Of a stretch of DNA of 64,000 nt, positions 1 to 64,000 are shown piece by piece (position 1 is the first letter of the stretch; the number at the start of each line of letters is the position of its first letter). The DNA is from an uncultured Hyphomicrobiales bacterium (GTDB lineage: Bacteria > Pseudomonadota > Alphaproteobacteria > Rhodospirillales > 2-12-FULL-67-15), in the NCBI GenBank assembly GCA_964412955.1, contig CAYPQV010000014.1:20014-84013 (forward strand), in the 5' to 3' direction. Both the position numbers and the translations under genes were made by a program. The notes under the pieces are model-generated. The model did not search any database. It had not been told where the DNA came from and worked only from the letters and a program-made list of their open reading frames with translations.

Positions 1-1614
1 GACCTGCCGGTGCAATACGGCAAACCGGAGGAGTTTAAATATTACAAGAACGCCCATCCCAAACCGGACATCGGCGCGGTCAGTCGAGACGATCTCATCA
101 AGACCATCCGCAAGTGCCATCAAACCTTATGGGGCGGCGGCCGTCTCTCGCCGCCGATGGCCTTCGGGGAACTCACCAAGCTGATTTTCTTGAAGACGCG
201 AGATGAGAAAAAACCGCGCAAAAAAGGCGAGCCCTACAACTTTCAGATCAAGACTAACGAAACGCCAAAGCGCCTAGCTGATCGCATTAAAGCCCTGTAC
301 GCGGCGGAGCGGCAGGAAGAGCCAGATGTCTTCAACGATGACATCAAAATCGACGACAGCACTCTGAAAAACGTTGTGCTCCACCTGGAAGGCGTCAATC
401 TCACGGCGACTGATCTTGACACCAAGGGCGTTGCCTTCGAGCAATTCATGGATGGCTTTTTCAAGGGCGACTTCGGCCAATACTTCACGCCGCGCAACAT
501 CATTGCCTTTGCTGTTCAAATGCTCGACATCAAAGCAGATGACACGGTGATGGATCCGGCTTGCGGCTCCGGCGGGTTTCTGTTGCATGCTCTCGACCAT
601 GTGCGCAGGCTGGCCGATGATTATTTTCCCGGCGAAGGGGGTGGCGATGGAGAAGAAGAAAGTGGCCGCCATCGAGATTATTGGCATAGTTTTGCCAAAG
701 AGCGCCTCTTCGGCATCGAAATCAATGAAGAGATTGCGCGTGTCGCCAAAATGAACATGATCGTCCACGATGACGGCCACACGAACGTTATCGGAAGCGA
801 TGCTCTGGAGCCATTGGCCGCCATCTCCAGGAAGAACCATGACTTCGCCACCATCGTCGGTATCGACATGGAAACCGGACGACGCGACGAAAGGAAGGGT
901 TTCACTAAGATTCCTACCAATCCCCCTTTTGGTGCGGTCATCAAAGATGATCTGCATGACTACCTTTCCAGCTACGAACTTTCCCGCTACGTCGCCAAGG
1001 GTAGTAGCAAAAACGACGATGATTTGGAGGACGAAAGCGCCGACCCCACCGCTGGCAAGAAGGCCATCAAGCAGCGGGCCAGCGTCAAGACAGAGATCAT
1101 TTACTGTGAGCGGGTCTGGCAGCTCCTCAAACCGGGCGGACAAGCCGCCGTTATCCTGCCGGACGGGCTGCTAACTAACGCCAGTCTGCAGGGGGTTCGC
1201 GATTGGCTGCTGGAGCGCTTCAAGGTGCTGGCTGTGGTGTCGTTGCCGCAATTCGCGTTCGCTCATTTCGGCGCCGGGGTGAAGTCCAGCGTGGTATTCC
1301 TGGAAAAGCGCGCCGCCAAATTGCGCGCCTTGGGCGACGAGGCCATATTCATGGCCATGGCCGAGAACATCGGATACGACGCAACAGGCCGTACTACGTA
1401 TCAAGTAGATGTGTTGGACGAAACGCTGGGGCAGACCCGTATTGAGCGCCAACGCTGCGATCTTTTCGACTGGCAAGTCAACTTCGATTGGATTCCTGGC
1501 GAAGGCAAGAAGCCCGGCCACTGGTCGGAGCGTCATCGCCATGTGTTGCCAGGCAGCGGTTTGCTTGGTCAATACGCCGCCTTCAAGCGGGACCCAAAAC
1601 CTTTTTTCGTCTAG
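1..1614 (+). CDS. hsdM: Type I restriction-modification DNA methyltransferase subunit HsdM (5' end cut by window edge)
   Basis: The reading frame is open to nt 1. It has AdoMet motif I 'DPACGSGGFL' and N6-adenine catalytic motif 'NPPFG', and is directly followed by an HsdS gene. Confidence 0.9.
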   Translation, partial: DLPVQYGKPEEFKYYKNAHPKPDIGAVSRDDLIKTIRKCHQTLWGGGRLSPPMAFGELTKLIFLKTRDEKKPRKKGEPYNFQIKTNETPKRLADRIKALYAAERQEEPDVFNDDIKIDDSTLKNVVLHLEGVNLTATDLDTKGVAFEQFMDGFFKGDFGQYFTPRNIIAFAVQMLDIKADDTVMDPACGSGGFLLHALDHVRRLADDYFPGEGGGDGEEESGRHRDYWHSFAKERLFGIEINEEIARVAKMNMIVHDDGHTNVIGSDALEPLAAISRKNHDFATIVGIDMETGRRDERKGFTKIPTNPPFGAVIKDDLHDYLSSYELSRYVAKGSSKNDDDLEDESADPTAGKKAIKQRASVKTEIIYCERVWQLLKPGGQAAVILPDGLLTNASLQGVRDWLLERFKVLAVVSLPQFAFAHFGAGVKSSVVFLEKRAAKLRALGDEAIFMAMAENIGYDATGRTTYQVDVLDETLGQTRIERQRCDLFDWQVNFDWIPGEGKKPGHWSERHRHVLPGSGLLGQYAAFKRDPKPFFV

Positions 1615-1649
1615 CCCCCGTTCCCGCAGGGCAGCCAATTTGCTTTGCG

Positions 1650-2999
1650 GTGCGGCGGGGGGAACTGCCAGGAGAGCGACTTGACCCAGGTTATGTGCGC
1701 AATGCTAAGAAACAAAGTTACGTTTATCCCAAACGCAGTCTAGCGAGCTTGGTATCAGAAGAGCCCTGCTATGGCACATCGGCACAAGCAATAGAGCGAA
1801 TCAGCGAGGATCAACCTCGCTATATCCGCATCACAGATTACGGGGAAGATGGCATCACATTGCCGCATGAGTTTGTAGCTGCCGAGGAGTGGGCAGATAA
1901 ACACCGGCTTTCGGTAGGTGACCTATTGTTTGCTCGAAGCGGGGCAACCGTCGGCAAGACCTATCTACATGATGCACGATTTGATCCAGCGGTCTTTGCG
2001 GGTTATTGCATCCGATTCAGGTTCAACAATGAGGTTGAGCCCAAATTCGTCTATGGCTTCACCAAAACAGATGCCTATGCATCATGGGTTGCTGCGGTTC
2101 AGCGCCCAGCAGGGCAGCCGAATATCAACAAGGAAGAATTCAAGTCTTTAGAAATACCTCTTCCGCCCCTCGATATCCAACGACACCTAGTGGCCGAACT
2201 CGACGCAGCTCGCGCCGAGCGCGACCGCGCGTTGGCAAAGGCAGAGCAGTTGCTATCGAGCTTCGAACCGTGGGCAATTAAGGAAATGGGTCTATCAATC
2301 CCCAAAGGCCATGGCCGCAAGGTCTACGCAATTAGAAGGAATGTTGTCACCTCCCGGATCGACCCTTTCTTTCACGCTCCTGAATTCGTTGAGATAGAAC
2401 GGGTGATTCAAGCCGCGTCTCATGCGCCGCTTGGTTCTCTTGTTCAGTTCTCTAGCGACACCCGGAATCCGAAAGAACAATCGGAACCAACCTTCCGATA
2501 CATCGAAATAAGCGGTGTTGACCGTCGCAGAGGACAGGCTAAGGCATCCGTCATTTCCGCCGATAATGCACCGAGCCGCGCACGGATGGTTGTTCAGCCG
2601 GATGACATCATCGTCAGCCTTACACGGCCCCATCATGGTTCGATTGCTTTGCTTAACGAATATCATGAGGGGAGTATAGCCTCTACCGGATTTGCAGTAA
2701 TTCGTCATGTTGATGAAAGCCGAGTCAGTCGTACATTTTTGTGGGCCACCTTGAGACTTTCGCTGTCCCTTAAGCAAATGCTTCGCCGGTCGAGCGGTGG
2801 CAATTATCCTGCAATTACGCAGGACGAGTTAGCGAACGTACTGATCCCGATCCCTTGCGTCTCCATACAAAATAAGATTGTCGAGGAGGTTGTTCATCGC
2901 AACAGCGAAGCCGATCGGCTGGAAGCCCGCGCCGAAGCCGTCTGGCGCAAAGCTCGAGAGCGCTTCGAGCAGCTGCTCTTGCAAGGAGATAAAGTATGA
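1650..2999 (+). CDS. hsdS: Type I restriction-modification specificity subunit HsdS
   Basis: Two-TRD layout with a central conserved helix 'LPPLDIQRHLVAELDAARAERDRAL' and a C-terminal conserved helix 'IQNKIVEEVVHRNSEADRLEARAEAVW'. The TRD motif 'ARSGATVGKTY' is present. The ORF is open from 1488, but GTG 1650 (after the hsdM stop) is preferred; the start is uncertain. Confidence 0.8.
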   Translation: MRRGELPGERLDPGYVRNAKKQSYVYPKRSLASLVSEEPCYGTSAQAIERISEDQPRYIRITDYGEDGITLPHEFVAAEEWADKHRLSVGDLLFARSGATVGKTYLHDARFDPAVFAGYCIRFRFNNEVEPKFVYGFTKTDAYASWVAAVQRPAGQPNINKEEFKSLEIPLPPLDIQRHLVAELDAARAERDRALAKAEQLLSSFEPWAIKEMGLSIPKGHGRKVYAIRRNVVTSRIDPFFHAPEFVEIERVIQAASHAPLGSLVQFSSDTRNPKEQSEPTFRYIEISGVDRRRGQAKASVISADNAPSRARMVVQPDDIIVSLTRPHHGSIALLNEYHEGSIASTGFAVIRHVDESRVSRTFLWATLRLSLSLKQMLRRSSGGNYPAITQDELANVLIPIPCVSIQNKIVEEVVHRNSEADRLEARAEAVWRKARERFEQLLLQGDKV

Positions 3000-4621
3000 T
3001 CCTGTCTGGCATCCTGCACACTTCCCTGGGAGGCTTCACGGTTATTCGGGGTGTCGCTCCCCTTGGGGAACTTGCGCGATGCTCGCGTTTTGATGGTGCC
3101 TACCAGCGCAATCTGATCGAAACGCATAAGGAAGAGATCGAGCGCTTCTTAAACGAGCAACAATATCTATTTTTTCCTGAAGTGATCTTATCTGCATCGC
3201 TGCAATTCGATTTTAAAGCTTACAAGGGTAAACGTACTGTCGCTCCGGTGACAGACATCCTTTCTGGATCAGGCTTTACCTCCAACGTTAACGGCCTATC
3301 CGTGAAGACTGTTACCACAAAACTTCCAAAAAAATTAGAAGTTATTGGCGTCGCTAACGCACCACAACTGGCCTACCTGTATTTGCCGGAGGAACAACTC
3401 GACAAGGGCCTTAAATTATTTCGCATCGACGGCAACCATCGTCTGAGCGCCGCGAATGATTTGAAGCCTGGTGAGATTAATTACATCTTACCCACACCTT
3501 TTTGCATCGTGCTACATGATGAGCCGACGCAAGCACAGCGTTTTGAGAGAGTCGTTTTTCACAATATCAATAGCAAGCAGATACCACTAACTTCCGAAGA
3601 GAATTTACGCCTCATTCTTCAGACAGGTGAGGGTGCGTTATTTTCTGACGAAGATTTTCTTATCAAACCGAGTTTTGGCCCGGCGTATTACTTGGCACGG
3701 AAGCTCTTACCGCAGTTCAGTGCGGATTATCTCGGAGGGCTCGCCAGGCATTTCGAGAATCGGTATACCCTTGCCCTTGCCCTTGCTCAGTTCCTTGTCG
3801 CAAAAGATGAAGAGCTAAAAAAAGCTGTCGATGCGAACAATCTTGATTCGCAAGTCTCGCGTTTGCGGAGTGCACTTAAATCAGTCAACGCTATCTATGA
3901 GGAATCTCACCTGAACCGTCTCCAGGAATCAGGCTGCCATGGCGTGCTCATCGCCTTTGCTTACTTCGCTATCAAGAACGATGGTAAGCAGCTTCCTGCT
4001 TTTGCGCGCTGGGTGATAGGGAACCGCATCGACCGGCTTGCTCCGGCGACTACCACGCGGAGTCTGGGCTACCATTATCACCTGGGACGCACCCAGGCAG
4101 TGGATGCGGCCAGCTTAGTCGAGGTATTTGAAAGTGTGCTGACATCTCGTCGCCGCGAGGTATTCGTATCTATGGAATTCGGGACGCACACCGACGCGGT
4201 CTATGCGGCGATTGAGGCCGCCATCGCACAGGTGAATAAGAGTCATTACCTGCAGCAAGCCGGTCTGGCCCTGAAAACTGTCCGTATTGATCGCGTAAAC
4301 AAAGGGCACAGTTACACCATTACCGACGAAATATTGCAAATTATCGACGGCTGCGGGCTCCTTATCGCCGATCTGACACAAAGTAACAAAAACGTTTACC
4401 ACGAGGTCGGATTTTTGATGGGCCTGAACCAAGGGCGGAGAGAGCCGCACGAGAACTTCGTCTTGATCGCAGACGGCAACAAAATAAAAGACGAGGCCAT
4501 TGGGTTCAACTTACGCCCATGGCAGCAGATTCGCTTTAACGACACATTGGAGCTGACTAAGCGGCTGGTCAATTCACTGGAACACCACTTCGAATTGAAG
4601 GGGTCGGGGCCAGCAGTATGA
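2996..4621 (+). CDS. Uncharacterised RM-linked protein: N-terminal DGQHR/ParB(DndB)-like domain, helical middle region, C-terminal TIR-like / nucleoside 2-deoxyribosyltransferase-like domain
   Basis: The ATG at 2996 overlaps the hsdS stop (ATGA), with an AAGGAG Shine-Dalgarno at 2983-2988. 'AYQRNL' (aa 35-40) and 'FRIDGNHRLSA' (aa 142-152) match the DGQHR-family layout. 'VFVSMEF' (aa 389-395) and 'GLLIADLTQSNKNVYHEVGFLMGL' (aa 67-90 of the C-terminal block) match TIR-like/NDT-like domains. The domain calls are by eye only. Confidence 0.6.
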   Translation: MILSGILHTSLGGFTVIRGVAPLGELARCSRFDGAYQRNLIETHKEEIERFLNEQQYLFFPEVILSASLQFDFKAYKGKRTVAPVTDILSGSGFTSNVNGLSVKTVTTKLPKKLEVIGVANAPQLAYLYLPEEQLDKGLKLFRIDGNHRLSAANDLKPGEINYILPTPFCIVLHDEPTQAQRFERVVFHNINSKQIPLTSEENLRLILQTGEGALFSDEDFLIKPSFGPAYYLARKLLPQFSADYLGGLARHFENRYTLALALAQFLVAKDEELKKAVDANNLDSQVSRLRSALKSVNAIYEESHLNRLQESGCHGVLIAFAYFAIKNDGKQLPAFARWVIGNRIDRLAPATTTRSLGYHYHLGRTQAVDAASLVEVFESVLTSRRREVFVSMEFGTHTDAVYAAIEAAIAQVNKSHYLQQAGLALKTVRIDRVNKGHSYTITDEILQIIDGCGLLIADLTQSNKNVYHEVGFLMGLNQGRREPHENFVLIADGNKIKDEAIGFNLRPWQQIRFNDTLELTKRLVNSLEHHFELKGSGPAV

Positions 4622-4773
4622 TCGGAGTTGCTGTCGGTCTAGGGATGATAACTTTTTTGCTTTAGTAAATTTCTAGAACTATGTTGGTTGATAAATATCG
4701 GGCTGTGATCCCAAAAACTATGACTATTTTGCGCCGTGGACAGTTGGCCTAGTAGTGTGAACGATAAAGGTGG

Positions 4774-5946
4774 CTAGGGATTATCCTCCGGGTCTTCTGG
4801 CGGGCCGTTCCCGGCGGCTTGGGCCAGGGCCACCCCCGGCAAGGGCCCACCGTTCTTAAACCACATGGCCTTCGCCCTTTGGGCGCGATCTTGAAGCAAT
4901 CCTAACCGGAACCGCCCGCCCCCCGTTTCCGGAGTCGTGGTGTAATTTCGGACGATGCTGCAAGGCTCTCGATATGGACTAAACCGGGGCATGGGCGCGG
5001 TTCGGGCAATAAGCTCGTTCTCGCGTGGCGACAGCTTTAGGCTTTGGACCGGCATATCTCGATTCTGACGTTTGACCCGAGCCAAGTTTAAGCCCCGGTC
5101 ATTCGCAATCGCGGCGATCTTGCAGCCGTCGTTGTCCAGTTCCCGGCAAAACTCGGCAAAGGCCCCCATGGGCTGCATCAGTTTAAGCTGCCGTATCTCA
5201 ATTGAGAGCCATGCAAGATCACCGGGCGACAGGTGGCCCATTTCAGTCGGCTTGAAAGGGTACTTAACCGCTTCGTCGGCTTTACGGAGGCGGCCCGAAT
5301 CGCGCCAGTGTGCCCCGACATAGGATCGGGTCCGGGCAAGGAACTTCTCCCATTGCTCGGGAGTGAGCTTTTGGCGTGGCGCATATAGGATATTGGCGTG
5401 GAGATGGAAAGTCCGGGCCTGGTCAATAGTGAACTCAGTCCCCCGAAAAATCATCTCCACGCCGAATTTTTGCCGCGCCAGGTTGGCCCATTTGGACAAG
5501 AGGCGATGAAAGCTCTGAATCTCACCTCGCAAGTTGTTGCCCAGGGGAATACGTGGCCCGGCGGTGACGACGGCGAATCGAACGTAAGAACCTTTATTCC
5601 AAGTCTTAAGAAAATAGCGCAGGGCATTTCGCATCGGCGCGCGTTCTTGTTGCGCGACTAGGGGAAGAAAGCGAATTCGCCGGAACTGATCGGGGGTATC
5701 GACGCACCCTGTTACATCGCCAATCAGGCTAACCGGATTATTGCGCTGATAGGCTGGGATACCGGCTGATTCCAAACTATCCGCCAATGTACGGGTTTGC
5801 GCCTTTAGGGCTTCATTGCGTCGGCGAACTTTACGCCAAACATGCAAAGGCACGCCAATGCCGGTATTGGCAGTTAACAAGTCCTCGATTTTAGTGGCGG
5901 CTTCGCCGCCGTTTTTGTCATGCCGGGCCTTAGGGTGGCCCGGCAT
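4774..5946 (-). CDS. Rolling-circle replication initiator-like / HUH endonuclease-like protein
   Basis: HUH-type motif 'FHLHANILY' (aa 180-188). About 45 aa downstream lies 'EAVKYPFKP', resembling the E..KY..K active-site Tyr motif of pC194/pUB110-type Rep proteins. The gene lies in the island backbone. Confidence 0.5.
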   Translation of the reverse strand: MPGHPKARHDKNGGEAATKIEDLLTANTGIGVPLHVWRKVRRRNEALKAQTRTLADSLESAGIPAYQRNNPVSLIGDVTGCVDTPDQFRRIRFLPLVAQQERAPMRNALRYFLKTWNKGSYVRFAVVTAGPRIPLGNNLRGEIQSFHRLLSKWANLARQKFGVEMIFRGTEFTIDQARTFHLHANILYAPRQKLTPEQWEKFLARTRSYVGAHWRDSGRLRKADEAVKYPFKPTEMGHLSPGDLAWLSIEIRQLKLMQPMGAFAEFCRELDNDGCKIAAIANDRGLNLARVKRQNRDMPVQSLKLSPRENELIARTAPMPRFSPYREPCSIVRNYTTTPETGGGRFRLGLLQDRAQRAKAMWFKNGGPLPGVALAQAAGNGPPEDPEDNP

Positions 5947-6031
5947 GACGGGTTCCGGCGCGTTCCGCGCCGGGGCCGCCTTGGGTTTTAGGGCCGGATT
6001 CGATTTTTTGATTCAGCATCGGTGAAAGAGC

Positions 6032-6061
6032 GGGGCGCGGGGGAAAGTGCCCCCGCGCCCC
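6032..6061. repeat. Perfect 12-bp GC inverted repeat (GGGGCGCGGGGG / CCCCCGCGCCCC) with a 6-nt loop, between the alpA-like and rep-like genes
   Basis: Read directly: arms at 6032-6043 and 6050-6061, loop AAAGTG. It lies about 90 bp upstream of the rep-like start codon on the minus strand. Confidence 0.6.
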
Positions 6062-6147
6062 TTTGGTGCCTTCCGGCCCCAAAATCCCCGGCGGTGCGGC
6101 CAGCCCCACCGGGGCAAAACCGGGGAGAGTGAGGGCGCGGCTGGGCA

Positions 6148-6387
6148 TCAGGCCGCATCCTGGGAAGTATTGAACCGGCGGTGCTTCTCGATCCAGGCGA
6201 TCAAGTCTCGGCGGCAATAACGGATAGATCGGCTGGAAATCTTGATGAAAGCGGGCCCACCCCCGCGTACTCGCCAGTTTTGAAGGGCGCGGACGGTGTA
6301 GCCAAGGAAACGCGCCGCGTCTTGCTCGTTAAGAAGTTGGTCGAAGTAATCAGGCGAAACCGGATGTTGGTGCGCCAAGGTATCCAT
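6148..6387 (-). CDS. AlpA/excisionase-family helix-turn-helix DNA-binding protein
   Basis: 79 aa. 'LLNEQDAARFLGYTVRALQNWRVRGGGPAFIKISSRSIRYCRRDLIAWI' is typical of AlpA/Xis-type HTH_17 proteins found in integrative islands. Confidence 0.8.
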   Translation of the reverse strand: MDTLAHQHPVSPDYFDQLLNEQDAARFLGYTVRALQNWRVRGGGPAFIKISSRSIRYCRRDLIAWIEKHRRFNTSQDAA

Positions 6388-6475
6388 GTTGGTGTTCTCC
6401 GAATAGCGATTGAGCTACTCGGACAACATCCATGAAAACAAAATCTCGAAAAACATCTATAAATAGGGTTGGAAT

Positions 6476-7237
6476 TTATAGTTTCGAGATTTGTTTTCTT
6501 TCATTGAAAAGGGGGCTAACTATTTTGGCTAACGTTTTATCGTTAAGGCCTTTGGTTTTCTTAGGATCATCGGGAAAATGCGTCAAAACCCACTCCCGTA
6601 TCATCGGGAAATAATGCTTCATGGGTTTCGAGAAATTAATTGCGCCTGAGGCATGTAACGTATTGAAAGCCTCCGAAATTTGATGCTCTCGGCTTGGGCG
6701 GCCAGGGCTCTTTATCCCTTCAGGGAAATGGCGTGCGATTAACTCGGCTTCTTGCGCTGGGGCAATCAAACGAAGCCCGGCCATTTCGAGGCCATTTCCC
6801 TTCGCGTAGTCCTTCTCCCATTTGATTTCGCCTGCCCAAAGGTCAAGCGGAGCCGGTTGGGGAATATCTTCAGCCCGACGAGGCAAGGTAAAGCCATAAG
6901 CCTTAAGCTTTCCAGACTGAATCCACGCGAGGCAATTTGCCTTAAGGGTGCGATCTAGTGCGAGGTAAGCGGATACGTCTTTATTATATTTACCCATCCG
7001 ATCTGAAGGCGATTTTTTAGACTGTATAACTTCGGTGAAGGCCGCCAAGCCTTTGTCAATTCCGGCAGAGTCTCTGGCTACGACATATTTCTGCCTAAAA
7101 TCGCTCGACGCAAAACTTACAAAGGCGGAGCTGAGAGGAATTCCGCGTTTCCAAAATATCCAAGGGTCCATGATTGTTCTTGGTGATAAGCCAAGCCTCC
7201 GAATTGGTAGGGATAAAATAGGATTTGTTTTTGGCAA
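6476..7237 (-). CDS. Hypothetical protein (island orphan; no recognisable motif)
   Basis: A 253-aa ORF in the most AT-rich part of the window, on the same strand as the alpA-like and rep-like genes. I recognise no motifs in it. Confidence 0.5.
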   Translation of the reverse strand: MPKTNPILSLPIRRLGLSPRTIMDPWIFWKRGIPLSSAFVSFASSDFRQKYVVARDSAGIDKGLAAFTEVIQSKKSPSDRMGKYNKDVSAYLALDRTLKANCLAWIQSGKLKAYGFTLPRRAEDIPQPAPLDLWAGEIKWEKDYAKGNGLEMAGLRLIAPAQEAELIARHFPEGIKSPGRPSREHQISEAFNTLHASGAINFSKPMKHYFPMIREWVLTHFPDDPKKTKGLNDKTLAKIVSPLFNERKQISKL

Positions 7238-7275
7238 AAATTAGGCAGTTGGGCATTGGCGGCGGAGGAAGTGTT

Positions 7276-7424
7276 ACGCCCCGTATACAGCTACGTATAC
7301 GGGGCGTCTGATTGGATAACGTGTTCTAGGGGGGCGTTATCGTTTTTCCCCGTTACGTATACGTTACGAGAGGCTCGTTAAATGGGGCTCCGTATACGGG
7401 CCCGTATACGTATACGTAACGGGG
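7276..7424. repeat. Palindrome cluster A: six GTATAC cores with C/G-run flanks
   Basis: GTATAC occurs at 7283, 7295, 7357, 7392, 7404 and 7410. There is a 13-bp inverted repeat at 7276-7288/7295-7307 and a 16-bp inverted repeat at 7348-7363/7409-7424. Confidence 0.85.
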
Positions 7425-7452
7425 GGGGCGGATCGGTCGCGCGAGACTACAA

Positions 7453-7597
7453 CCCTAGGGGTATTTCTCGCGAAGAATCCCCTTAGGGGAGTATATCGAG
7501 ACTGCCAACGAAAAACCCCTAGGGGTTTTTGGCCCCTAGGGGGGCATGTCGGGGCTGCTGATGAAAAGTCCCTAGGGACTTTATGTCCCTAGGGGCT
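7453..7597. repeat. Palindrome cluster B: five CCTAGG and one CCTTAGG cores with C/G-run flanks
   Basis: CCTAGG occurs at 7454, 7518, 7535, 7571 and 7588. TCCCCTTAGGGGA spans 7478-7490. There is a perfect 20-bp palindrome at 7511-7530 and an 18-bp palindrome at 7565-7582. Confidence 0.85.
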
Positions 7598-9013
7598 CGG
7601 TCGCGGAACATCAGATTGTGCGATTCCCGGTACGGGGATTTGCCCCGTACCGGGAATAGTCGGTACTGGATTTTGGGCCATACTCGGTACTGACTTTTTG
7701 TCGGTACTGACGCTTGCCGTCTTATTCTGACTTCCGCCGAGGCTGTCCCCGTACCGGGATACAGTGTTCTCATTGGCCGGAGGATTAGCCCGGTACGGGG
7801 AATTCCCGGTACCGGGATTTTCCGCCTGGGCCTGTGTGGGGCTTTCGGGGGCGTTGTCATTGCCGCCAAAGAGGGCGCGGGCGATCTCCCCGGATATGCG
7901 ATTGGCGGAATCCCGGATGGGGTTGTCAGCCAAGTGGGCATATCGGGCCGTGGTTTGCACTTGGGAATGGCCCAGGAGCTTGCCGATCATGGGAAGGGCC
8001 TCGCCAATGGCAAGAGCACCCGAGGCAAATGTATGTCGAAGGTCATGTATTCGCACGTCATCAAGTCCCGCCCGGGCACGAATGCGCCGCCAAGGGCGTT
8101 CCAGGTCCGTTAAGTGCTGCTTTTCGACCTGGCCGGTAATGACGTACTCGTTGCCTTTGGTCTTCTCTATCCCGTCTAGAACCTTTCTGGCCGCTTCCCC
8201 GAGGTAAACGATCTTTGGACCGGTCTTGGAATCGGGCAGGGTGATGGTGTTCCCGTTAACGTAAGACCATTTTAGGGTTTGGATTTCTCCCCGGCGGCAG
8301 CCGGTCAGGATCAGGAGCTTGAACGCGGCAATGGCGGCCTTGGATTCCGGGTTCTCCTTAAGCTCATCCTCGAAGGCTTGCCCGAGCGCGGCCATTTCTT
8401 TGGCTGATAAAAACCTTTGGCGTTTGTCTTCCCGGTATTTCTTCACATGGTGGCAGGGATTAGACCCGTCCGGGCGCAAGCCCCAGACTTCCGCCAGATT
8501 GAACATCTTGGAAAGGACGCCCAGGGTCCGGTTCGCCTGATAGGGGATATGCCCCATGCCCTGGTGCAGCTTGGCGATATCGGACCGCTTAACGTCGATA
8601 ACCCTAAAAGCACCAATGGCCGGAGCGATGAACAGGCCAATAGACCGCTCATACTCTTTGGCCGTACTCAGCTTGCAGTGATGGGCGACATGCTCCCTAA
8701 GGAAACGGTCGCATACGTCCTTGATGGTAGGGGACTTGCGGCGGGTGTTGATCTCCTCGGCGGGGTTGTCGCCCTTGGCAACCAGGCCAAGAAGCTCCTT
8801 GGCCCGTTTACGGGCTTCGTCCGGGGTCAGGGTGCCATGACGGCCGATATTCACCCGCCGGGTGCGACCCCCGGAGCGATACTGCACCAGATATGTTTTG
8901 CGCCCGCCGGGCAGTACCCGAAGGGCAAAGCCCGGCAAGCCCTCATCGAAAACGAAGTAGTCCTTCGTCTCGGGCTTCGCGCTATCGACAAAACGCTTGG
9001 TCAGTTTCGGCAT
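7589..9013 (-). CDS. int: Tyrosine recombinase / phage-type integrase (P4-like, with N-terminal arm-binding domain)
   Basis: 'GFALRVLPGGRKTYLVQYR' matches the DUF4102-type N-terminus. Catalytic motifs 'HDLRHTFAS' and 'LLGHSQVQTTARYAHL' are present. ATG 9013 (MPKLTKRF) is preferred over 9031. An unusual tail of about 80 aa is encoded by repeat cluster C. Confidence 0.9.
   Translation of the reverse strand: MPKLTKRFVDSAKPETKDYFVFDEGLPGFALRVLPGGRKTYLVQYRSGGRTRRVNIGRHGTLTPDEARKRAKELLGLVAKGDNPAEEINTRRKSPTIKDVCDRFLREHVAHHCKLSTAKEYERSIGLFIAPAIGAFRVIDVKRSDIAKLHQGMGHIPYQANRTLGVLSKMFNLAEVWGLRPDGSNPCHHVKKYREDKRQRFLSAKEMAALGQAFEDELKENPESKAAIAAFKLLILTGCRRGEIQTLKWSYVNGNTITLPDSKTGPKIVYLGEAARKVLDGIEKTKGNEYVITGQVEKQHLTDLERPWRRIRARAGLDDVRIHDLRHTFASGALAIGEALPMIGKLLGHSQVQTTARYAHLADNPIRDSANRISGEIARALFGGNDNAPESPTQAQAENPGTGNSPYRANPPANENTVSRYGDSLGGSQNKTASVSTDKKSVPSMAQNPVPTIPGTGQIPVPGIAQSDVPRPSP
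7623..7817. repeat. Palindrome/iteron cluster C: GGTAC/GTACC cores (inside the 3' end of the int ORF)
   Basis: There is a 15-bp inverted repeat at 7623-7637/7643-7657. TCGGTACTG direct repeats occur at 7660, 7684 and 7701. CCCCGTACCGGGA spans 7747-7759, CCCGGTACGGGG spans 7789-7800, and the palindrome TCCCGGTACCGGGA spans 7804-7817. Confidence 0.85.
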
Positions 9014-9172
9014 GGCGATTTCTGGAAGCAATCTGGAAGCAGTTGGAAGCAGAATCGGGAGTCAACCAGCGTGAGTCAGTGTAGACCCGCACCGTGAATC
9101 CTCTAAGCAAAACAAGGCGAAATGATGGTGTTTCGTAGGTCAGAGAAGTTGAGCGAAACAGTCCGAGCGAAA

Positions 9173-9217
9173 CTCATAACCTGAAGGTCAGAGGTTCAAA
9201 TCCTCTCCCCGCAACCA
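9173..9217 (+). pseudogene. 3' fragment of tRNA-Met(CAU) (anticodon loop to CCA), marking the island/chromosome junction (att core)
   Basis: CTCATAACCTGAAGGTCAGAGGTTCAAATCCTCTCCCCGCAACCA parallels the 3' 45 nt of a bacterial tRNA-Met/fMet. No complementary 5' acceptor strand (TGCGGGG), D-arm or 5' anticodon stem lies upstream. Confidence 0.7.
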
Positions 9218-9261
9218 CATGAAAAACGCCGCCTCCCGATGGGATGGCGGCGTTTTGCCGT
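9202..9261 (+). repeat. Direct repeat copy 1 (last 16 nt of tRNA-Met plus downstream terminator)
   Basis: A 60-bp repeat with 58/60 identity to 9760-9819. Confidence 0.9.
9223..9256 (+). terminator. Rho-independent terminator-like hairpin after the tRNA fragment
   Basis: AAAACGCCGCC ... GGCGGCGTTTT stem followed by a T-run. Confidence 0.6.
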
Positions 9262-9309
9262 TTTGGTGCTATTTTAGGCTCCGCATCCGCCGCCTCTTGA
9301 GGGACGCCG

Positions 9310-9744
9310 ATGACCGATTCATTTCCCGTCGTGATTCATCACAATCCCCAATGCGGGACGTCCCGTAACGTGCTTTCGATCATCAAGGCGGCGGGGTACG
9401 AACCCGAGGTTATTCCTTATCTCGAAACCGGCTGGACGCGGCCGCAGCTGCTGGCGCTTTTTGCCGCGGCCGGCCTTTCGCCCCGCGCCGCGTTGCGCGA
9501 AACAAAATCGCCCGCCAAGGAACTTGGCTTACTGGAGCCGGGCGTATCCGATGCCGTCATCCTGAACGCCATGCTGATCCATCCCGTTTTGGTCAACCGC
9601 CCGATCGTTGCGACGCCCAAGGGCGTCCGTCTCTGCCGGCCCTCGGAAAAAGTTCTCGATCTGCTCGATCGTTGGCCGCCCGGGCCGCTCGCCAAGGAAG
9701 ACGGCGGTATGATCCTGGACGTCCAAGGCCGGCGGGTCGGGTAG
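9310..9744 (+). CDS. arsC: Arsenate reductase, glutaredoxin-coupled (R773 ArsC family)
   Basis: 'HNPQCGTSRN' catalytic Cys motif, plus 'HPVLVNRPIV' and 'RLCRPSE', which are collinear with E. coli plasmid R773 ArsC. Confidence 0.9.
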   Translation: MTDSFPVVIHHNPQCGTSRNVLSIIKAAGYEPEVIPYLETGWTRPQLLALFAAAGLSPRAALRETKSPAKELGLLEPGVSDAVILNAMLIHPVLVNRPIVATPKGVRLCRPSEKVLDLLDRWPPGPLAKEDGGMILDVQGRRVG

Positions 9745-9759
9745 CGCCGTCGCGAGCGG

Positions 9760-9819
9760 CCTCTCCCCGCAACCACATGCAAAACGCCGCCTCCCGATGA
9801 GATGGCGGCGTTTTGCCGT
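9760..9819 (+). repeat. Direct repeat copy 2 (tRNA-Met 3' end plus terminator)
   Basis: 58/60 identity to 9202-9261. It includes a second copy of the terminator hairpin (9782-9815). Confidence 0.9.
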
Positions 9820-9842
9820 GGCAGGGCCCGGAACCCGGCGTC

Positions 9843-12785
9843 CTACGCCCGGCTCACCTTGCAGAGCAGGGTTTTGAGATTGGTCTGGTCCGAGATCGGG
9901 TCGCGCTGGGTTCGGTCGGTGAGGAAATTCACCGAACGCCACGGATGATGGGGCTGCTTTTCGCCCCAGCCGATCGGAATGAAGACACTTGTTTCCCGGA
10001 TCCCGGTCGTGAGCCACGCCACGGCCTCGATCGCGCCGTGGGCGGTTTCGACCTTGACCCGATCGCCGTCGGCTATGCCGAGCTTCGCGGCGCGCGTCGG
10101 GTGAATCTGAACGTAGAGATTCGACCACATTTCCTGGGCCTGCCAGAAATAATGAGTAAGGCTGTGGAAGTGCGGCGCGGGCGGGCGGCCGGTCACCAGC
10201 TCCAGATCGTATCCTTGCGCCCGCAGTCGTGCGCCCGGCGAGTCGGCGCCCGGTTGACGGATGCGCGCCGGCGAAGCGAACACCGCCATCTTCTGAAGCG
10301 GCGAAAGGATGCCTTCGGCCGTATCCGGCTCCAGGAACTCGACATACGGCAGATCGATCAGTTGCTCGCGCTCGCTGTAGAACTCGGGAAGGGCGGATAG
10401 CCCCAGGCTGCGGAACTTCCTCTCCAACGCCTCGGTGTGGAACTCCAGCTTGCCGCTCGGCGTCGGGAAGCGCTTGCCCGGATGGCCGGGCGGCGACGTC
10501 CCTTCGAGGAACAGGGTCTCCTGTTCGGGCGCGTCCGCGCTGGCCATCGGATAACGGATCCACCGATGCGGCACCGCATGCAGGCGCTCTTGCGTAATGC
10601 CGCGTAAATGATCGGTGTCGATGCACATTTCGTCCCAAAAGAGCGCGGGGTCCTTGTACTTCTCCTGAAGCACGTCGTCGAAGCCGAACCGTTTGCCGAG
10701 CTCGATCCAAATCCAGTCGTCCGATTTGGCGTCGCCCGGCGGCTCGATCATTTTGTCGATCCAGACGATGCGGCGGTCGTCGTTGGCCCGTCCGATCTCG
10801 CCTTTTTCAATGCCGGTCGCGGCCGGAAGCACGTAGTCGGCGTAAGCCGACGTCTCGTTCGCGAACAGTTCGATGTGAACGAGGAGATCGAGGGCCAGGA
10901 ACGCTTCGCGCGTGGCGGATTGCCCGGGCCAATTGGAGAGAGGGTTGTTGCACGCAATCAGGGCCCTGATCGGGTAGGGCTTGCCGACGCGCATCGCATC
11001 GGCCCAGCCGGCCGGGTTGCGGCGGACCATCGGCCGCTTCGGCTTGACGCGGCGATGCTCCGGCGCCGCCGCCGAGAACATGGGCGACGCGGACATGTTC
11101 AGGAACGCGCCGCCGGGACGGCCCCAATTGCCCGTAATCGCGGCCAGGAACATCAGTACGCGGTTGGTCTGAGCCGAATTCGTATGCTGGTTTATGCCGC
11201 GGCTCGCGAAGATCACGCACCCGTCGGCCGCCGCGATGTCCGCGGCGAGGGCGCGAATGTCCGCGGCAGCGAGGCCGGTGATCGCGGCCGCCCACTCGGG
11301 CGTATATCCGCGCTCGAAGATGAAGTCGCGCCAGCGCTCCCAGCCTTCGACCCAATTCTCGCAGAACCGGCGGTCGTGCAAGCCGCGCCCGAGGATGTCA
11401 TGAGCCAAGGCGAGCGCGAGCGCCATGTCGGTGCCCGGCCGGATCGGCAGCCACTGATCGGCCTTGCTCGCCGTCGCCGTCAGGCGAGGATCGATCACGA
11501 CCATTTTGGCGCGGTTCTTGATGCGCCAGTTGTTGACCATGCCGAAATAGACGGGCCGCGCCTCGGCTTGGTTATCGCCGAAGTGGACATACATACGCGC
11601 GCTGCCGATGTCGCCGTCGGTGTAGCTGTTGGGACAGATCACGTCGCCTTGCGTCATCTCGTAGGCGGCATGCTTGCCGGCGGAGCAAAATGGATCGGTT
11701 CCCTCGAAATTGGGAGAGCCCCACATCTGGCCGAAAATCCTGATGTACCCGTTCCTGCTGAGCGTGCCGGTGCGGGTTCCGGCGAATACGGCCAACGCTT
11801 CCGGTCCGAAAGCGTCGCGGGTCGCCCGTATCTTGGCGGCGATCTCGTCGAGCGCCTGGTCCCATGAGATCGGCTCAAAGCGTCCTTCGCCGCGCGCGCC
11901 TACCCGTTTCAAGGGCCGCGTCAGGCGCCGTTCGTTGTTGTAGAGCTGCAGCGTGAGCTGCGATTTGGGGCAAACCTTTCCCTTAAGGACCGGATCGTCT
12001 TCGTTGCCGGTGATCTGCACCAGCTTGTCGCCGCGGAAATGGAACTTGGTCGAGCAGCAGTTGAAGCAGATATTGCAGCCGCCCGGGGCCACGCGGTCGG
12101 CGGTCCGCTCCTCGCGCGGAAGGCAATAGGGGAACGCCGTTTGGGCGTCAGGCAACCGCCCTCCCGCCGCGTCGTCCATGACCGCCGGCCGCCGCCGGCC
12201 TTCCACCGCATCGCTGCGAACCGCAGTCGCGTTGGGGTGCGCACGCGATAGTCGGTCCAGATAGAGGGTCGCCGGACCCATCAGGTAATGATCGTGGTCG
12301 CGCACGGTGCGGTTTTCCGCCTCGGCGCGGGCAAGATGCTGGGTGCGTTCGCCGAAGCTGATCGCATGGCCGGGACAAACGCTGGCGCAAGCCGGCGTGC
12401 GGCCCTGCGCACGCCGATCGGCGCACAGATCGCACTTCACCGAATGGTGGCCGACGGGATCGTAGCCCATCGCGCCGTATGGGCACGCGATCACGCACTC
12501 CCCGCATCCGGTGCATCGTTCCTCGAGGACTCGAACGACCCCCGTATCGGGATCTTTGACGATCGCCTTGGGATTGACCGGGCAGGCGCGCAAGCAGGCC
12601 GGACGCTCGCAGTGCTGGCAGGTGACGGTGAGGAAATCGAGGCCCGGCTGTACCGGGTCGCCGAGCCAAACGACGCGGTTCCTGTACTCGCCGGGCCCGA
12701 GGCCGTGTTCCTGCTTGCAGGCGACCTCGCAGCTCTTGCAGCCGATACAGCGTTCGAGATCGATCATTAACGCCAGTCGACCCAT
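9843..12785 (-). CDS. Fused 4x[4Fe-4S] ferredoxin (DmsB/PsrB-like) and molybdopterin oxidoreductase catalytic subunit (DMSO reductase family); substrate unknown
   Basis: The N-terminus carries Cys clusters 'CIGCKSCEVAC', 'CQHCERPAC', 'CTGCGECVIAC' and 'CDLC..C..VC'. These are followed by 'CNICFNCC-X27-C' and long molybdopterin-binding domains. The start at MGRLALMIDLERC has a GAGGA Shine-Dalgarno. No Tat signal is present. Confidence 0.85.
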   Translation of the reverse strand: MGRLALMIDLERCIGCKSCEVACKQEHGLGPGEYRNRVVWLGDPVQPGLDFLTVTCQHCERPACLRACPVNPKAIVKDPDTGVVRVLEERCTGCGECVIACPYGAMGYDPVGHHSVKCDLCADRRAQGRTPACASVCPGHAISFGERTQHLARAEAENRTVRDHDHYLMGPATLYLDRLSRAHPNATAVRSDAVEGRRRPAVMDDAAGGRLPDAQTAFPYCLPREERTADRVAPGGCNICFNCCSTKFHFRGDKLVQITGNEDDPVLKGKVCPKSQLTLQLYNNERRLTRPLKRVGARGEGRFEPISWDQALDEIAAKIRATRDAFGPEALAVFAGTRTGTLSRNGYIRIFGQMWGSPNFEGTDPFCSAGKHAAYEMTQGDVICPNSYTDGDIGSARMYVHFGDNQAEARPVYFGMVNNWRIKNRAKMVVIDPRLTATASKADQWLPIRPGTDMALALALAHDILGRGLHDRRFCENWVEGWERWRDFIFERGYTPEWAAAITGLAAADIRALAADIAAADGCVIFASRGINQHTNSAQTNRVLMFLAAITGNWGRPGGAFLNMSASPMFSAAAPEHRRVKPKRPMVRRNPAGWADAMRVGKPYPIRALIACNNPLSNWPGQSATREAFLALDLLVHIELFANETSAYADYVLPAATGIEKGEIGRANDDRRIVWIDKMIEPPGDAKSDDWIWIELGKRFGFDDVLQEKYKDPALFWDEMCIDTDHLRGITQERLHAVPHRWIRYPMASADAPEQETLFLEGTSPPGHPGKRFPTPSGKLEFHTEALERKFRSLGLSALPEFYSEREQLIDLPYVEFLEPDTAEGILSPLQKMAVFASPARIRQPGADSPGARLRAQGYDLELVTGRPPAPHFHSLTHYFWQAQEMWSNLYVQIHPTRAAKLGIADGDRVKVETAHGAIEAVAWLTTGIRETSVFIPIGWGEKQPHHPWRSVNFLTDRTQRDPISDQTNLKTLLCKVSRA

Positions 12786-12796
12786 GCCCTTTTCCT

Positions 12797-13651
12797 CTAC
12801 CAATCCGCGAGGTGCCACCACGTGATTGGTCCGCCGTCCGCCACATATCCGGCGAAGAACGTGACCGTCATTACATGGATGAAAATGCCGAAAATAAAGA
12901 GATAGGCCAACGCCAAATGGAGCGGGCGCCAGTAAGCCTGCTCCGGCCCGACCGAAGCCCTCGTTCCCATCAGGCGGTTTTCCTCGCGGACCAGCCGGGC
13001 ATACCGAAGCGCCGCGCGGGGCGTCCGCAGCCAGTGAGCGAGCGTGAGTGAAAAGGTGCCTTCGTCGGCGGTTCCGTCGATCGAGGGCAGCAAGGCGCGT
13101 TTGCGGGCGATCACGTCACGCAGACCGTCTCGCGTCGCGGGTGTCCCGGGCGCGAAGCTTCGTTGCTTGGTGGCGAACGTTGCCGCCATTTGGCGAGACA
13201 GCCGAACGCGGGCCCACACGCCCAACGCGACCAGCCCGAGCAGCGCCAGGAACAGCAGTGCGGGCGGGCGACGCAAATACCCCGCGGAATGCACCCCGAT
13301 CAGCACTCCGCCGACCGTGCTTGCGACGACGTGCGCAATAAACCAAACCGGCGGAAAGCCGCCGCGGCCGGTGCGCTTGACCCACACGAACGCCATGGAC
13401 ACGAGCAGCAGGGCGGTTCCCGCGACACCCGTGAGGTAAAGCTCGGGACTGCCCGGTTTACGCCAGGCTTCCGGCAGGACCGCCTGGACGAACGCAAAAT
13501 AAATGACGAGCGCGGCGGCGGCGGCGGCGATCAGCGCGATCAGCGCGCGATCGCTGAGGTCCGGACGTTTTCGGATCCGTCCATCGTTGGGGCCGCGACC
13601 GTCGCGCTGTGTCGTGCTGATCAAAGGCGAACCCGGCCCGGCATTTTGCAT
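12797..13651 (-). CDS. Integral membrane protein, possible haem-b-type anchor for the downstream oxidoreductase
   Basis: Several hydrophobic segments carry embedded His residues (IAHVV, GVHSAG, PLHLAL, FIHVMT). The stop lies 11 nt before the oxidoreductase start. Confidence 0.6.
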   Translation of the reverse strand: MQNAGPGSPLISTTQRDGRGPNDGRIRKRPDLSDRALIALIAAAAAALVIYFAFVQAVLPEAWRKPGSPELYLTGVAGTALLLVSMAFVWVKRTGRGGFPPVWFIAHVVASTVGGVLIGVHSAGYLRRPPALLFLALLGLVALGVWARVRLSRQMAATFATKQRSFAPGTPATRDGLRDVIARKRALLPSIDGTADEGTFSLTLAHWLRTPRAALRYARLVREENRLMGTRASVGPEQAYWRPLHLALAYLFIFGIFIHVMTVTFFAGYVADGGPITWWHLADW

Positions 13652-13847
13652 CGATCGATCTGCATGAGTGTTCTCTCAGCTTTTAGGGTCTGCGAGAGTT
13701 TGTACAGGATTGCGTTCTGTCCGTATTTATATACGGTAATTAGGATGTTGCGTAACCGGGGGCCAGGCGAAAAGGCGCGTGATTACAGAGGGTTCTGGGG
13801 TTCTCGGTTGTGCGGCCAACGCGGCCCGGGAAAAAAACCGAAAAAAC

Positions 13848-15449
13848 CTAGAACGCCAGAATCATGTCGCTGGCTTTTTCGGCGATCATGGTCACGGGCG
13901 CGTTGGTGTTCCCGGAAACCAGCGTCGGCATGATCGAGCAATCGACGACCCGCAATCCGTCGATTCCGTGAACGCGCAGGTTCGCGTCGACGACGGCCAT
14001 GGGATCGCGGCCCATCTTGCAGGTTCCCGACGGATGGAAAATCGTCGCCCCCTGTTCGCGACAGAACGCGAGCAGGTCGTCGTCCGATGTCGCCGCCGGG
14101 CCGGGACGGAATTCTTCCCGAACGTACGGGCGCATGGCATCGGTTCCGGCCAGGCGCCGGGCGAACCTGACGGCGGCGACGGCGCAGCGGCGGTCGAGGT
14201 CCGTGGACAAATAATTGGGCCGCATCGCGGGCGGCTGCCACGGGTCGGGGGATTGAATCCGAACCGTTCCGCGCGACGAGGGGCGAAGCTGGCAGACGCT
14301 GAAGGTGAATCCGGAAAACGGATGCGGCTGGGCGCCCGCCATGTCGGCCGAAACGGTGGCGAAATGAAACTGGATGTCCGGGGAACGGGACTCGGGCAGA
14401 ACCTTGGTGAACAGCCCTCCCTGGTTGATGCCGACGGCGAGAGGGCCGGAGCGGAGCAGAAGCCATTGCAGGCCGATCTTGGCGGTCCGGATCCAGGATC
14501 GCAGGTCGTCGTTGGTGGTGATGGGCTTCGCGCACTTGAAGATCAATCGGAATTGAAGGTGGTCCTGAAGATTCTCGCCGACGCCGGGAAGATCGGCGAC
14601 GACGTCGACGCCGCAGTCCCGCAGCAGGCGGGCCGGACCGATACCGGACAGCTGAAGCAGTTGCGGGCTTTGCAGAGCGCCCGCCGCCAGGATGACCTCC
14701 CGGCGGGCGCCGGCGACGAATCGCCGGCCGTGCCTGGCGTATTCGATTCCGGTCGCGCGCGGCCGTTGCCCGAGCGGATGGGCGAAAACGATTTTCATCG
14801 CCTGGGCATCGGTCATGACGGTCAGGTTGGCGCGCCCGCGCGCCGGCTTCAGGTAGGCGACCGCGTTGCTGCATCGCCAGCCGTTGCGCGTGAACAGCTG
14901 GTAATAGCCGACGCCTTCCTGGGTCGCGCCGTTGAAGTCGGGGTTGCGGGGAACGCCCAGGGCCTGCGCGCCGGCGATGATCGCCTCGATCAGTTCGTGC
15001 GGCTCGCCGATGTCCGAGCACTTGAGGGGGCCGTCGCCGCCGTGCCATTCGTCGGCGCCGCGGCTGTTCCCTTCGAGCTTCTTGAAATAGGGCAGCACGT
15101 CCCTGGCGCTCCATCCGGCGTTGCCGAGTTCGGCCCAGCGGTCGTAATCCTCGTGTTGGCCGCGGATGTAAATCAAACCGTTGATGGAGGACGATCCGCC
15201 GAGGCAGCGTCCGCGCGGCCAGTAGATCCGGCGGTCGTCCATTCCGGGATCGGGCTCGGTATGGAATCCCCAGTTGAAGACCGGGTGGAACATGGTCTTG
15301 GCGTAGCCGATGGGAATATGAATCCACGGATAATCGTCGACCGGGCCCGCTTCCAGCAGAAGGACGCGATGCCGGCCGCCGTCGCTCAGCCGATGGGCGA
15401 GAACGCATCCGGCGGTTCCCGCGCCGACGATGACGTAATCGTAGTTCAT
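13848..15449 (-). CDS. GMC-family FAD oxidoreductase (choline/alcohol dehydrogenase-like)
   Basis: 'YDYVIVGAGTAGCVLAHRLS' FAD fold, GMC signature regions, and C-terminal 'HPSGTCKMG'. Confidence 0.9.
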   Translation of the reverse strand: MNYDYVIVGAGTAGCVLAHRLSDGGRHRVLLLEAGPVDDYPWIHIPIGYAKTMFHPVFNWGFHTEPDPGMDDRRIYWPRGRCLGGSSSINGLIYIRGQHEDYDRWAELGNAGWSARDVLPYFKKLEGNSRGADEWHGGDGPLKCSDIGEPHELIEAIIAGAQALGVPRNPDFNGATQEGVGYYQLFTRNGWRCSNAVAYLKPARGRANLTVMTDAQAMKIVFAHPLGQRPRATGIEYARHGRRFVAGARREVILAAGALQSPQLLQLSGIGPARLLRDCGVDVVADLPGVGENLQDHLQFRLIFKCAKPITTNDDLRSWIRTAKIGLQWLLLRSGPLAVGINQGGLFTKVLPESRSPDIQFHFATVSADMAGAQPHPFSGFTFSVCQLRPSSRGTVRIQSPDPWQPPAMRPNYLSTDLDRRCAVAAVRFARRLAGTDAMRPYVREEFRPGPAATSDDDLLAFCREQGATIFHPSGTCKMGRDPMAVVDANLRVHGIDGLRVVDCSIMPTLVSGNTNAPVTMIAEKASDMILAF

Positions 15450-15486
15450 TCAATCTCCCCGAACGAAAACTGCATTTAGCAAGAAA

Positions 15487-15505
15487 ATGGAACATATAGT
15501 TCCAT
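15487..15505. promoter_or_regulatory. Putative IclR-type operator palindrome in a divergent promoter region
   Basis: ATGGAACATATAGTTCCAT has perfect 7-bp arms and resembles the TGGAA-N-TTCCA architecture of IclR boxes. It lies between the GMC oxidoreductase and iclR-family genes. Confidence 0.4.
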
Positions 15506-15619
15506 AATAGCGGTCGGCAGTATTGTTCTCCGCAACGATTGTGTCTAGCATGTTGCGGCCCGCCGACGCGATCGATCGGGACGAACAGGGCGCGCGGGAT
15601 TCGCCATCAGGTCCGTTGA

Positions 15620-17878
<2,259 letters not shown>

Positions 17879-18658
17879 ATGACCGACCCTTCCTTCCTGC
17901 GGCGCTGTTTTTCGCTCGACGGCCGCCGCGCCTTCGTCACCGGCGGCAATTCGGGCGTGGGCGCGGCGATGGCGCTGGCGCTCGGGCTGGCGGGCGCCCG
18001 TGTCGTCGTCGCCGGGCGGCGGGAAAAGGAAAACCGCGAGGCCATCGCGCGCCTCAGGCAGGCCGGAATCGAGAGCGACTCTTTTACCTGCGATCTGGCG
18101 CGCCAGGACGCGCTGCCGGATATCGGGCGGACCATCGCCGGACGTTGGCCGGATATCGAAATCCTCGTCAACGCGGCGGGAGTCAACCTGCGCGAGCCTT
18201 TCGCCGAGGTCACGCCCGAAACCTGGCAGACCCATATCGCGCTCCATCTTTCGGCCCCGTTTTTCCTGACCCAGGCGCTGGCGCCGGCGATGGCGGCGCG
18301 CGGCCGGGGACGGATCATCAATCTGGCGTCGCTGCAATCCTACCGGGCGTTCGACAACGGCGCTCCCTACGGCGCGGCCAAGGGCGGCGTGGTGCAGCTG
18401 ACCCGGGCGATCGCCCAGGAGTGGTCTTCGCGCGGAATCACCTGCAACGCCGTCGGGCCCGGCATTTTCCCGACGCCGCTGACTGATCCGGTTTTCAAGA
18501 ACGAAGCCCTGGCCGCGCATCACGCCGCGCGCACCGCCATCGGCCGAAACGGCCGTGACGAAGACCTGCACGGCGTCACCGTTTTCCTGGCCGGCGACGC
18601 CTCCGCCTACATCACCGGACAGGTGATCATGGTGGACGGCGGATACACGGCGAAGTGA
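17879..18658 (+). CDS. Short-chain dehydrogenase/reductase (HpsO-like by context)
   Basis: '[12 protein letters not shown]' (TGxxxGxG) and 'YGAAKGG' (YxxxK). The ATG abuts the upstream stop (TGAATG). Confidence 0.85.
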
Positions 18659-18686
18659 AACGGGGACGGAACGGAATCGCGCCGCC

Positions 18687-19727
18687 ATGAAAGCCTTGGT
18701 CTACACCGCGCCCAACGAAGTTCAACTGCTCGATCGGTCGTATCCCGATCTGGCGGAGGGCGAGGCGATCGTCCGCATCGAGGCGGTGGGCATCTGCGGG
18801 TCGGACATGCATGCGTATCACGGGCACGATCCACGCCGGAAGCCCGGCCTCGTGCTGGGGCACGAGTTTTCGGGGATTGTCGCGGACTCGGCAGACCAAA
18901 CCCTCAAGCCCGGCGCGCGCGTGACCGGCAATCCCCTGATCGTGTGCGGGCAGTGCGAATACTGCCGGCAGGGTCGGGACAATCTGTGCGCCCGCCGCAC
19001 CATGGTCGGCATGAACCGGCCGGGAGCCTTCGCCGAATACATGAGCATTCCGGCGGCGGCGCTGATCCCGGTTCCGGACGACCTCGACCTGACCAAGGCG
19101 GCGTTGGCCGAACCGGCGGCGACGGCGCTGCACGCGGTCGACCTTTCGGTTCGCCACCTGGTCAAGCCGTTGGCCGATTGCCGCGTCCTGATCCTGGGCG
19201 GCGGCGCGATCGGGCTTTTGAGCGCGCTTCTCCTCAAGAGCCGCGGCGTGACGCGCCTCGACGTGGCCGAGGTCAACCCCGAAAGGCGGGCGCGGCTGCA
19301 GGCCGTCACCGGATACCCCGCTCACGATCCGAAGGAAACGCCGCCGGCCGAGTCCGGCGCGGACTACGTGATCGACGCGGTCGGATCGGCGGGCACGCGC
19401 AAGGCGGCGCTTCATGCCGTCCGTCCCGGCGGGGTGGTGATGCATATCGGGTTGCAGGACTGGGCCAGCGAAATCGACATGCGCAAGCTGACCTTGGCCG
19501 AGATCGCTCTTCTCGGCACTTACACCTATTCGACGGCGGATTTGCGCGAAACGGTGGCGGCGATCGCGCGCGACGACTTCGGCGACCTTTCGTGGATCGA
19601 AGCCCGTCCGCTGTCCGAGGGGCCGACGGCCTTCGCGGATTTGCATCACGCCCGGGTGTCGTCGGCGAAGATCGTTCTTCTTCCGCACGAGGCCGGCCTT
19701 CGCAGGGGCTCGGCCTCGTCATGGTGA
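18687..19727 (+). CDS. Zn-dependent medium-chain alcohol dehydrogenase (HpsP-like by context)
   Basis: 'GICGSDMHAYHG', 'GHEFSG' and 'CGQCEYCRQG' zinc motifs, plus the 'ILGGGAIG' NAD fold. Confidence 0.85.
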   Translation: MKALVYTAPNEVQLLDRSYPDLAEGEAIVRIEAVGICGSDMHAYHGHDPRRKPGLVLGHEFSGIVADSADQTLKPGARVTGNPLIVCGQCEYCRQGRDNLCARRTMVGMNRPGAFAEYMSIPAAALIPVPDDLDLTKAALAEPAATALHAVDLSVRHLVKPLADCRVLILGGGAIGLLSALLLKSRGVTRLDVAEVNPERRARLQAVTGYPAHDPKETPPAESGADYVIDAVGSAGTRKAALHAVRPGGVVMHIGLQDWASEIDMRKLTLAEIALLGTYTYSTADLRETVAAIARDDFGDLSWIEARPLSEGPTAFADLHHARVSSAKIVLLPHEAGLRRGSASSW

Positions 19728-20443
19728 TGGAACATTGGCCATGGTTTTTGATCATCGCGATTGCGGCCGGACTGGTGCGGGGGTTGACCGGGTTCGGCGG
19801 CGCAATGGTGATGACGCTTCCCCTGGCGTGGCTTCTCCCGCCGGGGGAGGCCATTTCCGTCGTGTTGCTGATGGAGAGCATCGCCGCCGCGCCGTTGCTT
19901 CGCCGCGCGTACGCCGATTGCTCGGGAAAGACGTTGGTGCCGATTTGCGTGTTCGCCGCCGTTTTTCTGCCGTTCGGCGTCATGGCCCAGTCGCGGATGG
20001 ACCCGGACACGGTTCGGACCGGCATTGCGCTGTTGGTCCTGGTTTTTTCCGTGCTGTTGATGTTCGGAGTCGGAATCCGGAACGCGCCGCCGCGCTGGGT
20101 TTCCGGCGTGGTGGGAAGCGTGGGCGGGTTTCTGATGGGCTCGACCGCGATCGGCGGCCCGATCGTCGTGCTCTATCTCATGGCGTTGAAGGATTCGCCC
20201 GAGGTCGCGCGGGCCAATCTCATGATCTACATTACGTTCGTCGCCAGCTTCGGGCTCCTGATTCTGATCTTGAACGGGGCCGTCGGCCGATCGGGGCTTT
20301 ATCTGATGTTGCTGATGACGCCGATTTACCTGGTCGGCGGATTCAGCGGCGAGCGTCTGGCCCGCAGTCTGCCGGTGAACGCCCTCCGTCGCTTCACGCT
20401 CTCGTTCCTGGCGCTTTCGGGAATGGTGTCCCTATTCCTCTGA
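19721..20443 (+). CDS. TSUP-family membrane transporter (TauE/SafE sulfite exporter family)
   Basis: Polytopic membrane protein with 'GLTGFGGA' and duplicated 4-TM halves. It overlaps the ADH stop by 7 nt. Confidence 0.8.
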   Translation: MVMEHWPWFLIIAIAAGLVRGLTGFGGAMVMTLPLAWLLPPGEAISVVLLMESIAAAPLLRRAYADCSGKTLVPICVFAAVFLPFGVMAQSRMDPDTVRTGIALLVLVFSVLLMFGVGIRNAPPRWVSGVVGSVGGFLMGSTAIGGPIVVLYLMALKDSPEVARANLMIYITFVASFGLLILILNGAVGRSGLYLMLLMTPIYLVGGFSGERLARSLPVNALRRFTLSFLALSGMVSLFL

Positions 20444-20572
20444 CGGAGTTGCGAATATGCAACCTCACATATGAATCCGCGTTTCGGGAAAGGAGGCCGA
20501 TGACCAGAACGTTCGTTGCGAGTGCGTATCCCATGCGAGTACCATGAAACCTCTAACCACAGGGAGATCAAC

Positions 20573-21694
20573 ATGAAACTGTTGAAAGCGATATGCGCGC
20601 TATTGGTGGGGGCCGGCCTTATGGCCGCCCCGGATTTTGCCGCCGCGCAAGGCAAAGCGGTCAAAATCCGCGTTCAATCGGTCATTCCGACGTCGGCCGA
20701 CGAAGTGACGATGCTGAAAGACTTCGCCAAGGACGTCGCCGATCTGACCAACAACTCGGTCCAATTCGAGGTTCTGCCGGCGGGCGCGGTCGTGGCCGTC
20801 GCCGACACCTTGGATGCGGTCGACAAGGGCCTGATCGAGGGCGGCTTCGCCTGGACCCACTATTGGTCGGGCAAGCATCCGGCGGCGACGCTGTTCGGAT
20901 CGCCCGCGGCGGGATCCGGCGTCGGCATGGACAACTTTGCCTGGTTGTCCTGGTACCTTTACGGCGGCGGCCAGCAGCTTTACGACCAGCTGTGGAAGGA
21001 AATGAAGGTCAACGTGAAGGGATTCATGCTCCAGCCGGTCGGGCCCGAGGCGCTGGGCTGGTTCAAGAACCCGATCACCAGCATGGATGACTTCCGCAAG
21101 CTTCGCTTCCGCACGCCGCCGGGCATCCCGGGCCAGATCTATAAGGATATCGGCGTGGCTTCCGTGGCGATGGGCGGCGGCGACATCCTGCCGGGCCTGG
21201 AAAAAGGCGTGATCGACGCGGCCGAATGGTGTTGCCCCAAGCCGGACATGACCTTCGGATTCCAGAAGGTTCTCAAGAACTACTATCTCGAGGGCCTTCA
21301 CCAGGTGGTCGTGAACGCCGATCTCTACCTTAACGGCGATGTCTGGAAGAAACTGACGCCCGGCCAGCAGAAGGCGGTCGAGGTGGCGGCCAACGCGTCG
21401 TTGACCAAGTCGGTGGCCTATCGCATCCACGAAAACGGCAAGGCCCTGCAGGAATTGACGACCAAGCACGGCGTCATCCTGCGCGACACGCCCCCCGAGT
21501 ACTTCAAGCTGTATGGCGAAGCGGCGCTGAAGAACTTCGAGAAGAACGCGAACGAAAACGCGTTCTTCAAGAAAGTCTGGGACAGCCAGAAGGCGTTCGC
21601 CGACACGGCCATCCCGTTCTGGGCGCGCGCCCAGAAATCGAACGCGGCGCTCGGCACCGCCTACGCCGACGTTCTCGCCAAGAAGGGCAAATAA
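20573..21694 (+). CDS. TRAP transporter substrate-binding protein (DctP family)
   Basis: Signal peptide 'MKLLKAICALLVGAGLMAAPDFAAAQG' with GGGAG upstream of the ATG. DctP-like periplasmic domain, followed by Q and M genes. Confidence 0.85.
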   Translation: MKLLKAICALLVGAGLMAAPDFAAAQGKAVKIRVQSVIPTSADEVTMLKDFAKDVADLTNNSVQFEVLPAGAVVAVADTLDAVDKGLIEGGFAWTHYWSGKHPAATLFGSPAAGSGVGMDNFAWLSWYLYGGGQQLYDQLWKEMKVNVKGFMLQPVGPEALGWFKNPITSMDDFRKLRFRTPPGIPGQIYKDIGVASVAMGGGDILPGLEKGVIDAAEWCCPKPDMTFGFQKVLKNYYLEGLHQVVVNADLYLNGDVWKKLTPGQQKAVEVAANASLTKSVAYRIHENGKALQELTTKHGVILRDTPPEYFKLYGEAALKNFEKNANENAFFKKVWDSQKAFADTAIPFWARAQKSNAALGTAYADVLAKKGK

Positions 21695-21712
21695 CCGCGA
21701 TTTGAAGAGTGC

Positions 21713-21745
21713 AAGGAGGGCGGCGGGCGCCGCCCTCCTTCTTTT
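21713..21745 (+). terminator. Intra-operon hairpin/attenuator after the TRAP binding-protein gene
   Basis: AAGGAGGGCGGC-GGGC-GCCGCCCTCCTT followed by CTTTTC. Confidence 0.55.
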
Positions 21746-21759
21746 CGCAAGGAATTCGC

Positions 21760-22368
21760 ATGACCGAACATTTCGAACCCATGGACGAAATGATCGCGGG
21801 CCGGCGCGCCGGCGATCCCAATCATCTTCCGGATGATATGCCGGTGTGGATGCGGCATGCCATCGCCAGGATCGACCATTTTTCCATTTTGACCGGCAAG
21901 GTCATCTGCTGGCTGTCGATTCCGCTGATGGCGGGAATGGTCTATGAAATCACCGCGCGCTATTTATTCACCGCGCCGACGGATTGGGCCTACGACATCA
22001 GCCGGATGCTGTACGGCGCCATGTTCGTTCTCGGCGCCGGGTATGCCCTGCAGAAGGGCGTGCATATCCGCTCCGACTTCCTGTATCGGGACTGGCCGGT
22101 CCGGACGCAGGCTAGGGTCGACCTGGCCATGTATATCGTTCTCTATTTTCCGACCATGATCGTGCTTATGTGGTTCTCCGGTGACTGGGCGTGGACTTCG
22201 CTCGTGCGCGCGGAACGGGGCATGGATACCACGTGGATGCCTTACCTGGGCCCGATCAAGCTATGCCTGCCGATCGGGGTTCTGGGATTGACCATTCAAG
22301 GGGTTTCGGAGGTTTTGAAGGCCGCTTACGCCTCCAAGCATGGGAGGTGGCCCGGCTATGGAGACTGA
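21760..22368 (+). CDS. TRAP transporter small permease (DctQ family)
   Basis: Four hydrophobic segments. Its position is between the P and M subunit genes. Start at MTEHFEP. Confidence 0.8.
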   Translation: MTEHFEPMDEMIAGRRAGDPNHLPDDMPVWMRHAIARIDHFSILTGKVICWLSIPLMAGMVYEITARYLFTAPTDWAYDISRMLYGAMFVLGAGYALQKGVHIRSDFLYRDWPVRTQARVDLAMYIVLYFPTMIVLMWFSGDWAWTSLVRAERGMDTTWMPYLGPIKLCLPIGVLGLTIQGVSEVLKAAYASKHGRWPGYGD

Positions 22369-23674
22369 AATCATCGGCTTGCTCATGGTCGTCGCCATGC
22401 TGGGCGGGATCTTCATCGGATTTCCCATTTCGTTCGTTCTGATTTTCCTGGGAATCGTTTTCGGTTATTGGGGATTCGGGCAGGTGGTTTTCTACCTGCT
22501 CACCCTGCAGTTCTACTCGTCCATGGTGGAACAAACATTGGCGGCCGTGCCGTTGTTCGTGTTCATGGGTGTGATGATGGAACAGGCCAACCTGATGGAA
22601 CGTCTGTTCAATTCGATCCAGAAGCTGCTCGCCAGGGTGCGCGGATCGCTTTATCTCGCGGTCATGTTCGTGGCGACGATATTCGCCGCGGCGACGGGCA
22701 TCGTCGGCGCCTCGGTCACCATCCTGGGGATCATGTCGGGCAAGCCGATGATCCGCTCGAAATACGACGTCAAGCTGTCCGCCGGGTTGATCGCCGCCGG
22801 CGGGACGCTGGGCATTCTCATTCCGCCGTCGATCATGCTGGTGGTCATGGGGCCGATCCTCCAGGTTCCGGTGACGACCTTGTTTACGGCGGCGATCCTG
22901 CCCGGCATCCTTCTCGCGGTGCTGTTCACGGCCTATGCCATGATCCGCTGTTGGATCAACCCCACTCTCGGCCCTCCGTTGCCGCCCGAGGAGCATTTGA
23001 AGGACTTCCGCGAGGCCTGGATCGAGTTCTTCAAGGGGTTGGTGCCGCCGGCGCTGCTGGTCCTGGCGGCGTTGGGAAGCATCATCTTCGGGATAGCGAC
23101 GCCGACCGAAGGCGCCGCGTGCGGCGCGGCGGGCGCCCTTCTGCTGTGCGCGGGCTACGGGCGCCTGACGATGGAAAATCTGACGGACGCGTTGATCAAG
23201 ACGCTCGAGATTTCGGTGCTGATCTTGTTCCTGGTCGGGGCGTCGAATTTCTTCGGCGCGGTGTTCGCCCGGCTCGGCACCCCGGGCATGCTGGTGGATT
23301 TCCTGCTGGGGCTGAATCTGAACCGCTACGTCATCCTGGCGATCGTCATGGTCGTCATTTTCCTGCTGGCGTGGCCGCTGGAATGGGTTCCGATCGTCCT
23401 GATCGTGGTGCCGTTCCTGATCCCGCTCATGGAAAAGCTGGGCTTCGACCTCGCGTGGTTCGGAATCCTGGTCGCGGTCAATCTCCAGACCGCGTGGTTG
23501 TCGCCGCCGGTCGCGTTGTCGGCCTACTTTCTGAAAGGGGTCATCCCGGAATGGGATCTCGGGGAAATATACAGGGGCATGTCCCAGTTCATGGTTCTGC
23601 AGTTGCTGGGACTGGTCCTGGTGATCGTCTTCCCCGGGATCGCCTTGTGGCTGCCCGCGGTGTTGTCCAAATAG
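22358..23674 (+). CDS. TRAP transporter large permease (DctM family)
   Basis: Polytopic protein of about 440 aa. The ATG overlaps the dctQ stop (ATGGAGACTGA). Confidence 0.9.
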   Translation: METEIIGLLMVVAMLGGIFIGFPISFVLIFLGIVFGYWGFGQVVFYLLTLQFYSSMVEQTLAAVPLFVFMGVMMEQANLMERLFNSIQKLLARVRGSLYLAVMFVATIFAAATGIVGASVTILGIMSGKPMIRSKYDVKLSAGLIAAGGTLGILIPPSIMLVVMGPILQVPVTTLFTAAILPGILLAVLFTAYAMIRCWINPTLGPPLPPEEHLKDFREAWIEFFKGLVPPALLVLAALGSIIFGIATPTEGAACGAAGALLLCAGYGRLTMENLTDALIKTLEISVLILFLVGASNFFGAVFARLGTPGMLVDFLLGLNLNRYVILAIVMVVIFLLAWPLEWVPIVLIVVPFLIPLMEKLGFDLAWFGILVAVNLQTAWLSPPVALSAYFLKGVIPEWDLGEIYRGMSQFMVLQLLGLVLVIVFPGIALWLPAVLSK

Positions 23675-23701
23675 GCGGATGGCGCCGTAAAATATGCCAA
23701 G

Positions 23702-23737
23702 AAAAAACGCCGCCGGCCCCGTCAGGGACCGGCGGCG
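23702..23737 (-). terminator. Rho-independent terminator of cspA
   Basis: On the minus strand: CGCCGCCGGTCCC-TGAC-GGGGCCGGCGGCG followed by TTTTTT. Confidence 0.65.
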
Positions 23738-23762
23738 CTTCGGTTCGCGCCCGAAGGGAGAG

Positions 23763-23966
23763 TTACTCGACCTTCAGGTTGGTCGCGGCGGTTTTGCCCC
23801 GCTCGGTCGTCAGATCGTAGACGACCTTCTGGCCTTCGCGCAGGGTATCGAGTCCCGCGCGTTGCACGGCGGTGATGTGGACGAAAACGTCCTTGCCGCC
23901 GTCACCCGGCTGGATGAAGCCGTAGCCTTTGCTGGGGTTGAACCACTTGACAGTGCCGCTAGACAT
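23763..23966 (-). CDS. cspA: Cold-shock protein (CspA family)
   Basis: '[12 protein letters not shown]' (RNP1) and 'VFVHI' (RNP2); 67 aa. Confidence 0.95.
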
Positions 23967-24240
23967 AGCTGGCCTCCTTTAAGCACGTGTTGAGACAAGC
24001 GCCCGCGCGGAACTCCGCGCGGTCACGAACAATCCGGATTTGTGGGGAGTGACTTGAAGTGTGAGCCATTCGGTGGACGCGGTGCGTCTCTCAAGGCGGG
24101 CTGCAAGGCAGGCCAAAATCACGATTGCCGCGGGGCAGGGGACACCATTTGTTCCATCGAGTCAAGCTCTTCCAAGCCCGTCGTTTCGCTCCGAATAAAA
24201 TTTCTTTTTGTTTCAGCCGGTTATCGGATAAGTGGCGAGT

Positions 24241-25596
24241 TCAAACGGCGCGCGAATGACGCGCCTTGCCGGTCGAAAGATAGGTATCGAATATCGCGGC
24301 GATAGTGCGCATGAATGGCCGGCCGGTTTCGGTGAGGCGTACGACCGATCCCGAAACCTCCGCCAGCCCGTCCTCGACCATGGGCCCGAGCGCCTCGACG
24401 TCGGGGGCCAGCGCGTCCTCGGCGAACCCGCGGGCGCGGCAGAGGGCCGCGAGGTCGACGCGCATGTCGCACATCAAGCGCTCGATGGCCGCCCGCCGCA
24501 ATCGGTCCTCCGGCGTGAGTTCGATGCCGCGATGGACGGCGAGCCGGCCGGCCGCGATCGCCTCGTCGTACTCGTGGAAGGGCACGGCGTTCTGGACGTA
24601 GCCTTGCGGAAACTGCCCGATGGCGGAGGTGCCGAATCCGATCAGGATATCCGCCGGATCGTCGGTGTAGCCCTGGAAGTTCCGCTTGAGCCGCCCGTCG
24701 TCGAGCGCGCGGGCCAGCGCGTCGCCCGGCTTGGCGAAATGGTCGAGACCGATCGGGCGGTAACCGCGCGCCGCGAGCGTCTCGGCCATGGTCAGGGCCT
24801 GCGCCAGGCGCTCGCGCGCGCCGGGCAACGCGCTTTCCGGGATCATCTTCTGGTGGGTTTTCATCCACGGCACGTGCGCGTAGCCGAAGACCGCGAGCCG
24901 GTCCGGTTGCAGGGACGCGGCCAACTCCGCCGTGCGCCGCGCGTCGGCGTCGGTCTGATGGGGAAGCCCGTACATCAAGTCCATGTTGAGCGCGTCGATC
25001 CCGGCGCCGCGCAAGGCCTCCGCCGCCTCGGCGACCTTGGCGAACGGCTGAACGCGGTTGATCGCCCTCTGGATATGGTCGTTGAAATCCTGCGCGCCCA
25101 GGCTCGCCCGCGTCACGCCCGTCGCCGCCAGCGCGCGCACGCGCGGCAAATCGAGGGTGCGGGGATCGGCCTCGACCGCGATTTCGGCATCGGGCCGGAC
25201 GTCGAAATGCCCGCGCAAGACGTCCATCAGGCGGAGAAAATCGTCGGCCGCGAGCTGCGTCGGCGTGCCGCCGCCCCAATGGACGTGCCCGACCGCAATC
25301 CGGCGCCCGGCGATTCCGGCGACGAGCGCGATTTCGCGCGCGAGTCGGGCGGCGTAATCGGCAATCGGGGCGTAGCGGGCGGCGACCTTGGTGTGGCAGC
25401 CGCAGTACCAGCACATCTCGGCGCAGAACGGCACGTGCAGATAAAGCGAAACAACCGCGTCCGCCGGCAGCGCCTCGATCCAGCGCCGGTAATGTTCCGC
25501 GCCCACCCCGGCGTGGAAGTGCGGCGCGGTCGGATAGCTGGTGTAGCGCGGCACCGGCCGGTCGTAGCGTTCGGAAAGATGCGGAGCGATGTCCAT
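24241..25596 (-). CDS. hemN: Oxygen-independent coproporphyrinogen III oxidase (radical SAM)
   Basis: 'PRYTSYPTA' and the radical-SAM motif 'CAEMCWYCGC'. Confidence 0.9.
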   Translation of the reverse strand: MDIAPHLSERYDRPVPRYTSYPTAPHFHAGVGAEHYRRWIEALPADAVVSLYLHVPFCAEMCWYCGCHTKVAARYAPIADYAARLAREIALVAGIAGRRIAVGHVHWGGGTPTQLAADDFLRLMDVLRGHFDVRPDAEIAVEADPRTLDLPRVRALAATGVTRASLGAQDFNDHIQRAINRVQPFAKVAEAAEALRGAGIDALNMDLMYGLPHQTDADARRTAELAASLQPDRLAVFGYAHVPWMKTHQKMIPESALPGARERLAQALTMAETLAARGYRPIGLDHFAKPGDALARALDDGRLKRNFQGYTDDPADILIGFGTSAIGQFPQGYVQNAVPFHEYDEAIAAGRLAVHRGIELTPEDRLRRAAIERLMCDMRVDLAALCRARGFAEDALAPDVEALGPMVEDGLAEVSGSVVRLTETGRPFMRTIAAIFDTYLSTGKARHSRAV

Positions 25597-25629
25597 GAAG
25601 CGAGGCTACCAACGGTGCGCGAACGGGCC

Positions 25630-25643
25630 TTGACGGGGGTCAA
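25630..25643. promoter_or_regulatory. FNR/FixK-type anaerobox upstream of hemN
   Basis: TTGACGGGGGTCAA matches TTGA-N6-TCAA. It is centred about 40 nt upstream of the hemN ATG. Confidence 0.5.
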
Positions 25644-25708
25644 AATCGGCGGATGGGGTGGGCCGTCATAATCGGAGAAACGGGCGCTTTTTCAAGCTGT
25701 TATCGCGG

Positions 25709-28405
25709 TCAGGCCTGGAGATCGAGCGTCACTTCGACCACGCCTTCTTCCGGGATCAGGCGTTGGGCGAAGCCGAGGTTGCGGGCCAGTTCCCGCATCT
25801 TGACGTTTTCGGTCATTACCTGGCCGATGATGGCGCGCGTGCCGCGCGCGCGGCAATAGGCGATCATCTTTTCCAGCAGGCGATGGCCAAGCCCCTGGCC
25901 GCCGAGGTCGGAGCGCACCACGATCGCGAATTCGGCGCGCTGGTTGTCGGGATCGGTCGCGGTTCGGACGACGCCGAGGGTTTCGCGCCCGCCGCCGTCG
26001 CGGTCGGCCGAGGCGATGAACGCCATTTCGCGGTCGTAGTCGATCTGGGTGAAGCGCGCCATTTCCGTGTGCGGCAACTGGCGGACCAGGCCGAAGAAGC
26101 GGAAGCGGATATCCTCGGGGCTGAGCTTGGCGATGAATTCGTAATGCTCGGGTTCGTCCTCGGGGCGGATCGGGCGCAGCAGCGCGCGCCGCCCGGACGC
26201 CAGCGTGAAGGTTTCCTCCAATTCGCGCGGGTAGGGGCGGATGCTGAGGCGGCTCGCGCCGTCGCCCTCGACCGCGCGCACGCGGATGCGCGCGTCGAGC
26301 GCGAGCACCCCGTTCGCGTCCGCCAGCAGGGGGTTGATGTCCATCTCGACGATCTCGGGAATATCGACGGTCATCTGCGCGACGCGCATCAGGGCGAGTC
26401 CGAGAGCCTCGGCATCGGCCGGCGCCCGTCCGCGCCCGCCGCGCAAAAGCCTCGCCACGCGCGTGCGGCCGATCAGTTCCCGGGCCAGAGTCATGTTGAG
26501 CGGCGGCAGCGCGACCGCCCGGTCGGCGATCGCCTCGACGGCGGTGCCGCCCTGGCCGAACAGCACCACCGGCCCGAAAATCGGATCGGAAGCGATGCCG
26601 ACGATCAATTCGTGCGCCCCGGGCCGGGCCGCCATCGGCTGCACGGTGAAGCCGACGACGCGCGCCTCGGGCGCGCGGGCGGCGACGAGGCGCAGCATGC
26701 GCTTCGCCGCCGCTTCCACGGTCGGCTCCGAATCGAGGAATAGATCGACGCCGCCGACGTCGGATTTGTGGCTGATGCCCTCGGCCAAAATCTTGAGGGC
26801 AACCGGAAAGCCGATGGCGCGCGCCTTGAGGGCGGCCTCGGCCGGCGTGCGCGCGATGTGGGTTTCGACCGTCGGGATGCCGTAGGCCGCGAGCACCGCC
26901 TTCGATTGCGGCTCGTCGAGCATGATCCCGTCGGCGGTCGCGGGCGCGCGGGTCAGGGTTTCCTCGACCATCAGCCGGGCGGCGGTCGCGGAGACGGTGA
27001 ATTCGGACGGCACCGACGGCGGCGTTTCCATCAGCATTTCCTGGTTGCGCCGGTAACGGTCGAGATGGAGGAAGGCGCGCACCGCCGCCTCGGGCGTGTC
27101 GAACGTCGGAATCCCCTCGCGCGCGAACAACGCCCGCGCCGGAGCGACCGTGTCGCCGCCGACCCAGTTGGTGAGCACCGTGGTTTTTTCGGCGCGGAAG
27201 ACCTCGGCCACGGCGCGGGCGGCCTCGGTCGAGTCGGCGACCGCAGTCGGCGCGTGCATGACCAGCAGGGCGTCGGTTTCCGGGGCGCGGGCGAGAATGC
27301 GGGCGGCCTGCGCGTAGCGCGCGCCGTTCGCGTCGCCGACGATGTCCACCGGGTTGCCGTGCGACCAGGTGGCGGGCAGGACGGCGTCGAGCGCGGCGAC
27401 GGTCTCGGGCGCGAGCGCGGCCAGCCGTCCGCCGTCCTCGATCAGACGGTCCACCGCCATCACCCCGATGCCGCCGCCGTTGGTGAGAACGGCGAGGCGG
27501 TTGCCGCCCGGACGGCGGACGCGGGCGAGCGTCTCGACGGCGGCGAACAGCTCCTCGACGCTGAACACGCGCAGCATGCCGGCCCGCCGTATGGCAGCGT
27601 CGTAGACGTCGTCCGATCCGGCCAGCGCGCCGGTGTGGGAGCGGGCCGCGCGCATGCCGTCGGCGAAGCGGCCGGCCTTGACCGCCACCACCGGCTTGTT
27701 GCGCGCCGCCGCGCGCGCCGCCGACATGAAATTGCGCCGCGCGCCGATCGATTCGATGTAGAGCAGGATGGCGCGGGTGTGGGGGTCGCTGCCGAGAATG
27801 TCGAGCATGTCGCCGAAGCCGACGTCCGCGCCGTCGCCCAGCGAGACGAAGCAGGAAAACCCGATGCCGCGCGCGCGCGCCCAATCGAGCACGGCGGTGC
27901 CGAGCGCGCCCGATTGCGACACGAACGCGATGTCTCCGGGAAGCGCGGAGATATGCGCGAAGCTGGCGTTCAGCCCGATGCGCGGCACGATCGCGCCGAG
28001 GCAGTTGGGCCCGAGCAAGCGGACGCCGTAGCGTTTGGCCGCGGCCAGCATCGTCACCTGGGCATTGGCGCCGTCGATGAGAGTGGTTTGCGCTAGGCCG
28101 GCGGTGACGACGATGGCGGCGCGAGTACCCTTGGCGCCGAGGGCCTCGATCACGCCCGGCACGTTCGTGGGGGGCGTGCAGACAACGGCCAGGTCCGGCG
28201 TTTCGGGCAGGTCGGCCACGTCCGGATAGGCGAGCACTCCGGCGACCGCCTTGCGCTTGGGGTTGACCGGCAGGATCGGTCCCGTGAATCCGCCCGCGAG
28301 CAGGTTGTGCAGGATCACGTGGCCGACGGTGCCGTCGTCGGCGGATGCGCCGATCACGGCGACGGAGCGGGGTGAAAACAGCCGATCGAGGGCGCGAAGA
28401 GACAT
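25709..28405 (-). CDS. Bifunctional acyl-CoA synthetase (NDP-forming)-like / GNAT acetyltransferase (Pat/PatZ-type protein acetyltransferase)
   Basis: N-terminal CoA-binding region 'VAVIGAS', succinyl-CoA-ligase-like and ATP-grasp regions, and a C-terminal GNAT domain 'GQGLGHRLLEKMIAYCRARG'. Confidence 0.85.
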   Translation of the reverse strand: MSLRALDRLFSPRSVAVIGASADDGTVGHVILHNLLAGGFTGPILPVNPKRKAVAGVLAYPDVADLPETPDLAVVCTPPTNVPGVIEALGAKGTRAAIVVTAGLAQTTLIDGANAQVTMLAAAKRYGVRLLGPNCLGAIVPRIGLNASFAHISALPGDIAFVSQSGALGTAVLDWARARGIGFSCFVSLGDGADVGFGDMLDILGSDPHTRAILLYIESIGARRNFMSAARAAARNKPVVAVKAGRFADGMRAARSHTGALAGSDDVYDAAIRRAGMLRVFSVEELFAAVETLARVRRPGGNRLAVLTNGGGIGVMAVDRLIEDGGRLAALAPETVAALDAVLPATWSHGNPVDIVGDANGARYAQAARILARAPETDALLVMHAPTAVADSTEAARAVAEVFRAEKTTVLTNWVGGDTVAPARALFAREGIPTFDTPEAAVRAFLHLDRYRRNQEMLMETPPSVPSEFTVSATAARLMVEETLTRAPATADGIMLDEPQSKAVLAAYGIPTVETHIARTPAEAALKARAIGFPVALKILAEGISHKSDVGGVDLFLDSEPTVEAAAKRMLRLVAARAPEARVVGFTVQPMAARPGAHELIVGIASDPIFGPVVLFGQGGTAVEAIADRAVALPPLNMTLARELIGRTRVARLLRGGRGRAPADAEALGLALMRVAQMTVDIPEIVEMDINPLLADANGVLALDARIRVRAVEGDGASRLSIRPYPRELEETFTLASGRRALLRPIRPEDEPEHYEFIAKLSPEDIRFRFFGLVRQLPHTEMARFTQIDYDREMAFIASADRDGGGRETLGVVRTATDPDNQRAEFAIVVRSDLGGQGLGHRLLEKMIAYCRARGTRAIIGQVMTENVKMRELARNLGFAQRLIPEEGVVEVTLDLQA

Positions 28406-28460
28406 AGGAGGATCCGGTTGGTTTGTTCTCGCCCGTGCCCTCCCCGCGCGGGCTCGGCGG

Positions 28461-30905
28461 CTATTTCGACTTCATCACAAAGACGCCGTCCCATTTCTCG
28501 GGCGGCTCGGCCTTGAGGTGTTCGCAGCGCTCGATGTAGATCTTGGAGAGCTTATCTTCGGAATTGGCCTTCAGCGCTTCCTGGAAGCCGGCGATGGCCT
28601 TATCCCAACTGCCCGCGCGGTAGTGCTTGATGCCGGCGCGGAACTGGTTGATCACGTCCATCATGTTGGGGAAGCTGTCGTCGGTGTGATAATCGAGCAC
28701 TTCGTGAACCGCGACCGGCTGGGTCTTGCCCTTGACCACCACCAGGTCCACCTCGCGCGTGCGATAGGTACCCTTCAGCTTCTTGTAGGTGTTCTCGCTG
28801 ATCAGGACGTGGGCGGCGTACTGCTTGCAGGCGCTTTCCAGCCGCGAGGCGAGATTCACCCCGTCGCCGATCACGGTGTAGTCCATGCGCTTGGGCGAGC
28901 CGATGTTGCCGGAAACCACGGTGTCGGTGTTGAGCCCGATGCCCATGTCGATGGTGAGCAGCCCCTTGGTCGCGCGGTCGGCGTTCCAGGCGTTCATCTC
29001 GCGCATCATCGAGATCGCCGCGCGCACGGCGCGGTCTTCGTCGTCCTCGTGCGGAACCGGCAGGCCGAATTCGGCCATGATCGCGTCGCCGATGAACTTG
29101 TCCAGCATGCCGCCTTCGCGGGTGATGCAGTCGACCATGATCGTGAAATACTCGTTGAGGACCGAGACGATGCCTTGCGGCCCGAGGTTTTCCGAGAGCG
29201 TGGTGAACCCGCGCACATCCGAGAACAGGATAGTCGCCGGCACGCTGCGGCCGCCGAGCGCCTCGGCGCCGCTCGCCAGTAACTGGTCGGCGAGACCCGG
29301 GTCCATGTAGCGGGCCATGGTCGACTTCATCCGTTTTTCCGAACTGATGTCTTCGATCATGACCATCGAGCCGAGCTTCTTGTTTTCCGCGCTGATCAGG
29401 GGCTGGATGGTGACGTTGACCGAGCGCTTGTCGCCGCCGCAGGTCAGCTCGGCGTCCATGGCGATTTCGCCGGCCTGGGATTCCTCGACCTTGGCGATTT
29501 TATCCAGCAGCCAGGCGTTATCGCCGGCGAAATAATCCGCGGCCTTCTTGCCGACCACGTCCTTGGCGGCGGCGCGCAGGATGCGCGACGCGGCGGCGTT
29601 GCAGGTGACGATCGCGCTGTCCTCGTTGAGGGTGATGACGCCGTTCGACATGCTTTGTAGCATGGACTCGTTGTAGTTCTTCATGTTCTGGACGTCGGCG
29701 AAGAGCTTGGCGTTCTCCAGGCCGATGGAAATCTGCGCGGTGAAGGCGCGCAGGCGCTGCTCGTCCTCGTCGGTGAACGGACCGCCCTTCTTGTTGAGAA
29801 CCTGGGTGACCCCGATCACCTTGCCCTGCTTGTTGATCACCGGCACGCACAGGATCGAACGGGTGAAGAAGCCGGTCTTTTTGTCGAAGCCGGGATTGAA
29901 GCGCAGGTCGGCGTAGGCGTGCGGGATGTTGACCGACTTGCCGCTGGTGAACACCGCGCCGGCGATGCCGAGGTGGTTGGGGAAGCGAATTTGGGTGGCG
30001 CCCAGGCCTTCACCGACCTGGGACCACAGTTCGTTGGTCTTGTCATCGTTCAGGAACAGGGTCGAACGATCGGCCTGCAGCATCTTGGTGGCTTCGCCCA
30101 TCACCTTCTTCAGCAGGGAACCGAGATCGATGTCCGACGTGACGTCGGCCACGACGTCGAGGAACTCCATCTCTTTTTCCCGGTTCTTCTTCATCCGCTC
30201 GATGAACTGGGAGCTTTGCAGGGCGACGGTTGCTTGCGACGTCATCGCCTCGAGCACGCGCAAGTCCTCCTCGACGAAAGCCCCGTCTTTCTTGTTCAGG
30301 CATTGGGCGACGCCGATGATCTCGCCCTTCACCGTCTTGACCGGCACCGCGATGATGTTGCGGGTGACAAAGCCGGTCTGCTGGTCGACCTGGCGGTTGA
30401 AGTGCGGATTGCTGTAGGGGTCGTCGACGATCAGGCTTTCGCCGGTCTGGAAAACGTGACCGGCGATGCCCTGGCTGTTGAGGAAGCGGATTTCGCGCCG
30501 GAAATTTCCCTGGGCGAAGCGGGAATAGAGCTCGCCGGTCTGCGCGTCGTTGAGAAACAGGGTGGCGCGCTCGGCGCCCAGTTCCCACGACGTCATTTCC
30601 ATGACCGTCTCGATGATCTCGTCGAGCGAATCGATCGCCGCCACCTTGCGCGACAGCGCGAGCAGCATCTCGGCGTTCTGAAGGCGGCGCCGCTCCTCGA
30701 CGGTGACCGCGCCCGCGCCGTTCGCGGCCGGCGGGGACGGTTCCTTCGCCGTGCGCGGCACGGCGGCGACGACCCGGCCGGACGGCGGACGGTTCGGATC
30801 GGCGGACTTCAGGCGCGCGCCGGAACGGTCGGATTTCGCCGACGCGGCGCTTGCGGCGCCGGACCCGGCGGAGGCGGACTGCGGCGGGGCCTTGCCGTCG
30901 TTCAT
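28461..30905 (-). CDS. GAF-GAF-PAS sensor adenylate/guanylate cyclase (class III)
   Basis: Cyclase core 'ILFSDVRGFTTLSE', 'FIGDAIMAEFG' and 'GDGVNLASRLES'. Two GAF-like blocks and one PAS-like block lie upstream. Confidence 0.85.
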   Translation of the reverse strand: MNDGKAPPQSASAGSGAASAASAKSDRSGARLKSADPNRPPSGRVVAAVPRTAKEPSPPAANGAGAVTVEERRRLQNAEMLLALSRKVAAIDSLDEIIETVMEMTSWELGAERATLFLNDAQTGELYSRFAQGNFRREIRFLNSQGIAGHVFQTGESLIVDDPYSNPHFNRQVDQQTGFVTRNIIAVPVKTVKGEIIGVAQCLNKKDGAFVEEDLRVLEAMTSQATVALQSSQFIERMKKNREKEMEFLDVVADVTSDIDLGSLLKKVMGEATKMLQADRSTLFLNDDKTNELWSQVGEGLGATQIRFPNHLGIAGAVFTSGKSVNIPHAYADLRFNPGFDKKTGFFTRSILCVPVINKQGKVIGVTQVLNKKGGPFTDEDEQRLRAFTAQISIGLENAKLFADVQNMKNYNESMLQSMSNGVITLNEDSAIVTCNAAASRILRAAAKDVVGKKAADYFAGDNAWLLDKIAKVEESQAGEIAMDAELTCGGDKRSVNVTIQPLISAENKKLGSMVMIEDISSEKRMKSTMARYMDPGLADQLLASGAEALGGRSVPATILFSDVRGFTTLSENLGPQGIVSVLNEYFTIMVDCITREGGMLDKFIGDAIMAEFGLPVPHEDDEDRAVRAAISMMREMNAWNADRATKGLLTIDMGIGLNTDTVVSGNIGSPKRMDYTVIGDGVNLASRLESACKQYAAHVLISENTYKKLKGTYRTREVDLVVVKGKTQPVAVHEVLDYHTDDSFPNMMDVINQFRAGIKHYRAGSWDKAIAGFQEALKANSEDKLSKIYIERCEHLKAEPPEKWDGVFVMKSK

Positions 30906-30908
30906 GCG

Positions 30909-31454
30909 TCAGGTTCCCGGGGCGTGTTCGAGCTTGAGGGCGCGCGAGGGATCGCTTTTGCCGGTGCGCGCGGCGATGCCGGAGCGCTGGGCGCTTTCGA
31001 GCCGGTCGCGCAAATCCTGGATGGCGGCGCGCAGTTGCTTGATTTCGTCGTGCGCCTCGCGCTGCGATTGCTGGATGCGCTGGTCGGCGTCGTAGCGCAC
31101 GTTGTCCATCTGGTCGCGCAGCGCCTGGGCGGCGCCCTTGAGTTGCGCGATTTCGTCGGCGGTATTCCGTATCGCGGCCTGCACGGCGTCGTCCTTGCCG
31201 GCGTTCACCGAGTCCACCTGATCGCGCATGGCGGCCACGGTGGCGCGAAGCTGGGCGATTTCGTCGTTGGCGACGGCCACGGCCGTTTGCACCGCCTGGT
31301 CGCGGGCATATCGTTCGCTTTCGAGGGATTCGCGCAGCGCGGCGATCGTGCCCTTGAGATGGCGGATTTCCGTTTCCGCCGCGCGCAGGGCGTCCTGGGC
31401 GGCGTCGCTGCTCCCGTTGCTCGCGTTGCTGGCGCGGGGGCCGTTGACCGGCAT
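30909..31454 (-). CDS. Coiled-coil repeat protein (four ~30-aa 'DEIxQLR...LRDxxD' repeats)
   Basis: Repeats are TEIRHLKGTIAALRESLES, DEIAQLRATVAAMRDQVDS, DEIAQLKGAAQALRDQMDN and DEIKQLRAAIQDLRDRLES. The stop lies 3 nt before the cyclase start. Confidence 0.65.
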   Translation of the reverse strand: MPVNGPRASNASNGSSDAAQDALRAAETEIRHLKGTIAALRESLESERYARDQAVQTAVAVANDEIAQLRATVAAMRDQVDSVNAGKDDAVQAAIRNTADEIAQLKGAAQALRDQMDNVRYDADQRIQQSQREAHDEIKQLRAAIQDLRDRLESAQRSGIAARTGKSDPSRALKLEHAPGT

Positions 31455-31542
31455 ATGGGACTTTCCTCAAGACCTTTCGTGCCGGAAGGATAACTCGTCT
31501 CCGCGGGCTTCGCCATATGGCCGAGCCGCGAAAAACCGCCGC

Positions 31543-32253
31543 CTACCAATCGCCCTTGGGACACAGGCGGCGTTCGTTGGCGTAGGCCTCGGCCGTGTCC
31601 AGGGCGGCATTTTCCCGTTCCACCTCCCGGCGCATGGCGTCGAAGATCCTCGACAGGTCGTCGTGCAGCATCTTGCGCAGCCGTTCGGCCCCTTGTTTGG
31701 GATCGGAGACCCGCACCATGGGCAGGGTCGGCACCGCCTCCCGCAGCCGCCGCTCGATCAACGGCCCGTAGCGATCGATGGCGGCGCGATGGATGGCGAT
31801 GTGCTTTTCCTCGTGGTCGCGCACGACCCGGAACGGGCACGATCCCTGGCGGTATTCGCGCGTGACGTAGGCATCGAGCCGGGAGGAACCGAATTTCACG
31901 TCGGCCGCGATCAGGCGGGCGCAAAACTCCTGCGTGCCGGAATTCGCCCGGCGCAGCGGCACGGCGTCGACGCGAACGTCCACGGCCAGGACAGTGGTCG
32001 CGAGCGTGAGGCCGATCGACTGCCAGTTCGGGCCGGCGGCGGCGACCTTGCCGCCCGATCGCGCGCGCAAGATACGGATTTGGTCGCGGGTCTTGTCGTG
32101 GTGCCAATTGACGGTGGCCGGTTGAAGGCTGAAGGCGACGTCGGGGGCATTGAAGGGGCCCCGCCGCGAGCATTCGTTGGCGGTCGCCGTCATCGGTGTC
32201 GCCAATGCCAGCGTAAAAACGAGCCCGGACCGTAAATGCTTGATCGCGATCAT
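31543..32253 (-). CDS. Exported putative Zn-metallopeptidase (HExxH; DUF922-like)
   Basis: Signal peptide 'MIAIKHLRSGLVFTLALATPMTATA' and 'HEEKH' motif. The family assignment is from memory only. Confidence 0.5.
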   Translation of the reverse strand: MIAIKHLRSGLVFTLALATPMTATANECSRRGPFNAPDVAFSLQPATVNWHHDKTRDQIRILRARSGGKVAAAGPNWQSIGLTLATTVLAVDVRVDAVPLRRANSGTQEFCARLIAADVKFGSSRLDAYVTREYRQGSCPFRVVRDHEEKHIAIHRAAIDRYGPLIERRLREAVPTLPMVRVSDPKQGAERLRKMLHDDLSRIFDAMRREVERENAALDTAEAYANERRLCPKGDW

Positions 32254-32339
32254 GGTACGGGCATTATTATAGAAGAATAATAACGGGCGTGCTCGCGTCT
32301 CTTGCCGGGCGGCCTGTCGAACCAAGGAGGGACGCGCGT

Positions 32340-33035
32340 ATGAGCGGGCAGGACATCAAGCTGAAGGCCAAGGACGGCGGCAGCTTCACGGGCTATCTCG
32401 CCAAACCCGGATCCGGCCACGGGCCGGGCGTGGTGGTCATCCAGGAAATTTTCGGCGTCAACGCGGTCATGCGCGGCATCACCGACCGGTTCGCCGAGAA
32501 CGGGTACGTGGCGCTGTGCCCCGATCTCTTCTGGCGCCAGGAACCGGGCATCCAACTGACCGACCGGACCGACGCGGAATGGGCGCGCGCGTTCGAGTTG
32601 TTCCAGGGGTTCGATCTGGACAAGGGAGTCGCCGATCTCGACGCGACCATCGAAACCTTGCGGAAAATGCCGGCCTGCTCGGGCAAGGTCGGCACGGTCG
32701 GTTTCTGCCTCGGCGGGCGGCTCGCCTACCTGACCGCGACCCGCACCAGGACCAATGCCGCCGTCGGCTACTACGGCGTCTACCTCACCGAACACCTCAA
32801 TGAAATCATCCGTTGCCCGCTCATGCTGCACGTCGCGGGGGCGGACGAATTCGTCCCGGCCGAGGCGCAGAAGCAGATCCATGCCGCCCTCGACCGGCAC
32901 GCCAAGGTCACGCTGCACGACTATCCCGGCCTCGGTCACGCTTTCGCGCGCGAAGGCGGCAAGCATTGGGACGCGCAGGCGGCCAAGACGGCGAACGCCC
33001 GCACGTTGACGTTTTTCGGGAAGCACCTTGCCTGA
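32340..33035 (+). CDS. Dienelactone hydrolase family protein (carboxymethylenebutenolidase-like)
   Basis: 'VVVIQEIFGV', nucleophile elbow 'GFCLGG' and 'GLGHAF'. Confidence 0.85.
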   Translation: MSGQDIKLKAKDGGSFTGYLAKPGSGHGPGVVVIQEIFGVNAVMRGITDRFAENGYVALCPDLFWRQEPGIQLTDRTDAEWARAFELFQGFDLDKGVADLDATIETLRKMPACSGKVGTVGFCLGGRLAYLTATRTRTNAAVGYYGVYLTEHLNEIIRCPLMLHVAGADEFVPAEAQKQIHAALDRHAKVTLHDYPGLGHAFAREGGKHWDAQAAKTANARTLTFFGKHLA

Positions 33036-33038
33036 ATC

Positions 33039-33533
33039 ATGGTTCTCTTTCGGGTCGGCGTCGGACTTTTCGGCCTGTGGCTCGCGCTGGCTTTGCCGGC
33101 GGCGGCCGAGGAACTGTCGGGCCGCGCGCGGGTCGTCGATTCCAACACGATCGAGATCGCCGGTCGCCGCGTGCGCTTGATCGGGGTCGATGCGCCCGAT
33201 CTCGATCAGACCTGTCCGACGCGCAAGGGCGAAACGTATCCGTGCGGCCGGGTGGCGGCGCGAACGCTGGCTGCGATCGTGAAGGACGGGCGGCTCGACT
33301 GCCGGGGCGAGCGGACCGACCCCGCCGGACGGCTTCTGGCGCGTTGCGCCATTCGCGGCTTCGACGTGGGCGGGCAATATATCCTCGCCGGGCGTGCCTT
33401 CGCCGATCCCGAGAGCGGCGGCGATTACCGCCGCGCCGAGGCCACGGCGGAAATGCTGCGCGAAGGCATGTGGCGGGGCGAGTTCCAGAAGCCGTGGGAA
33501 TGGCGCGCGGCGCGGGCCAAAGCGGCGCAATAA
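33039..33533 (+). CDS. Secreted thermonuclease (SNase)-family nuclease
   Basis: Signal peptide, then 'VVDSNTIEIAGRRVRLIGVDAPD' and 'YRRAEATAEMLREGMW', typical of staphylococcal-nuclease homologues. Confidence 0.75.
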   Translation: MVLFRVGVGLFGLWLALALPAAAEELSGRARVVDSNTIEIAGRRVRLIGVDAPDLDQTCPTRKGETYPCGRVAARTLAAIVKDGRLDCRGERTDPAGRLLARCAIRGFDVGGQYILAGRAFADPESGGDYRRAEATAEMLREGMWRGEFQKPWEWRAARAKAAQ

Positions 33534-33549
33534 CGTCGCCGGCGCAAGC

Positions 33550-33577
33550 AAAAAAAACGGAGCGGCTCGCCGCTCCG
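33550..33577 (-). terminator. Rho-independent terminator (minus-strand reading) after the SPW-repeat gene
   Basis: On the minus strand: CGGAGCGG-CGAG-CCGCTCCG followed by TTTTTTTT. Confidence 0.65.
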
Positions 33578-33632
33578 GACGATGAGTTTTACGTGACGTT
33601 CTTGTCGTCGTTACCGCCGTGATCGGCGGCGT

Positions 33633-34025
33633 TCACGTCCCGGCGTGACCGGGATGATGCACGCTCCAGGTCGTCCACCCGGCGAGACCGACGATCAGCG
33701 CGCCGGTAAAGACGAAGCTCCATGTGGCGGAGTAAAGGGCCTCGACCTCGACCGCGAAAGTCGTGACGGCGAAGTCGAGAATCCACGGCGAGACGATCAG
33801 CCAAAGGCCGAGGACGATGTTGACCCATTCCTCCCACTCGTGGAACGCGACCAAAGCCGCCGCCGCGGCGACGGCGATGGTGACGCCGAAAACGTACGCA
33901 TTCCACACCGCGTTCGGGGTGTCCGTGAATCCGATCGCCCACGGCGAAGCGATCAGCCAAAGGCCGAGGAGCAGGTTGCCGACGTCCTGCCACTGGCGCT
34001 TCGCGGTTTGCAACAACGCGTCCAT
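33633..34025 (-). CDS. SPW-repeat membrane protein
   Basis: Duplicated motif 'LLGLWLIASPW' / 'VLGLWLIVSPW'. AGGAGGAG Shine-Dalgarno before the ATG at 34025. Confidence 0.75.
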   Translation of the reverse strand: MDALLQTAKRQWQDVGNLLLGLWLIASPWAIGFTDTPNAVWNAYVFGVTIAVAAAAALVAFHEWEEWVNIVLGLWLIVSPWILDFAVTTFAVEVEALYSATWSFVFTGALIVGLAGWTTWSVHHPGHAGT

Positions 34026-34265
34026 TGCAGCATCTCCTCCTTGCGAGTCGAAGTGTCCGGAGCGCACGGCTGGAAGGAGGCGCCAGACCCGGCCCACTCC
34101 CGCGGCCGGCACTGCCGTTACCCCATCAATTAATGGGCCGGGACGCGTGTGCAAGGGCGGGGGAACGCCGCGGAAATGGCCGGGATTTCAGGACCCGCCG
34201 GCGCGGACCGGCGAAAGAGCCCGCCCCTCGGGATGTCCGGGGGCGGGCTTTCGCGTCGATTGAAA

Positions 34266-34341
34266 TGGCTCCGGCGGTAGGACTCGAACCTACGACCCAG
34301 CGGTTAACAGCCGCTTGCTCTACCGACTGAGCTACGCCGGA
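34266..34341 (-). tRNA. tRNA-Asn (GTT)
   Basis: The reverse complement folds as a cloverleaf: acceptor TCCGGCG/CGCCGGA, D stem GCTC/GAGC, anticodon stem AGCGG/CCGCT with loop CTGTTAA, T stem GTAGG/CCTAC, and CCA end. Confidence 0.95.
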
Positions 34342-34369
34342 ATATGGCGATAAAATATCACAACAGCAT

Positions 34370-34443
34370 TGGAGGCGCGGGCCGGAATCGAACCGGCATA
34401 CAAGGATTTGCAATCCTCTGCATCACCACTCTGCCACCGCGCC
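34370..34443 (-). tRNA. tRNA-Cys (GCA)
   Basis: In the reverse complement: acceptor GGCGCGG/CCGCGCC, anticodon loop TTGCAAA, T stem GCCGG/CCGGC, and CCA end. Confidence 0.95.
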
Positions 34444-34626
34444 GAAACCCGGACCCTTTTATATGGGCCCCGCGCGAGGGTGGGGACCTTAGAGGCCCCC
34501 CCGACCCCCGTCAAGGCGGGGCCGCGCCGCGCGGCCCGCGCCGTTCCGTTGAGTTTTCGGCCCTCTCCCGCTAGCCTGTCGCCACCGCGCACGTCCGCTG
34601 AACTCCGCTCAACATGGACCGCTCCG

Positions 34627-35292
34627 ATGGATTTTGCGACCCTCCGGCACAACATGATCGAAGGCCAGGTTCGCCCCAACCGGGTCACGGACGAACGTAT
34701 CATCGAGGCGATGGGCGCCCTCCCGCGCGAGTTGTTCGTGCCCAAGGCCCGGCGTGCGCTCGCCTATGCCGACGAGGCGGTGGAGATCGCCCCCGGCCGA
34801 TATCTGATGGAGCCGATGCTCGCCGCGCGCCTGGTCGAGATCGCCGCGATCCGGCCGACCGATGCCGTCTTGCTGATCGGCGCCGGCAACGGCTATCTGG
34901 CGGCGGTACTGGCGCGGCTTGCGCCGGCGGTGGTCGCGCTGGAGAGCGACCCCAAGCTCGCCAAGGAAGCCGGACAGCGGTTGAGCGAAGTCGGCGCCGA
35001 CACGGTGACCGTGATCTCGGGGCCGTTGGGCGCCGGCTATCCGCGCCAGGCGCCTTACGACGTGATCGTTTTCGACGGCGCGGTCGAGGACATTCCGCAA
35101 CCGATACTCGCCCAGCTCGCCGACGGCGGGCGCCTGGTGGCGGTCTTCGCCCACGCCGGACCCGGTACCCTGCGAGGCGGCAAGGCGGTGGTGGTGACGC
35201 GGGTGGGGGATGCTTTTGCGCGCCGCGAGGCGTTCGACGGCGGCACGCCCGTGCTCGCGGAATTCGCGCGCAAGCCCGCGTTCGTTTTCTGA
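34627..35292 (+). CDS. pcm: Protein-L-isoaspartate O-methyltransferase
   Basis: 'MIEGQVRPNRV' N-terminus, AdoMet motif 'LLIGAGNGYLAAVLA' and 'YDVIVFDGAV'. Confidence 0.85.
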   Translation: MDFATLRHNMIEGQVRPNRVTDERIIEAMGALPRELFVPKARRALAYADEAVEIAPGRYLMEPMLAARLVEIAAIRPTDAVLLIGAGNGYLAAVLARLAPAVVALESDPKLAKEAGQRLSEVGADTVTVISGPLGAGYPRQAPYDVIVFDGAVEDIPQPILAQLADGGRLVAVFAHAGPGTLRGGKAVVVTRVGDAFARREAFDGGTPVLAEFARKPAFVF

Positions 35293-35548
35293 CGTCTTCC
35301 GCGGACGATTCGGCCGATTTCCGGGCGGATTCTCGAAACCGGCGCCCCGTCGGACGGTTAACAACCTGAATAAAATGAGCTTTTTCAGGGCATTGACCGC
35401 CGATGGGGGTTTCTGGTCCTTTTGTTAACCAAGGTGAAGTTGAATGATTCCCTCGAAACCACAAGGTGTTGTGGCAGAAGGGGATCGAACCGAGCCGATC
35501 GCTTCGAGCCTCCGGCCAAGGCGGGCTATTACGTTGGCGAAATTCGCG

Positions 35549-36931
35549 ATGAACCTGACGGCGGTCGGTTGCGCGCTCGCGTGCGCGGTTGCGTCGGGCA
35601 TCCTTCCGTTCGGCGCGCGCGCCCAAGGGATCGCGGACGCGCTGGCCGAAGCGTACCGCAACAATCCGCAATTGCTGGCGCAACGCGCCCGCGTCCGGGC
35701 CACCGACGAACAGGTGCCGCAGGCGCTCGCCGGCTGGCGTCCGACCGTGGACATGACCGCCGACGCAGGCACGTCGCGCTACGAAACCAACATCCCGTCA
35801 TCCTCCAGTCCCGCCCTCCAGCACCGCGAGCCGAAAAGCACCAAACTCGAATTGACGCAACCGCTCTATCGCGGCGGCCGCACCCAGGCGGCGACGTCGG
35901 AAGCGGAAAACAACGTCAAGGCCGAGCGGGCGCGGTTGGTCACCGTCGAACAACGGGTGCTGCTCGACGCGGCGACCGCGTATCTCGATCTTTATCGGGA
36001 AATCGCGGTTCTCGATCTCAACGTCAACAACGAGCAGGTTCTGCGCCGTCAGCTCGAGGCAACCCGCGACCGCTTTCAGGTCGGCGAAATCACCCGCACT
36101 GACGTCTTTCAGGCCGAGGCCCGTCTTGCCCGCGCCACCGCCGACCGGATCAAGGCCGAGGGCGACCTCGAAATCGCGCGCGCGTCCTATGTCAAGGTGA
36201 TCGGCGCCGCGCCGCCGGCCACGCCGGCCTTGCCCGCCTCGCCCGACCAGGTGCCCGAGGACAAGGACAAGGCGATCCGCGACGCGGCGGTCCAGAACCC
36301 GGCGGTGATCGCCGCGGAATTCGACCAGAAGGCGGCGAAGGATCGGGTGGACGGCGCCGAAGGCGAGCTGCTGCCCACGTTCCGGTTCGTGGCGTCGGCC
36401 GGAAAGGATTGGGAGTCCTCGAACGAAAGCTCGCGCATCTCCAACCTCGAGGCCAAGCTCAAGTTCTCGATGCCGCTCTACGAGGCGGGCGCGACTTACG
36501 CCAAGGTGCGCGGCGCCAAGCAGACGGCGGCCGAACGCCAGAACCTGATCGACAAGGAACGCCGCGACGCGGTCCAGATTGCGACCCGCGCCTGGGACAC
36601 CCTGCAATCGGCCCGGGCCCGGGTCGATTCGTTCGATTCGCAGATCAAGGCGGCCACCGTCGCTCTCGAAGGGGTCGAACGGGAGGCCGCGGTCGGCTCG
36701 CGCACCGTGCTCGACGTGCTCAACGCGGAACAGGAATTGCTCGACGCCAAGGTCAATCATGTCCGCGCCCAGCGCGACGAATTGGTGGCGGCATTCGAGC
36801 TTAAATCGGCGGTCGGGCTGCTCACCGCCGAGCGGCTCCGGCTTGCGGTCGGTCTCTACGATCCGGTCGTTAATTACGACGAATCGCGGGACAAATGGTT
36901 CGGCACTTCCGTCAAGGGTGGCGTCGAATGA
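35549..36931 (+). CDS. tolC: TolC-family outer membrane efflux protein
   Basis: Signal peptide, 'LAEAYRNNPQLLA', and tandem OEP repeats with long helical segments. Confidence 0.9.
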   Translation: MNLTAVGCALACAVASGILPFGARAQGIADALAEAYRNNPQLLAQRARVRATDEQVPQALAGWRPTVDMTADAGTSRYETNIPSSSSPALQHREPKSTKLELTQPLYRGGRTQAATSEAENNVKAERARLVTVEQRVLLDAATAYLDLYREIAVLDLNVNNEQVLRRQLEATRDRFQVGEITRTDVFQAEARLARATADRIKAEGDLEIARASYVKVIGAAPPATPALPASPDQVPEDKDKAIRDAAVQNPAVIAAEFDQKAAKDRVDGAEGELLPTFRFVASAGKDWESSNESSRISNLEAKLKFSMPLYEAGATYAKVRGAKQTAAERQNLIDKERRDAVQIATRAWDTLQSARARVDSFDSQIKAATVALEGVEREAAVGSRTVLDVLNAEQELLDAKVNHVRAQRDELVAAFELKSAVGLLTAERLRLAVGLYDPVVNYDESRDKWFGTSVKGGVE

Positions 36932-36996
36932 CGGCTTGGGGTAAAAGAAACCGCTAGGAACAGGGCGCGCGAATTGCGCGCCGCAGGGGTGAATCG

Positions 36997-37611
36997 TTGG
37001 GCGATCAGAGCGCACAAACCGGCCAAGAACCGTCGATGGAGGACATTCTATCCTCCATCCGGAGGATCCTCGCCGACGACGAACAACAGGCAGCGCCGCC
37101 CCCGCCGAAAACCGAGGCCGCGCCGCCCCCGCCGCCGCCGCCCAAGCCCGCGGCCGCGCCGCCGCCGCCGAAGCCCGCGGCCGCGCCACCGCCGCCGCCG
37201 CCCCCTCCGCCTCCGCCGCCTCCTCCGGAGCCCGAGCCCGAGCCCGAGCTCGAGATGGATATGGCGGCCGCGATGGAGCCGCCACCGCCGCCTCCGCCGC
37301 CGCCGCCCCGGGCGGAGCCCGAAGTGCTTGAGCTCACCCGCGAAATGGTGGCGCCGATGGAGCACATCATCTCGCCGCCGACGTCGCTCGCCGGGTCCGA
37401 CGTGCTCGCCGAACTGGCCCGCGCCATTCTCGATCGGCGCGACTTCGCCGTCCGCGACGGCCGCGACATTACCCTCGAGGGCATGGTGCGCGAAATGCTC
37501 CGCCCGATCCTGCGCGAGTGGCTGGATCGCAACCTGCCCTACCTGATCGAGCGCCTGGTCAAGCGCGAGATCGACATCATGGTCAATCGGGCCGAACGGC
37601 TGGAAGAATAG
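36997..37611 (+). CDS. popZ: PopZ-like pole-organising protein (DUF2497)
   Basis: N-terminal 'MEDILSSIRRILADDE', a long poly-Pro/Ala linker, and C-terminal 'LEGMVREMLRPILREWLDRNLPYLIERLVKREI'. The start codon is TTG. Confidence 0.8.
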   Translation: MGDQSAQTGQEPSMEDILSSIRRILADDEQQAAPPPPKTEAAPPPPPPPKPAAAPPPPKPAAAPPPPPPPPPPPPPPEPEPEPELEMDMAAAMEPPPPPPPPPPRAEPEVLELTREMVAPMEHIISPPTSLAGSDVLAELARAILDRRDFAVRDGRDITLEGMVREMLRPILREWLDRNLPYLIERLVKREIDIMVNRAERLEE

Positions 37612-37671
37612 CCCGCTGGAAACCGCCGCGCGCGTTGGCTAGATTGTCGCCCCTTCGAGAGGCGCGGTTTC

Positions 37672-40395
37672 ATGCTCGACAAGACCTTCAATCCCGCCGA
37701 GGTGGAGCGGCGTCATTACGCCGCCTGGGAATCCTCGGGCGCGTTCGCTGCCGGCCGGCGCGCGGGCGAATCCCCGCGCGCGTCAAATGATGCGCCCCTA
37801 TCGGGGCGCGCTAACGCCGCGCCGTATGCCATCGTCATCCCGCCGCCCAACGTCACCGGCAGCCTGCACATGGGCCATGCCCTCAACAACACGTTGCAGG
37901 ACATCCTGGTGCGCTGGCGGCGGATGAAGGGCGACGACGTGCTGTGGCAGCCGGGCACCGACCATGCCGGCATCGCCACCCAGATGGTGGTCGAGCGCCA
38001 GCTGGCGGCGGAAAAAAAGACCCGCCACGACCTGGGCCGCGAGGCGTTTATCGCCTGCGTCTGGAAATGGAAGGAACAATCGGGCGGAACCATCACCGGG
38101 CAGTTGCGCCGGCTCGGCGCCTCGTGCGACTGGTCGCGCGAGCGTTTCACCATGGACGAGGGACTCTCGCGCGCGGTGCGCAAGGTGTTCGTCGATCTCC
38201 ACAAGCAGGGCCTGATCTACCGCGACAAGCGCCTGGTCAACTGGGACCCCAAGCTGCATACCGCCATATCCGACCTGGAGGTGGAGCAACGCGAGGTCAA
38301 GGGCAAGCTCTGGTACTTCCGTTATCCGATCGACGGCGGCGGGCCCGGCGCCTCCGGCGCCAACACCTACGTGACCGTCGCCACCACCCGGCCCGAGACC
38401 ATGCTCGGCGACACCGGCGTCGCGGTCCATCCCGACGACGAGCGCTACAAGGCGTTGGTCGGCAAGCACGTGATCTTGCCGCTGGTCGGGAGGAAGATTC
38501 CGATTGTCGCCGACGACTACGCCGACCCGACCAAGGGCTCGGGCGCGGTCAAAATCACGCCCGCCCACGACTTCAACGACTTCGAAGTCGGCCGGCGGCA
38601 CAATCTCGCCGCAATCAACGTGCTCGACCGCGACGCCAGGCTCAACGACGACGTTCCCGAACGCTTTCGCGGCCTCGACCGCTTCGTCGCCCGCGAGAAG
38701 ATCGTGGCGGAGATGGACTCTCTCGGGCTCCTCGAAAAGATCGAGGAAAATCCGATGATCGTGCCCTACGGCGACCGCTCCGGCGTGGTCATCGAACCCT
38801 GGCTCACCGACCAGTGGTACGTGAACGCGAAAAAGCTGGCGGAACCGGCGATCAAGGCGGTGGAGGAGGGGCGCACCCGCTTCGTGCCCAAAAATTGGGA
38901 GAACACCTATTTCGACTGGATGCGCAACATCCAGCCCTGGTGCGTCTCGCGCCAGATCTGGTGGGGCCACCAGATTCCCGCCTGGTACGGTCCCGACGGA
39001 CATATCTTCGTCGAACTGACGGCGGAGGAAGCGGCCAAGGCCGCGCGCGCCCATTACGGTCGCGCGGTGGACCTGAAGCAGGACGAGGACGTGCTCGACA
39101 CCTGGTTCTCGTCCGCGCTATGGCCGTTCTCGACCCTCGGCTGGCCGGACAAGACGCCCGAACTCGCGCGCTATTACCCGACCAGCGTGCTGGTGACCGG
39201 CTTCGACATCATCTTCTTCTGGGTCGCGCGCATGATGATGATGGGCCTTCATTTCATGCACGAGGTTCCGTTCCGCACCGTCTACATCCACGCCCTGGTG
39301 CGCGACGAAAAGGGCCAGAAGATGTCGAAATCCAAGGGCAACGTCATCGACCCCTTGGATCTGATCGACAAGTTCGGCGCGGATTCGCTCCGCTTCACCT
39401 TGACCGCGCTCGCGGTCCAGGGCCGCGACGTGAAGCTTTCGGAATCGCGGGTCGAAGGCTACCGCAATTTCGCGACCAAGATCTGGAACGCGGCGCGCTT
39501 CTGCGAAATGAACGGCTGCCTGCCGAAGAAGGGCTTCGATCCGGCCTCGGTCAAGCTCACCCTCAACCGCTGGATCGTCGGCAAGACGGCGGAAGCGGCG
39601 GCGACGGCGGACGCCGCGTTGACGGAATTCAAGTTCAACGAGGCGGCGGGCGCGATCTATCATTTCACCTGGGGGACGTTCTGCGACTGGTACCTGGAAT
39701 TCATCAAGCCGGTGCTGCAGGACGAGAACGCCGATCCCTCGGCCAAGGCCGAAACCCAGGCGACGGCGGCCTGGGTGCTCGACCAAACCCTGTGCCTGCT
39801 CCACCCGATCATGCCGTTCATCACCGAGGAACTGTGGCAGCGCATCGCCGGAGATCGTTCCGGCGCGCTGGCGGCCGAACGCTGGCCCGCGATCCCGCGC
39901 GCGTTGCGCGACGCCAAGGCCGAGGCCGAAGCCGATTGGCTGGTCGAGTTGATTTCCGCGATCCGCGCGGTGCGGTCCGAAATGAACGTGCCGGTGGCCG
40001 CCAAGATCGCGCTCCGCCATCGCGGCGCGTCCGCCGAAACCGCGGCGCGGCTGGAGCGCTACGGGGATCTGATCCGAAGGCTCGCCCGAATCGAGACGAT
40101 CGAGCTTTCTGCCGGCGCCGAGAAGGGCGCGGTGCAGGTGGTGGTGGGCGAGGCGACGTTTATTCTGCCGCTCGCCGGGGTCATCGACTTGGCCGCCGAA
40201 AAAGCGCGGCTCGACAAGGAAATCGCCCGGATCGAAGGCGAAATCGTCAAGTTCGACCGGAAGCTTTCCAACCAATCCTTCGTCGCCAAGGCGCCGCCCG
40301 AGGTGGTCGAGACCGAGCGCGAGCGCCTGGCCGAGGCTCGCGCGCTTCAAGCCCGCGTCAAGGACGCGCGCGCCCGGTTGCTCGCGGCGATGTGA
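37672..40395 (+). CDS. valS: Valine--tRNA ligase
   Basis: '[14 protein letters not shown]' (HIGH), 'KMSKSKGN' (KMSKS), and a C-terminal coiled coil. Confidence 0.97.
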
Positions 40396-40432
40396 TTTGA
40401 ATCCTTGATTTCTATTTCGTTATCGTGACCCA

Positions 40433-40789
40433 ATGACCCGAAGGCTTTTGGCCGTACTGCTCGTCATTTCGATCACCGTGTACGGGCCTCCCCCGGGAGT
40501 CGCGCAGGCCGGGATTCCTGCTGGAACGACTCCCTCCGAGTCCATCGAAGGGATCTGCCACTGCCCGCCCGGCGAAAACGCGTGTGACGTGAACCAAAGT
40601 CCGGAATGTGAGGACCTGCTCGGTTGCATAGCCCTTTGCGCCGGGTCGCCGCCTCAATTTTTCGGCGGCCAAGAATCGTTGTTCGTTCCATTCGACCTCC
40701 GAGCCGGATTAGCAACCGAATTCGATCCGGCCGCGTCCTGGTCGAGTTGCCCACCCTTCCGCCCCCCTCGCGTTTCGCTCCCCGTTTGA
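40433..40789 (+). CDS. Small exported Cys-rich protein (hypothetical)
   Basis: Signal-like N-terminus 'MTRRLLAVLLVISITVYG' and 'CHCPPGENAC...C...C...C'. It lies 105 bp upstream of the efflux adaptor gene in a locally AT-richer patch. Coding status is uncertain. Confidence 0.35.
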   Translation: MTRRLLAVLLVISITVYGPPPGVAQAGIPAGTTPSESIEGICHCPPGENACDVNQSPECEDLLGCIALCAGSPPQFFGGQESLFVPFDLRAGLATEFDPAASWSSCPPFRPPRVSLPV

Positions 40790-40894
40790 GGCCGACGGCT
40801 CCTTGAGTCGTCGCGTCGGCATGGCGCGTGTAGCGGCACGCTTGGTTTCGCGCGCCCATGCCCGTGCAATTACGGCAACGCAGGAACGATTCAA

Positions 40895-42475
40895 ATGAAA
40901 CGACGTCACATGGCGCTGCTTGCGGGCAGCGCGACTATCGTAATCATTATTGCAGCGATTTTTTCCACTCTTGACCATCTCGGTTCCGCGGTCGCAAGTC
41001 AGCATGGCTTCCGATGGGAAGCGGTCAGAAGCGAAATTCCCGTCGGGAAAGGCGTCCGCGTTGAAGTTCGTCTCGTCGATACCGATTCGAGACCGGCTCT
41101 CGGCGCCGTTTCCGCTATGTCGGCGCGACTCGACATGGGGCCCGATGGGATGAAGACGATGGCCGCTCCGTTACGGCCCGCGTCCACGGCGGAGCCGGGC
41201 GTGCTGGCGTTCGAGACGGATATTGCCATGGCCGGAAGATGGGCGCTCACCATTACGGGCGCCGTCAAAGGTTCGGGCCAACCAGTCGAAGGCGTCGTCG
41301 TTTTTACCGCGATTGAAAAACGGTCGGATGCGGAATCCGCCGCTCCGGTGGAGTCGGAACGACGTGTATTGTATTACCGCGATCCGATGGGACTACCCCA
41401 CGTGTCGCCGGTGCCGAAGAAGGATTCGATGGGGATGGATTTCATCCCCGTTTACTCCGACGAGGTCGCCGGTCCCGCGGGGACGGTTCGGATCGCTCCG
41501 GAGAAAATTCAACGCGCCGGTGTCCGGACGGAAACAGTCGAACGACGCCATCTCATGCGCTCCGTCCGCGCCGTCGGCACCGTTGTTGCCGACGAAGGGC
41601 GGGTCGCGGTGGTAACCACCAAGTTCGACGGATTCATCGAGGAACTGTTCGTTCCCGTTACCGGAGCCGATGTCCAACCTGGTCAGAATCTTCTCCGCGT
41701 CTGGATCGACGGCCGGGACATGCTTCAAAAGCAGTCAGACCTTCTGGTTGCGCTGCGGGGCACCGGCGGGCGCGGCGGCGATGTCGAGCGTGCCGAAGCC
41801 AATCTACGTCAGTTTGGCATTCCCGATCGGGTGATCCAGGATCTTCGACGGACGCGCGAACCCGTCCGATCGATCGTTTTGCCCGCTCCGATCGGCGGTA
41901 CCGTGGTGGAGAAACCGGCATTGAATGGTCAGCGATTTTCGGCCGGGAATACGCTCTATAAAATCACCGATCTCTCGACCGTGTGGATCATTGCCCAGGT
42001 CGCCGAACGCGATCTTGGCGCGCTGCGCGCGGGGCAAAGCGCCCGGATCGATTTCAAGGCGTTTCCGGGCGAAAGTTTCGAGGGGCGGGTTTCCTTCGTC
42101 TATCCGGAGCTTAACATGGCGACGCGGACCGCCCAGGCGCGGATCGTGGTCGCGAACAAGGAACGGCGGATTCGAATCGGGCAGTACGCCGACATTACCG
42201 TCGAATCCCCGGCCGCCTCCGGCCCCGTCGTTGCGGTTCCCGGCTCGGCGGTGATCGACAGCGGGACTCGGCGTATCGCCTTGGTTGCGAAAGGCGACGG
42301 CGTGTTCGAGCCGCGGGACTTGGTTCTTGGCGGACGCGGCGACGGCTACGTCGAAGTCAAGAAAGGACTGAACGAGGGCGAGCGCGTCGTCGTTCGCGGC
42401 AATTTCCTTATCGACGCCGAAAGCAATCTCCGTGCGGCGTTGGCCGCGTTCACCGCCGGGGAGACTAAGCCATGA
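40895..42475 (+). CDS. Heavy-metal RND efflux periplasmic adaptor (CusB-like) with an extra N-terminal YtkA-like domain
   Basis: HlyD/MFP beta-barrel and lipoyl regions. 'YYRDPMG...MGMDFIPVY' resembles the metal-binding segment of CusB-type adaptors. An N-terminal domain of about 110 aa carries 'RLDMGPDGM'. Confidence 0.8.
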   Translation: MKRRHMALLAGSATIVIIIAAIFSTLDHLGSAVASQHGFRWEAVRSEIPVGKGVRVEVRLVDTDSRPALGAVSAMSARLDMGPDGMKTMAAPLRPASTAEPGVLAFETDIAMAGRWALTITGAVKGSGQPVEGVVVFTAIEKRSDAESAAPVESERRVLYYRDPMGLPHVSPVPKKDSMGMDFIPVYSDEVAGPAGTVRIAPEKIQRAGVRTETVERRHLMRSVRAVGTVVADEGRVAVVTTKFDGFIEELFVPVTGADVQPGQNLLRVWIDGRDMLQKQSDLLVALRGTGGRGGDVERAEANLRQFGIPDRVIQDLRRTREPVRSIVLPAPIGGTVVEKPALNGQRFSAGNTLYKITDLSTVWIIAQVAERDLGALRAGQSARIDFKAFPGESFEGRVSFVYPELNMATRTAQARIVVANKERRIRIGQYADITVESPAASGPVVAVPGSAVIDSGTRRIALVAKGDGVFEPRDLVLGGRGDGYVEVKKGLNEGERVVVRGNFLIDAESNLRAALAAFTAGETKP

Positions 42476-45400
42476 TTTCGGACGTCATTCGATGGTCCGC
42501 GAAGAATATCGCCTTGGTGTTGATCGGGGCGGCATTTGCGACGCTGGCCGGACTCTATGCCGTCACGCGCATCCCGCTCGATGCGCTTCCGGACCTTTCC
42601 GATACGCAGGTCATCGTCTACACGGAATACCCCGGTCAGGCGCCGCAGGTTGTCGAGGATCAAGTTACGTTTCCGTTGACGACGGCGATGTTGAGCGTTC
42701 CCCACTCGCGGGTCGTGCGCGGATTCTCGTCCTTCGGCGTTTCGTTCGTCCATGTCATATTTCACGACGGAACGGACATCTACTGGGCGCGGAGTCGCGT
42801 CCTGGAATATCTGAGTACCGCCGCGCAACGTTTGCCGCGGGGTGTAATACCTAACCTTGGTCCCGACGCGACCGGAGTCGGCTGGGTATATCAATACGCC
42901 CTCACCGCCCCCGACCAAGATCTCGCACAGCTTCGATCTCTGCAAGACTGGCATGTCCGATTCGGGATCGCCAAGGCCGAGGGGGTCGCCGAGGTCGCGA
43001 GCGTTGGCGGCTTCGTCCGACAATACGCCGTCGTGGTCGACCCAAACCGGATGCGCGTGTTCGGGCTCACCTTGGAAGCCATTCGCGACGCCGTCCGCGC
43101 GAGCAATATGGATGTCGGCGGGCGTACGATCGAGCTTGCCGAGACCGAGTTCATGATCCGCGGGCAGGGGTACGTCAAAAACGTCGGCGACATCGAGCGA
43201 GTCGTTCTCAAGGTCAATGACGGCACGCCGGTCCTGTTGCGGGACGTGGCCCGCGTCGAACTCGTTCCGGATGAGCGACGCGGGATCGCCGAACTCAATG
43301 GCGAGGGCGAGGCGGTGAGCGGAATCGCCTTGCAGCGATACGGTGCCAACGCGCTTGACGTCATCGCCGCCGTCAAGGACCGGATTTCGGCGGTCGCGCC
43401 TAGCCTGCCCGCGGGCGTCGACATCGTTCCGGTTTACGATCGCTCCGACCTGATCCATCGCGCCATTTGGACCCTCGCCAAGACGCTCACCGAGGAAAGT
43501 ATTGTCGTCATGCTGGTCTGCTTCGTCTTTCTGCTTCATGCCCGAAGCGCGCTCGTCGCCATCGTCACCTTGCCCATCGGGATATTGATCGCCATTGCGG
43601 TCATGCGCGCGCTCGGCGTCGGCTCGAACATTATGAGCCTGGGCGGTATCGCGATCGCCATCGGCGCGATGGTCGACGCCGCGATCGTTATGATCGAAAA
43701 CGCGCATAAGCGCCTGGAAAACGCCCCGCCCGAGGCGAATCGGGCCGAAGTCATCATTGCCGCCGCGCAACAGGTCGGCCCCGCGCTTTTTTTCAGCCTG
43801 CTGGTCGTCACCGTATCGTTTCTGCCGATTTTCGCGTTGGAAGCCCAAGAGGGTCGCTTGTTCAAGCCATTGGCCTTCACCAAGACGTTCGCGATGGCCG
43901 CCGCCGCTGTCCTCTCGATAACATTGGTTCCGGCGTTGATGGTTCTGTTCGTCCGCGGGCGGATCGCCCGCGAGAGTCGGAATCCGATCAACCGAGCGTT
44001 AATTTGGATCTATCGGCCGGTAATCCGTCTCGTCCTGAAGGCTAAATGGCTGACCGTGCTCTTGGCGGTCGCGGTGGTTGCGGGCACGGCGATTCCCGTC
44101 CAGCGTCTCGGGTCCGAGTTCATGCCCAACCTCAACGAAGGCACGCTGTTTTACATGCCGACCACCCTGCCGGGGTTATCGGTCACCAAGGCGGCGGAGC
44201 TTCTGCAGACCCAGAACAAGATCATCAAGAGTTTTCCCGAAGTTGCGTCGGTTTGGGGTAAGGCGGGACGTGCCCAAACGGCGACCGATCCGGCGCCGAC
44301 CGAGATGTTCGAAACCATCATTAATCTGAAGCCCGAAAACCAATGGCGTTCCGGCATGACGTTCGACAAGCTGGTCGCCGAGATGGACGCGTCCCTGCAG
44401 TTTCCCGGTGTCAGCAATGCGTGGACGATGCCCATCAAGGCCAGGATCGACATGCTCTCGACGGGAATCCGCACCCCCGTCGGCGTGAAAATTTTTGGTA
44501 AAGATTTCAAGGAACTTGAGCGCGTCGCCCGCGAAGTCGAGGCGATTCTGCGCGCGGTCCCGGGTACGGCCAGTGCCTACGCAGAGCGCGTCAACAGCGG
44601 GTACTTCCTGGAAATCGCACCGGACAGGGATCGTATCGCCCGCTACGGTCTTTCGGTTGAGGCGGTTCAGCGGACGGTGGCCTTGGCGATGGGTGCCGAG
44701 GCCGTCACGACGACGGTGGAAGGACGCGAACGGTACGCTATCGTCATGCGCTATCCGCGAGACATTCGGGGTGATCCCGAGGCGATCGCCTCGGAAGTGC
44801 TCGTTCCTCTGTCGAGCGGTGCCGCAATTCCGCTTGGTGATATCGCCCGAGTCGAGCGTACCCAGGGGCCGACCACGATTCGGACGGAGGATGGCCAACT
44901 CGCGGTTTATGTTTTCGTCGACATCCGCGATCGCGATCTCGGAGGCTACGTCCGTGACGCGCAATTGGCCGTCGCCACCCACGTGAACTTCCCATCCGGT
45001 TATTACGCGACCTGGAGCGGCCAGTTCGAATATCTGGAACGGGCGCGGAAACGGATGATCATTATCGTGCCGGCGACGCTGCTTGTGATTTTCTTGCTGC
45101 TTTATCTTAACTTCCGACGCCTGTCCGATACGCTTATCATCATGCTGTCGCTGCCGTTCTCGCTGGTTGGGGGCCTCTGGTTCATGGACTGGATGAACTT
45201 CAATATGAGCGTCGCCACGGCCGTCGGGTTCGTCGCGCTGGCCGGCGTCGCCGCCGAGACCGGGGTGGTGATGCTGATCTATCTCCACCAGGCATTTGGC
45301 GAGATAAAGGCGCGTTGCGAGGCGGAAGGCCGGGTGTGGTCGCCGGCCGACCTCCATCACGCCATCATGGTTGGAGCGGTCCATCGGGTTCGGCCGAAGA

Positions 45401-45636
45401 TCATGACGGTTACGGCGATCATGGCGGGGTTATTGCCGATTCTTTGGAGCACCGGCGTCGGTTCGGAGGTCATGCAACGAATTGCCGTACCCATGATCGG
45501 CGGAATGGTATCGTCGACCGTATTGACGCTAATCGTGATTCCGGCTCTGTTCGCCCTTGTGCATGAACGCGGCGTGGCGTCATTGGGACCGCGTCCGAAA
45601 CGAAAGGGATGGACTCTTGCGATTAAGCGTCGGTAA
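42472..45636 (+). CDS. cusA: Heavy-metal efflux RND pump (CusA family)
   Basis: 'LGGIAIAIGAMVDAAIVMIENAHKRLE' and 'FLPIFALEAQEGRLFKPLAFTKTFAM' are nearly collinear with E. coli CusA. The ATG overlaps the adaptor gene stop. Confidence 0.9.
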   Translation: MISDVIRWSAKNIALVLIGAAFATLAGLYAVTRIPLDALPDLSDTQVIVYTEYPGQAPQVVEDQVTFPLTTAMLSVPHSRVVRGFSSFGVSFVHVIFHDGTDIYWARSRVLEYLSTAAQRLPRGVIPNLGPDATGVGWVYQYALTAPDQDLAQLRSLQDWHVRFGIAKAEGVAEVASVGGFVRQYAVVVDPNRMRVFGLTLEAIRDAVRASNMDVGGRTIELAETEFMIRGQGYVKNVGDIERVVLKVNDGTPVLLRDVARVELVPDERRGIAELNGEGEAVSGIALQRYGANALDVIAAVKDRISAVAPSLPAGVDIVPVYDRSDLIHRAIWTLAKTLTEESIVVMLVCFVFLLHARSALVAIVTLPIGILIAIAVMRALGVGSNIMSLGGIAIAIGAMVDAAIVMIENAHKRLENAPPEANRAEVIIAAAQQVGPALFFSLLVVTVSFLPIFALEAQEGRLFKPLAFTKTFAMAAAAVLSITLVPALMVLFVRGRIARESRNPINRALIWIYRPVIRLVLKAKWLTVLLAVAVVAGTAIPVQRLGSEFMPNLNEGTLFYMPTTLPGLSVTKAAELLQTQNKIIKSFPEVASVWGKAGRAQTATDPAPTEMFETIINLKPENQWRSGMTFDKLVAEMDASLQFPGVSNAWTMPIKARIDMLSTGIRTPVGVKIFGKDFKELERVAREVEAILRAVPGTASAYAERVNSGYFLEIAPDRDRIARYGLSVEAVQRTVALAMGAEAVTTTVEGRERYAIVMRYPRDIRGDPEAIASEVLVPLSSGAAIPLGDIARVERTQGPTTIRTEDGQLAVYVFVDIRDRDLGGYVRDAQLAVATHVNFPSGYYATWSGQFEYLERARKRMIIIVPATLLVIFLLLYLNFRRLSDTLIIMLSLPFSLVGGLWFMDWMNFNMSVATAVGFVALAGVAAETGVVMLIYLHQAFGEIKARCEAEGRVWSPADLHHAIMVGAVHRVRPKIMTVTAIMAGLLPILWSTGVGSEVMQRIAVPMIGGMVSSTVLTLIVIPALFALVHERGVASLGPRPKRKGWTLAIKRR

Positions 45637-45653
45637 GCGAGAGGCAATGCGAT

Positions 45654-46178
45654 ATGGGGGTCAAGAATAGTTCCGCGAATAAACCGGGGGGAGAAACGAA
45701 AACCAAGGCAAAACTGCCGGGTCCCTCGCCCGAGGAGCGCGCCGATTTCGTCGTCAAGCGGCTCGAGGAATTCATCCGCGAGAAGAAAAGCCCGGAAGGG
45801 ATGAACTTCAAGCACTGGCAGGCGCTGTGCAAGGCGGAGATCGCCGCCGCCATCGCCGCCGCCATGAAGGAACAGAACCGGGGCGATGCCGCCTTGAAGC
45901 GGGTTCTGTTCGCCGGCGCGGCCGCGCTGGTCACCATCGGCTTCTGGGGAACGGCGGTCTCGCTCGGCCGGGCCGACTATATGATCGCCGGCATCGTCTG
46001 CCTCATCGCTGGGCTCATGTTCATGGCCGTCGCCGCCGATTGGACCCTGGCCGGTTGGCGCGCCAAGCGCCGCGCGCGCGAACGGATGGAAACGCTCGCC
46101 CGCGTCGGCGATCTCGACCGGCGCCTCAAGGCGATCGAGAAGGAAAAAGAGAAGGAAGCGGAAGAGGCGGGTAAATAA
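45654..46178 (+). CDS. Hypothetical membrane protein (two TM segments, Lys/Glu-rich C-terminus)
   Basis: ORF with two hydrophobic segments, immediately after cusA. Confidence 0.5.
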   Translation: MGVKNSSANKPGGETKTKAKLPGPSPEERADFVVKRLEEFIREKKSPEGMNFKHWQALCKAEIAAAIAAAMKEQNRGDAALKRVLFAGAAALVTIGFWGTAVSLGRADYMIAGIVCLIAGLMFMAVAADWTLAGWRAKRRARERMETLARVGDLDRRLKAIEKEKEKEAEEAGK

Positions 46179-46180
46179 CG

Positions 46181-46215
46181 AAAAGGCGCCGGCCGTTTCC
46201 TCGCGGCCCGGCGCC
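46181..46215 (-). terminator. Terminator-like hairpin after hsp20
   Basis: GGCGCCGGGCCG-CGAGGAAA-CGGCCGGCGCC followed by TTTTCG on the minus strand. Confidence 0.45.
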
Positions 46216-46243
46216 CGGAAGGCTCGCGCGATCGCGGTTACTT

Positions 46244-46738
46244 CTACTTCTTGGCCTTGACCGCGATCTTCTTGGTCCCGGAGCGGACTTCCGCCGGCTT
46301 GGGCAACACGATCTTCAGCACGCCCTTGTCGAACTCGGCGGCAACGTCCTCCTCCGCCACCTCGTAGGGCAGCCGGAAGGTGCGCTCGAACACGCCGTAG
46401 GACCGCTCGACGACGCGGTAGTCTTCTTTCTTGCGCTCCTCCTCGATCTTCTTCTCGCCCTTGATGGTGAGCAGGTCGCCGCGCAACGTCACGTCGACGT
46501 CCTTCTCCTCCACCCCGGGCAGTTCGGCGGTGATGCGGAGCTCCTTCTCGGTTTCGCTCATATCGATCTTGAAATCCGCCATCTCGCCGTTGCCGGGCCA
46601 ACGCATCGCCGGGAGCCGGCCGAAGCTCTCGAAGGCCTTTTCCACCTCCTCGTGGAGGCGAGCAAAGGGGTCATGTCCCCGCCGCTTGGACGGCAGCGAA
46701 GAACCACCCCATTCGAACGGGATCAGGGACTGGAACAT
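46244..46738 (-). CDS. Small heat-shock protein (Hsp20/alpha-crystallin family)
   Basis: Alpha-crystallin domain 'AELPGVEEKDVDVTLRGDLLTIKGEK' and 'GVLKIVLPK'. GGAGGA Shine-Dalgarno 6 nt before the ATG at 46738. Confidence 0.9.
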   Translation of the reverse strand: MFQSLIPFEWGGSSLPSKRRGHDPFARLHEEVEKAFESFGRLPAMRWPGNGEMADFKIDMSETEKELRITAELPGVEEKDVDVTLRGDLLTIKGEKKIEEERKKEDYRVVERSYGVFERTFRLPYEVAEEDVAAEFDKGVLKIVLPKPAEVRSGTKKIAVKAKK

Positions 46739-46851
46739 GGTGTCCTCCATTGCCAGAGTGAACGCCCGACCGCCCCCATAATCCATAGGGACAACCGGAC
46801 GCGATTCGCCGCGTCCTCGCGGCGAACCGAAAAGCTACTCTCTTGAATTTG

Positions 46852-46880
46852 ATATGGGTTCCGCCGTGTAAGCGCGCAAG
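46852..46880 (-). promoter_or_regulatory. Putative sigma-32 (RpoH)-type promoter of hsp20
   Basis: On the minus strand: CTTGCG-N15-ACCCATAT, resembling CTTGAA-N13-17-CCCCATNT. It lies about 110 nt upstream of the start codon. Confidence 0.35.
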
Positions 46881-47028
46881 AGCCGGTTTTCTGGGGTTTT
46901 TCGCCCATGTGCGAAACGGGACTCGATCGCCCTTTTCCAAGGGACGGTTCGGGGCCATGGTCGGCGGAACGCGGCGCCGAGCCTTCCGGCGCCGCGCAAC
47001 AACAAGAACGCGAGGTCGGGCGATCGTC

Positions 47029-47478
47029 ATGGATCAATCGCAAACCACCGTGGTGGTGCGGGCGGGTTTCCGGGCCGCCGTCGCGCTCGCGGTCGAAACG
47101 TTCCGCCGGCACGGTTTTTCGGTCGCGCCGCCGCTCGACCTGCAAGGCGCGTTTCGCGAGCGCCTCGGCGTGCCGTATCGGTCCTATGTCCTGCTGCGGC
47201 TGCACCACGACGATTTGGAACTGAAGGCGCTCGCCCTTTCCCCACGCGCCGGCGCGGTCGGCACCTGCACCGTGTCGGTGCAGGGGATGGAGGACGGCGT
47301 GGTCGAAATCGCGATTCTCGATCCGCTGTCGTCGCTGTTGTCGGCGGCGATGGTCGAGGAGGAGGCCGTGACCCTGATCGCGGCCGAAATGCAGGAGAAG
47401 ATCGCCGCCGTGATGGGGGCGCTCGCCGACGTCGGCGCGGAGCGGGGATACGAGGCGAAAATCGCGGGCGGGAGCTGA
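47029..47478 (+). CDS. DUF302-like protein
   Basis: The pattern 'GFSV...YVLLRLHHDDLELKAL...GTCTVSV...VVEIAILDP' resembles DUF302 family proteins. Assigned by eye. Confidence 0.5.
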   Translation: MDQSQTTVVVRAGFRAAVALAVETFRRHGFSVAPPLDLQGAFRERLGVPYRSYVLLRLHHDDLELKALALSPRAGAVGTCTVSVQGMEDGVVEIAILDPLSSLLSAAMVEEEAVTLIAAEMQEKIAAVMGALADVGAERGYEAKIAGGS

Positions 47479-47483
47479 ACGCG

Positions 47484-47801
47484 TCAGCCCGGCGTCTTGG
47501 AATTCCAGAACACCCACAGCACCCACGCGCCGAAGACGAACATGCCGGCCGCGAACGGCGGGGATGGAATCCCTCTCTCCTTGTCGGGCGGCTCGCCGCG
47601 CCAATAGGCGTAAAGCCCCCGCGCGCCGAAAACGAAACAGAGCAACCCGACCAGCATGCCGGTCGCCCAGCCGGCCCATGTCGTTTCCCTTTCCGAAAGC
47701 CATGCGAAGATGTCGGCCGCCGGCGCGGCCGGCGCGCCCGGCTCCGGCGGCGCCGCGGGAGCGTTGGCGGGCGCCTGGGACGCGGCGGACGGATGGGTCA
47801 C
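47484..47801 (-). CDS. Small membrane protein (hypothetical)
   Basis: Two hydrophobic segments; lies downstream of the CHAP gene on the same strand. Confidence 0.45.
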   Translation of the reverse strand: MTHPSAASQAPANAPAAPPEPGAPAAPAADIFAWLSERETTWAGWATGMLVGLLCFVFGARGLYAYWRGEPPDKERGIPSPPFAAGMFVFGAWVLWVFWNSKTPG

Positions 47802-47810
47802 GTTGGAATT

Positions 47811-48335
47811 CTAGTTCGACGCGATTTGGCTGTCGGCGGCGGGATGAATGAACCCGTAGGTCGGATAGACGCGCCGGCCGAGGGAATCGGAAGGCGCGTG
47901 CCAGACCCGAACCGCCGACCAATCGTTGTTCGCCGACACGTCGACGACCCGGACCGAGCGGTCGACGTTGCCGCGCGCGCTCCGGTCGCGGCGCGCCGCC
48001 CAATTGGCGTGATCGACCGTGATCTCGCGGCGCCCGACGACCTCGGCGACCACCGAGACGTGGCCGCGCGCGAGCCGGTCGGTCCGCCGGAACACGAGGA
48101 TCGAGCCGATCTCCGGGGCACGGCCGCGGGCGAGCCCCGCGCGGTTCGCCTTGCCCCACCAGGTCCAGGCGTCGCCCTGGAGCGGCACCTGGGTGATCTC
48201 GCGGGCATACTGCACGCATTGCAGGACCGCCGCTTCCAGCGGCGCCGCGGCGAGGGCGACGACAAGGGCAACGGCGACGGCGAGCCACGCGGTGCGTGCC
48301 CACGACGTCGCGATTCGGAACGGTCGAACGATCAA
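47811..48335 (-). CDS. CHAP-domain protein (exported amidase/peptidase-like)
   Basis: Signal or anchor segment, then Cys 'LQCVQYAR' and His 'RGHVSVV' at the spacing typical of CHAP domains. Confidence 0.7.
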   Translation of the reverse strand: MIVRPFRIATSWARTAWLAVAVALVVALAAAPLEAAVLQCVQYAREITQVPLQGDAWTWWGKANRAGLARGRAPEIGSILVFRRTDRLARGHVSVVAEVVGRREITVDHANWAARRDRSARGNVDRSVRVVDVSANNDWSAVRVWHAPSDSLGRRVYPTYGFIHPAADSQIASN

Positions 48336-48435
48336 CGGAAAAACCCCTGTCTCGGAGAACGCCGGTTGACCCGGCTTTTAGCCCATGCTCCCGTCTAGCA
48401 AAGGACGGGCACGGCGGGCAAGGGGGCCGCGCGCG

Positions 48436-49164
48436 ATGGCGGAATTGGCGGCGGCGGCGGGGGTCGGGGCACTGGTGTTCGACGTGTTCGGCACCTGCGT
48501 CGATTGGCGAAGCGGAATCGCGCGCGCATTCGAGGCTTTCGCCCGGACCCACGGCATCTCGGGCGTCGACGGCCGGGCGTTCGCCGACGCTTGGCGCGCG
48601 CGCTATCAGCCGCAAATGGAGGAAGTGCGCTCGGGCCGCCGGCCGTGGACCATTCTCGATGTGCTGCACCGGGAAAGCCTGGATCGGGTGATCGCTAGTT
48701 TCGGGATTCGAAACATTTCCGCGGCCGCCCTGGACGAGCTCAATCTCGCCTGGCACCGGCTCGATCCCTGGCCCGACGTCGTCGAGGGGCTGACCCGCCT
48801 CAAGGCCAAATACGTGATCGCGCCGCTTTCCAACGGCAACGTGGCGCTCCTGCTCGACATGGCGAAACGGGCGGGATTGCCGTGGGATGCGATTTTGGGA
48901 GCCGAAGTCGCGCGCGCCTACAAGCCGCTGCCGGAATCGTACCGGCGCACTGCCGAAATTCTCGGCCTCGCGCCCGCGCGCGTGATGCTGGTCGCCGCCC
49001 ACAACGACGATCTGGCCGCCGCCGGCCGGGCCGGCCTGCGATGCGGGTTCGTGCCGCGTCCCCGGGAATACGGCCCAAATCAAATCAAGGATTTGAAGCC
49101 GGAGCGGGATTACGACGCCGTCGCCGCCGATTTTTGCGACCTCGCCCGCCGGATGGGGTGCTGA
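48436..49164 (+). CDS. Haloacid dehalogenase type II family hydrolase
   Basis: 'LVFDVFGTCVDW' (DxxGT motif I), 'APLSNG' and 'VAAHNDDLAAA'. Confidence 0.8.
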   Translation: MAELAAAAGVGALVFDVFGTCVDWRSGIARAFEAFARTHGISGVDGRAFADAWRARYQPQMEEVRSGRRPWTILDVLHRESLDRVIASFGIRNISAAALDELNLAWHRLDPWPDVVEGLTRLKAKYVIAPLSNGNVALLLDMAKRAGLPWDAILGAEVARAYKPLPESYRRTAEILGLAPARVMLVAAHNDDLAAAGRAGLRCGFVPRPREYGPNQIKDLKPERDYDAVAADFCDLARRMGC

Positions 49165-49314
49165 CGCCCAAACAAAAAACCTCACGGAAAATCCGGAGCG
49201 GATTCCGTCCGCGAAACGTCAAGCAAATTTCATATCCATTCCCATCACAACGTGCATAAAATAGCAACATAAAACCAAAAAACGCCACAACAGCCCACAT
49301 CAGGAGATCACGAC

Positions 49315-50370
49315 ATGAGAGTACGGAACGCTATCGCGGCGGCGGTCGCCGTCGCCGCGCTCGCTTGGACGGGCGTCGCGGTCGAGGCTGCGGAGGTCTC
49401 GGACAAGCGCCTCAAGGAAATCTACGCCATGTCGCCGGAACAGATGGCGATGACCGGCGCCTGGACGCGCTCGAACTTCGATCGGCTCGCGACTCACCTC
49501 AACTCGATCAAGGACCCGAAGATCCGCGCGCTGATCCTCGACATGGTCAACAATCCGAAATCGACCGTGTTCAACGCCACCGCGCAGAAAAACGCGTTCC
49601 GCGTCATGCCCGCGGCCGGCGGTCCGGGCCATCACTTCTATCCCGGCGGGCTCGCCGTGCACGCGGCCGAGAACATCGAGATCGCCTTCGGCTGGGCCGA
49701 CATGTTCGCCCGGGTTCACGGAGTCACCGACGTCAACCGCGACATGGTGATCGCCGCGCTGACCCTGCACGACTGGGCCAAGGTCTGGTACGAGTGGGAT
49801 GCGGCGACCGGCGGGATCAAGCGGCCGGCGTGGTTCCCCGCCTACTGGGGCGGCGACCAAGGCATCGCCAAGTGGAAATGGATGGGCGGCCACGGCGCCA
49901 TCGTCTATTCCGAACTGATGAAACGCGGCGCGCCGACCGAATTGATCATCGCCACCGCCGCGTCCCACTTCGATCCGTTCTGGGACGTGGAAAAAGCCGA
50001 CGGCAAGGAAGGCCTGAACGCGGCGCTGGCCGAAGCCGCCAAGCTCGCCGGCGTGCCCGCGCCCAAGGTCGATCCGGCCAAACGCATGGCCGAATGGTGG
50101 ATGTCGGTCTTTTCCGACGGTTCATGGTCGTTCTCCCATTACATCGCCGGACAGTTCGCGCATAACTGGATCCGCGACGTGGCCAAGGACCTCGGCATCG
50201 ATCCGAAGTCGCCGGAAGCCAACAAGCTCGCCTGGTTCGTGTTGACCCGGATTTCCGACTTCAAGCTCTACAGCGTCTATCAGAGCGCGGGATTCAACGC
50301 GGATACGGTCAAGAAGCTGATCATGTCGATCCTCAAGGATTCGTCGGCGTACGAGGTGCCGGCGAGCTGA
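49315..50370 (+). CDS. Exported HD-superfamily metal-dependent hydrolase-like protein
   Basis: Sec-type signal 'AAAVAVAALAWTGVAVEA'. 'GHHFYPGGLAVHAAEN' followed by 'ALTLHDWAK' matches the H...HD pattern of HD domains. Confidence 0.55.
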   Translation: MRVRNAIAAAVAVAALAWTGVAVEAAEVSDKRLKEIYAMSPEQMAMTGAWTRSNFDRLATHLNSIKDPKIRALILDMVNNPKSTVFNATAQKNAFRVMPAAGGPGHHFYPGGLAVHAAENIEIAFGWADMFARVHGVTDVNRDMVIAALTLHDWAKVWYEWDAATGGIKRPAWFPAYWGGDQGIAKWKWMGGHGAIVYSELMKRGAPTELIIATAASHFDPFWDVEKADGKEGLNAALAEAAKLAGVPAPKVDPAKRMAEWWMSVFSDGSWSFSHYIAGQFAHNWIRDVAKDLGIDPKSPEANKLAWFVLTRISDFKLYSVYQSAGFNADTVKKLIMSILKDSSAYEVPAS

Positions 50371-50461
50371 CATCTTGTCGGGTCGTTTCTAACCTGCCGT
50401 CCCCCGCCCTTTGTCCCGTGTTGTCGGAAAAAAGGGCGGGGGATAAGTTTTAGCGGTCGGC

Positions 50462-50848
50462 ATGTATCGGCGCTTCATCCCCGTATTCGTTTTGGCGGCG
50501 CTGGCGGCGTGCTGGCCCGCGCCGCCGGCGCGCGCCGCCGAAGCGGTCCGCGCGTTCGAGATCAAAGTGGAAAACGGCGCGGTCGCGCCCAAGCAACGCA
50601 CCCTCAAGGTTCCGCACCAGGCCGAGGTCAACATCATCTGGTCGGTCGACCGCCCGCTGGTGATTCATCTCGAAGGCTATGACGTTACGGTCGAAGTCCG
50701 GCCCGGCCGGCCCGAAACCATGCGCCTCAAGGCGCATATCACCGGGCGTTTCCCGGTTCATGCCCACGAAATCGATCGGGGCGCCGCCGGGAAGCCCGCC
50801 CACGCCCACGGCCGCGCGCTGCTTCGCTTGGAGGTGCATCCGCGATGA
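50462..50848 (+). CDS. Small periplasmic cupredoxin-like protein with His-rich motifs
   Basis: Signal peptide, a beta-rich sequence, then 'VHAHEIDRGAAGKPAHAHG'. The fold assignment is tentative. Confidence 0.5.
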   Translation: MYRRFIPVFVLAALAACWPAPPARAAEAVRAFEIKVENGAVAPKQRTLKVPHQAEVNIIWSVDRPLVIHLEGYDVTVEVRPGRPETMRLKAHITGRFPVHAHEIDRGAAGKPAHAHGRALLRLEVHPR

Positions 50849-52314
50849 GGCGCGCGGCGGCGGTGCTGGCGCTGTGTCTCTTCGCGTGGGCCGCGAGCGG
50901 CGATCCGGCGCACGCTCATGCCTTCGGCCAGCGTTACGAACTGCCGGTGCCGGTGTGGCTGTTCGTGATCGGCGGGGCGCTGACGGTGACGGTGACGTTT
51001 GTCATGGTCGCGGTGTTCGCCCGCGGCGGGGCCGAGGCCTACGCCGAGGCCCGGCTCGATCTCTCCCGCAATCCGCTCGGCCGCGTGCTCGGCCATGCCC
51101 TGATCCGGGCGTCGGCGCGCGCGTGCGGCGTTCTGGTGTTGGCGCTGGCGCTGCTCGCCGGTTTCTTCGGTCCGTCCGATCCGAACGCGAACCCGGCGCC
51201 GGCCCTGATCTGGATCGCCTGGTGGGTCGGCTTTTCCTATCTGGTGATGCTGGTCGGCAATCCGTGGCCGCTGGTCAATCCGTGGCGGACTCTCTTTGAT
51301 TGGGCCGCACGGGCCGGCGTCGGGTTGTCGGCGCGCTACCGTCCTTATCCCGCCCGTCTCGGCGCCTGGCCGGCGGTCGGATTCCTGCTGATGTTCTTCT
51401 GGTTCGAATTGATCTTTCCCTTCTCGGCGATGCCGAAAACCCTGGCGACGCTGGTGGTCGCCTATTCGCTGGTGACGTGGATCGGCATGGCGGTCTACGG
51501 CCCCGAAGCGTGGCTCGCCAACGCCGATCCGGTACACCGCGTATTCGATCTCTACGCCCGCTTCGCCCCGGTGGGCGCGGAACGGCGCGGCAACGGCGCT
51601 TCCGCGTTGACGCTGCGCCCTTACGCCGCGGCCCTGCTGCGGCGCGACGAGGCGGTCGCGCCCGTCGCCGTCGCCTGTTTCGTGGTTGCGCTGCTGACCG
51701 GCGTCTTGTTTGACGGTCTGCTCGGCAGCGGCCATTGGACGCTGGTCGAGAACGCGGTGCATGACGCCTATCCCAAGCTCGGCGATGTCGGCTGGGTGCT
51801 GATCCACACCGCGGCCTTTTTGCTTTTGTGGCTGGCGGTTCTCGGGCTCTTCTGGGCGACCTGCTGGTCGATGGCCAGGGTCGCGGGCAGCGGCAAGGAT
51901 ACTCTCGATCACATGCGCGCGTTCGCGCTGACCCTGATCCCGATCGCGGTCGGCTACCATTTTGCCCACACCTTCACCTACCTGCTGGTTCAGGGTCAGT
52001 CGCTGATCCCGCTAATTTCGGATCCATTCGGCCTCGGCTGGAATCTGTTCGGCACCCGCGCCTATCGGATCGATATCGCGGTGATGAGCACCAGGGCCGC
52101 CTGGTACCTGGCGGTCGGCGCGATCGTCGTCGGCCATTCGGTGTCGGTTTATCTCGCCCACGTCGCCGCCGACCGGCTGCTGGCGAGTCGGGCGCGCGCG
52201 TTTCGCGCCCTGGTGCCGATGACAATCCTGATGATTGTCTATACGGTGGTCAGTCTGCAGATTCTGGCGGAGCCGCTGGTGCGCTACTCCGGCCCGCAGG
52301 AAACGATCATCTAG
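50845..52314 (+). CDS. Polytopic membrane protein (hypothetical), translationally coupled to the upstream small protein
   Basis: ATGA overlap with the upstream gene. Signal peptide followed by 'DPAHAHAFGQRY', and at least 10 hydrophobic segments. Confidence 0.6.
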   Translation: MRRAAAVLALCLFAWAASGDPAHAHAFGQRYELPVPVWLFVIGGALTVTVTFVMVAVFARGGAEAYAEARLDLSRNPLGRVLGHALIRASARACGVLVLALALLAGFFGPSDPNANPAPALIWIAWWVGFSYLVMLVGNPWPLVNPWRTLFDWAARAGVGLSARYRPYPARLGAWPAVGFLLMFFWFELIFPFSAMPKTLATLVVAYSLVTWIGMAVYGPEAWLANADPVHRVFDLYARFAPVGAERRGNGASALTLRPYAAALLRRDEAVAPVAVACFVVALLTGVLFDGLLGSGHWTLVENAVHDAYPKLGDVGWVLIHTAAFLLLWLAVLGLFWATCWSMARVAGSGKDTLDHMRAFALTLIPIAVGYHFAHTFTYLLVQGQSLIPLISDPFGLGWNLFGTRAYRIDIAVMSTRAAWYLAVGAIVVGHSVSVYLAHVAADRLLASRARAFRALVPMTILMIVYTVVSLQILAEPLVRYSGPQETII

Positions 52315-52331
52315 GTTTATTCCGCATCGCG

Positions 52332-53072
52332 ATGCCCGACTTTCTCTGGTTCCTCGTCGCCGGCGTTTTCGCCCTGGGCGGCACGGTCAAGGGCATCATT
52401 GGCCTCGGAATGCCCGCCATCGTCATGGGTCTGCTGGTGGTCGTCATGACGCCGGGCGAGGCGGCGGCGATCCTGGTGTTGCCGGGGCTGATCCTGAATA
52501 TCTGGCAGATGCTGGCGGGGTCGCATCTGCCGGCGCTCGCCCGCCGCCTGTGGCCGCTGATCCTGTGCGTGGCCGGGGGCACGCTTTCGGGCGCGGGATG
52601 GCTGACCGGCGCCAACGCGCGCTACGGCACCGCCGTTCTCGGCGTGACGTTGGCGGTCTACGCCTTGATCGGGCTCCGCTCCCCGCGCTTTTCCGTGCGG
52701 GCGTCGTCGCGGCGGTGGGCGGACCCGCTGGTCGGCGTCGTCACGGGATTGATCGGCGCCGCGACCAGCGTCTTCGTCATCCCCTTGGTGCCGTACCTGC
52801 ACGCGACCGGGCTCGAGAAGGACGAACTGGTGCAGGCCCTCGGGTTGATGTTCGCGGTCTCGATGGTCGCGCTCGGCGTCAATCTCTACTTCGCCTCCGC
52901 GCTCCATTGGTCGCTCGGGCCGGCCGCCGCGGTCGCGCTCGCGGGCGCGGCCGCCGGGCAGTGGTTCGGCCAGTCGGTGCGGCGCAAGCTGCGCCCGGAC
53001 GTGTTCCGGACGTGCTTCTTCATCGGGTTGCTGCTGCTCGGGATTTACTTGTTCGCCCGTTCCGTCGCTTAA
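52332..53072 (+). CDS. TSUP-family membrane transporter (TauE/SafE family), second copy
   Basis: 'GIIGLGMPA' and duplicated 4-TM halves; 246 aa. Confidence 0.75.
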   Translation: MPDFLWFLVAGVFALGGTVKGIIGLGMPAIVMGLLVVVMTPGEAAAILVLPGLILNIWQMLAGSHLPALARRLWPLILCVAGGTLSGAGWLTGANARYGTAVLGVTLAVYALIGLRSPRFSVRASSRRWADPLVGVVTGLIGAATSVFVIPLVPYLHATGLEKDELVQALGLMFAVSMVALGVNLYFASALHWSLGPAAAVALAGAAAGQWFGQSVRRKLRPDVFRTCFFIGLLLLGIYLFARSVA

Positions 53073-53650
53073 GGTCTGATGCTGCCGACGATCGCGAGCT
53101 TGTCGCCCTCGCGCCTGAGCACGATCCCCTCGCCCGACCCGGTTGGACGGTCGATGATGGCCATGATCGTGAACTGGTGCGTGGCGACGACCAGCGCGCC
53201 GGGGCCGTCCCACGCGAGCAGGATGCGCCGCGCGATCTCGGCCTGGGCGGGTCCTCGGCTCCGGTCGGCGTGGAGCGAATCGAACGCGGGCTCCGGCACG
53301 GCGTGTCCCGGAAACGCCAGTTCGGCGGTTTCCGACGCCCGGCACCAGCGCGACGTCAGCACGCGGCCGACCGCGATTCCGCGTTCGCGGAACGCCTGGC
53401 CGATGCGCCGGGCCTGGGCGCGGCCCACGTCGTCGAGGTTGCGCTGGGTCGCGCAGTCGTCGAGGCGCATTCCCGGCGGATCGTAGTTGCCGGGGGCGTT
53501 GGCGTGGCGAAAAAGGACGATGCCGCCGGCTTTCAACGCCGCCCACGCGGCGTCCTCCGCCGCGCGCTCCGATGCCGGGGCCGGCGATGCGGTCGCGGCC
53601 GCTAGCGCCAACGCGAGGGCGCAGAATCTACTCAGATATCCGCGTAGCAA
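53069..53650 (-). CDS. Exported histidine-phosphatase-family protein
   Basis: '[11 protein letters not shown]' RHA catalytic motif, and a signal peptide '[16 protein letters not shown]'. The proposed TTG start at 53650 overlaps the ilvD 3' end. The ORF-track ATG at 53764 would lie deep inside ilvD. Confidence 0.6.
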
Positions 53651-55386
53651 TGGGTTTCCGCTCCGCCGCCGGGGTGCGTGACCGCGCCCTCGCAGGCGTC
53701 GCCCACGTTGCGGGCGTAGCGCCAGAGCGTGCCCGACTGGTAGTCGTGCGCCCTCGGCTTCCACGCCTTTTTCCGCTTGGCGAGTTCGGCCGCCGAGAGA
53801 TCGACGTCGAGGGTGCCCTTGACCGCGTCGATGCGGATCCTGTCGCCGTTCTTCAAAAGCCCGATCGGGCCGCCGACCGCGGCCTCCGGCCCAACGTGGC
53901 CGATGCAGAAACCGCGGGTCGCGCCGGAAAAGCGCCCGTCGGTGATGAGCGCGACCTTGTCGCCCATGCCCTGGCCGTAGAGCGCCGAGGTGGTCGACAG
54001 CATCTCACGCATGCCGGGGCCGCCGCGCGGGCCTTCGTAGCGGATGACGATCACTTCGCCTTCCTGGTACTTGCGGTTGACCACGGCATCGAACGCCTGT
54101 TCCTCGGAATCGAACACGCGCGCGGGTCCGGCGAACTTGAGCATCTTCATGCCGGCGACCTTCACGATCGCGCCTTGGGGCGCGAGGTTGCCCTTGAGCC
54201 CGACCACGCCGCCGGTCGGCGACAGCGGCTTCTTCGGGTGGCGGATCACGTCCTGGTTCGGATTGAACTTCACGTCGCGCAGGTTCTGGGCGACGGTCTG
54301 GCCGGTCACGGTCATGCAATCGCCGTGCAAAAGTCCGGCGTCGAGCATGACGCGCATGAGCATCGGCACGCCGCCCGCCTCGAACATATCCTTGGCGACG
54401 TATTTGCCGCCCGGCTTCAGGTCGGCGATGTAGGGCGTCTTGCGGAAGATGCGGCACACGTCGTCGAGGTCGAACTTGATCCCGGCCTCGTGGGCGATCG
54501 CGGGCAGGTGCAGTCCGGCGTTGGTCGAACCGCCGGTCGCCGCCACCACCATTGCCGCGTTTTCGAGCGCCTTGCGCGTGACGATGTCGCGCGGGCGGAT
54601 CTTGTCGGCGAGCAGTTTCATGACCGCGTGGCCGCTCGCCTCGCAATAGGCGTCGCGGGATTCGTACGGCGCGGGCGGGCCGGCCGAGCCGGGAAGGGCC
54701 AGGCCCAGCGCCTCCGACACGCAGGCCATGGTGTTGGCGGTGAACTGGCCGCCGCACGATCCGGCCGAGGGGCACGCCAGGCTTTCGATGTCGTGCAGGT
54801 CCCGGTCCGAAATCTTGCCGGTCGAATGCGCGCCGACCGCCTCGAACACGTCCTGCACCGTGATGTCCTTGCCCTTGTAGCGGCCGGGCAGGATCGAGCC
54901 GCCGTAGATGAAAACGGAGGGCACGTTGAGCCGCGCCATCGCCATCATCAGCCCGGGCAGCGACTTGTCGCAGCCGGCGAGGCCGACCAGCGCGTCGTAG
55001 CAATGGCCGCGCACCGTCAATTCGACCGAATCGGCGATTACCTCGCGGCTCACCAGCGACGACTTCATGCCTTGGTGGCCCATGGCGATGCCGTCGGTGA
55101 CGGTGATGGTGGTGAATTCGCGCGGGCAGCCGCCGGCCGCCTTGACGCCCTTCTTCGCGGCCTGCGCCTGGCGCATGAGCGCGGTGTTGCACGGCGCGGC
55201 CTCGTTCCAGGTGGTGACCACGCCGACGAACGGCTGGCGCATTTCGTCCTCGGTCATGCCCATGGCGTAGTAATAGGAGCGGTGCGGCGCGCTCGCCGGG
55301 CCGACGCTGGTGTGCCGGCTCGGCAGCCTGCGCGCGACCTTGTCGATCTTTCCGGCGGCGCCGGATTTTGATTTTTTCCTGGCCAT
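53632..55386 (-). CDS. ilvD: Dihydroxy-acid dehydratase
   Basis: IlvD/Edd family motifs 'GCDKSLPG', '[16 protein letters not shown]' and '[13 protein letters not shown]'. Confidence 0.9.
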
Positions 55387-55451
55387 GGTCTTTTCCCTCG
55401 AAAAAAGCGGAACCGGCGAACTCTAGAAGGGCGGGCGAGGGGGTGCAACTC

Positions 55452-56243
55452 TCATCGGTCGCCGAGTTCGCACCAGATCGGCGTGTGGTCGGAGGCCTTG
55501 TCGAGCCCGCGTGGGCCCCGGTCTATGTCGCAGGCGGTCAGGCGGTCCGCGGCCTGGGGCGAGAGCAGCAGATGATCGATGCGCGCGCCCTGGTCCTTGG
55601 GCCAGGCGCCGCTGCGGTAATCCCACCAAGTGTAGCGCTGCGCATGGCCGTGCCGGGCGCGGAAGGCGTCGGTGAGACCGAGGAACATCAGCTTGCGGAA
55701 CGCCGCGCGCGAGTCGGCGTGGTAGAGCGCGTCCTTGTCCCAGCCTTCCGGGTCGTGGACGTCGATCGGCTCGGGGATGACGTTGAAGTCGCCGCCGAGT
55801 ACGAATGGGTCCTCGGTTGCCAGGAGATCGCGCGCGTGACGGTAAAGCCGCTCCAGCCAGGCCAGTTTGTAAGTGAATTTATCGGTGCGCCTGCCCGCTT
55901 CGCTGATCGGGTTGCCGTTGGGCAGATAGATCGAGGCGACCCGCACGCCATTCGTGAATCCCTCGACGTAGCGGGCCTGGGCGTCGTCGTTCGCGCCGGG
56001 CAGCCGGCGGTGATCGACCTCGATCGCCGATTTGGAAAGAATCGCGACCCCGTTGTAGGTCTTCTGCCCGGCCACGGCGAGGTTGTAGCCCAACTCCTCG
56101 AACTCGAGGGCGGGAAACGCCTCGGTCTCGCATTTCAATTCCTGCAGCAGCAGCACGTCGGGCGCGGCGTCCCGCGTCCACGCCAGCACGTTGGGAAGAC
56201 GCGCGCGAACCGAATTGACGTTCCAGGAAGCGATCTTGACCAT
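55452..56243 (-). CDS. xthA: Exodeoxyribonuclease III
   Basis: 'KIASWNVNSVRAR', 'LLLQELK' and 'SDHTPIW'. Confidence 0.9.
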   Translation of the reverse strand: MVKIASWNVNSVRARLPNVLAWTRDAAPDVLLLQELKCETEAFPALEFEELGYNLAVAGQKTYNGVAILSKSAIEVDHRRLPGANDDAQARYVEGFTNGVRVASIYLPNGNPISEAGRRTDKFTYKLAWLERLYRHARDLLATEDPFVLGGDFNVIPEPIDVHDPEGWDKDALYHADSRAAFRKLMFLGLTDAFRARHGHAQRYTWWDYRSGAWPKDQGARIDHLLLSPQAADRLTACDIDRGPRGLDKASDHTPIWCELGDR

Positions 56244-56465
56244 GTGGGAAATTATCCGCGCGCGAAGGGATCGCGGTTTAGCGTTGCCGGTCATCCTAAC
56301 AGCCGGTCCGGACGCTGGAAACCCGTCGGCGCGTGGTCGCGAGCAATCCGAACGCGGATTCACCGAGGCCGCTTGCGTCTTCCGGGGGTGGGAAAATCAC
56401 CAATGGCGGGGGTGGGGCGGCGCGTGCCACATTACCGCCGCGAGAGCATTTTTCGAAATTCGGCC

Positions 56466-57908
56466 ATGAAATTTCACCTGCTGCGGTTTTTCGCCGTCGC
56501 CGCCGCGCTCGCCTTTTTGGCGGTCGGGATCGGCATTTTCGTCCTGTTTCGGGATCACGAATTCAAAACCCTGATCCGAATCCAGGAGTCCCAGAACGTG
56601 ACGCTGGCGCGGGCGCTCGCGAACGGGATTTGGGGCGGGTTCGGCCCCTATGTGCGGGACGCCGACAAGTTCGACCTTGCCGAGTTGCGTACCGGCGCGA
56701 TCGCGATCAGGTTGGACCTGGACGTCGCCCGGTTCGCCCGCGGCCTTCCGGTTCACAAGGTCAAGATCTACAACGTCTCCGGACTCACGGTTTACTCTTC
56801 CGAACTCGCGCAGATCGGAGAAAGCCGCGCGGATAATCCCGGCTTTCGGATCGCGGTCGACCGGCGCCGACCGGCGAGCAAGCTCAGTTTCCGCGATACC
56901 TTCAGCGCGTTCTCGGGGGAAAAGGCCTCGGTGCATTTGGTCGAGACTTATGTCCCGATCGAGGGTGACGGCGGCGCGCTTCAGGGCGTGTTCGAGATCT
57001 ATATCGAGGTCAACGCGGGGGTCCAGCAAATCCGGAGCTCGACGATATGGGTCGGTTCGATATTGGCGGTGGGATTGGGGTTTCTCTACGGGATTTTGAT
57101 TTTCATCGTCCGCCATTCAAACAGGATCATCGCCGCGCAATACCGGGAATTGGACGAGCGGGAAGCCAAATTGCGCGTGGCGCGCGACCGGGCGGCGGCG
57201 GCCAATCGCGCCAAGTCGGAATTTCTCGCCACCATCAGTCATCATCTCCGTACCCCGCTCAACGCGATCATCGGATTTTCCCAGATCATTCTCCGAAGGT
57301 CGGACAGGGCCGCGGCCGACGACAGGAGCAAGGAGTACGTCGCGGGAATCCTGAGATCGGGGGAAGGCCTGCTGGCGATGATCGACGACATTCTCGATAT
57401 TTCCGCGATCGACGCGGGGACGATACGGCTTGATGTCGCGCCGGTCCACGTCGCCCCGCTCGTGCCGGAATGCGTTCGGCGATTGGCCGGCGAGTCAGAG
57501 GAGGGCGCGGTCACGGTGGAAACCGAACTCGCGCCCGCGTTGCCCCGGTTGAACGCCGACAGGAAACGGCTCGCGCAAATTCTCGTCAATCTGCTGTCCA
57601 ACGCGATCAAGTTCAGCCCGCGAGGGGGGCGGGTCGTGCTGAAGGCTGAGCTCGACGCGCGGGACGGATACGTTTTTTCGGTGCGGGATTCGGGTGCGGG
57701 CATGGATGCCGCGGGCATCGAGAAGGCCCAACAACCGTTCGGACGGATCACGGGCCCCTTTGTCCGCACGCCGGAAGCCTCGGGGCTCGGGCTGCCGCTG
57801 GCGAAATCGCTCGTCGAACTGCACGGGGGCCGCCTCGATATCGACAGCGCGCCGGGCCGGGGCACGACCGTCACCGTCCGTTTCCCGCCCGAACGGACGA
57901 TCCGTTGA
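56466..57908 (+). CDS. Membrane sensor histidine kinase
   Basis: Two TM segments flank a periplasmic region. H-box 'SHHLRTPLNAIIGFSQ', N box 'LLSNAIKFSP', and G boxes 'DSGAGM' and 'GLGLPLAK'. Confidence 0.9.
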   Translation: MKFHLLRFFAVAAALAFLAVGIGIFVLFRDHEFKTLIRIQESQNVTLARALANGIWGGFGPYVRDADKFDLAELRTGAIAIRLDLDVARFARGLPVHKVKIYNVSGLTVYSSELAQIGESRADNPGFRIAVDRRRPASKLSFRDTFSAFSGEKASVHLVETYVPIEGDGGALQGVFEIYIEVNAGVQQIRSSTIWVGSILAVGLGFLYGILIFIVRHSNRIIAAQYRELDEREAKLRVARDRAAAANRAKSEFLATISHHLRTPLNAIIGFSQIILRRSDRAAADDRSKEYVAGILRSGEGLLAMIDDILDISAIDAGTIRLDVAPVHVAPLVPECVRRLAGESEEGAVTVETELAPALPRLNADRKRLAQILVNLLSNAIKFSPRGGRVVLKAELDARDGYVFSVRDSGAGMDAAGIEKAQQPFGRITGPFVRTPEASGLGLPLAKSLVELHGGRLDIDSAPGRGTTVTVRFPPERTIR

Positions 57909-57929
57909 AAACGCAACCGGGTTGTTCGG

Positions 57930-58283
57930 TCAAACGACCGAGAACGACGTGCCGCAGCCGCAGGTCGAGACCGCGTTCGGGTTGCTCATCTTGAAATAGG
58001 AGCCGACCAGGTCCTCGACGAAATCGAGGGTCGCGCCCTTGACCAGGTCGAGCGACGTTTCGTCGACCACCACCTTGACGCCGTTCCGCTCGAACACGCG
58101 GTCGTCGTCGGCCGTGGTCGCGTCGAGCTTGAAGCCGTACTGAAAGCCCGAGCAGCCGCCGCCCGAAACCGTGACCCGCAGCATCAGGTCGGGGTTGCCT
58201 TCGGCCGCGGCGATGGCGCGAATGCGCCGGGCGGCGTTTTCGCTGACGACGAGACCGGACTCGGGAACGGGCGTGTCGGGCAT
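57930..58283 (-). CDS. erpA: Iron-sulfur cluster insertion protein (ErpA/IscA family)
   Basis: 'GGGCSGFQY' and C-terminal 'CGCGTSF'. Confidence 0.9.
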   Translation of the reverse strand: MPDTPVPESGLVVSENAARRIRAIAAAEGNPDLMLRVTVSGGGCSGFQYGFKLDATTADDDRVFERNGVKVVVDETSLDLVKGATLDFVEDLVGSYFKMSNPNAVSTCGCGTSFSVV

Positions 58284-58475
58284 GGGAATCTCCGCCGGCA
58301 ACAGTAGGACTTTATTTAACCTACCGGGCGCGCTTGTCAATCGAGCGCCATCCCGTCCCGTTTTCCGGGACGGAGCGTTTTCGCGAGTCTTACGCCGATA
58401 AAAGTGCTAAAATAAATGTTGTTTTCCGATACCGCGAAGAGAATGGCCATGGGTCCCGTGATCGACAAACGCGAG

Positions 58476-59774
58476 ATGCGGATCAAGCCTCCCCGTCGGC
58501 GCGGAGGCTTTCGCGGAACGCGCGGGGCATCCATCGCCCTGGCCCTCGGTGCGGTGGTTGCCGTCTGGGCGGGCGGACCGGCGCAGGCCGATTTCATTCT
58601 TCCCGATACGCCCGCCAATCGGTCGCGCGGGGTCGTCGGCTGCGTGCAAAGAAGCAGCGGCAGCATCGATTGCGCGGGACGCTCCAGCGGCTCCAGTTCG
58701 CAAGGCGGCAGTTCCCCTTCCGCCCCTTCCTCGGCTCCTTCCCGCCAAGAGGACTATCGCCAGCGGCAGATCGAAGCGGACGCCATCCGCAAGCGCCAAA
58801 GCGAGGCGGCGCGCAAGCACCTCGACTACCCCGATGTCCAAAGCGGCATAAGCCGCGGCGAATACCGGGCTCGTCGGCAGCAAAACGAAGCCGCGAATAT
58901 CGAGGCGATCCGCAGACTGCGCCAGCTGCGCGAAGGGTCGGCCGCGCAGAAAGAACCGCCCCATATCGACAAGATCGAAGTCCCCGCGCCTTCGGCTCTC
59001 GACCAACAAACGCGGTATCGGGACGGATGGCGGGAAAGTTTATGGGAAAAAATGTGGCGGTTGTGGGATTCGCCGGAACGTCTTGAGTATACCACTTGGT
59101 TGAACGATCCCATGCATCGCGAATGGCTCAGCGATGCATTTCAGATTGCATCCTTTCCAATGGACCTTCAGGGGTTTGCGCATGCCATCAAGTCGATCAA
59201 GTCACCTGTCGGAAGAACGGTACAAGAAATCTTGGCCGAGGAGCACGGCGTGTTGTTCCCAGGTATGTTCAAGGAAGCGGGTTCTGCCAGCGGCCTTAAA
59301 TACGCCGAAGAGCTTCAGGCCATCTCTAAGAAGTACGGCGTACCCTTTGATATCGTAGGGTCGCTTGCTGAAACCGAGCTGGGCAAGATGAGGCGGGCCA
59401 ATCCTCTGCTGCGGGAGGTCTTGCCTGAATTCAGACAAGAGAAATGGTGGTGGTCGGGAGGCGATATAGATATTCGGTTCTCCGAAGACACGCTTAAAAA
59501 AGTCGGCCCGGAGCGGGCGCTCAAAGTGGTCGAGGATGTCCACAAGGTTATCACCGGCAAAAGCTATTACGAGCCCGGCGGCTGGTCCGTAGATGTGGCT
59601 TATTCGAAAATTTATCCGACAGAAGAGAAGATGAAGGGGCTGCCCGCGCTGAGATTCGAGCCCGGCGGGTGGCGTCAGGAAATGGGCTGGGGTGCGCCAA
59701 CGTTCACGCCGCCCGTGGAGAACAAAGTGCTGTACGAGAATCCGAAATACGGGCTTAATCTGCGGCTGAATTGA
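58476..59774 (+). CDS. Exported hypothetical protein (Ser-rich linker, Arg/Gln-rich helical region, globular C-terminal half)
   Basis: Signal peptide 'RGASIALALGAVVAVWAGGPAQA' (the ORF is open from 58416). It lies in a lower-GC patch. I recognise no motifs. Confidence 0.55.
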   Translation: MRIKPPRRRGGFRGTRGASIALALGAVVAVWAGGPAQADFILPDTPANRSRGVVGCVQRSSGSIDCAGRSSGSSSQGGSSPSAPSSAPSRQEDYRQRQIEADAIRKRQSEAARKHLDYPDVQSGISRGEYRARRQQNEAANIEAIRRLRQLREGSAAQKEPPHIDKIEVPAPSALDQQTRYRDGWRESLWEKMWRLWDSPERLEYTTWLNDPMHREWLSDAFQIASFPMDLQGFAHAIKSIKSPVGRTVQEILAEEHGVLFPGMFKEAGSASGLKYAEELQAISKKYGVPFDIVGSLAETELGKMRRANPLLREVLPEFRQEKWWWSGGDIDIRFSEDTLKKVGPERALKVVEDVHKVITGKSYYEPGGWSVDVAYSKIYPTEEKMKGLPALRFEPGGWRQEMGWGAPTFTPPVENKVLYENPKYGLNLRLN

Positions 59775-59811
59775 CGCATGTGAACGGAATCGGCGAGACG
59801 GGGATGGTGGC

Positions 59812-60378
59812 ATGATCTTAGGCAGGCAAATCCTGGTTTTGGCCGCGGTCCTGCTGGCGTGGGAAACGATGACCGACGTCGGCGCGGCACGGGCTCAGGG
59901 GAAATCCCCGGATACCGGCATCGCGATTGTGGATGTCGGCGCCGTCCTGGAGAAATCGCTGCCGGCGAAAAATTTGCGGCAGATCATCGAGAAGACGCGC
60001 GCCGATTATAGGCGCGAAGTCGACGCCAAGAGAGACGAGATCGAAAAGCTGGGCGAGAGCATAGAACGGACCCGCGGCGGACTTTCGGAGGACGAATTTC
60101 AAAAGAGAATGCGGAACCTTCGGCAGAAGATCGCGAACAATGAAAGCGATATGCGCGAACGCCAGAGTAAGTTAGAGGGCGCATTCGCTTCCGCCCCACA
60201 GAAAATCGGGGTGACGATCGAACAGATCGTCGATGAAATCAGGAAGGAACGTAAGTACCAACTGGTTTTGCCGCGATCCGTCGTTGTGGGTGCGTCCGAC
60301 GCCCCCGACATCACCCAGGAGGTTCTCGATCGTCTCAACAAACGCATGCCCACGGTCGACATCGATATTCCGAAATAA
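59812..60378 (+). CDS. OmpH/Skp-like periplasmic chaperone
   Basis: Signal peptide, 'IAIVDVGAVLEKS', and a long charged coiled-coil typical of Skp/OmpH. Confidence 0.7.
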   Translation: MILGRQILVLAAVLLAWETMTDVGAARAQGKSPDTGIAIVDVGAVLEKSLPAKNLRQIIEKTRADYRREVDAKRDEIEKLGESIERTRGGLSEDEFQKRMRNLRQKIANNESDMRERQSKLEGAFASAPQKIGVTIEQIVDEIRKERKYQLVLPRSVVVGASDAPDITQEVLDRLNKRMPTVDIDIPK

Positions 60379-60391
60379 AGGGCATAAGCCC

Positions 60392-60967
60392 ATGGGCGCC
60401 TCGCACTTCAAGACGATGTTCCGTTTGGCGGCGGCGATTCTGTCGGCGGGGGTTGTCTTCGGGGCCCCTTCCACAAGCGCCTCCGATCTATCCGCAAGCG
60501 AGCGCAAACAGGAACAGGCGAACACGATCCGCGAACGGGCCAAGGCCGGCGCGCGCGTCGACCTCGGTTACGAAGACGTCTTTCCTTCGTTGCGCCGCGA
60601 CTATTACGACCCCTATCTGCTCAGCCAGCAGATCGCGCGCTTGGCGGCGATGGTTCGCCAACTCGCCGACACCGCGGCCGCCCGCCCGCCTGGCGGCCTC
60701 GCGTTGGGCGCGCCGCCCGGGTTGCGTCCGACCGTCGAGGGCGACGATGTCACCGCGCTGTACGGGCCGAAAGGTCCGACGGTGGAGAGCGTCAAGCTGT
60801 TGCTCGATTATTATCTCATGGTCGCGGGCAATCCCCGCCTCACGGCGGGACGGGTCCGCGACGCGGGAGACGCCGTCAATGCCCAGGTCGTGACCAAGGA
60901 CGGCGGGGCGGTGGTTGAGGAATACGCCGTGAATAAAAAGTCGGGCGTTTGGGTTCCGCTGCGCTGA
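60392..60967 (+). CDS. Exported hypothetical protein
   Basis: Signal peptide 'FRLAAAILSAGVVFGAPSTSA'. No recognised motif. Confidence 0.5.
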   Translation: MGASHFKTMFRLAAAILSAGVVFGAPSTSASDLSASERKQEQANTIRERAKAGARVDLGYEDVFPSLRRDYYDPYLLSQQIARLAAMVRQLADTAAARPPGGLALGAPPGLRPTVEGDDVTALYGPKGPTVESVKLLLDYYLMVAGNPRLTAGRVRDAGDAVNAQVVTKDGGAVVEEYAVNKKSGVWVPLR

Positions 60968-60993
60968 ATCATGATCGGGAAAGGAGCCGTCAC

Positions 60994-62031
60994 ATGTTAC
61001 GAGCCATCATCCTTGCGGTTGCGGGCGCGGCGTTTCTGACGGCCTGCCAAACCACCGAGGACAAGTCCTCGGATAAGACTCCGGCGATGCAATTGGCGCA
61101 AGCCGGTTCGACCCAAAGCGACGCGAGCGGAGCAGGCGCTTCCTCCGCACCGCAACTGGCCCCGCCGACGGGCCCGAAGCGGACGGTCGCCGTCGGCAAG
61201 TTCGACGCGATCGGCGCGTTCACGGCCAAGTATGGCGAATGGGACATCGGCGGCGGACTCGCCGCCATGCTCACCACGGCGCTGGCGGAATCGGGCCGGT
61301 TCGTCGTGATCGAGCGCGCCAACCTGTCCCAGATTCTGGGCGAGCAGGAACTGAAGGCGGGCGGCCTCGCCAACCCGGAAACGGGCCCCAAGCTGGGGCA
61401 GCTCACGGGCGTTCAATTCCTTATTTACGGTTCGGTGACCGAATTCGGCCACGACGAGAAGGGCGGCGGGTTCAGTTTCGGATTCAGCGGCGCGAAGATT
61501 CCGCTGGGCTTGTCGCAACAGAGCACCACGGGCACCGTCGGCATGGACATTCGGGTGGTCGACACGACGACCGGCGTGGTGCTGGAAACCCATCGCGTGC
61601 GTGAAAGCATCTCGACCGAAGGCTGGGATGTCAGCGCCGGATACAAGGGGATCAGCTTCGGCACCAACCAGTTCGACAAGACTCCGCTCGGCCAGGCGTC
61701 GCGGTCGGCAATCGTCCGGGCGGTGGAATTCATCGCCGTGCGTGCGGAAAAATCGCCTTGGACCGGCCAAGTGGTCGAGTACGACGGCAAGCGGTTGTAC
61801 ATCAACGCCGGCGAGCGCTCGGGCATGAAGGTCGGCGATCAGTTCATGATCGAGCGGGCGGGCAAGGTGATGACCGATCCGGCGACCGGCGAAGTGCTGA
61901 GCGTGCGCAAGGAGGAAATCGGCGTTCTGCGACTGGGCAAGGTCGAGGAGAAGATTTCCTCGGGAACTTTCACTCCGCTGTCATCCAAGCCGCCGCAACG
62001 CGGTGATTCCGCTCAATTGATGTCGCGTTAG
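60994..62031 (+). CDS. CsgG-family outer-membrane lipoprotein with an extra C-terminal beta-domain
   Basis: Lipobox 'FLTAC'. CsgG-type motifs 'VAVGKFD', 'FVVIERANLSQILGEQEL' and 'LTGVQFLIYGSVTEFG'. A C-terminal segment of about 90 aa carries 'YINAGERSGMKVGDQFMI...DPATGEVL'. Confidence 0.75.
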   Translation: MLRAIILAVAGAAFLTACQTTEDKSSDKTPAMQLAQAGSTQSDASGAGASSAPQLAPPTGPKRTVAVGKFDAIGAFTAKYGEWDIGGGLAAMLTTALAESGRFVVIERANLSQILGEQELKAGGLANPETGPKLGQLTGVQFLIYGSVTEFGHDEKGGGFSFGFSGAKIPLGLSQQSTTGTVGMDIRVVDTTTGVVLETHRVRESISTEGWDVSAGYKGISFGTNQFDKTPLGQASRSAIVRAVEFIAVRAEKSPWTGQVVEYDGKRLYINAGERSGMKVGDQFMIERAGKVMTDPATGEVLSVRKEEIGVLRLGKVEEKISSGTFTPLSSKPPQRGDSAQLMSR

Positions 62032-62480
62032 CCTTTTTCGGATTTCGCGCGACCCTTGCGCGCGGCGCGCCGGAACGCGCGCACGCCCGCCTCGGCGCAG
62101 GCGCGGTCCTGCTCGGGGGTCCCTGAGCTGCAGCCGATCCCGCCCACCACCACGCCATTGACTTCCACCGGCACGCCACCGCCGACGGTCGAGAAGCGTC
62201 CACCGTGCGCGCTCTGGATGCCGAAGGCGAGGTTTCCGGGCACCGCGCGCGCGTTATAGTCGTGGGTCGGCCGGCGCGAGATCGCGGCGGTGAACGCCTT
62301 GTCCTGGGAAAGCTGGACCGAAAGAACCTTCGATCCGTCCATGCGCGCGAACGCGATCAGGTTGCCCGATTCGTCGGTGACGGCGACGCACATAGGCGCC
62401 TTGATGCGCCGCGCGTGGGCCGAAGCGCCCGCGATCAGGATTTCGGCGTCGGCCAGCGCGAGGCGGGAAATCGAGAGCAT
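62028..62480 (-). CDS. GlcG/HbpS-like haem-binding family protein (DUF336)
   Basis: 'CVAVTDESGNLIAFARMDG' and 'GGGVPVEVNGVVVGGIGCSSGT'. Confidence 0.8.
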   Translation of the reverse strand: MLSISRLALADAEILIAGASAHARRIKAPMCVAVTDESGNLIAFARMDGSKVLSVQLSQDKAFTAAISRRPTHDYNARAVPGNLAFGIQSAHGGRFSTVGGGVPVEVNGVVVGGIGCSSGTPEQDRACAEAGVRAFRRAARKGRAKSEKG

Positions 62481-62487
62481 GGGCCGC

Positions 62488-63003
62488 TCACGACTGGGCC
62501 GGCGGATCGCCGGCGTCCGGGGTCGGATAGGCGGTCGGCTTCGGCGGCAGGCGATGCACGACGACGGCGAGCGCCACCAGCAGCACCGTTCCCGCCAGCA
62601 CCGGGATCAGGAGAAAATCCACTCCGGGGTGGTCGAACATGACGATGAGCGGGTTGGCGCCCGCCGGCGGATGCATGACGCGCGCGGCGGCCATGGCGAC
62701 CAGGCTGACGCCGACCCCGAACCCGTAGGCCCACCAGGCTTCCGATGGTAGCCAGGCGTCGACGGCGAGCCCGACCGCGGCCGCGACCAGGTGCCCGCCG
62801 ATGATGTTCATGGGCTGCGAATACGGAAGTTCCGGCATCAGGAACAGCATGACGCTGGTCGAGCCGAACGACGTGATCAGGAACGGCAGCGCCGTCGATT
62901 CGGCGATCAGCGCGACCAGCGCGAGGCCGATCGCCATGCCGACGCCGGCCTTGACGGTGCGCGCCGGGTCGGGCGGGGTTTGTCGGTGCCACCAGAATCG
63001 CAT
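62488..63003 (-). CDS. HPP-family membrane protein
   Basis: 'HPPAGANPL' motif and four hydrophobic segments. Start at ATG 63003; the rest of the 373-aa ORF is a GC-driven upstream extension. Confidence 0.75.
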
Positions 63004-63141
63004 TGCGCGGGCTGCTCCCGAAGGAAAAGCCCCCAAGGGACGGGGGCGGGAATCCAGGCTATCCCGGCCCGTCGGTCCGGCCAAGAGCGCCGTTGTCGAT
63101 CCGCGCCCGCGAGAGTAGTTTCCGCCACCAGGAATCGATCG

Positions 63142-64000
63142 ATGACTCTCGCCCCTTATGCCAGCCGGCCCGAGCGGAGCCGGGGCCGGCTTCACCGCGA
63201 ACCGGAAAGCCGCACCCGCGACGGCTTTCAGCGCGACCGCGACCGCATCGTCCATTCCGGCGCGTTCCGCCGCCTGCAATACAAGACCCAGGTCTTCGTC
63301 AACCACGAGGGCGATTTCTACCGCACGCGGCTGACCCACAGCCTGGAGGTGGCGCAGATCGCGCGCTCGCTCGCGCGCAACCTGGGCCTCAACGAGGACC
63401 TGACCGAGGCGCTCGCGCTCGCCCACGACCTCGGCCATCCGCCCTTCGGCCACGCGGGCGAGGACGCGCTCCGCGACGCCATGAAGCCCTTCGGCGGGTT
63501 CGACCATAACGCCCAGTCGCTCCGGGCGGTGACGCGATTGGAGGAACGCTATCCCGCCTTCGACGGCCTCAACTTGACCTGGGAAACCCTCGAAGGCGTG
63601 GTCAAGCACAACGGCCCGCTGCAGGGACGGTACGCGAAAAAGAAACCGCTACCGCGCGCCATCGCCGAATACGTGCGGACGCACGACCTCGAACTCGACA
63701 CCTTCGCCGGGCCCGAGGCGCAGATCGCCGCCATCGCCGACGACATCGCCTACAACAACCACGACATCGAGGACGGGCTACGTGCTGGACTGTTCGCCGT
63801 CGAGGATTTGCGCGGCGTGCCGCTGATCGGGCCGATCTTCGCGCGCGTGCGCAAGAAACATCCGCGCCTCGCCCGCGCGCGCCTGATCCACGAGGCGGTG
63901 CGCGAACTGATCGGCGCCATGGTCGCCGACCTGCTCGCCGAAACCCGCCGCCGGCTGCGCGCGGCGGACCCGCGCTCGGCCGAGGACGTGCGGCGGCTGC
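63142..64000 (+). CDS. dgt: Deoxyguanosinetriphosphate triphosphohydrolase-like protein (3' end beyond window)
   Basis: Absent from the ORF track because no stop occurs before the window end. Translation from ATG 63142 gives '[24 protein letters not shown]', '[14 protein letters not shown]', '[13 protein letters not shown]' and '[14 protein letters not shown]'. Confidence 0.85.

Follow-up and report, generated by a model that had tools for sequence, protein, structure and literature searches.

An integrated 10.8-kb island at the tRNA-Met gene of an alphaproteobacterium as a probable integrative rolling-circle replicon

Limits and attachment sites of the island

The window analyzed here (64,000 nt from an uncultured Hyphomicrobiales bacterium) opens with a lower-GC block at positions 1–9217, with GC values of 0.47–0.60 over positions 1–9250 versus 0.62–0.70 rightwards, and this block ends exactly at a tRNA-Met 3′ fragment, as stated in the initial annotation. 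It represents the larger part of an island whose left end had been placed outside the window and is found on the public contig L001 (10,859 nt), which shows no mismatch to window positions 1–9202 and reaches 1.66 kb leftward past the window start. At the end of L001 that reaches past the window start, the tRNA 3′ end occurs a second time; 28 nt of this left copy are identical to window positions 9190–9217 and constitute all that is recovered of it. Therefore, the complete island has a size of about 10.8 kb, with both ends of L001 falling within the tRNA 3′ segment. The leftward extension yielded this second att core, but not an intact tRNA-Met gene. Over its whole length, the island has a GC content of 54.2% compared to 65.3% for window positions 9218–64000, still 11 points under the host value.

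The attR core (9173–9217, forward strand) comprises the last 45 nt of a tRNA-Met (CAT) gene, reads CTCATAACCTGAAGGTCAGAGGTTCAAATCCTCTCCCCGCAACCA and covers the anticodon loop (CAT), the variable loop, the T arm, the acceptor strand and CCA, with the final A exactly at position 9217. The 5′ half of the tRNA is absent from this segment, in which ARAGORN did not call a tRNA, and a terminator-like hairpin of the tRNA itself follows the core at 9229–9257. Three direct copies of TGCTTCCA(A/G) on the reverse strand at 9022–9051 are candidate arm-type integrase binding sites. Two further arm repeats with the same orientation are found next to the other att end (L001 10765–10784), where the arm segment is duplicated. 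Similar CGCTTCC/TGCTTCC repeats are found in a related element, L007, which encodes an integrase of 54% identity and is bounded by an intact tRNA-Met gene and a 40-nt repeat copying the 3′ end of that gene, the att layout being the same as in the island studied here.

Backbone and cargo genes

The conserved backbone comprises int, a small helix-turn-helix (HTH) gene, rep and a 33-nt site, while the rest is variable cargo. As previously annotated, int (7589–9013, reverse strand) encodes a P4-type tyrosine integrase of 474 aa, bearing the Pfam domains Arm-DNA-bind_3 (E 8e-18) and Phage_integrase (E 8e-20) as well as Phage_int_SAM_3 at a score slightly under the cut-off (E 3e-4, 21.3 versus 22.6 bits), and matching the PHROG 1 integrase (E 4e-68). 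The MerR-type HTH gene (6148–6387, reverse strand, 79 aa) had been described as AlpA-like. Its coordinates and HTH character hold (Pfam HTH_17, E 1e-9; PHROG 66 'excisionase and transcriptional regulator', E 4.5e-6), whereas the AlpA family PF05930 itself is not matched. Copies of this gene are located upstream of rep in the relatives L002 (87% identical) and L007 (49% identical), and its product may serve as excisionase (recombination directionality factor), as regulator or as both. Between the HTH gene and int, an orphan gene (6476–7171, or up to 7237, reverse strand) was called for a protein of 231 aa (253 aa when starting from an upstream TTG). It is indeed an orphan, as no family match was obtained in the profile libraries searched and no homologue but itself among 5.8 billion protein clusters; its slot in the backbone is variable and occupied by other genes in L002 and L007.

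Two regions are conspicuous for their folding potential. At 5976–6094, between the HTH gene and rep, a long imperfect inverted repeat with 23-nt arms (83% complementary) gives a single-strand fold with z = –3.7. L002 retains the region without a gene call, and the P/G-rich open reading frame of 72–95 aa annotated at this place is unlikely to be a gene. At 7278–7823, a region partly shared with the 3′ end of int, short palindromes (about eight GGTACC-like, six CCTAGG and six GTATAC) form arrays that fold as single-stranded DNA at –143 kcal/mol versus –85.6 ± 4.7 for shuffles (z = –12.4). Two of the CCTAGG hairpins fit terminator patterns, and L002 carries analogous arrays in which the third unit differs. 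These arrays may represent terminators, operators or a single-strand origin.

The cargo cassette, initially annotated as restriction-modification or defense genes, is restriction-modification-like and consists of three forward-strand genes. The first (1–1614) contributes the C-terminal 534 aa of a DNA methyltransferase (N6_Mtase, E 5e-31; PADLOC type I MTase, E 2e-112) of 696 aa in total, starting 476 nt left of the window (L001 7589–9679). The second (1650–2999, called on L001) encodes an HsdS-like specificity subunit (449 aa). It contains two target-recognition domains, with Methylase_S matched in two stretches at E 4e-18 and the PADLOC profiles Specificity_I and mad5 at E 1e-35 to 1e-38. 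The third (2996–4621) encodes a 541-aa DGQHR-domain (DndB/DpdB-like) protein, matching TIGR03187 under its cut-off (E 1e-7) and being weakly TIR-like in its C-terminal region (PADLOC TIR effector, E 0.003), with homologues of 64–82% identity in 887 clusters. The same gene order of methyltransferase, specificity subunit and DGQHR protein is also found in Pectobacterium and Novosphingobium. An hsdR gene, suspected to lie beyond the window, is absent from the complete island (L001 plus window), and the full-length methyltransferase on L001 possesses a nuclease-like HSDR_N_2 domain (E 1e-10) at its own N-terminus. The HsdR-less cassette probably is a defense or addiction module.

The Rep protein and its relatives

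The rep gene (4774–5946, reverse strand) encodes a protein of 390 aa with the two motifs previously recognized, FHLHANIL (H181, H183) and EAVKYPFKP (E225, Y229, K232), and can be assigned to a divergent, unannotated Rep_1-like family of HUH rolling-circle initiators. The window protein itself found no match in Pfam, NCBIfam, PHROG, PADLOC or PDB sequence searches, and the profile comparison suggested for it gave a result only for its relatives. Many of the 688 clusters of the family show weak similarity to Pfam Rep_1 (pC194/pUB110), the sole recurrent Pfam family (20 of 29 and 45 of 97 relatives; best E 4e-10), although ten relatives scored singly reached only about 31 bits, under the Rep_1 gathering score of 33.2. 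The HUH assignment is borne out by motif 1, a conserved Glu, the HUH motif and ExxKYxxK being in register with the Rep proteins of pUB110 and pC194 (hhalign E ~1e-3). Moreover, R123, E171, H183, Y229 and K232 are invariant among 97 relatives, and H181 and E225 nearly so. The AF2 model (pLDDT 90) gave nothing specific in a Foldseek search against PDB but 34 matches at E ≤ 1e-3 in BFVD, mostly unnamed, the named ones being replication initiators of Microviridae and HRPV-1 protein 1. The family shares additional conserved regions of about 115 aa at the N-terminus and about 150 aa at the C-terminus, and the protein studied here is a short form missing the C-terminal tail of most relatives.

All hosts named in the genome scan are Alphaproteobacteria. 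Relatives of Rep are encoded in 12 tRNA-flanked elements of 5.8–12.9 kb with a 20–45-nt repeat, covering six tRNA identities, but also on small circular plasmids. The region is not conserved in synteny in these relatives; cargo and insertion sites differ. On the circular or complete small plasmids L013, L004, L031, L033, L038 and L020 (the latter a Roseivivax plasmid of 5.56 kb), the Rep relative is the only candidate replicase.

A conserved site at the 3′ end of rep

Four nucleotides past the rep stop codon, a 33-nt site begins on the reverse strand (4738–4770), reading CCTTTATCGTTCACACTACTAGGCCAACTGTCC. Its core, CACAC-N9-11-AACTGTCC, is found on the rep strand at, or slightly beyond, the 3′ end of rep in 32 non-redundant loci, with 0.06 expected by chance. 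Between L001 and L002, the site is identical in 33 of 33 positions despite a dS of 0.75, and homology of the two elements ends at its last base. In the island studied here, the site is out of the rep frame. While the catalytic motifs show synonymous variation in their codons, the site stays unchanged. This constraint at the DNA level makes it a candidate double-strand origin and nick region. However, in 29 of the 32 loci the site lies within the rep reading frame, encoding VHTxxxTV, and part of the conservation could hence be at the protein level. The nick consensus of the pC194 family, CTTGAT(A) (PMC2440964), is absent from the 33-nt site. Most relatives show a GC-rich hairpin immediately 5′ to the site; this hairpin is lacking in the island studied here.

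The backbone genes are under purifying selection relative to L002, with all reading frames intact and dN/dS values of 0.18 for int, 0.18 for the HTH gene and 0.11 for rep at a dS of about 0.75. Together with the intact catalytic residues, arm repeats and 33-nt site, the identity of the att copies over 28 nt and the GC content still below that of the host, this argues against a fixed, inactive remnant with readable genes that has lost excision and replication. Such a remnant would accommodate the short form of Rep, the missing hairpin and the duplicated left-end arm segment, which suggests an earlier rearrangement, but is regarded as improbable.

Replication versus mobilization

The evidence makes it likely that the island is an integrative rolling-circle replicon, in other words a plasmid that resides within the 3′ end of a tRNA-Met gene. 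In the proposed mechanism, the integrase would bind the TGCTTCCAG arm repeats and the 45-nt core and, with the HTH_17 protein as directionality factor, the island would be excised as a circle. Rep would bind the 33-nt site, whose end is CAACTGTCC, and Tyr229 would nick one strand, with His181 and His183 predicted to hold the metal and Glu225 positioned four residues ahead of Tyr229, as in pC194 RepA. From this nick, host polymerase and helicase would copy the circle in rolling-circle mode, so that it would not be lost before re-integration or transfer. The displaced strand would be turned back to duplex at a single-strand origin, for which the palindrome arrays are one candidate.

Alternatively, the HUH protein could mainly be a conjugative relaxase, as considered in the initial annotation, with the 33-nt site as oriT and the island as an integrative mobilizable element that would depend on a co-resident conjugative element for coupling protein and mating pore, with no replication of its own. 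No relaxase gene other than rep was found in the island, and horizontal transfer would require Rep doubling as relaxase, or another vehicle. In most relatives, the GC-rich hairpin directly 5′ to a single-stranded-looking site corresponds to the common arrangement of an oriT. Furthermore, Rep_1 initiators of pC194, pUB110 and pTA1060-type plasmids double as relaxases for ICEBs1 mobilization, and RCR-type relaxases are known from streptococcal integrative mobilizable elements (PMC5357655, PMC5714925). However, homologues of the protein adjoin full relaxase modules (MobC/NikA plus PF03432, or MobA_MobL) on replicons of 4.7–10.6 kb without another replicase candidate, as on L013 (4.7 kb, 95-nt terminal overlap), which holds rep, MobC/NikA and a PF03432 relaxase. 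Separate relaxases are also present in the integrated relatives L003 (MobA_MobL) and L005/L006 (MobC plus relaxase). In addition, the homologue is the only large conserved gene on circular plasmids of 3.4–5.6 kb, and no coupling protein gene linked to rep was found in the annotated contexts. Since several elements with a Rep relative also hold a canonical relaxase, the most likely role of Rep is that of a replicase and not of a relaxase, and a mainly conjugative role appears rather unlikely; both roles are compatible and not exclusive.

Comparison with known systems

Overall, the analysis supports the reading as an integrative island that combines a P4-type integrase, a small excisionase/AlpA-like HTH protein, an HUH rolling-circle Rep-like gene and restriction-modification-like cargo. 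An integrase with Arm-DNA-bind_3 and catalytic domains, an AlpA/excisionase-like HTH protein, integration at a tRNA 3′ end with flanking direct repeats and a size around 10 kb are shared with P4-like satellites, PICIs and P4-integrase islands. In line with this layout, the initial annotation had named satellite or PICI-like elements. Such a satellite would rely on a helper phage for induction and packaging, and Rep would stand in for the primase-helicase. Two genes without assigned function (231 and 236 aa) and the resemblance of the Rep model to initiators of single-stranded DNA phages would fit as well. Nevertheless, a primase-helicase replicase and capsid-size or capsid-redirecting genes were not detected, and terminase small subunit, capsid, portal-interfering and packaging genes are unmatched in PHROG, Pfam and NCBIfam. 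Matches are missing in 50,697 phage records, and just two weak ones were obtained from the 2.9 million viral contigs of IMG/VR. Relatives, moreover, hold relaxases, toxin-antitoxin pairs and defense genes, or are plain small plasmids, rendering a phage satellite highly improbable.

Similar to phiX174 gene A with its internal origin, the rep genes of the family encode an HUH initiator, with the conserved site inside the 3′ part of rep in 29 of 32 loci, and the structural matches of the Rep model are Microviridae initiators. In contrast to gene A, the motif bears one catalytic Tyr (ExxKY) instead of two, phage structural genes are absent and the 33-nt site differs in sequence from the phiX174 origin. 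Both may share the pentamer CAACT.

With the Rep_1 (PF01446) initiators of pC194 and pUB110, the island family has in common the collinear uuT motif 1, RxxExT, HxHxxuL and ExxKYxxK, a further collinear motif pair (RFLPxVA against RFCPVCA) and the Glu four residues ahead of the catalytic Tyr. It differs by scores of nothing for the window protein and below the cut-off for singly scored relatives, loss of the CxxC cysteines, extra conserved N- and C-terminal regions, alphaproteobacterial hosts and the often chromosomal location of the gene beside a tyrosine recombinase.

Integrative mobilizable elements (IMEs) likewise are small and integrated, with their own integrase and excisionase, variable cargo and an HUH/RCR-type protein, and lack mating pore genes (PMC5357655, PMC5704250); the relatives L003 and L005/L006 additionally hold a relaxase with or without MobC. 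In Firmicutes IMEs, however, it is the RCR-type protein (Rep_trans or PF01719) that acts as relaxase, usually accompanied by a TcpA coupling protein, whereas a linked coupling protein is lacking in the island family, and the coexistence of its Rep with canonical relaxases points to replication.

The pairing of an HUH initiator with an integrase is unusual for Proteobacteria but has a clear precedent in actinomycete elements (AICEs). pSAM2 is a 10.9-kb element integrated in a tRNA 3′ end, with a backbone of rep, xis and int, the initiator belonging to the HUH superfamily of pC194 and phiX174, and replicates in rolling-circle mode after excision (PMC2440964, PMC3218068), as proposed here from sequence. 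In contrast to AICEs, which are found in Actinobacteria, the hosts named here are Alphaproteobacteria, the island lacks an FtsK-like Tra for double-stranded DNA transfer as well as spread, kor and pif genes, its Rep belongs to a different family weakly matching Rep_1, and its candidate origin is located at the 3′ end of rep and does not contain CTTGAT. The island is hence of a kind already known, the integrative rolling-circle replicon typified by pSAM2, with a Rep family that is as yet unannotated.

Island Limits and Attachment Sites

The AT-richer block that the initial annotation had described at the left of the window is clearly delimited, with a GC content of 0.47-0.60 from the window start to about position 9250 and of 0.62-0.70 beyond, and overall values of 54.2% for the island versus 65.3% for the rest of the window. 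Its proposed end at a tRNA-Met 3' fragment was likewise borne out, as positions 9173-9217 (+) read CTCATAACCTGAAGGTCAGAGGTTCAAATCCTCTCCCCGCAACCA, the 3' 45 nt of tRNA-Met comprising the anticodon loop with CAT, the variable loop, the T arm, the acceptor strand and CCA. ARAGORN and Rfam do not call a tRNA at 9173-9217 because the 5' half is missing; the fragment is too short to score, and the Rfam scan of 1-12000 gave sub-threshold chance matches only. On the 3' side of the fragment, a terminator-like hairpin is followed by arsC, a host gene. The only intact tRNAs in the window are adjacent tRNA-Asn (GTT) and tRNA-Cys (GCA) genes at 34266-34443 (-).

Exact look-up of the 390-aa Rep protein led to a public contig of 10,859 nt (L001), which is identical to window positions 1-9202 (0 mismatches; window position = 9203 - L001 position) and reaches 1,657 nt further left. 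One end of this contig is located within the attR fragment and the other reads ...TTATTGG-TTGCGGGGAGAGGATTTGAACCTCT, where TTGCGGGGAGAGGATTTGAACCTCT corresponds, as reverse complement, to the final 28 nt of the tRNA 3' end. Hence, the second att core sought leftwards of the window exists, 28 nt of it being present at the far contig end, and the island spans about 10.8 kb, inserted in a tRNA 3' end and flanked by a direct repeat. We infer that the intact tRNA-Met copy is situated at the left (cargo) end. In L007, a more distant relative (integrase 54%, Rep 46% identical), the same architecture is complete, with an intact tRNA-Met on the cargo side and, by int, a 40-nt repeat of the 3' part of this tRNA; the C1·A72 mismatch in the L007 tRNA suggests an initiator tRNA. 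Direct TGCTTCCA(A/G) repeats accompany both island ends in the same orientation, three at attR and two at attL, as expected for an integrase with an arm-binding domain. The predicted attP junction of the excised circle is ...GGGCTTGTTTTTATTGG + TTGCGGGGAGAGGATTTGAACCTCTGACCTTCAGGTTATGAG + TTTCGCTCGGACTG..., and the predicted empty attB consists of the intact tRNA-Met followed by CATGAAAAACGCCGCC. Terminal overlaps of L001 and of L006, an element in tRNA-Arg (13 and 15 nt, respectively), were rejected as evidence of circular forms, since contig ends lying about 30 nt into a 45-nt repeat explain them when a k = 31 assembly is assumed.

At the left att core, a segment of arm repeats plus hairpin is duplicated (L001 9884-9953 versus 10764-10834, 80-87% identity; 700-1,630 nt left of the window start). 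The two copies of the att arm bracket a 236-aa ORF without family match, and the inner one is not followed by a tRNA-like core. This duplication could be the trace of tandem accretion or of an old rearrangement. In the closest relative, L002, the conserved att arm by int (1540-1730) adjoins an HlyD-like gene and no tRNA fragment; this copy may reside in a secondary site or have lost its core.

Gene Order and Element Family

All genes listed in the initial annotation were recovered in place. In window orientation, the inferred tRNA-Met, arm repeats and the 236-aa ORF are followed by three cargo genes encoding a methylase (M), an HsdS-like specificity subunit (S) and a DGQHR-domain protein, and then by a conserved 33-nt site, rep (4774-5946 (-), 390 aa, containing FHLHANIL and EAVKYPFKP), an HTH_17 gene (6148-6387 (-), 79 aa), an ORFan (6476-7171/7237 (-), 231 aa), palindrome arrays, the P4-type tyrosine integrase gene int (7589-9013 (-)), arm repeats and the tRNA fragment. 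Int shows the N-terminal arm-binding, SAM-like and catalytic domains of a P4-type integrase (PF13356, E 8e-18; PF14659, E 3e-4 at 21.3 bits versus a cut-off of 22.6; PF00589, E 8e-20). The ORFan (6476-7171 (-)) has no homologue but itself among 5.8 billion protein clusters. It is situated where the GC content of the island is lowest (about 0.48), and its slot is occupied by unrelated genes in L002 and L007.

Between int and the ORFan, short palindromes are densely packed at 7278-7823 (L001 1380-1925), with about eight GGTACC-like, six CCTAGG and six GTATAC units, and the first array also codes for the last ~80 residues of Int. Two of the CCTAGG hairpins look like int terminators. The structured region as a whole, with a single-strand fold z of -12.4, is one possible candidate for a single-strand origin. 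Analogous arrays are found in L002, where the third unit is TCCCGGGA (about 10 copies), a change coinciding with a different neighbouring gene, and the palindromes of L007 are of the ACGT type. Furthermore, the gap between the HTH gene and rep is filled by an imperfect inverted repeat (5976-6094, 23-nt arms, fold z = -3.7) which is kept in L002 and could be a control element for rep expression; a P/G-rich 72-95-aa ORF at the same position is probably spurious.

Of 57 loci fetched in total, 12 have both limits defined, on one side by a tRNA gene (Arg, Met, Phe, Ala, Lys or Val) and on the other by a direct repeat of the tRNA 3' end, 20-45 nt long, giving sizes of 5.8-12.9 kb. A tyrosine recombinase is encoded within 10 kb in most loci with long flanks. 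All organisms named in the genome scan are Alphaproteobacteria (Rhodospirillaceae, Kordiimonas, Gellertiella, Pacificispira), and loci from Magnetospirillum and Roseivivax add further alphaproteobacterial hosts. L002 (Rep 84%, Int 77% identical) has int, the HTH gene and rep in common with the island; its cargo is a Fic protein plus a 1052-aa protein, and its orphan slot holds other genes. The three shared genes are under purifying selection, with dN/dS values versus L002 of 0.11 for rep and 0.18 for both int and the HTH gene at a dS of about 0.75.

Identity of the Rep Protein

Neither the 390-aa Rep itself, searched against Pfam, NCBIfam, PHROGs, PADLOC and PDB sequences, nor a profile of 29 Rep sequences gave a match in profile and PDB sequence searches. 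These 29 relatives were found by word-indexed search of 5.8 billion clusters, and a full profile search yielded 688 Rep-family clusters at 50% identity, 420 of them with E ≤ 1e-30; the alignments mostly covered the entire protein. In an alignment of 97 sequences, R123, E171, H183, Y229 and K232 are invariant and V126, T128, G130, H181, N185 and E225 are at least 90% conserved, together making up motif 1 (uuT), a conserved Glu, the HUH motif and ExxKYxxK. H181-L-H183 lies inside a predicted beta strand (179-190), and a YxxK tyrosine follows downstream in E225-A-V-K-Y229-P-F-K232-P.

When relatives were scanned, Rep_1 (PF01446) was the only recurring family, hit by 20 of the 29 sequences and, at E ≤ 0.01, by 45 of the 97 (best E 4.3e-10), and ten relatives scored singly reached at most 30.8 bits versus the gathering cut-off of 33.2 bits. 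The window's Rep does not match Rep_1 even at E ≤ 1. For comparison, the plasmids pC194 and pUB110 were fetched and their rep genes translated. With hhalign, the 97-sequence profile brings all motifs into register with both proteins (RYAViT/RWLFLTLT, rgtEfT/RATEVT, HxHANVL/HMHVLV, EvVKYxxKP/ETAKYPVKD and RFLPxVA/RFCPVCA) at E of about 1e-3 and a probability of only 22-24%, kept low by the use of single sequences as templates. The Glu located four residues ahead of the Tyr corresponds to that in EMAKY and ETAKY of pC194 and pUB110, respectively, which in pC194 we take to be the catalytic Glu-Tyr pair of RepA.

The AlphaFold2 model of Rep (pLDDT 90, pTM 0.86) gave 34 Foldseek matches in BFVD at E ≤ 1e-3, down to 1e-7, mostly unnamed; the names that do appear are those of Microviridae replication initiators and of HRPV-1 protein 1. 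Searching the PDB yielded nothing beyond generic alpha/beta and ferredoxin-like folds (E > 4e-3), with no HUH structure in the top 50. Overall, the 390-aa protein is predicted to be a divergent HUH rolling-circle initiator related to Rep_1 and placed outside the curated boundary of that family.

A Conserved Site at the 3' End of rep

When L001 was aligned at the DNA level with L007, a 37-nt match between these two distant elements emerged just past rep. The conserved 33-nt site (4738-4770 (-) in the window) has the core CACAC-N9-11-AACTGTCC, preceded by CC(T/C)(T/A/C)TA, and this core is present on the rep strand in 32 non-redundant loci versus about 0.06 expected by chance in the 676 kb searched. 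In 29 of the 32, the site is inside the rep frame, about 90-490 nt before the stop codon, and encodes VHTxxxTV, an arrangement recalling phiX174 gene A with its origin within the initiator gene. In L001, L002 and L007, it follows the rep stop codon at 15, 19 and 393 nt, respectively, measured to the core. In L001, the site does not share the rep reading frame; all of its positions (33/33) nevertheless agree with L002, at a dS of 0.75. Across all loci, the wobble bases of the CAC, ACT and GTC codons in the site never vary, whereas synonymous codons are used freely for the invariant catalytic residues (CAT/CAC, GAA/GAG, AAA/AAG, TAC/TAT and all four Pro codons). Judged from these patterns, the constraint appears to act at the DNA level, and the 33-nt site is a candidate double-strand origin (dso).

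A double-strand origin at the rep 3' end is atypical for rolling-circle plasmids (te Poele et al., PMC2440964), and the site does not contain CTTGAT(A), the nick consensus of the pC194 family (PMC2440964). CTTGATA was rejected as an origin elsewhere in the island, where its two occurrences fall within cargo genes and are no more than expected by chance (two were reached in 53 of 200 shuffles).

L001 and L002 are 84% identical up to the last base of the site, where their homology stops, with unrelated sequence and different cargo beyond; this pair provides the only clean breakpoint. Although the end point falls no more than 3 nt from the 3' end of the site in 34 of 100 pairwise alignments, these ends were not counted as independent evidence of recombination at the nick, since BLAST is prone to halt its extension just past a highly conserved block.

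In most relatives (L005, L007-L017, L026, L027, L039-L051), a GC-rich hairpin of variable sequence, often with a GCAA or GAA loop, lies in the 35 nt 5' of the site and ends 0-3 nt before it; this hairpin is absent from the window's island and from L002. The layout of hairpin and then conserved site resembles an oriT. Two metagenomic relatives bear a second, inverted CACAC...AACTGTCC site 363 nt downstream of the first (L053, 1461 and 1824; L054, 771 and 1134).

Replication and Mobilization

The initial annotation had also considered that the HUH protein might be a relaxase for mobilization. However, homologues of Rep co-occur with true relaxases. In the Gellertiella hungarica locus L013, rep is accompanied by MobC/NikA and a PF03432 relaxase, and a 95-nt terminal overlap indicates a circular plasmid of about 4.7 kb; terminal overlaps are also present in L004, L031, L033 and L038. 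Integrated relatives show the same combination, namely a 7.5-kb element in tRNA-Arg of Magnetospirillum sp. 15-1 (L003) with rep, a MobA_MobL relaxase, an Xre/RES toxin-antitoxin system and int, and a 10.6-kb element in tRNA-Arg (L005/L006) with rep, MobC, a relaxase, a toxin-antitoxin pair and int. In PLSDB, a single Rep homologue was found, encoded on a complete 5.56-kb plasmid of Roseivivax marinus with five genes and no annotated replicase. As Rep occurs together with true relaxases in replicons that contain no other replicase candidate, we conclude from genomic context that it is most likely a replication initiator.

It is possible that Rep doubles as a relaxase, by analogy with the Rep_1 proteins of pC194 and pUB110, which act as relaxases with ICEBs1 (PMC5357655, PMC5714925). 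A relaxase is present in the relatives L003 and L005/L006 and in the plasmid L013; among the island proteins, no match to relaxase families was obtained, and the island does not show the own relaxase and/or oriT by which an IME is defined. Its only route to conjugative mobilization would therefore be Rep serving as relaxase.

Cargo

The cargo genes M, S and DGQHR (1-4621) encode proteins of 696, 449 and 541 aa, respectively, M combining an HSDR_N_2 nuclease-like N-terminus with an N6_Mtase domain. The initial annotation had placed any hsdR outside the window; the complete island, however, does not encode one, so that of the HsdM, HsdS and HsdR components of a type I restriction-modification system only M and S are present. 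The cassette recurs in the same order elsewhere (L060, 4490-9629; L061, 4508-9614), namely in an ICE-like Pectobacterium element adjoining conjugation genes and in an island of Novosphingobium that encodes a different P4-type integrase, and HsdR is absent from these cassettes as well. Its third protein (about 540 aa, DGQHR) is found at 64-82% identity in more than 880 clusters across Proteobacteria.

Given the HSDR_N_2 domain on M, the cassette may be a self-contained restriction-modification-like system, possibly comparable to type IIB or IIG enzymes, but with the specificity subunit as a protein of its own. It may also represent an uncharacterised defence system. Assignment to MADS fails, as MAD2 scores 288.7 bits versus a cut-off of 720 and MAD5 107 versus 400, with no other mad genes in the island. 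Our working label is restriction-modification-like defence cargo, with no named system assigned. Where source names were seen, the cassette proteins are called either 'hypothetical protein' or 'DGQHR domain-containing protein'. For the DGQHR protein, the predicted structure reached a pLDDT of 60, and below 50 in the N-terminal half, because its alignment contains only homologues of at least 64% identity. An uncharacterised, widespread M-S-DGQHR cassette thus travels on several kinds of mobile elements.

Proposed Cycle and Comparison With Known Elements

In the cycle that we propose, Int and the HTH_17 protein would excise the island at the 45-nt cores, and Rep would then nick the 33-nt site and prime rolling-circle copying by host enzymes. 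The resulting single strand would be converted to duplex at a single-strand origin, and the circle would finally re-integrate into tRNA-Met or be transferred. Such a cycle fits the pSAM2 paradigm (PMC2440964, PMC3218068). The 33-nt site is a concrete, testable candidate origin, and the pair of rep and site offers a compact signature for finding such elements in metagenomes.

A more speculative reading, possible but in our estimation rather doubtful, is that these islands belong to undescribed, widespread alphaproteobacterial 'integrative rolling-circle plasmids' with the origin inside or directly after the rep 3' end. Their cargo would be swapped at the nick via errors of Rep initiation or termination at ...CAACTGTCC and not by classical recombination, giving the sharp junction between backbone and cargo, and the same Rep and site might be both replication origin and oriT.

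All source names seen for the 688-cluster Rep family are 'hypothetical protein', and in each of the profile libraries tried the family scores under the threshold. Pipelines for plasmid replicases or mobile-element hallmarks would therefore overlook these islands, along with the small plasmids that match them, or assign them to the wrong class. A limited open-access literature search found no account of the Rep family or of equivalent proteobacterial integrative rolling-circle elements.

Integrase, AlpA-like HTH gene and initiator with defence cargo had been read initially as the layout of a phage satellite or PICI-like element. This reading was given up since no hallmark gene is present: no primase-helicase, packaging or capsid-redirecting function was matched in Pfam, PHROG or NCBIfam, and phage records gave no match. 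There is ample documentation of integrated elements also capable of rolling-circle replication for Actinobacteria (pSAM2-type AICEs) and, by way of relaxases, for Firmicutes. The island would work like an AICE-type integrative rolling-circle replicon but is placed outside the AICEs because it lacks a Tra gene, comes from another phylum and encodes a Rep of another family. It would likewise work as a small Rep_1 plasmid does, although Rep, scoring below the curated cut-off, is not counted as a member of Rep_1.

Follow-up and report, generated by a model that had tools for sequence, protein, structure and literature searches.

A DndB-like protein with an NDT/TIR-superfamily domain, encoded directly after a nuclease-methyltransferase and its specificity subunit, is probably an undescribed accessory effector of phage defence

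The 64,000-nucleotide stretch of DNA analysed here (the window) carries a gene, T, that is the third member of an operon with a nuclease-methyltransferase gene (M) and a specificity-subunit gene (S), and that probably encodes an undescribed add-on effector of restriction-modification-type phage defence. Our best guess is that T couples a sensor of DNA or of methylation state to an N-glycosidase acting on NAD+ or nucleotides. The defence reading draws its support from the strict, one-way dependence of T on M-S, the intact nuclease residues of M, the identities of the T domains, precedents among known systems, and location on a mobile island (Table 1).

T is a real gene. Its ATG lies within an ATGA at 2996-2999, so that the start overlaps the TGA stop of S (2997-2999), and its own Shine-Dalgarno sequence sits within the end of S. 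An earlier note, made from sequence alone, had described this reading frame and its ribosome-binding site, the motifs AYQRNL, FRIDGNHRLSA, FHNINSKQIPL and, from nucleotide 4157, VFVSMEF...IADLTQSNKNVYHEVGFLMGL, a convergent gene downstream, and the absence of a helicase or nuclease gene after T; all of these are found in the window sequence as described. Homologues of T number 887 at E<=1e-3 in one search and form 520 clusters at 50% identity in a separate search, with full-length conservation reaching down to ~26% identity. An AF2 model of T alone (pLDDT 92.3, pTM 0.83) has folds that support a DndB-like N-terminal part and a TIR/NDT-like C-terminal part. The window's own T protein falls short of the curated cut-off of every model that it matches, and no matching named system was found in Pfam, NCBIfam (June 2026), PADLOC v2 or the literature searched, in keeping with the initial impression that the architecture belongs to none.

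Table 1. Coordinates (window numbering) of the M-S-T operon, of features within T, and of the rest of the island
Feature	Position	Strand	Description and basis
M gene, 3' part (codons ~160-697)	1-1614	+	gamma-class N6-adenine DNA methyltransferase; DPACGSGGF, TNPPFG
S gene, specificity subunit	1650-2999	+	449 aa, two target-recognition domains (TRDs); L001 3307-4656
AAGGAG Shine-Dalgarno for T	2983-2988	+	within S gene end, 7 nt before ATG; read from sequence
T gene	2996-4621	+	541 aa; DGQHR/DndB-like module, linker, NDT/TIR-like domain
T, aa 1-200	2996-3595	+	alpha/beta DGQHR (ParB/sulfiredoxin-fold) domain; TIGR03187, Foldseek BFVD
T, codons Q37-R38	3104-3109	+	YQR motif of DGQHR proteins; invariant
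T, codons D145-G-N-H-R149	3428-3442	+	gac ggc aac cat cgt; DGQHR motif, Q to N
T, aa 201-345	3596-4030	+	middle domain, all-helical; secondary structure and pLDDT from AF2 model
T, aa 370-535	4103-4600	+	flavodoxin-like domain, nucleoside 2-deoxyribosyltransferase (NDT)/TIR superfamily
T, codon E470	4403-4405	+	invariant Glu at start of third helix; aligned with Glu of NDT FEVG motif
Rest of low-GC integrative island	4774-9031	-	Pfam, PHROGs, GC profile
390-aa gene	4774-5946	-	function unassigned; Pfam search
AlpA/excisionase-like HTH_17 gene	6148-6387	-	Pfam
253-aa gene	6476-7237	-	function unassigned; Pfam search
Tyrosine integrase	7589-9031	-	PHROGs integrase, 5e-68

The M gene begins 476 nt upstream of the window (full gene, L001 1181-3271), and the N-terminus encoded there is a PD-(D/E)xK nuclease-like domain. 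Full-length M matches PF13588 HSDR_N_2 (9.8e-11) and N6_Mtase (1.2e-30); its best solved relative is RM.BsaXI (9.3e-37), by a similarity that covers only the methyltransferase part (residues 159-472), and the NCBIfam MAD2 model matches residues 41-633 (1.9e-87; 294 bits against a cut-off of 720). Residues E44, E45, D82, E99 and K101, together with the NPPF motif, are 100% conserved in all 124 orthologues compared (54 + 70), with or without T. A plain HsdM, or a nuclease-less type I hsdMS pair, was rejected because M has this conserved PD-(D/E)xK domain and its nearest relatives are type IIB RM.BsaXI and MAD2 of the MADS system. Thus, of the earlier description of T as the third gene of an hsdM-hsdS operon, the gene order and the S/T overlap stand, but the upstream gene is a nuclease fusion rather than a plain HsdM. 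S matches Pfam Methylase_S over two stretches (4.4e-18), the PADLOC models Specificity_I and mad5, and NCBIfam MAD5 at 107 bits, where the cut-off is 400.

Coupling of T to M-S extends far beyond this locus. An M homologue lies upstream of T on the same strand in 58 of 59 genome loci, which span more than 10 phyla from Proteobacteria to CPR bacteria and usually have the order M-S-T, and the predicted enrichment of T homologues beside restriction-modification genes is thus extreme. The 4-nt overlap of S stop and T start is kept in 41 of 69 loci, the identities of T and M co-vary (Spearman 0.75), and across 78 T loci no further gene family is common to more than 7, nor is any hsdR-like or helicase gene conserved. 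The dependence is one-way, in that T needs M-S while M-S occurs without T: of 39 metagenome loci that encode an M homologue followed by 3.3 kb or more of sequence, only 10 have T. In M-S loci lacking T, its slot holds a conserved Rx4H (HEPN-like) protein, a Ymh-HEPN protein, an Abi_2-like protein, or nothing, a pattern such as interchangeable accessory or abortive effectors should give, T apparently being one of several. No T variant was found to have exchanged its C-terminal effector for another, so this argument concerns the gene slot and not the architecture of T. Elsewhere in M-homologue loci an RloC-like AAA_13/PDC-S06 ATPase occurs, and in some of them a Mrr_cat/PDC-S02 protein directly follows T or GmrSD lies upstream of M.

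The operon of the window lies on an integrative island, with a GC content of 48-58% over positions 1-9000 as against ~65% past 9500. No tRNA gene was found at the island; the Pectobacterium copy of the module sits within an ICE.

The N-terminal part of T was proposed at the outset to be a DGQHR/ParB-type domain like that of DndB, and profile and structure searches both support this. TIGR03187, the DGQHR model, matches the window's T at E=1.1e-7 (under the model cut-off) and is matched by 88 of 93 diverse T relatives, with Pfam DndB matched by 16 and GmrSD_N by 6 of the same 93, and Foldseek searches of BFVD return DndB-like, DUF262, GmrSD_N and ParB folds. Ten positions here are invariant (R18, S30, Q37, R38, D145, N147, H148, R149, F188 and N192), including all of the DGNHR motif other than its G, which is at least 90% conserved. 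Together with the middle domain, this region (aa 1-345) resembles full-length DndB-type proteins, with BFVD alignments of ~320 columns to proteins annotated as DNA-sulfur modification-associated. A disordered linker containing GYHYHLG (aa 350-368) follows.

The C-terminal domain likewise conforms to the proposed TIR-like or NDT-like fold. Foldseek matches in the PDB comprise the SPARTA TIR domain (5e-4; the best E-values are those of TIR domains), the TIR domains of MyD88 and AbTir, DNPH1, MilB and NDT. By sequence the domain is closer to NDT than it is to canonical TIR: PF05014 (Nuc_deoxyrib_tr) is found in 27 of 93 T relatives (best 1.3e-8) and CAP12 TIR in 2, the family profile matches the T. 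brucei NDT 2a0k at E=0.06, and the PADLOC TIR effector model gives 0.0032 for the window's T and 2.4e-7 for one relative, while the Pfam TIR model has no match to the window's protein. F390, N466, V467 and E470 are invariant, D459 and G472 at least 90% conserved, and the alignment of E470 makes it a candidate catalytic residue. Free nucleosides or nucleotides are the usual substrates of NDT-family enzymes, and NAD+ is that of TIR enzymes; for T, sequence and fold cannot decide between nucleotides, NAD+ and DNA as the class of substrate.

Several described systems share parts of this arrangement. In MADS, the MAD2/MAD5 pair methylates a bipartite site and lets further effector genes distinguish self from non-self (bioRxiv 10.1101/2023.03.30.534895), and M matches MAD2 over nearly its full length, nuclease-like domain included, as S matches MAD5. 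However, both score far under the equivalog cut-offs, the locus is without MAD3, 4, 6, 7 and 8, of which MAD6-8 are mandatory in the MADS authors' model, and no MADS model matches T. The type IIB enzymes BsaXI and BcgI, with (RM)2S composition, similarly pair a PD-(D/E)xK and gamma-class N6-adenine methyltransferase chain with a separate two-TRD S, and the RM.BsaXI (RM)2S complex is a complete enzyme (PMC11997821), but those systems have two genes where a conserved, coupled third gene is found here, and cutting on both sides of the site, a feature of that class, is only putative for M-S. An analogy drawn earlier with PrrC/RloC-type effectors has gained support, since HEPN- and Abi-like proteins occupy the T slot, and an RloC-like ABC ATPase occurs, in relatives of M-S that lack T. 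As with PrrC, RloC or HEPN proteins of type I loci, an accessory effector gene lies inside the M-S operon, and a second-line effector linked to the restriction-modification enzyme has been proposed for such cases (PMC3710099); T differs in having neither an ABC ATPase nor a HEPN or anticodon-nuclease domain, in the absence of hsdR, and in a predicted chemistry that is N-glycosidic rather than RNA-cleaving.

For T itself, a related design is that of GmrSD, SspE and Menshen NsnA, in which a ParB/sulfiredoxin-fold NTPase-type module with DGxxR is followed first by a helical part that binds DNA and then by an effector, SspE moreover going with a DNA-modification module; ParB-DUF262 modules sense DNA and are fused or coupled to effectors (PMC12065111). 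T nevertheless falls within the DGQHR/DndB branch and not in that of DUF262, and has an NDT/TIR-type effector in place of an HNH/DUF1524 nuclease. DndB and DpdB share with T a DGQHR domain with QR and DG(Q/N)HR motifs, but no dnd or dpd genes lie near T, the DpdB/DndB model scores are far under cut-off, and T has an additional, catalytic-looking C-terminal domain. The TIR NADases (SPARTA TIR-APAZ, Thoeris, and CBASS/Pycsar TIR proteins) are like T in fold and in the Glu of the third helix, though not in the Pfam and CAP12-type profile results given above. Retron-Eco1 (Ec86) offers a precedent for an NDT-fold defence effector with a catalytic Glu joined to a DNA-recognising part: its N-glycosidase either hydrolyses NAD(P)+ or brings about the loss of adenine nucleosides, and the effector is controlled by a DNA methylation event, the methylation state of a DNA ligand being what counts (PMC12673091; bioRxiv 10.1101/2023.08.16.553469). 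The T locus, in contrast, has no reverse transcriptase or msDNA and a different sensor module, and the Retron-Eco1 effector gave no sequence-level match in the PDB profile search and is not among the best 50 Foldseek matches of T.

Other functions for T can be weighed against these data. It would be an integral restriction subunit if its ParB-fold NTPase loaded at, or slid from, unmethylated M-S-bound sites, replacing the HsdR motor and licensing cutting by the PD-(D/E)xK domain of M, with the C-terminal domain serving oligomerisation or regulation. Tight translational coupling, co-variation with M, the absence of helicase or hsdR genes from every locus, the invariant DGQHR motif, and the behaviour of ParB-superfamily proteins as NTP-dependent DNA switches (PMC12065111, PMC12839542) all fit, yet M-S of this family also occurs, its nuclease motifs intact, with other third genes or none, so that T is dispensable for the chassis in general, and a purely structural C-terminal domain does not account for the invariance of the Glu that stands at the catalytic position of NDT and TIR enzymes; this role is unlikely. 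That T instead acts on DNA, its NDT-like domain being guided by M-S or by the DndB-like module as a restriction glycosylase producing abasic sites in unmethylated DNA, or as a single-chain DpdA/DpdB-like base exchanger, seems rather improbable. In its favour, NDT enzymes cleave or transfer at deoxyribose N-glycosidic bonds by way of a Glu nucleophile with which E470 aligns, the domain shares its chain with a DNA-binding module, the DGQHR ATPase DpdB powers DpdA base exchange in DNA (PMC12839542), and an attack on DNA glycosidic bonds has been suggested for the NDT domains of Abi-type proteins (PMC3710099). Against this, no matched enzyme of NDT or TIR fold carries a DNA glycosylase or transglycosylase annotation, NAD+ or mononucleotides are the substrates of the nearest solved folds, and the HEPN/Abi-like occupants of the slot point to effectors that target RNA or metabolites.

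Flavodoxin-like NDT/TIR/SLOG-type domains can also act as nucleotide sensors, which counts in favour of T as a DndB-like regulator that binds DNA and nucleotides and tunes M-S expression or activity through a non-catalytic C-terminal domain. The resemblance of its first two domains to whole DndB-type proteins agrees with such a role, and DndB negatively regulates the dnd modification genes (PMC4507180; PMC3632139). It also counts against the effector reading favoured below that DGQHR proteins of known role, DndB and DpdB, sit in modification rather than effector modules (PMC4507180, PMC12839542), a point that a modification or regulatory role fits at least as well. However, homologues spanning 26-100% identity all keep N466/V467/E470 at the catalytic position, regulators of restriction-modification systems are normally small and encoded upstream whereas T is large, downstream and translationally coupled, and no HTH domain was detected in T with Pfam; we regard regulation, too, as rather improbable. 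The clustering of defence genes and the mobile island would suit an independent single-gene defence or toxin merely prone to land beside restriction-modification genes, but the same M family lies upstream almost without exception, with order and overlap conserved from Proteobacteria to CPR bacteria and no other neighbour conserved, and this very improbable reading is close to refuted by the context.

The reading we favour, tentatively and at somewhat under an even chance, is that M-S-T forms a three-gene methylation-based defence module on an integrative island, with T as its dedicated accessory effector. M and the two-TRD S would form a type IIB/MAD2-like complex that recognises a bipartite site, methylates host DNA and probably restricts on its own. 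T would be built like GmrSD or SspE, its ParB-fold DGQHR module and helical, putatively DNA-binding part acting as an NTP-dependent DNA sensor or switch, and the place of the nuclease would be taken by an N-glycosidase domain with E470 as catalytic residue. Co-translated with S, T may work with the M-S complex or be kept in check by it, and engagement of unmodified foreign DNA, or the disabling of M-S, would release T or cause it to oligomerise. The C-terminal domain would then cut the N-glycosidic bonds of NAD(P)+ or of adenine (deoxy)nucleotides, and phage replication would be halted, as an abortive or second-line defence.

The open reading frame that follows the specificity-subunit gene S encodes the protein under study, T, and a direct reading of the sequence confirms its layout as the earlier note described it. 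The start codon of T overlaps the TGA stop of S within an ATGA, an AAGGAG precedes this overlap, the gene encodes a DGNHR motif and a C-terminal stretch reading VFVSMEF...IADLTQSNKNVYHEVGFLMGL, and the next gene is convergent. Upstream of S lies M, a nuclease-methyltransferase gene whose 5' part falls outside the window. One search returned 887 homologues of T, the best 120 of which are full-length at 63-82% identity, and an exhaustive HMMER scan grouped the homologues into 520 clusters at 50% identity; together these numbers indicate that the gene is real and under selection. Source databases label the relatives only 'hypothetical protein' or 'DGQHR domain-containing protein', and no model for T exists in PADLOC v2 (2023), Pfam, or NCBIfam release 20 (June 2026; includes the MADS models). 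A full-text literature search with combinations of DGQHR, DndB, ParB, NDT, TIR and HsdS/HsdM found no description of this architecture, a result compatible with a name in REBASE or the current DefenseFinder, and it goes unmentioned in the comparative-genomics papers on Dnd and BREX.

Coordinates of the features discussed (window nucleotides unless T residues or another sequence are named)
Feature	Position	Strand	Description
M, part within the window	1-1614	+	nuclease-methyltransferase gene
S	1650-2999	+	specificity subunit gene
AAGGAG	2983-2988		upstream of T
ATGA	2996-2999		T start, S stop
T	2996-4621	+	541 aa
DGNHR	3428-3442		motif of T
VFVSMEF... stretch	from 4157		C-terminal part of T
T N-domain	aa 1-200		alpha/beta (AlphaFold model)
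T middle domain	aa 201-345		helical (AlphaFold model)
T linker	aa 350-368		disordered (AlphaFold model)
GYHYHLG loop	aa 358-364 (4067-4087)		His/Tyr-rich, in linker
T C-domain	aa 370-535		flavodoxin-like (AlphaFold model)
Island gene convergent with T	4774-5946	-	390 aa
Second island gene	6476-7237	-	253 aa
Integrase gene	7589-9031	-	
M N-terminus	L001 1181-1690		HSDR_N_2, outside the window
ORF directly upstream of M	L001 170-880		236 aa (MQDRYVGDIGDYAKYALLR...)
Locus with M-T-S order	L061 7890-12978		
RRxRRNxFFHS protein, example	L094 4267-4956		
Ymh-HEPN gene, example	L119 3855-4586		
Leisingera thetidis plasmid CDS	L085 5879-8122 (NZ_CP109788.1)		747 aa, annotated 'N-6 DNA methylase'
Ralstonia fragment, example	CP052129.1 629447-629938		165 aa

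The earlier note had also read T as a DndB-like module joined to a TIR/NDT-like domain, the very pair that profiles and structural model support. Against the NCBIfam DGQHR model TIGR03187 the window protein reaches 31.8 bits (E=1.1e-7), short of the curated cut-off of 58.85 bits, and against DpdB it reaches 16.5 bits, for which the cut-off is 300; in PADLOC it weakly matches DpdB and a TIR effector, the latter at E=0.0032. Taken alone, it matches no Pfam family, including none for PF05014 at E<=0.1 and none for TIR, and has no sequence relative in the PDB. When 93 diverse relatives were scanned singly, TIGR03187 was matched at E<=0.01 by 88 (best 4.5e-16), Nuc_deoxyrib_tr (PF05014) at E<=0.01 by 27 (best 1.3e-8), the DpdB model by 21, the Dnd-associated DGQHR model TIGR04172 by 17 and Pfam DndB by 16; GmrSD_N was matched weakly by six, the TIR family CAP12-PCTIR_TIR (CAP12/Pycsar type) and TIGR03233 DndB by two each, and GmrSD_C by none. 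Searched against PDB sequences, the family profile found only nucleoside 2-deoxyribosyltransferases, marginally (T. brucei NDT 2a0k, E=0.06), and a search for T relatives carrying another C-terminal effector found none. According to profiles and model, T combines a DndB-like (DGQHR, ParB/sulfiredoxin-fold) module with a domain of the NDT/TIR superfamily, which by sequence is closer to NDT than to TIR.

The domains listed in the table come from an AlphaFold model built on 107 diverse sequences (pLDDT 92.3, pTM 0.83), which superseded a first AF2 model, from 44 close homologues, in which the N-terminal 200 residues had a pLDDT below 50. TIR and NDT share one fold. Among Foldseek matches in the PDB, the C-domain finds SPARTA TIR-APAZ (5e-4), with MyD88, AbTir, RUN1 and RPP1 TIR also at the top, and is equally well matched to DNPH1/RCL, MilB and NDT (TM, target, 0.6-0.73); Noc stands at rank 43 of the PDB matches to the T model. 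Against the viral models of BFVD, the C-domain finds CAP12-type TIR, NDT and CMP hydrolase, and the N-terminal and middle part finds DndB-type 'DNA-sulfur modification-associated' proteins (3.8e-4) as well as DUF262/GmrSD-N and ParB-like nuclease domains. A HEPN reading of the middle domain was dropped, its Rx4-6H motif not being conserved in the diverse alignment.

Residues invariant in all 107 sequences, which extend to about 25% identity, are R18, S30, Q37, R38, D145, N147, H148, R149, F188 and N192 in the N-domain and F390, N466, V467 and E470 in the C-domain. DGNHR is the DGQHR motif with Q replaced by N, and its G146 is conserved in at least 90% of the same sequences; the invariant set includes the DGQHR signature motifs and a candidate catalytic glutamate, E470. 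This residue starts helix 465-480 after strand 455-459 in the AlphaFold model, and within NVYHE(V/I)G it aligns in the family profile alignment with the Glu of GTAFEVG in 2a0k. A passage of bioRxiv 10.1101/2023.08.16.553469 cites E98 of LlNDT as the nucleophilic glutamate, and it is because of homology to E98 that the Glu aligned with E470 is taken as the nucleophile. The GYHYHLG loop of the linker, disordered in the model, is invariant in the 44 close homologues and is not kept in distant relatives; metal binding or an interaction could be its role.

The association with RM genes that the earlier note saw in the window extends across the family. Taking one genome per species gave 78 T loci, from Alpha-, Beta-, Gamma- and Deltaproteobacteria, Bacteroidota, Verrucomicrobiota, Planctomycetota, Thermotogota, Firmicutes, Cyanobacteria, Nitrospinota and CPR. 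A homologue of M lies upstream on the same strand in 58 of the 59 loci in which T is full-length and the upstream sequence spans at least 4.2 kb; S is detectable in 43 of the 59, and most of the others have a gap of ~1.1-2 kb between M and T, room enough for a divergent S. Clustering of neighbouring ORFs over the 78 loci yielded two widely shared families only, T and M/S, and no hsdR-like or other large conserved neighbour emerged either from this clustering or from gene-by-gene inspection of L001 (a public contig identical in sequence to the window), L003 and L005; dnd and dpd neighbour genes are absent from every T locus. The upstream ORF and T share a 4-nt stop/start overlap in 41 of 69 loci, and across loci the identity of T to its counterpart in the window tracks that of M to its own (Spearman 0.75, n=65). 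The sole rearranged order seen is the M-T-S arrangement of locus L061, and only in L050 does a full-length T lack an upstream M.

It is correct, as was noted from the window, that the genes downstream of T include no nuclease gene, but a nuclease-type domain is fused to M itself, where it is invisible from the window. The full M gene, known from L001, encodes 697 aa and starts 476 nt before the window; its N-terminus matches HSDR_N_2, a PD-(D/E)xK fold, at 9.8e-11, and its methyltransferase part matches N6_Mtase at 1.2e-30 (both Pfam). The 54 orthologues from T loci and 70 further ones all have E44, E45, D82, E99 and K101, and these 70 also fully conserve the NPPF methyltransferase motif. Because a PD-(D/E)xK domain with fully conserved residues lies beyond the window, the supposed hsdM is classed as a type IIB/MAD2-like fusion of nuclease and methyltransferase. 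Among solved structures its closest relative is the RM chain of BsaXI, a type IIB enzyme (9.3e-37), and its best NCBIfam match is MAD2 (residues 41-633, 294 bits, equivalog cut-off 720), whereas the HsdM equivalog TIGR00497 is matched at only 29-30 bits against a cut-off of 242.75. S scores 107 bits against MAD5 (cut-off 400; NCBIfam) and has two Methylase_S stretches (Pfam, 4.4e-18), corresponding to two TRDs.

M and S also occur without T. In a reverse scan, metagenome contigs were searched with the M alignment and the 39 loci in which M is followed by 3.3 kb or more of sequence were kept; T is present in just 10, and the proposal that it is obligatory for its M-S family was rejected for that reason. 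Nine of the loci without T carry behind S a 229-aa protein in which the motif RRxRRNxFFHS (Rx4H, HEPN-like) is conserved, and other T-less loci have an Abi_2-like protein or no same-strand gene. Since T occupies so few of these loci, with other genes or none elsewhere, M-S is a chassis that stands by itself and has a variable accessory slot, of which T is one specialised occupant. The analogy to PrrC and RloC drawn in the earlier note holds at this level: the slot follows the same logic as in type I loci, where PrrC/RloC and HEPN genes take such a place (PMC3710099).

Members of the RRxRRNxFFHS family (223-266 aa; L087, L092, L094, L097-L099, L101, L103 and L109) match nothing in Pfam or PADLOC, and by their motif probably represent an accessory effector of HEPN type, so far undescribed, that serves the same M-S chassis. 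An RloC/PrrC-like AAA_13 ABC ATPase (PADLOC candidate PDC-S06) is a recurrent neighbour in M loci, as is GmrSD upstream of M in the metagenome loci. Several loci that belong to a single T subclade have a HEPN gene of the Ymh family (PF09509, 7e-23) between S and T, and an Mrr_cat protein (PDC-S02) directly follows T in L112, L122, L124 and L125; it follows from these two placements that several accessory effectors can stack on one M-S pair. The Ymh-HEPN loci are L119-L122, L124 and L125, with a weak PD-Lambda-3_B match.

M-S-T lies on mobile or island DNA in all three loci inspected gene by gene: in Pectobacterium it is inside an ICE, in Achromobacter it is in a small island, and the low-GC island of the window carries an integrase gene and an AlpA-like gene. 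Near the integrase gene the GC content steps from 48-58% over window positions 1-9100 to about 65% from 9500 onward, and M-S-T is thus cargo of an integrative island. No tRNA gene or tRNA integration site was found at the island junction, the left end lying outside the window, and a promoter/terminator scan at the 3' end was uninformative. The two other minus-strand island genes in the table have no match in Pfam, NCBIfam, PADLOC or PHROGs; the ORF directly upstream of M has none in Pfam, NCBIfam or PHROGs and does not occur in the other loci.

Homologues of T are absent from the 50,697 phage records and from the complete E. coli genomes searched, and the plasmid search found only fragments or a deletion remnant. 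The C-terminal part of the Leisingera thetidis plasmid CDS matches T residues 137-517 at 36% identity, and this CDS looks like a decayed copy in which a deletion joined M to the remainder of T with loss of S. In 29 plasmid records of the Ralstonia solanacearum group, mostly ~2 Mb megaplasmids, a conserved fragment, mostly unannotated or 'hypothetical', corresponds to T residues 197-361 at 59% identity, which marks it as a remnant of the helical middle domain only.

T and its operon differ from each named system with which they were compared. DndB and DpdB proper have equivalog-level scores and dndCDE or dpdA linkage, neither of which T shows; PrrC and RloC have an ABC-ATPase head and an anticodon nuclease, domains for which T has no match in Pfam, NCBIfam or PADLOC; and GmrSD and SspE combine a DUF262 N-domain with a DUF1524/HNH C-domain, unlike T. 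With type I RM the operon shares an S with two TRDs, but it has neither HsdR in the locus nor an HsdM equivalog. MAD6, MAD7 and MAD8, mandatory in the MADS authors' model (bioRxiv 10.1101/2023.03.30.534895), are missing, and the MAD2 and MAD5 scores fall below equivalog. M-S does have the type IIB (BsaXI/BcgI-like) architecture, namely an N-terminal PD-(D/E)xK and gamma-class N6A methyltransferase chain with a separate S, yet the type IIB definition contains no third gene, whereas M-S-T has a conserved one. BsaXI works as an (RM)2S complex (PMC11997821), and in MADS other effectors can rely on a MAD2/MAD5-type pair for recognition and modification (bioRxiv 10.1101/2023.03.30.534895). The best precedent for the effector of T is Retron-Eco1: methylation of a DNA ligand switches its NDT-like N-glycosidase, which either depletes adenine nucleosides or hydrolyses NAD(P)+ (PMC12673091; bioRxiv 10.1101/2023.08.16.553469).

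With the architecture and invariant motifs of T, its co-translation signals, its one-way dependence on M-S and the intact nuclease and methyltransferase motifs of M established, the preferred reading, held tentatively at somewhat less than an even chance, is that T is a DNA- or modification-sensing accessory N-glycosidase effector of M-S. M-S would methylate a bipartite site and probably restrict alone like a type IIB enzyme. T, perhaps built like GmrSD/SspE/NsnA from a ParB-fold NTP switch, a helical DNA-binding part and an effector (PMC12065111), would sense the state of DNA or its modification, or that of the M-S complex, and sensing would cause its N-glycosidase domain to fire. That T is instead an integral, NTP-driven communication subunit licensing the nuclease of M is unlikely, and the M-S loci without T weaken the idea. 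A role as a DndB-like regulator with a ligand-sensing C-domain fits what DGQHR proteins are known to do and has a small chance of being correct. It is likewise quite improbable that the bases of DNA are what T works on, be it as restriction glycosylase or as DpdAB-like base exchanger; T would then be an NDT-fold DNA N-glycosidase or transglycosylase, guided by M-S or by its own DndB-like NTPase module, that excises or exchanges bases at unmethylated sites. The slimmest chance of all falls to T being an unrelated neighbour, which the context data nearly exclude.

The operon would be a methylation-based, RM-derived defence with an accessory effector, a setting for which both the fusion of these domains and this class of effector are new; it is built from known parts, and is widespread, compact and testable, with a non-trivial chance of unusual chemistry. 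If the preferred reading is right, the M-S-T system is widespread, with at least 520 T clusters at 50% identity from Proteobacteria and Bacteroidota to Thermotogota, Cyanobacteria and CPR, and would place an N-glycosidase effector, instead of or besides DNA cleavage, under epigenetic recognition of self and non-self. It would represent a new effector class among RM-derived defences, and the DGQHR/DndB domain would gain a role beyond phosphorothioation and deazaguanine systems. Were the DNA-glycosylase reading true, an NDT-fold enzyme would act on polymeric DNA in self/non-self discrimination, which would make T a 'restriction glycosylase' or else a functional counterpart of DpdA/DpdB in one chain. 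The survey shows the MAD2-like nuclease-methyltransferase and S pair to be a common chassis with interchangeable third genes (T, several HEPN-like, Abi_2-like), and RloC-like ATPases and Mrr-type nucleases also recur in MAD2-like M-S loci. Because this pair recruits such third genes, the long-standing question of how RM enzymes communicate with abortive or second-line effectors becomes directly testable in a compact three-gene operon.

Follow-up and report, generated by a model that had tools for sequence, protein, structure and literature searches.

We analysed a window of 64,000 nucleotides, whose numbering is used throughout, and found that a 542-bp tract at 7276-7817 is a real feature, common to related mobile islands. 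The tract is modular, consisting of three modules (clusters A, B and C) with one building rule. We tentatively read it as a backbone control region of a small integrative island, made up of terminators, operator-type sites and related dyads. Most likely, it joins transcription stops for the integrase gene int with putative protein-binding sites that switch on the excision and replication genes. In the proposed mechanism, neighbouring CTAG units of cluster B would pair into two tandem Rho-independent terminators, which start at the int stop codon and would halt int transcription ahead of the next operon. The cluster A dyads would be operators at which a dimeric DNA-binding protein, with the island AlpA or a helper or host factor as candidates, sets the expression of the X-alpA-rep excision and replication operon. 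The GTAC dyads of cluster C would be of the same family, having spread into a stretch that int simply reads through, and may provide the system with additional sites or hairpins; of the three clusters, C has the least clear role.

The tract sits within a low-GC island of approximately 10.85 kb, bounded by a 28-bp tRNA-like direct repeat, whose second copy is found 10.85 kb off, at the distal end of contig L001. The island backbone has the gene order int, X, alpA, rep, and its cargo is defence-related, with a type I methylase. Related islands are denoted by L numbers.

9190-9217, plus strand: att direct repeat AGAGGTTCAAATCCTCTCCCCGCAACCA (tRNA-like T-arm, acceptor, CCA), the right end of the island, where GC steps from 48-58% to 60-70%
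7589-9031, minus strand: int, P4-type tyrosine integrase (Pfam Arm-DNA-bind_3, 7.8e-18; Phage_integrase, 7.7e-20)
6476-7171, minus strand: gene X of 231 aa, which comes first downstream of the arrays and has positional homologues
6148-6387, minus strand: alpA, AlpA-family winged-helix protein (Pfam HTH_17, 9.7e-10)
5946-6148, minus strand: GC-rich hairpin spacer between alpA and rep, hyper-conserved on comparison with L004 and L005 and called as a 72-aa ORF
4774-5946, minus strand: rep, rolling-circle (HUH) replication initiator, from its motifs, faint Rep_1 matches in homologues and BFVD fold matches

Gene X, described in the original prediction as a 253-aa orphan, has its true start at 7171 and is 26-29% identical to genes in the same position in L050, L057 and L074. 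A word-indexed protein search with X returned X itself only, no match was obtained in Pfam, NCBIfam, PHROG, PADLOC or PDB sequences, and profile comparison showed no relationship between the two X families. AlpA is 82-85% identical in L004 and L005, and its helix-turn-helix region is near-invariant across 57 metagenomic relatives. Most columns of the alpA-rep spacer are invariant in this island, L004 and L005, despite a non-homologous downstream gene in L005; a scan of metagenome and viral contigs for its hairpin gave no match. In Rep, H181xH183 and E225xxKY229xxK232 are invariant in 27 homologues, one homologue being encoded on a 5.6-kb Roseivivax plasmid. The structure model of Rep (pLDDT 89.5) has Microvirus replication initiators and HRPV-1 protein 1 as BFVD fold matches; Foldseek against PDB returned generic alpha/beta folds only, and there was no direct Pfam, PHROG or PDB-sequence match. 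A k-mer search of Rep-linked non-coding regions for the nick site yielded only a 33-bp block shared with L004. The protein of approximately 385 aa in L005, L050 and L057 carries RxDFAxDF, VYDK and WRVExR motifs, which are reminiscent of Rep_trans, but database searches gave no confirmation.

The palindrome arrays of the original prediction proved to be present and locally enriched, and each motif that it quoted was found in place. The segment 7250-7830 holds six of the eight copies of GTATAC in the 64-kb window and five of the six copies of CCTAGG, together with every copy of CCCTAGGG (5/5), TCGGTACTG (3/3) and CCGTATAC (3/3). Three inverted repeats are 100% complementary, at 7276-7288/7295-7307 (13 nt), 7348-7364/7408-7424 (17 nt) and 7623-7637/7643-7657 (15 nt), and AAAAACCCCTAGGGGTTTTT (7511-7530), AAAGTCCCTAGGGACTTT (7565-7582) and TCCCGGTACCGGGA (7804-7817) are perfect palindromes. 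Counting short palindromes as those with arms of at least 5 and a spacer of at most 2, the tract has 11, compared to 2.06 +/- 1.6 in 500 dinucleotide shuffles (maximum 9), and the short-palindrome density of the tract windows is the highest in the 64 kb. The frequency per kb, inside versus outside the tract, is 14.8 and 1.24 for GTAC, 11.1 and 0.44 for CTAG, and 12.9 and 0.43 for TATA. The tract folds much more stably than its shuffles on both strands (z = -10.7 and -9.8). In the unit grammar, a palindromic core of 4 bp, whose central step is TA or CG, is clamped by a C-run and a G-run and flanked by A/T-rich sequence. The distance from C-run to G-run varies between 0 and 6 bp among units, which speaks against a single rigid dimer, and the presence of at least three different cores means that several proteins would be required. 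Units are spaced 16-19 bp, frequently 16-17 bp, and their spacers of 3-7 nt are mostly A/T-rich, a geometry more in keeping with hairpin loops than with helical phasing.

The three closest related islands (L004, L005 and L006; Int 71-77% identical) contain the same kinds of unit in the order C, B, A. Unit positions are kept, loops and spacers vary, and some of the changes are symmetric and preserve the palindromes; the suggestion that the motifs and not the spacers would be conserved in related islands is thus borne out. The sequence AATTTCCCGGGATTT is present in L004. In L004 and L005, a gene of 119-139 aa lies between B/C and A, and the three clusters are therefore not one array. Other islands have arrays with the same grammar and different cores, and the location in the backbone varies: int-X, alpA-rep (L057) or inside a primase-helicase ORF. 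Cargo differs among this island, L004 and L005, and the arrays go with the backbone. These results uphold the view of the tract as a non-coding-type cis element of the island backbone that is neither CRISPR nor a dispersed repeat. A CRISPR was rejected for want of a constant repeat or period, and a dispersed REP/BIME family since CCCTAGGG, CCGTATAC and TCGGTACTG have no copies outside the tract in the 64 kb. REP/BIME palindromes can stabilise mRNA, and Rickettsia palindromic elements insert in frame into genes; the tract resembles both in its clustered short GC-rich palindromes, but its units are much shorter, of several kinds and not dispersed in the 64 kb, and there is no RAYT transposase. 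Type III toxin-antitoxin RNA repeats were also rejected, the tract repeats being heterogeneous and the downstream gene giving no toxin match.

Cluster B contains the following elements.

7448-7493, minus strand: single units CCCTAGGGG and CCCCTTAGGGG within a 26-nt imperfect palindrome (repeat analysis)
7509-7542, minus strand: second terminator-like hairpin, CCCCTAGGGG-CCAAAAA-CCCCTAGGGG, then TTTTTCG (terminator scan; dG -21.4 kcal/mol)
7563-7597, minus strand: first terminator-like hairpin, CCCTAGGGAC-ATAAA-GTCCCTAGGG, then ACTTTTC (terminator scan; dG -20.6 kcal/mol)

Judged by its sequence, cluster B is largely two tandem hairpins at the int end that resemble intrinsic terminators. The minus-strand stems of the scan are 7594-7570 (then ACTTTTC) and 7542-7516 (then TTTTTCG), so that two sites downstream of int combine a GC-rich stem-loop with an immediate T-run on the transcribed strand, the arrangement of a Rho-independent terminator. 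The first hairpin has a 13-pair stem common to this island, L004 and L005, which compensatory change keeps in these three sequences (two compensatory pairs); the T-run is kept and the loop is variable. The second has a counterpart at the same position in L004, followed by ATTTTT. A CTAG unit within the 5' arm of the first hairpin supplies, with its TAG, the int stop codon (7589-7591), and cluster B is hence not wholly intergenic; the earlier statement that A and B are intergenic fails for B. AlpA of Pseudomonas, once loaded at a promoter element, overrides the terminators that lie downstream (PMC7969949). The cluster B hairpins resemble the tandem terminators overridden by AlpA/Q-type antiterminators in having two GC-rich hairpins with T-runs directly after a stop codon, compensatory conservation and an AlpA-family protein encoded downstream, and differ in that each island stem is built of two palindrome copies. 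This likeness accounts for part of cluster B only, and any antitermination by the island AlpA is hypothetical.

The arrays could instead be a structured RNA element: successive stable hairpins that protect the 3' end of int mRNA, a leader or attenuator for the X operon, or a small RNA released by processing, like that of P4 immunity. The high stability of the hairpins in the transcribed strand, the position of the int stop codon and the compensatory pairs agree with an RNA role, which we nevertheless consider unlikely: the symmetry is equal on both strands, RNA has no need of palindromy at the level of the unit, arrays in frame within a primase ORF would impede translation, and the covariation, from 3-4 sequences, is weak. 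No Rfam family reached threshold, a scan of 6000-9400 at E up to 5 returning chance-level miRNA and sRNA matches far below gathering scores. A search of a genome collection for CCCCTAGGGG-N5-9-CCCCTAGGGG found 40 loci, mainly Streptomyces and Polaromonas repeats and none related to the island, the window's own genome not being among the matches; the one match in viral contigs was unrelated, and blastn of the tract against plasmids and phages gave none.

Cluster A, which we propose as the operator region, contains three elements.

7276-7307, minus strand: promoter-proximal inverted repeat ACGCCCCGTATAC-N6-GTATACGGGGCGT (13-nt arms, 100% complementary)
7348-7368, minus strand: dyad OA2, CGTAACG-TATA-CGTAACGGGG in sense (CGTWACG at 7351 and 7362)
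7387-7425, minus strand: dyad OA1 (CCCCGTTACGTATACGTATACGG in sense), plus CCGTATACGG and the 20-bp palindrome CGTATACGGGCCCGTATACG (aligned relatives)

The six GTATAC copies that had been taken to define this cluster are there, but the recurrent core is ACGT, not GTATAC alone. Two 18-bp dyads, CGTWACG-TWWA-CGTWACG, lie approximately 55 bp apart upstream of the X-alpA-rep operon and, with the inverted repeat, occupy the region 100-250 bp upstream of gene X. OA2 aligns with CGTAACGTTAACGTAACGGGG in L004 and CGTTACATTAACGTTACGGG in L050, and OA1 with CGTTACGTATACGTAA in L004 and L006; across the five islands in which the dyads can be aligned (this island, L004, L005, L006 and L050) they are kept while their flanks diverge, as in an operator array. 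The pairing of OA1 with 7348-7364 as a 17-bp stem is found in this island only, and the 7276-7307 inverted repeat (RNA hairpin dG -25.1 kcal/mol, z -6.1) is island-specific, with no counterpart in L004, L005 or L050. At least three copies of CGTWACG per 300 bp occur in 15 of 61 AlpA-family loci versus 0 of 41 control loci. An ACGT-dense block lies 1.0-1.25 kb upstream of alpA in 13 loci, at the int-X junction where checked. The dyads of L006 and L087 are each a perfect 16-22-bp palindrome and not mutual complements, which favours dimer binding over long-range pairing. We therefore infer that a protein binds the cluster A dyads; the island AlpA is a candidate, as AlpA of Gram-negative PICIs activates its own promoter (PMC6092414), and the outcome would be regulation of the operon. 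The idea of a multi-operator region for the leftward operon fits cluster A. Against this reading, loci that lack the ACGT block, approximately half of long AlpA loci, have the same AlpA helix-turn-helix region, and a promoter scan near cluster A gave no convincing sigma-70 promoter.

The Bacillus Noc site ATTTCCCGGGAAAT comprises a C-tract, a short core and a G-tract. This composition is shared by CsoR-type operators (PMC3902906) and by bisS of ICEclc, GAGCTATCCCCnGGGGATAGCTC (PMC12409273). The island units have the same sequence of A/T flank, C-run, short core, G-run and A/T flank, and the same dyad symmetry; unlike these systems, the island has many clustered units with several cores, and among the backbone genes that the islands share, none was recognised as encoding a CsoR-family or ParB-CTPase protein. 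Apart from CsoR operators, a literature search for the palindrome strings found nothing relevant. ParB-type loading sites (parS, NBS, bisS) were rejected, the only match being a weak one to DGQHR (31.8 bits, versus a cutoff of 58.85 bits). The DGQHR protein, previously suggested as a reader of the arrays, belongs to the variable cargo of this island and is absent from L004 and L005, and therefore cannot be that reader.

Cluster C overlies the 3' end of int.

7589-7852, minus strand: C-terminal extension of Int, approximately 88 codons, overlying cluster C
7623-7657, minus strand: perfect inverted repeat ATTCCCGGTACGGGG-N5-CCCCGTACCGGGAAT (dG -29.5 kcal/mol, z -7.0)
7660-7709, minus strand: three direct TCGGTACTG units (7660, 7684, 7701), all three window copies
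7746-7817, minus strand: units TCCCCGTACCGGGA (7746-7759) and CCCGGTACGGGGAATTCCCGGTACCGGG (7789-7816), with symmetric inter-island changes

Most Int homologues are 384-400 aa long and cover approximately 80% of the query. The extension is non-conserved and almost without stop codons in five of six reading frames, so that an open frame here requires no coding selection, and a coding function for the tail was rejected. The cluster has eight GTAC cores (six GGTAC and three GTACC, one shared), slightly fewer than the nine or so first counted, and no T-runs. The units of 7623-7657 keep their positions in L004 and L005, where their pairing is imperfect; the TCGGTACTG units align with CAGTACCGAC, CCGGTACTGG and CCAGTACTGG of L004 and L005; and the symmetric changes between islands at 7746-7817 are CCCGGTACCGGG, CCCCGTACGGG and TCCGTACGGA.

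Selfish or mutational growth, in which tandem duplication and hairpin-templated correction multiply short palindromes in tolerant sequence, such as protein tails, linkers and intergenic DNA, and a few, such as the terminators, are co-opted, would explain the 53-bp segment 7480-7532 of cluster B, a tandem duplicate (72%) of 7533-7585, and the 36-bp tandem duplication in L080. It is also in line with a GTAC unit in L005 replacing, at one orthologous position, the CTAG unit of this island and L004, with the different cores of different islands and with the in-frame arrays in tolerant parts of ORFs. We regard it as improbable, given that unit positions are kept across islands whose Int is only 72-77% identical, that the ACGT block is at the same place in many distant islands and that nothing comparable exists elsewhere in the 64-kb window.

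Six primase-type islands carry the ACGT block, with clamped units, approximately 1 kb downstream of alpA, in frame within the primase-helicase ORF, where neither an operator nor a terminator is expected. A serious rival, possible if somewhat doubtful, is consequently that each element needs one such site irrespective of its position, and that the site forms hairpins in single-stranded DNA or is an origin. It might be a single-strand origin, a signal that primes complementary-strand synthesis once rolling-circle replication or transfer has taken place, or, in primase-type islands, an origin for the primase-helicase; GC clamps would form stems and TA cores or A/T spacers loops, and palindromic units would give the same hairpins on either strand. 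The varying backbone position, the folding of both strands (z about -10) and the rolling-circle Rep encoded by the island agree with such a role, as do the arrays of L080, which are the sole iteron-like repeats in 7.5 kb, the 3' side of the gene leaving no space for an origin. Single-strand origins are marked by much intrastrand pairing over 150-300 nt on replicons with a rolling-circle Rep, a description that the strongly folding tract and the HUH Rep of the island match. In rolling-circle plasmids, the single-strand origin is a cassette that can be exchanged and does not depend on Rep, a property that would account for the arrays not co-varying with rep. The iterons of the lambda origin are TCCC...GGGA dyads in the linker of the O gene. 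Like lambda-type iterons and single-strand origins, the island units are clustered and dyad-symmetric, with A/T-rich spacers, strong structure and independence from Rep type, and in primase-type islands they are tolerated in a protein linker. Unlike lambda-type iterons, they show no link to an initiator and no clear AT-rich unwinding element; by eye, the arrays contain no strongly AT-rich stretch, the only A/T-richer part, at approximately 7195-7250, being located where cluster A has ended and gene X has yet to begin. Also against this rival, replicons with a homologous Rep are without such arrays, the arrays accompany three unrelated replication modules, CCCGGG units are unable to fold alone, and hairpins do not need the individually perfect dyads of L006 and L087. 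The units being symmetric, no strand bias is visible. An iteron-type origin for the Rep-like protein, as first proposed, is disfavoured, since repeats of that kind would co-vary with the initiator gene: the arrays occur with HUH Rep in this island and L004 and with a non-homologous protein in the rep slot of L005, and L007, L008 and the Roseivivax plasmid have homologous Rep without arrays.

A broader idea is that strings of GC-clamped mini-palindromes with interchangeable 4-6-bp cores (GTAC, CTAG, ACGT, CCGG, TATA, TTTAAA, CTTAAG) act via structure, as hairpins or cruciforms in single-stranded or supercoiled DNA, and not as sequence-specific operators, in alphaproteobacterial int-alpA islands with any replication module or backbone position, integrase and primase-helicase genes tolerating them in frame. 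They would then possibly be the priming, replication-start or mobilisation signal of the element. We hold this to be doubtful; if true, it would be a new kind of mobile-element signal, and the arrays would be a useful marker for locating such islands in metagenomes.

To our knowledge, small int-alpA islands carry much variable bacterial defence cargo, and their switching and copying are known for few enterobacterial and staphylococcal models. For the alphaproteobacterial family of these islands, the tract offers a putative control region that is concrete, conserved and amenable to experiment. Its design is unusual, one palindrome grammar being reused for terminators, likely operators and, in relatives, in-frame protein segments. 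Like Gram-negative PICIs and P4/CP4-57-like islands (PMC6092414), the present island is small (approximately 11 kb), has int, alpA and a replication gene in one direction, a P4-type integrase, a tRNA-like att site and variable accessory or defence cargo, and AlpA as the likely master switch. Unlike PICIs, it has a rolling-circle HUH Rep in place of a pri-rep helicase as its replication module; genes for capsid, packaging or interference were not seen in it, and the viral contig collection yielded no AlpA relative. Moreover, the origin of a PICI is located 3' of rep, where two sets of iterons surround an AT-rich region, whereas the island repeats lie 5' of the operon and are of several palindrome types.

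The cores are 4-bp palindromes rare in host DNA, and the tract is enriched 12-30 times in GTAC, CTAG and TATA, which, with the defence-related cargo, could point to a restriction or methylation decoy or sensor read by host, helper or island enzymes, comparable to the Dam hexamers of P1 pac. We judge this very unlikely, as the arrays travel with the backbone through three islands of differing cargo and the island methylase is type I. Type I methylases recognise bipartite, not palindromic, sites.

Repeated units adjoining int might also be Int arm-type or RDF sites of attP; this is extremely unlikely, the tract being 1.4-1.9 kb from the att core at 9190-9217. A different repeat adjoins att.

9024-9051, plus strand: three GGAAGCA repeats (at 9024, 9035 and 9045) immediately upstream of where int starts; these are candidates for Int arm-type sites or an int operator

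Two more copies adjoin the other att copy, so that GGAAGCA/TGCTTCC flanks both, and the triplet is kept upstream of int in L004, L005, L050, L074 and L087.

The palindrome-rich tract at 7276-7817 is real and conserved, and we read it as a possible regulatory and terminator region, written in an unusual and reusable grammar in which each unit consists of a C-run, a 4-6-bp core and a G-run; it merits experiments. The motifs quoted in the original prediction were all found where it had placed them, and the local enrichment it claimed is borne out by counts in 7250-7830 against the whole 64-kb window: this interval holds 6 of the 8 copies of GTATAC, 5 of the 6 of CCTAGG and every copy of CCCTAGGG (5/5), CCGTATAC (3/3) and TCGGTACTG (3/3). 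Counted with arms of 5 or more and a spacer of 2 or less, short palindromes number 11 in the tract's 542 bp, compared with 2.06 +/- 1.6 expected from 500 dinucleotide shuffles, and their density is highest in the tract windows across the 64 kb. GTAC, CTAG and TATA are 12, 25 and 30 times denser in the tract than in the remaining window, and on each strand the fold beats that of shuffled sequence by about 10 standard deviations. A dispersed REP family is ruled out within the 64 kb by the word counts and the palindrome density scan. No known RNA family in Rfam matched the tract, and the plasmid and phage collections held no relatives of it. Two ORFs with no family match, at 7519-7941 (minus strand, 140 aa) and 7764-8207 (plus strand, 147 aa), run across the arrays and the 3' end of int, and most likely arise as by-products of a repeat sequence poor in stop codons.

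The tract lies inside an island with a GC content of 48-58%, against 60-70% around it. Window 1-9202 is matched at 100% identity by a metagenomic contig, L001, which extends 1657 bp further left. The 28-bp direct repeat AGAGGTTCAAATCCTCTCCCCGCAACCA, shaped like the T-arm, acceptor and CCA of a tRNA, is found at window 9190-9217 and at the far end of L001 (10832-10859), which makes the element about 10.85 kb long. Its features are:

9031-7589, minus strand: P4-type integrase (int)
7276-7817: palindrome tract, between int and gene X
7171-6476, minus strand: gene X, 231 aa
6387-6148, minus strand: AlpA/HTH_17 protein
5946-6148: GC-rich spacer of about 200 bp between alpA and rep, called as a 72-aa Pro/Gly-rich ORF
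5946-4774, minus strand: 390-aa protein (Rep)
10-4621 and L001 4582-10690, plus strand: cargo, including a type I methylase (696 aa, HSDR_N_2 domain) and S (specificity) subunit

Upstream of the 28-bp repeat, 9165-9189 resembles an anticodon arm whose anticodon would be CAT, which suggests a tRNA-Met-type target; neither ARAGORN nor Rfam called a tRNA on the att fragment. The methylase and S subunit also match the MADS components mad2 and mad5, HsdR is absent beside them in the cargo, and further cargo comprises a 236-aa unknown and a 541-aa protein with a weak, sub-threshold DGQHR match. The DGQHR protein, once put forward as a reader of the arrays, is discarded as variable cargo. The gene order of the island recalls that of Gram-negative PICIs and of P4/CP4-57-like elements, but its replication protein is a rolling-circle Rep, and no packaging genes were seen in it.

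Alignment with the closest related islands (L004, L005 and L006, whose sequence ends soon after int) upheld the idea that the motifs and not the spacers are conserved: unit positions are kept and spacers vary. The order of units is the same: the Int tail carries GTAC units (cluster C), a CTAG unit contains the int stop codon, CTAG hairpins (cluster B) are present, and ACGT dyads (cluster A) come last, just upstream of the next operon. Symmetric changes occur between islands (CCCGGTACCGGG, CCCCGTACGGG, TCCGTACGGA), one unit position is GTAC in L005 and CTAG in the others, and L004 has in addition about eight CCCGGG units in a row, spaced 10-12 bp apart. L004 and L005 share the backbone and carry other cargo (Fic; DUF3800 with ResIII helicase). 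The three arrays are adjacent in the window, as described originally, but in L004 and L005 a gene of 119-139 aa lies between the A block and the B/C block, and we therefore treat these as two modules. AlpA is 82-85% identical in L004 and L005. Two unrelated families, distinguished by profile comparison, occupy the slot of gene X, neither with a recognisable domain. Gene X itself is not the orphan it had been taken for, as homologues 26-29% identical sit at the same position in three other loci (L050, L057 and L074); the second family fills the slot in L004, L005 and L080.

Cluster C sits inside the Int tail, which is long only in the closest three relatives (71-77% identical), Int homologues being mostly 384-400 aa. 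Stop codons are almost absent from five of the six reading frames of this region, so that the open frame of the tail needs no coding selection. Directly after int, cluster B forms two minus-strand hairpins followed by T-runs, each with a dG of about -21 kcal/mol. The first hairpin keeps 13 pairs in three islands, 2 of them with compensatory changes, while its loop is variable and its T-run conserved. These hairpins have the features of tandem intrinsic terminators.

In cluster A the GTATAC core reported earlier is present, but the shared element is the tetramer ACGT (CGTWACG), which had been missed. Two CGTWACG-TWWA-CGTWACG dyads, about 55 bp apart, align in the window, L004, L005, L006 and L050, and L050 (Int 65% identical) has the dyads only, without B or C units. 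At least three copies of CGTWACG per 300 bp were found in 15 of 61 AlpA-family loci (57 metagenomic loci from a scan for AlpA relatives, the window's island, L004, L005 and L050) compared with 0 of 41 control loci. Thirteen loci have their ACGT-dense block 1.0-1.25 kb upstream of alpA, and those that were checked have it where int meets X. We tentatively propose that the tract is a composite control region, a reading that we hold as possible rather than probable. The CTAG units would form tandem int terminators, the ACGT dyads would serve as operators of the X-alpA-rep operon, and the GTAC units would belong to the same palindrome family. As a reader of the arrays AlpA is the leading candidate, though a weak one, because even in loci without the motif its helix-turn-helix region hardly varies. 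The AlpA of PICIs auto-activates its own promoter (PMC6092414), and that of Pseudomonas overrides downstream terminators (PMC7969949).

The main rival, which we consider rather unlikely, is a structure-based, position-independent element, for example an origin, a single-strand origin or a priming signal. Three observations speak for it: the units are spaced at 16-19 bp with mostly A/T-rich spacers of 3-7 nt, a layout naturally read as stem-loops, the distance from C-run to G-run varies as no single rigid dimer could tolerate, and the position of the arrays within the backbone varies. In six islands with a Toprim-DUF3987 primase-helicase, in which int and X abut (checked in L074), the ACGT block is found some 1 kb downstream of alpA and is followed by CCC-TTTAAA-GGG, CCC-CTTAAG-GGG or CCC-TATA-GGG units. 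These arrays are all in frame, in the Toprim loop and following linker of the primase-helicase ORF:

L080 6915-7443: in-frame arrays
L065 6360-6800: in-frame arrays
L074 6985-7205: in-frame arrays

The in-frame ACGT dyads encode ...LRNVTG... (Toprim loop), the CCCTTTAAAGGG and CCCCTTAAGGG units encode PFKG and PLKG linker repeats, and apart from these arrays 7.5 kb of L080 contain no iteron-like repeats. In L057 the ACGT block stands between alpA and the replication gene. Variable position together with other cores of the same grammar suits a once-per-element site better than a promoter-bound operator. An RNA-level role of the arrays, selfish palindrome growth and a methylation-linked role are lesser rivals.

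The 390-aa protein is a rolling-circle initiator, as indicated by HxH and ExxKYxxK motifs invariant in 27 homologues, faint Rep_1 matches in distant homologues, a confident structure model (pLDDT 89.5) matching Microvirus replication initiators and HRPV-1 protein 1, and a homologue on a 5.6-kb Roseivivax plasmid. The Rep of L004 is 84% identical, and the rep slot of L005 (3866-5020), L050 (3390-4571) and L057 (6885-8045) holds an unrelated protein of about 385 aa. The invariant motifs of the latter (RxDFxxDF, VxVY[DE]K and WRxExR) recall Rep_trans-type nicking enzymes; database searches gave no match for this identity. The tract was rejected as a Rep-specific origin, since the arrays are kept where the rep-slot gene is non-homologous and L007, L008 and the Roseivivax plasmid lack them despite their Rep homologues. 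The alpA-rep spacer (5946-6148) is more conserved in DNA than the flanking genes in the window, L004 and L005, contains strong GC hairpins (GGGGCGCGGGGG-CACTTT-CCCCCGCGCCCC and CCGGCGCG-GAA-CGCGCCGG) and is kept even with a non-homologous downstream gene; it may act in its own right, as a cis element or a small RNA. Directly past the rep stop, a 33-bp block, CCTTTATCGTTCACACTACTAGGCCAACTGTCC (4738-4770), is common to the window and L004 just before their cargo diverges, and is a candidate Rep nick site or backbone end.

Each of the related islands examined has two or three GGAAGCA/TGCTTCC repeats in tandem immediately upstream of its int start:

window 9024-9051: GGAAGCA/TGCTTCC repeats
L004 1689-1716: the same repeats
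L005 162-179: the same repeats
L050 160-186: the same repeats
L074 3897-3939: the same repeats

Two more copies adjoin the other att copy, and the repeats flank both att copies; their probable role is that of Int arm-type sites or of an int operator. This flanking, and their recurrence upstream of int in relatives, led us to reject the tract itself as Int arm sites.

The Noc site and the lambda origin iterons have a grammar similar to that of the tract units. Alike in unit grammar are also CsoR operators (PMC3902906) and the ICEclc bisS site (PMC12409273). Proteins matching the CsoR, bisS, Noc and lambda systems were not recognised in the island. Dispersed REP-like families of CCCCTAGGGG-type palindromes were seen in the unrelated genomes of Streptomyces sp. 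ODS28 (L015, L019, L020, L022, L038, L043) and Polaromonas (L013, L025), where they are multi-copy, with up to 7 units in 400 bp. In an alphaproteobacterial MAG (L035, 1160-1510), the 15-bp unit GGGTTGCCTATAGAC is repeated about 23 times in tandem and is directly followed by four CCCTAGGG units with A-rich spacers, an array that looks like plasmid or phage iterons beside the same grammar.
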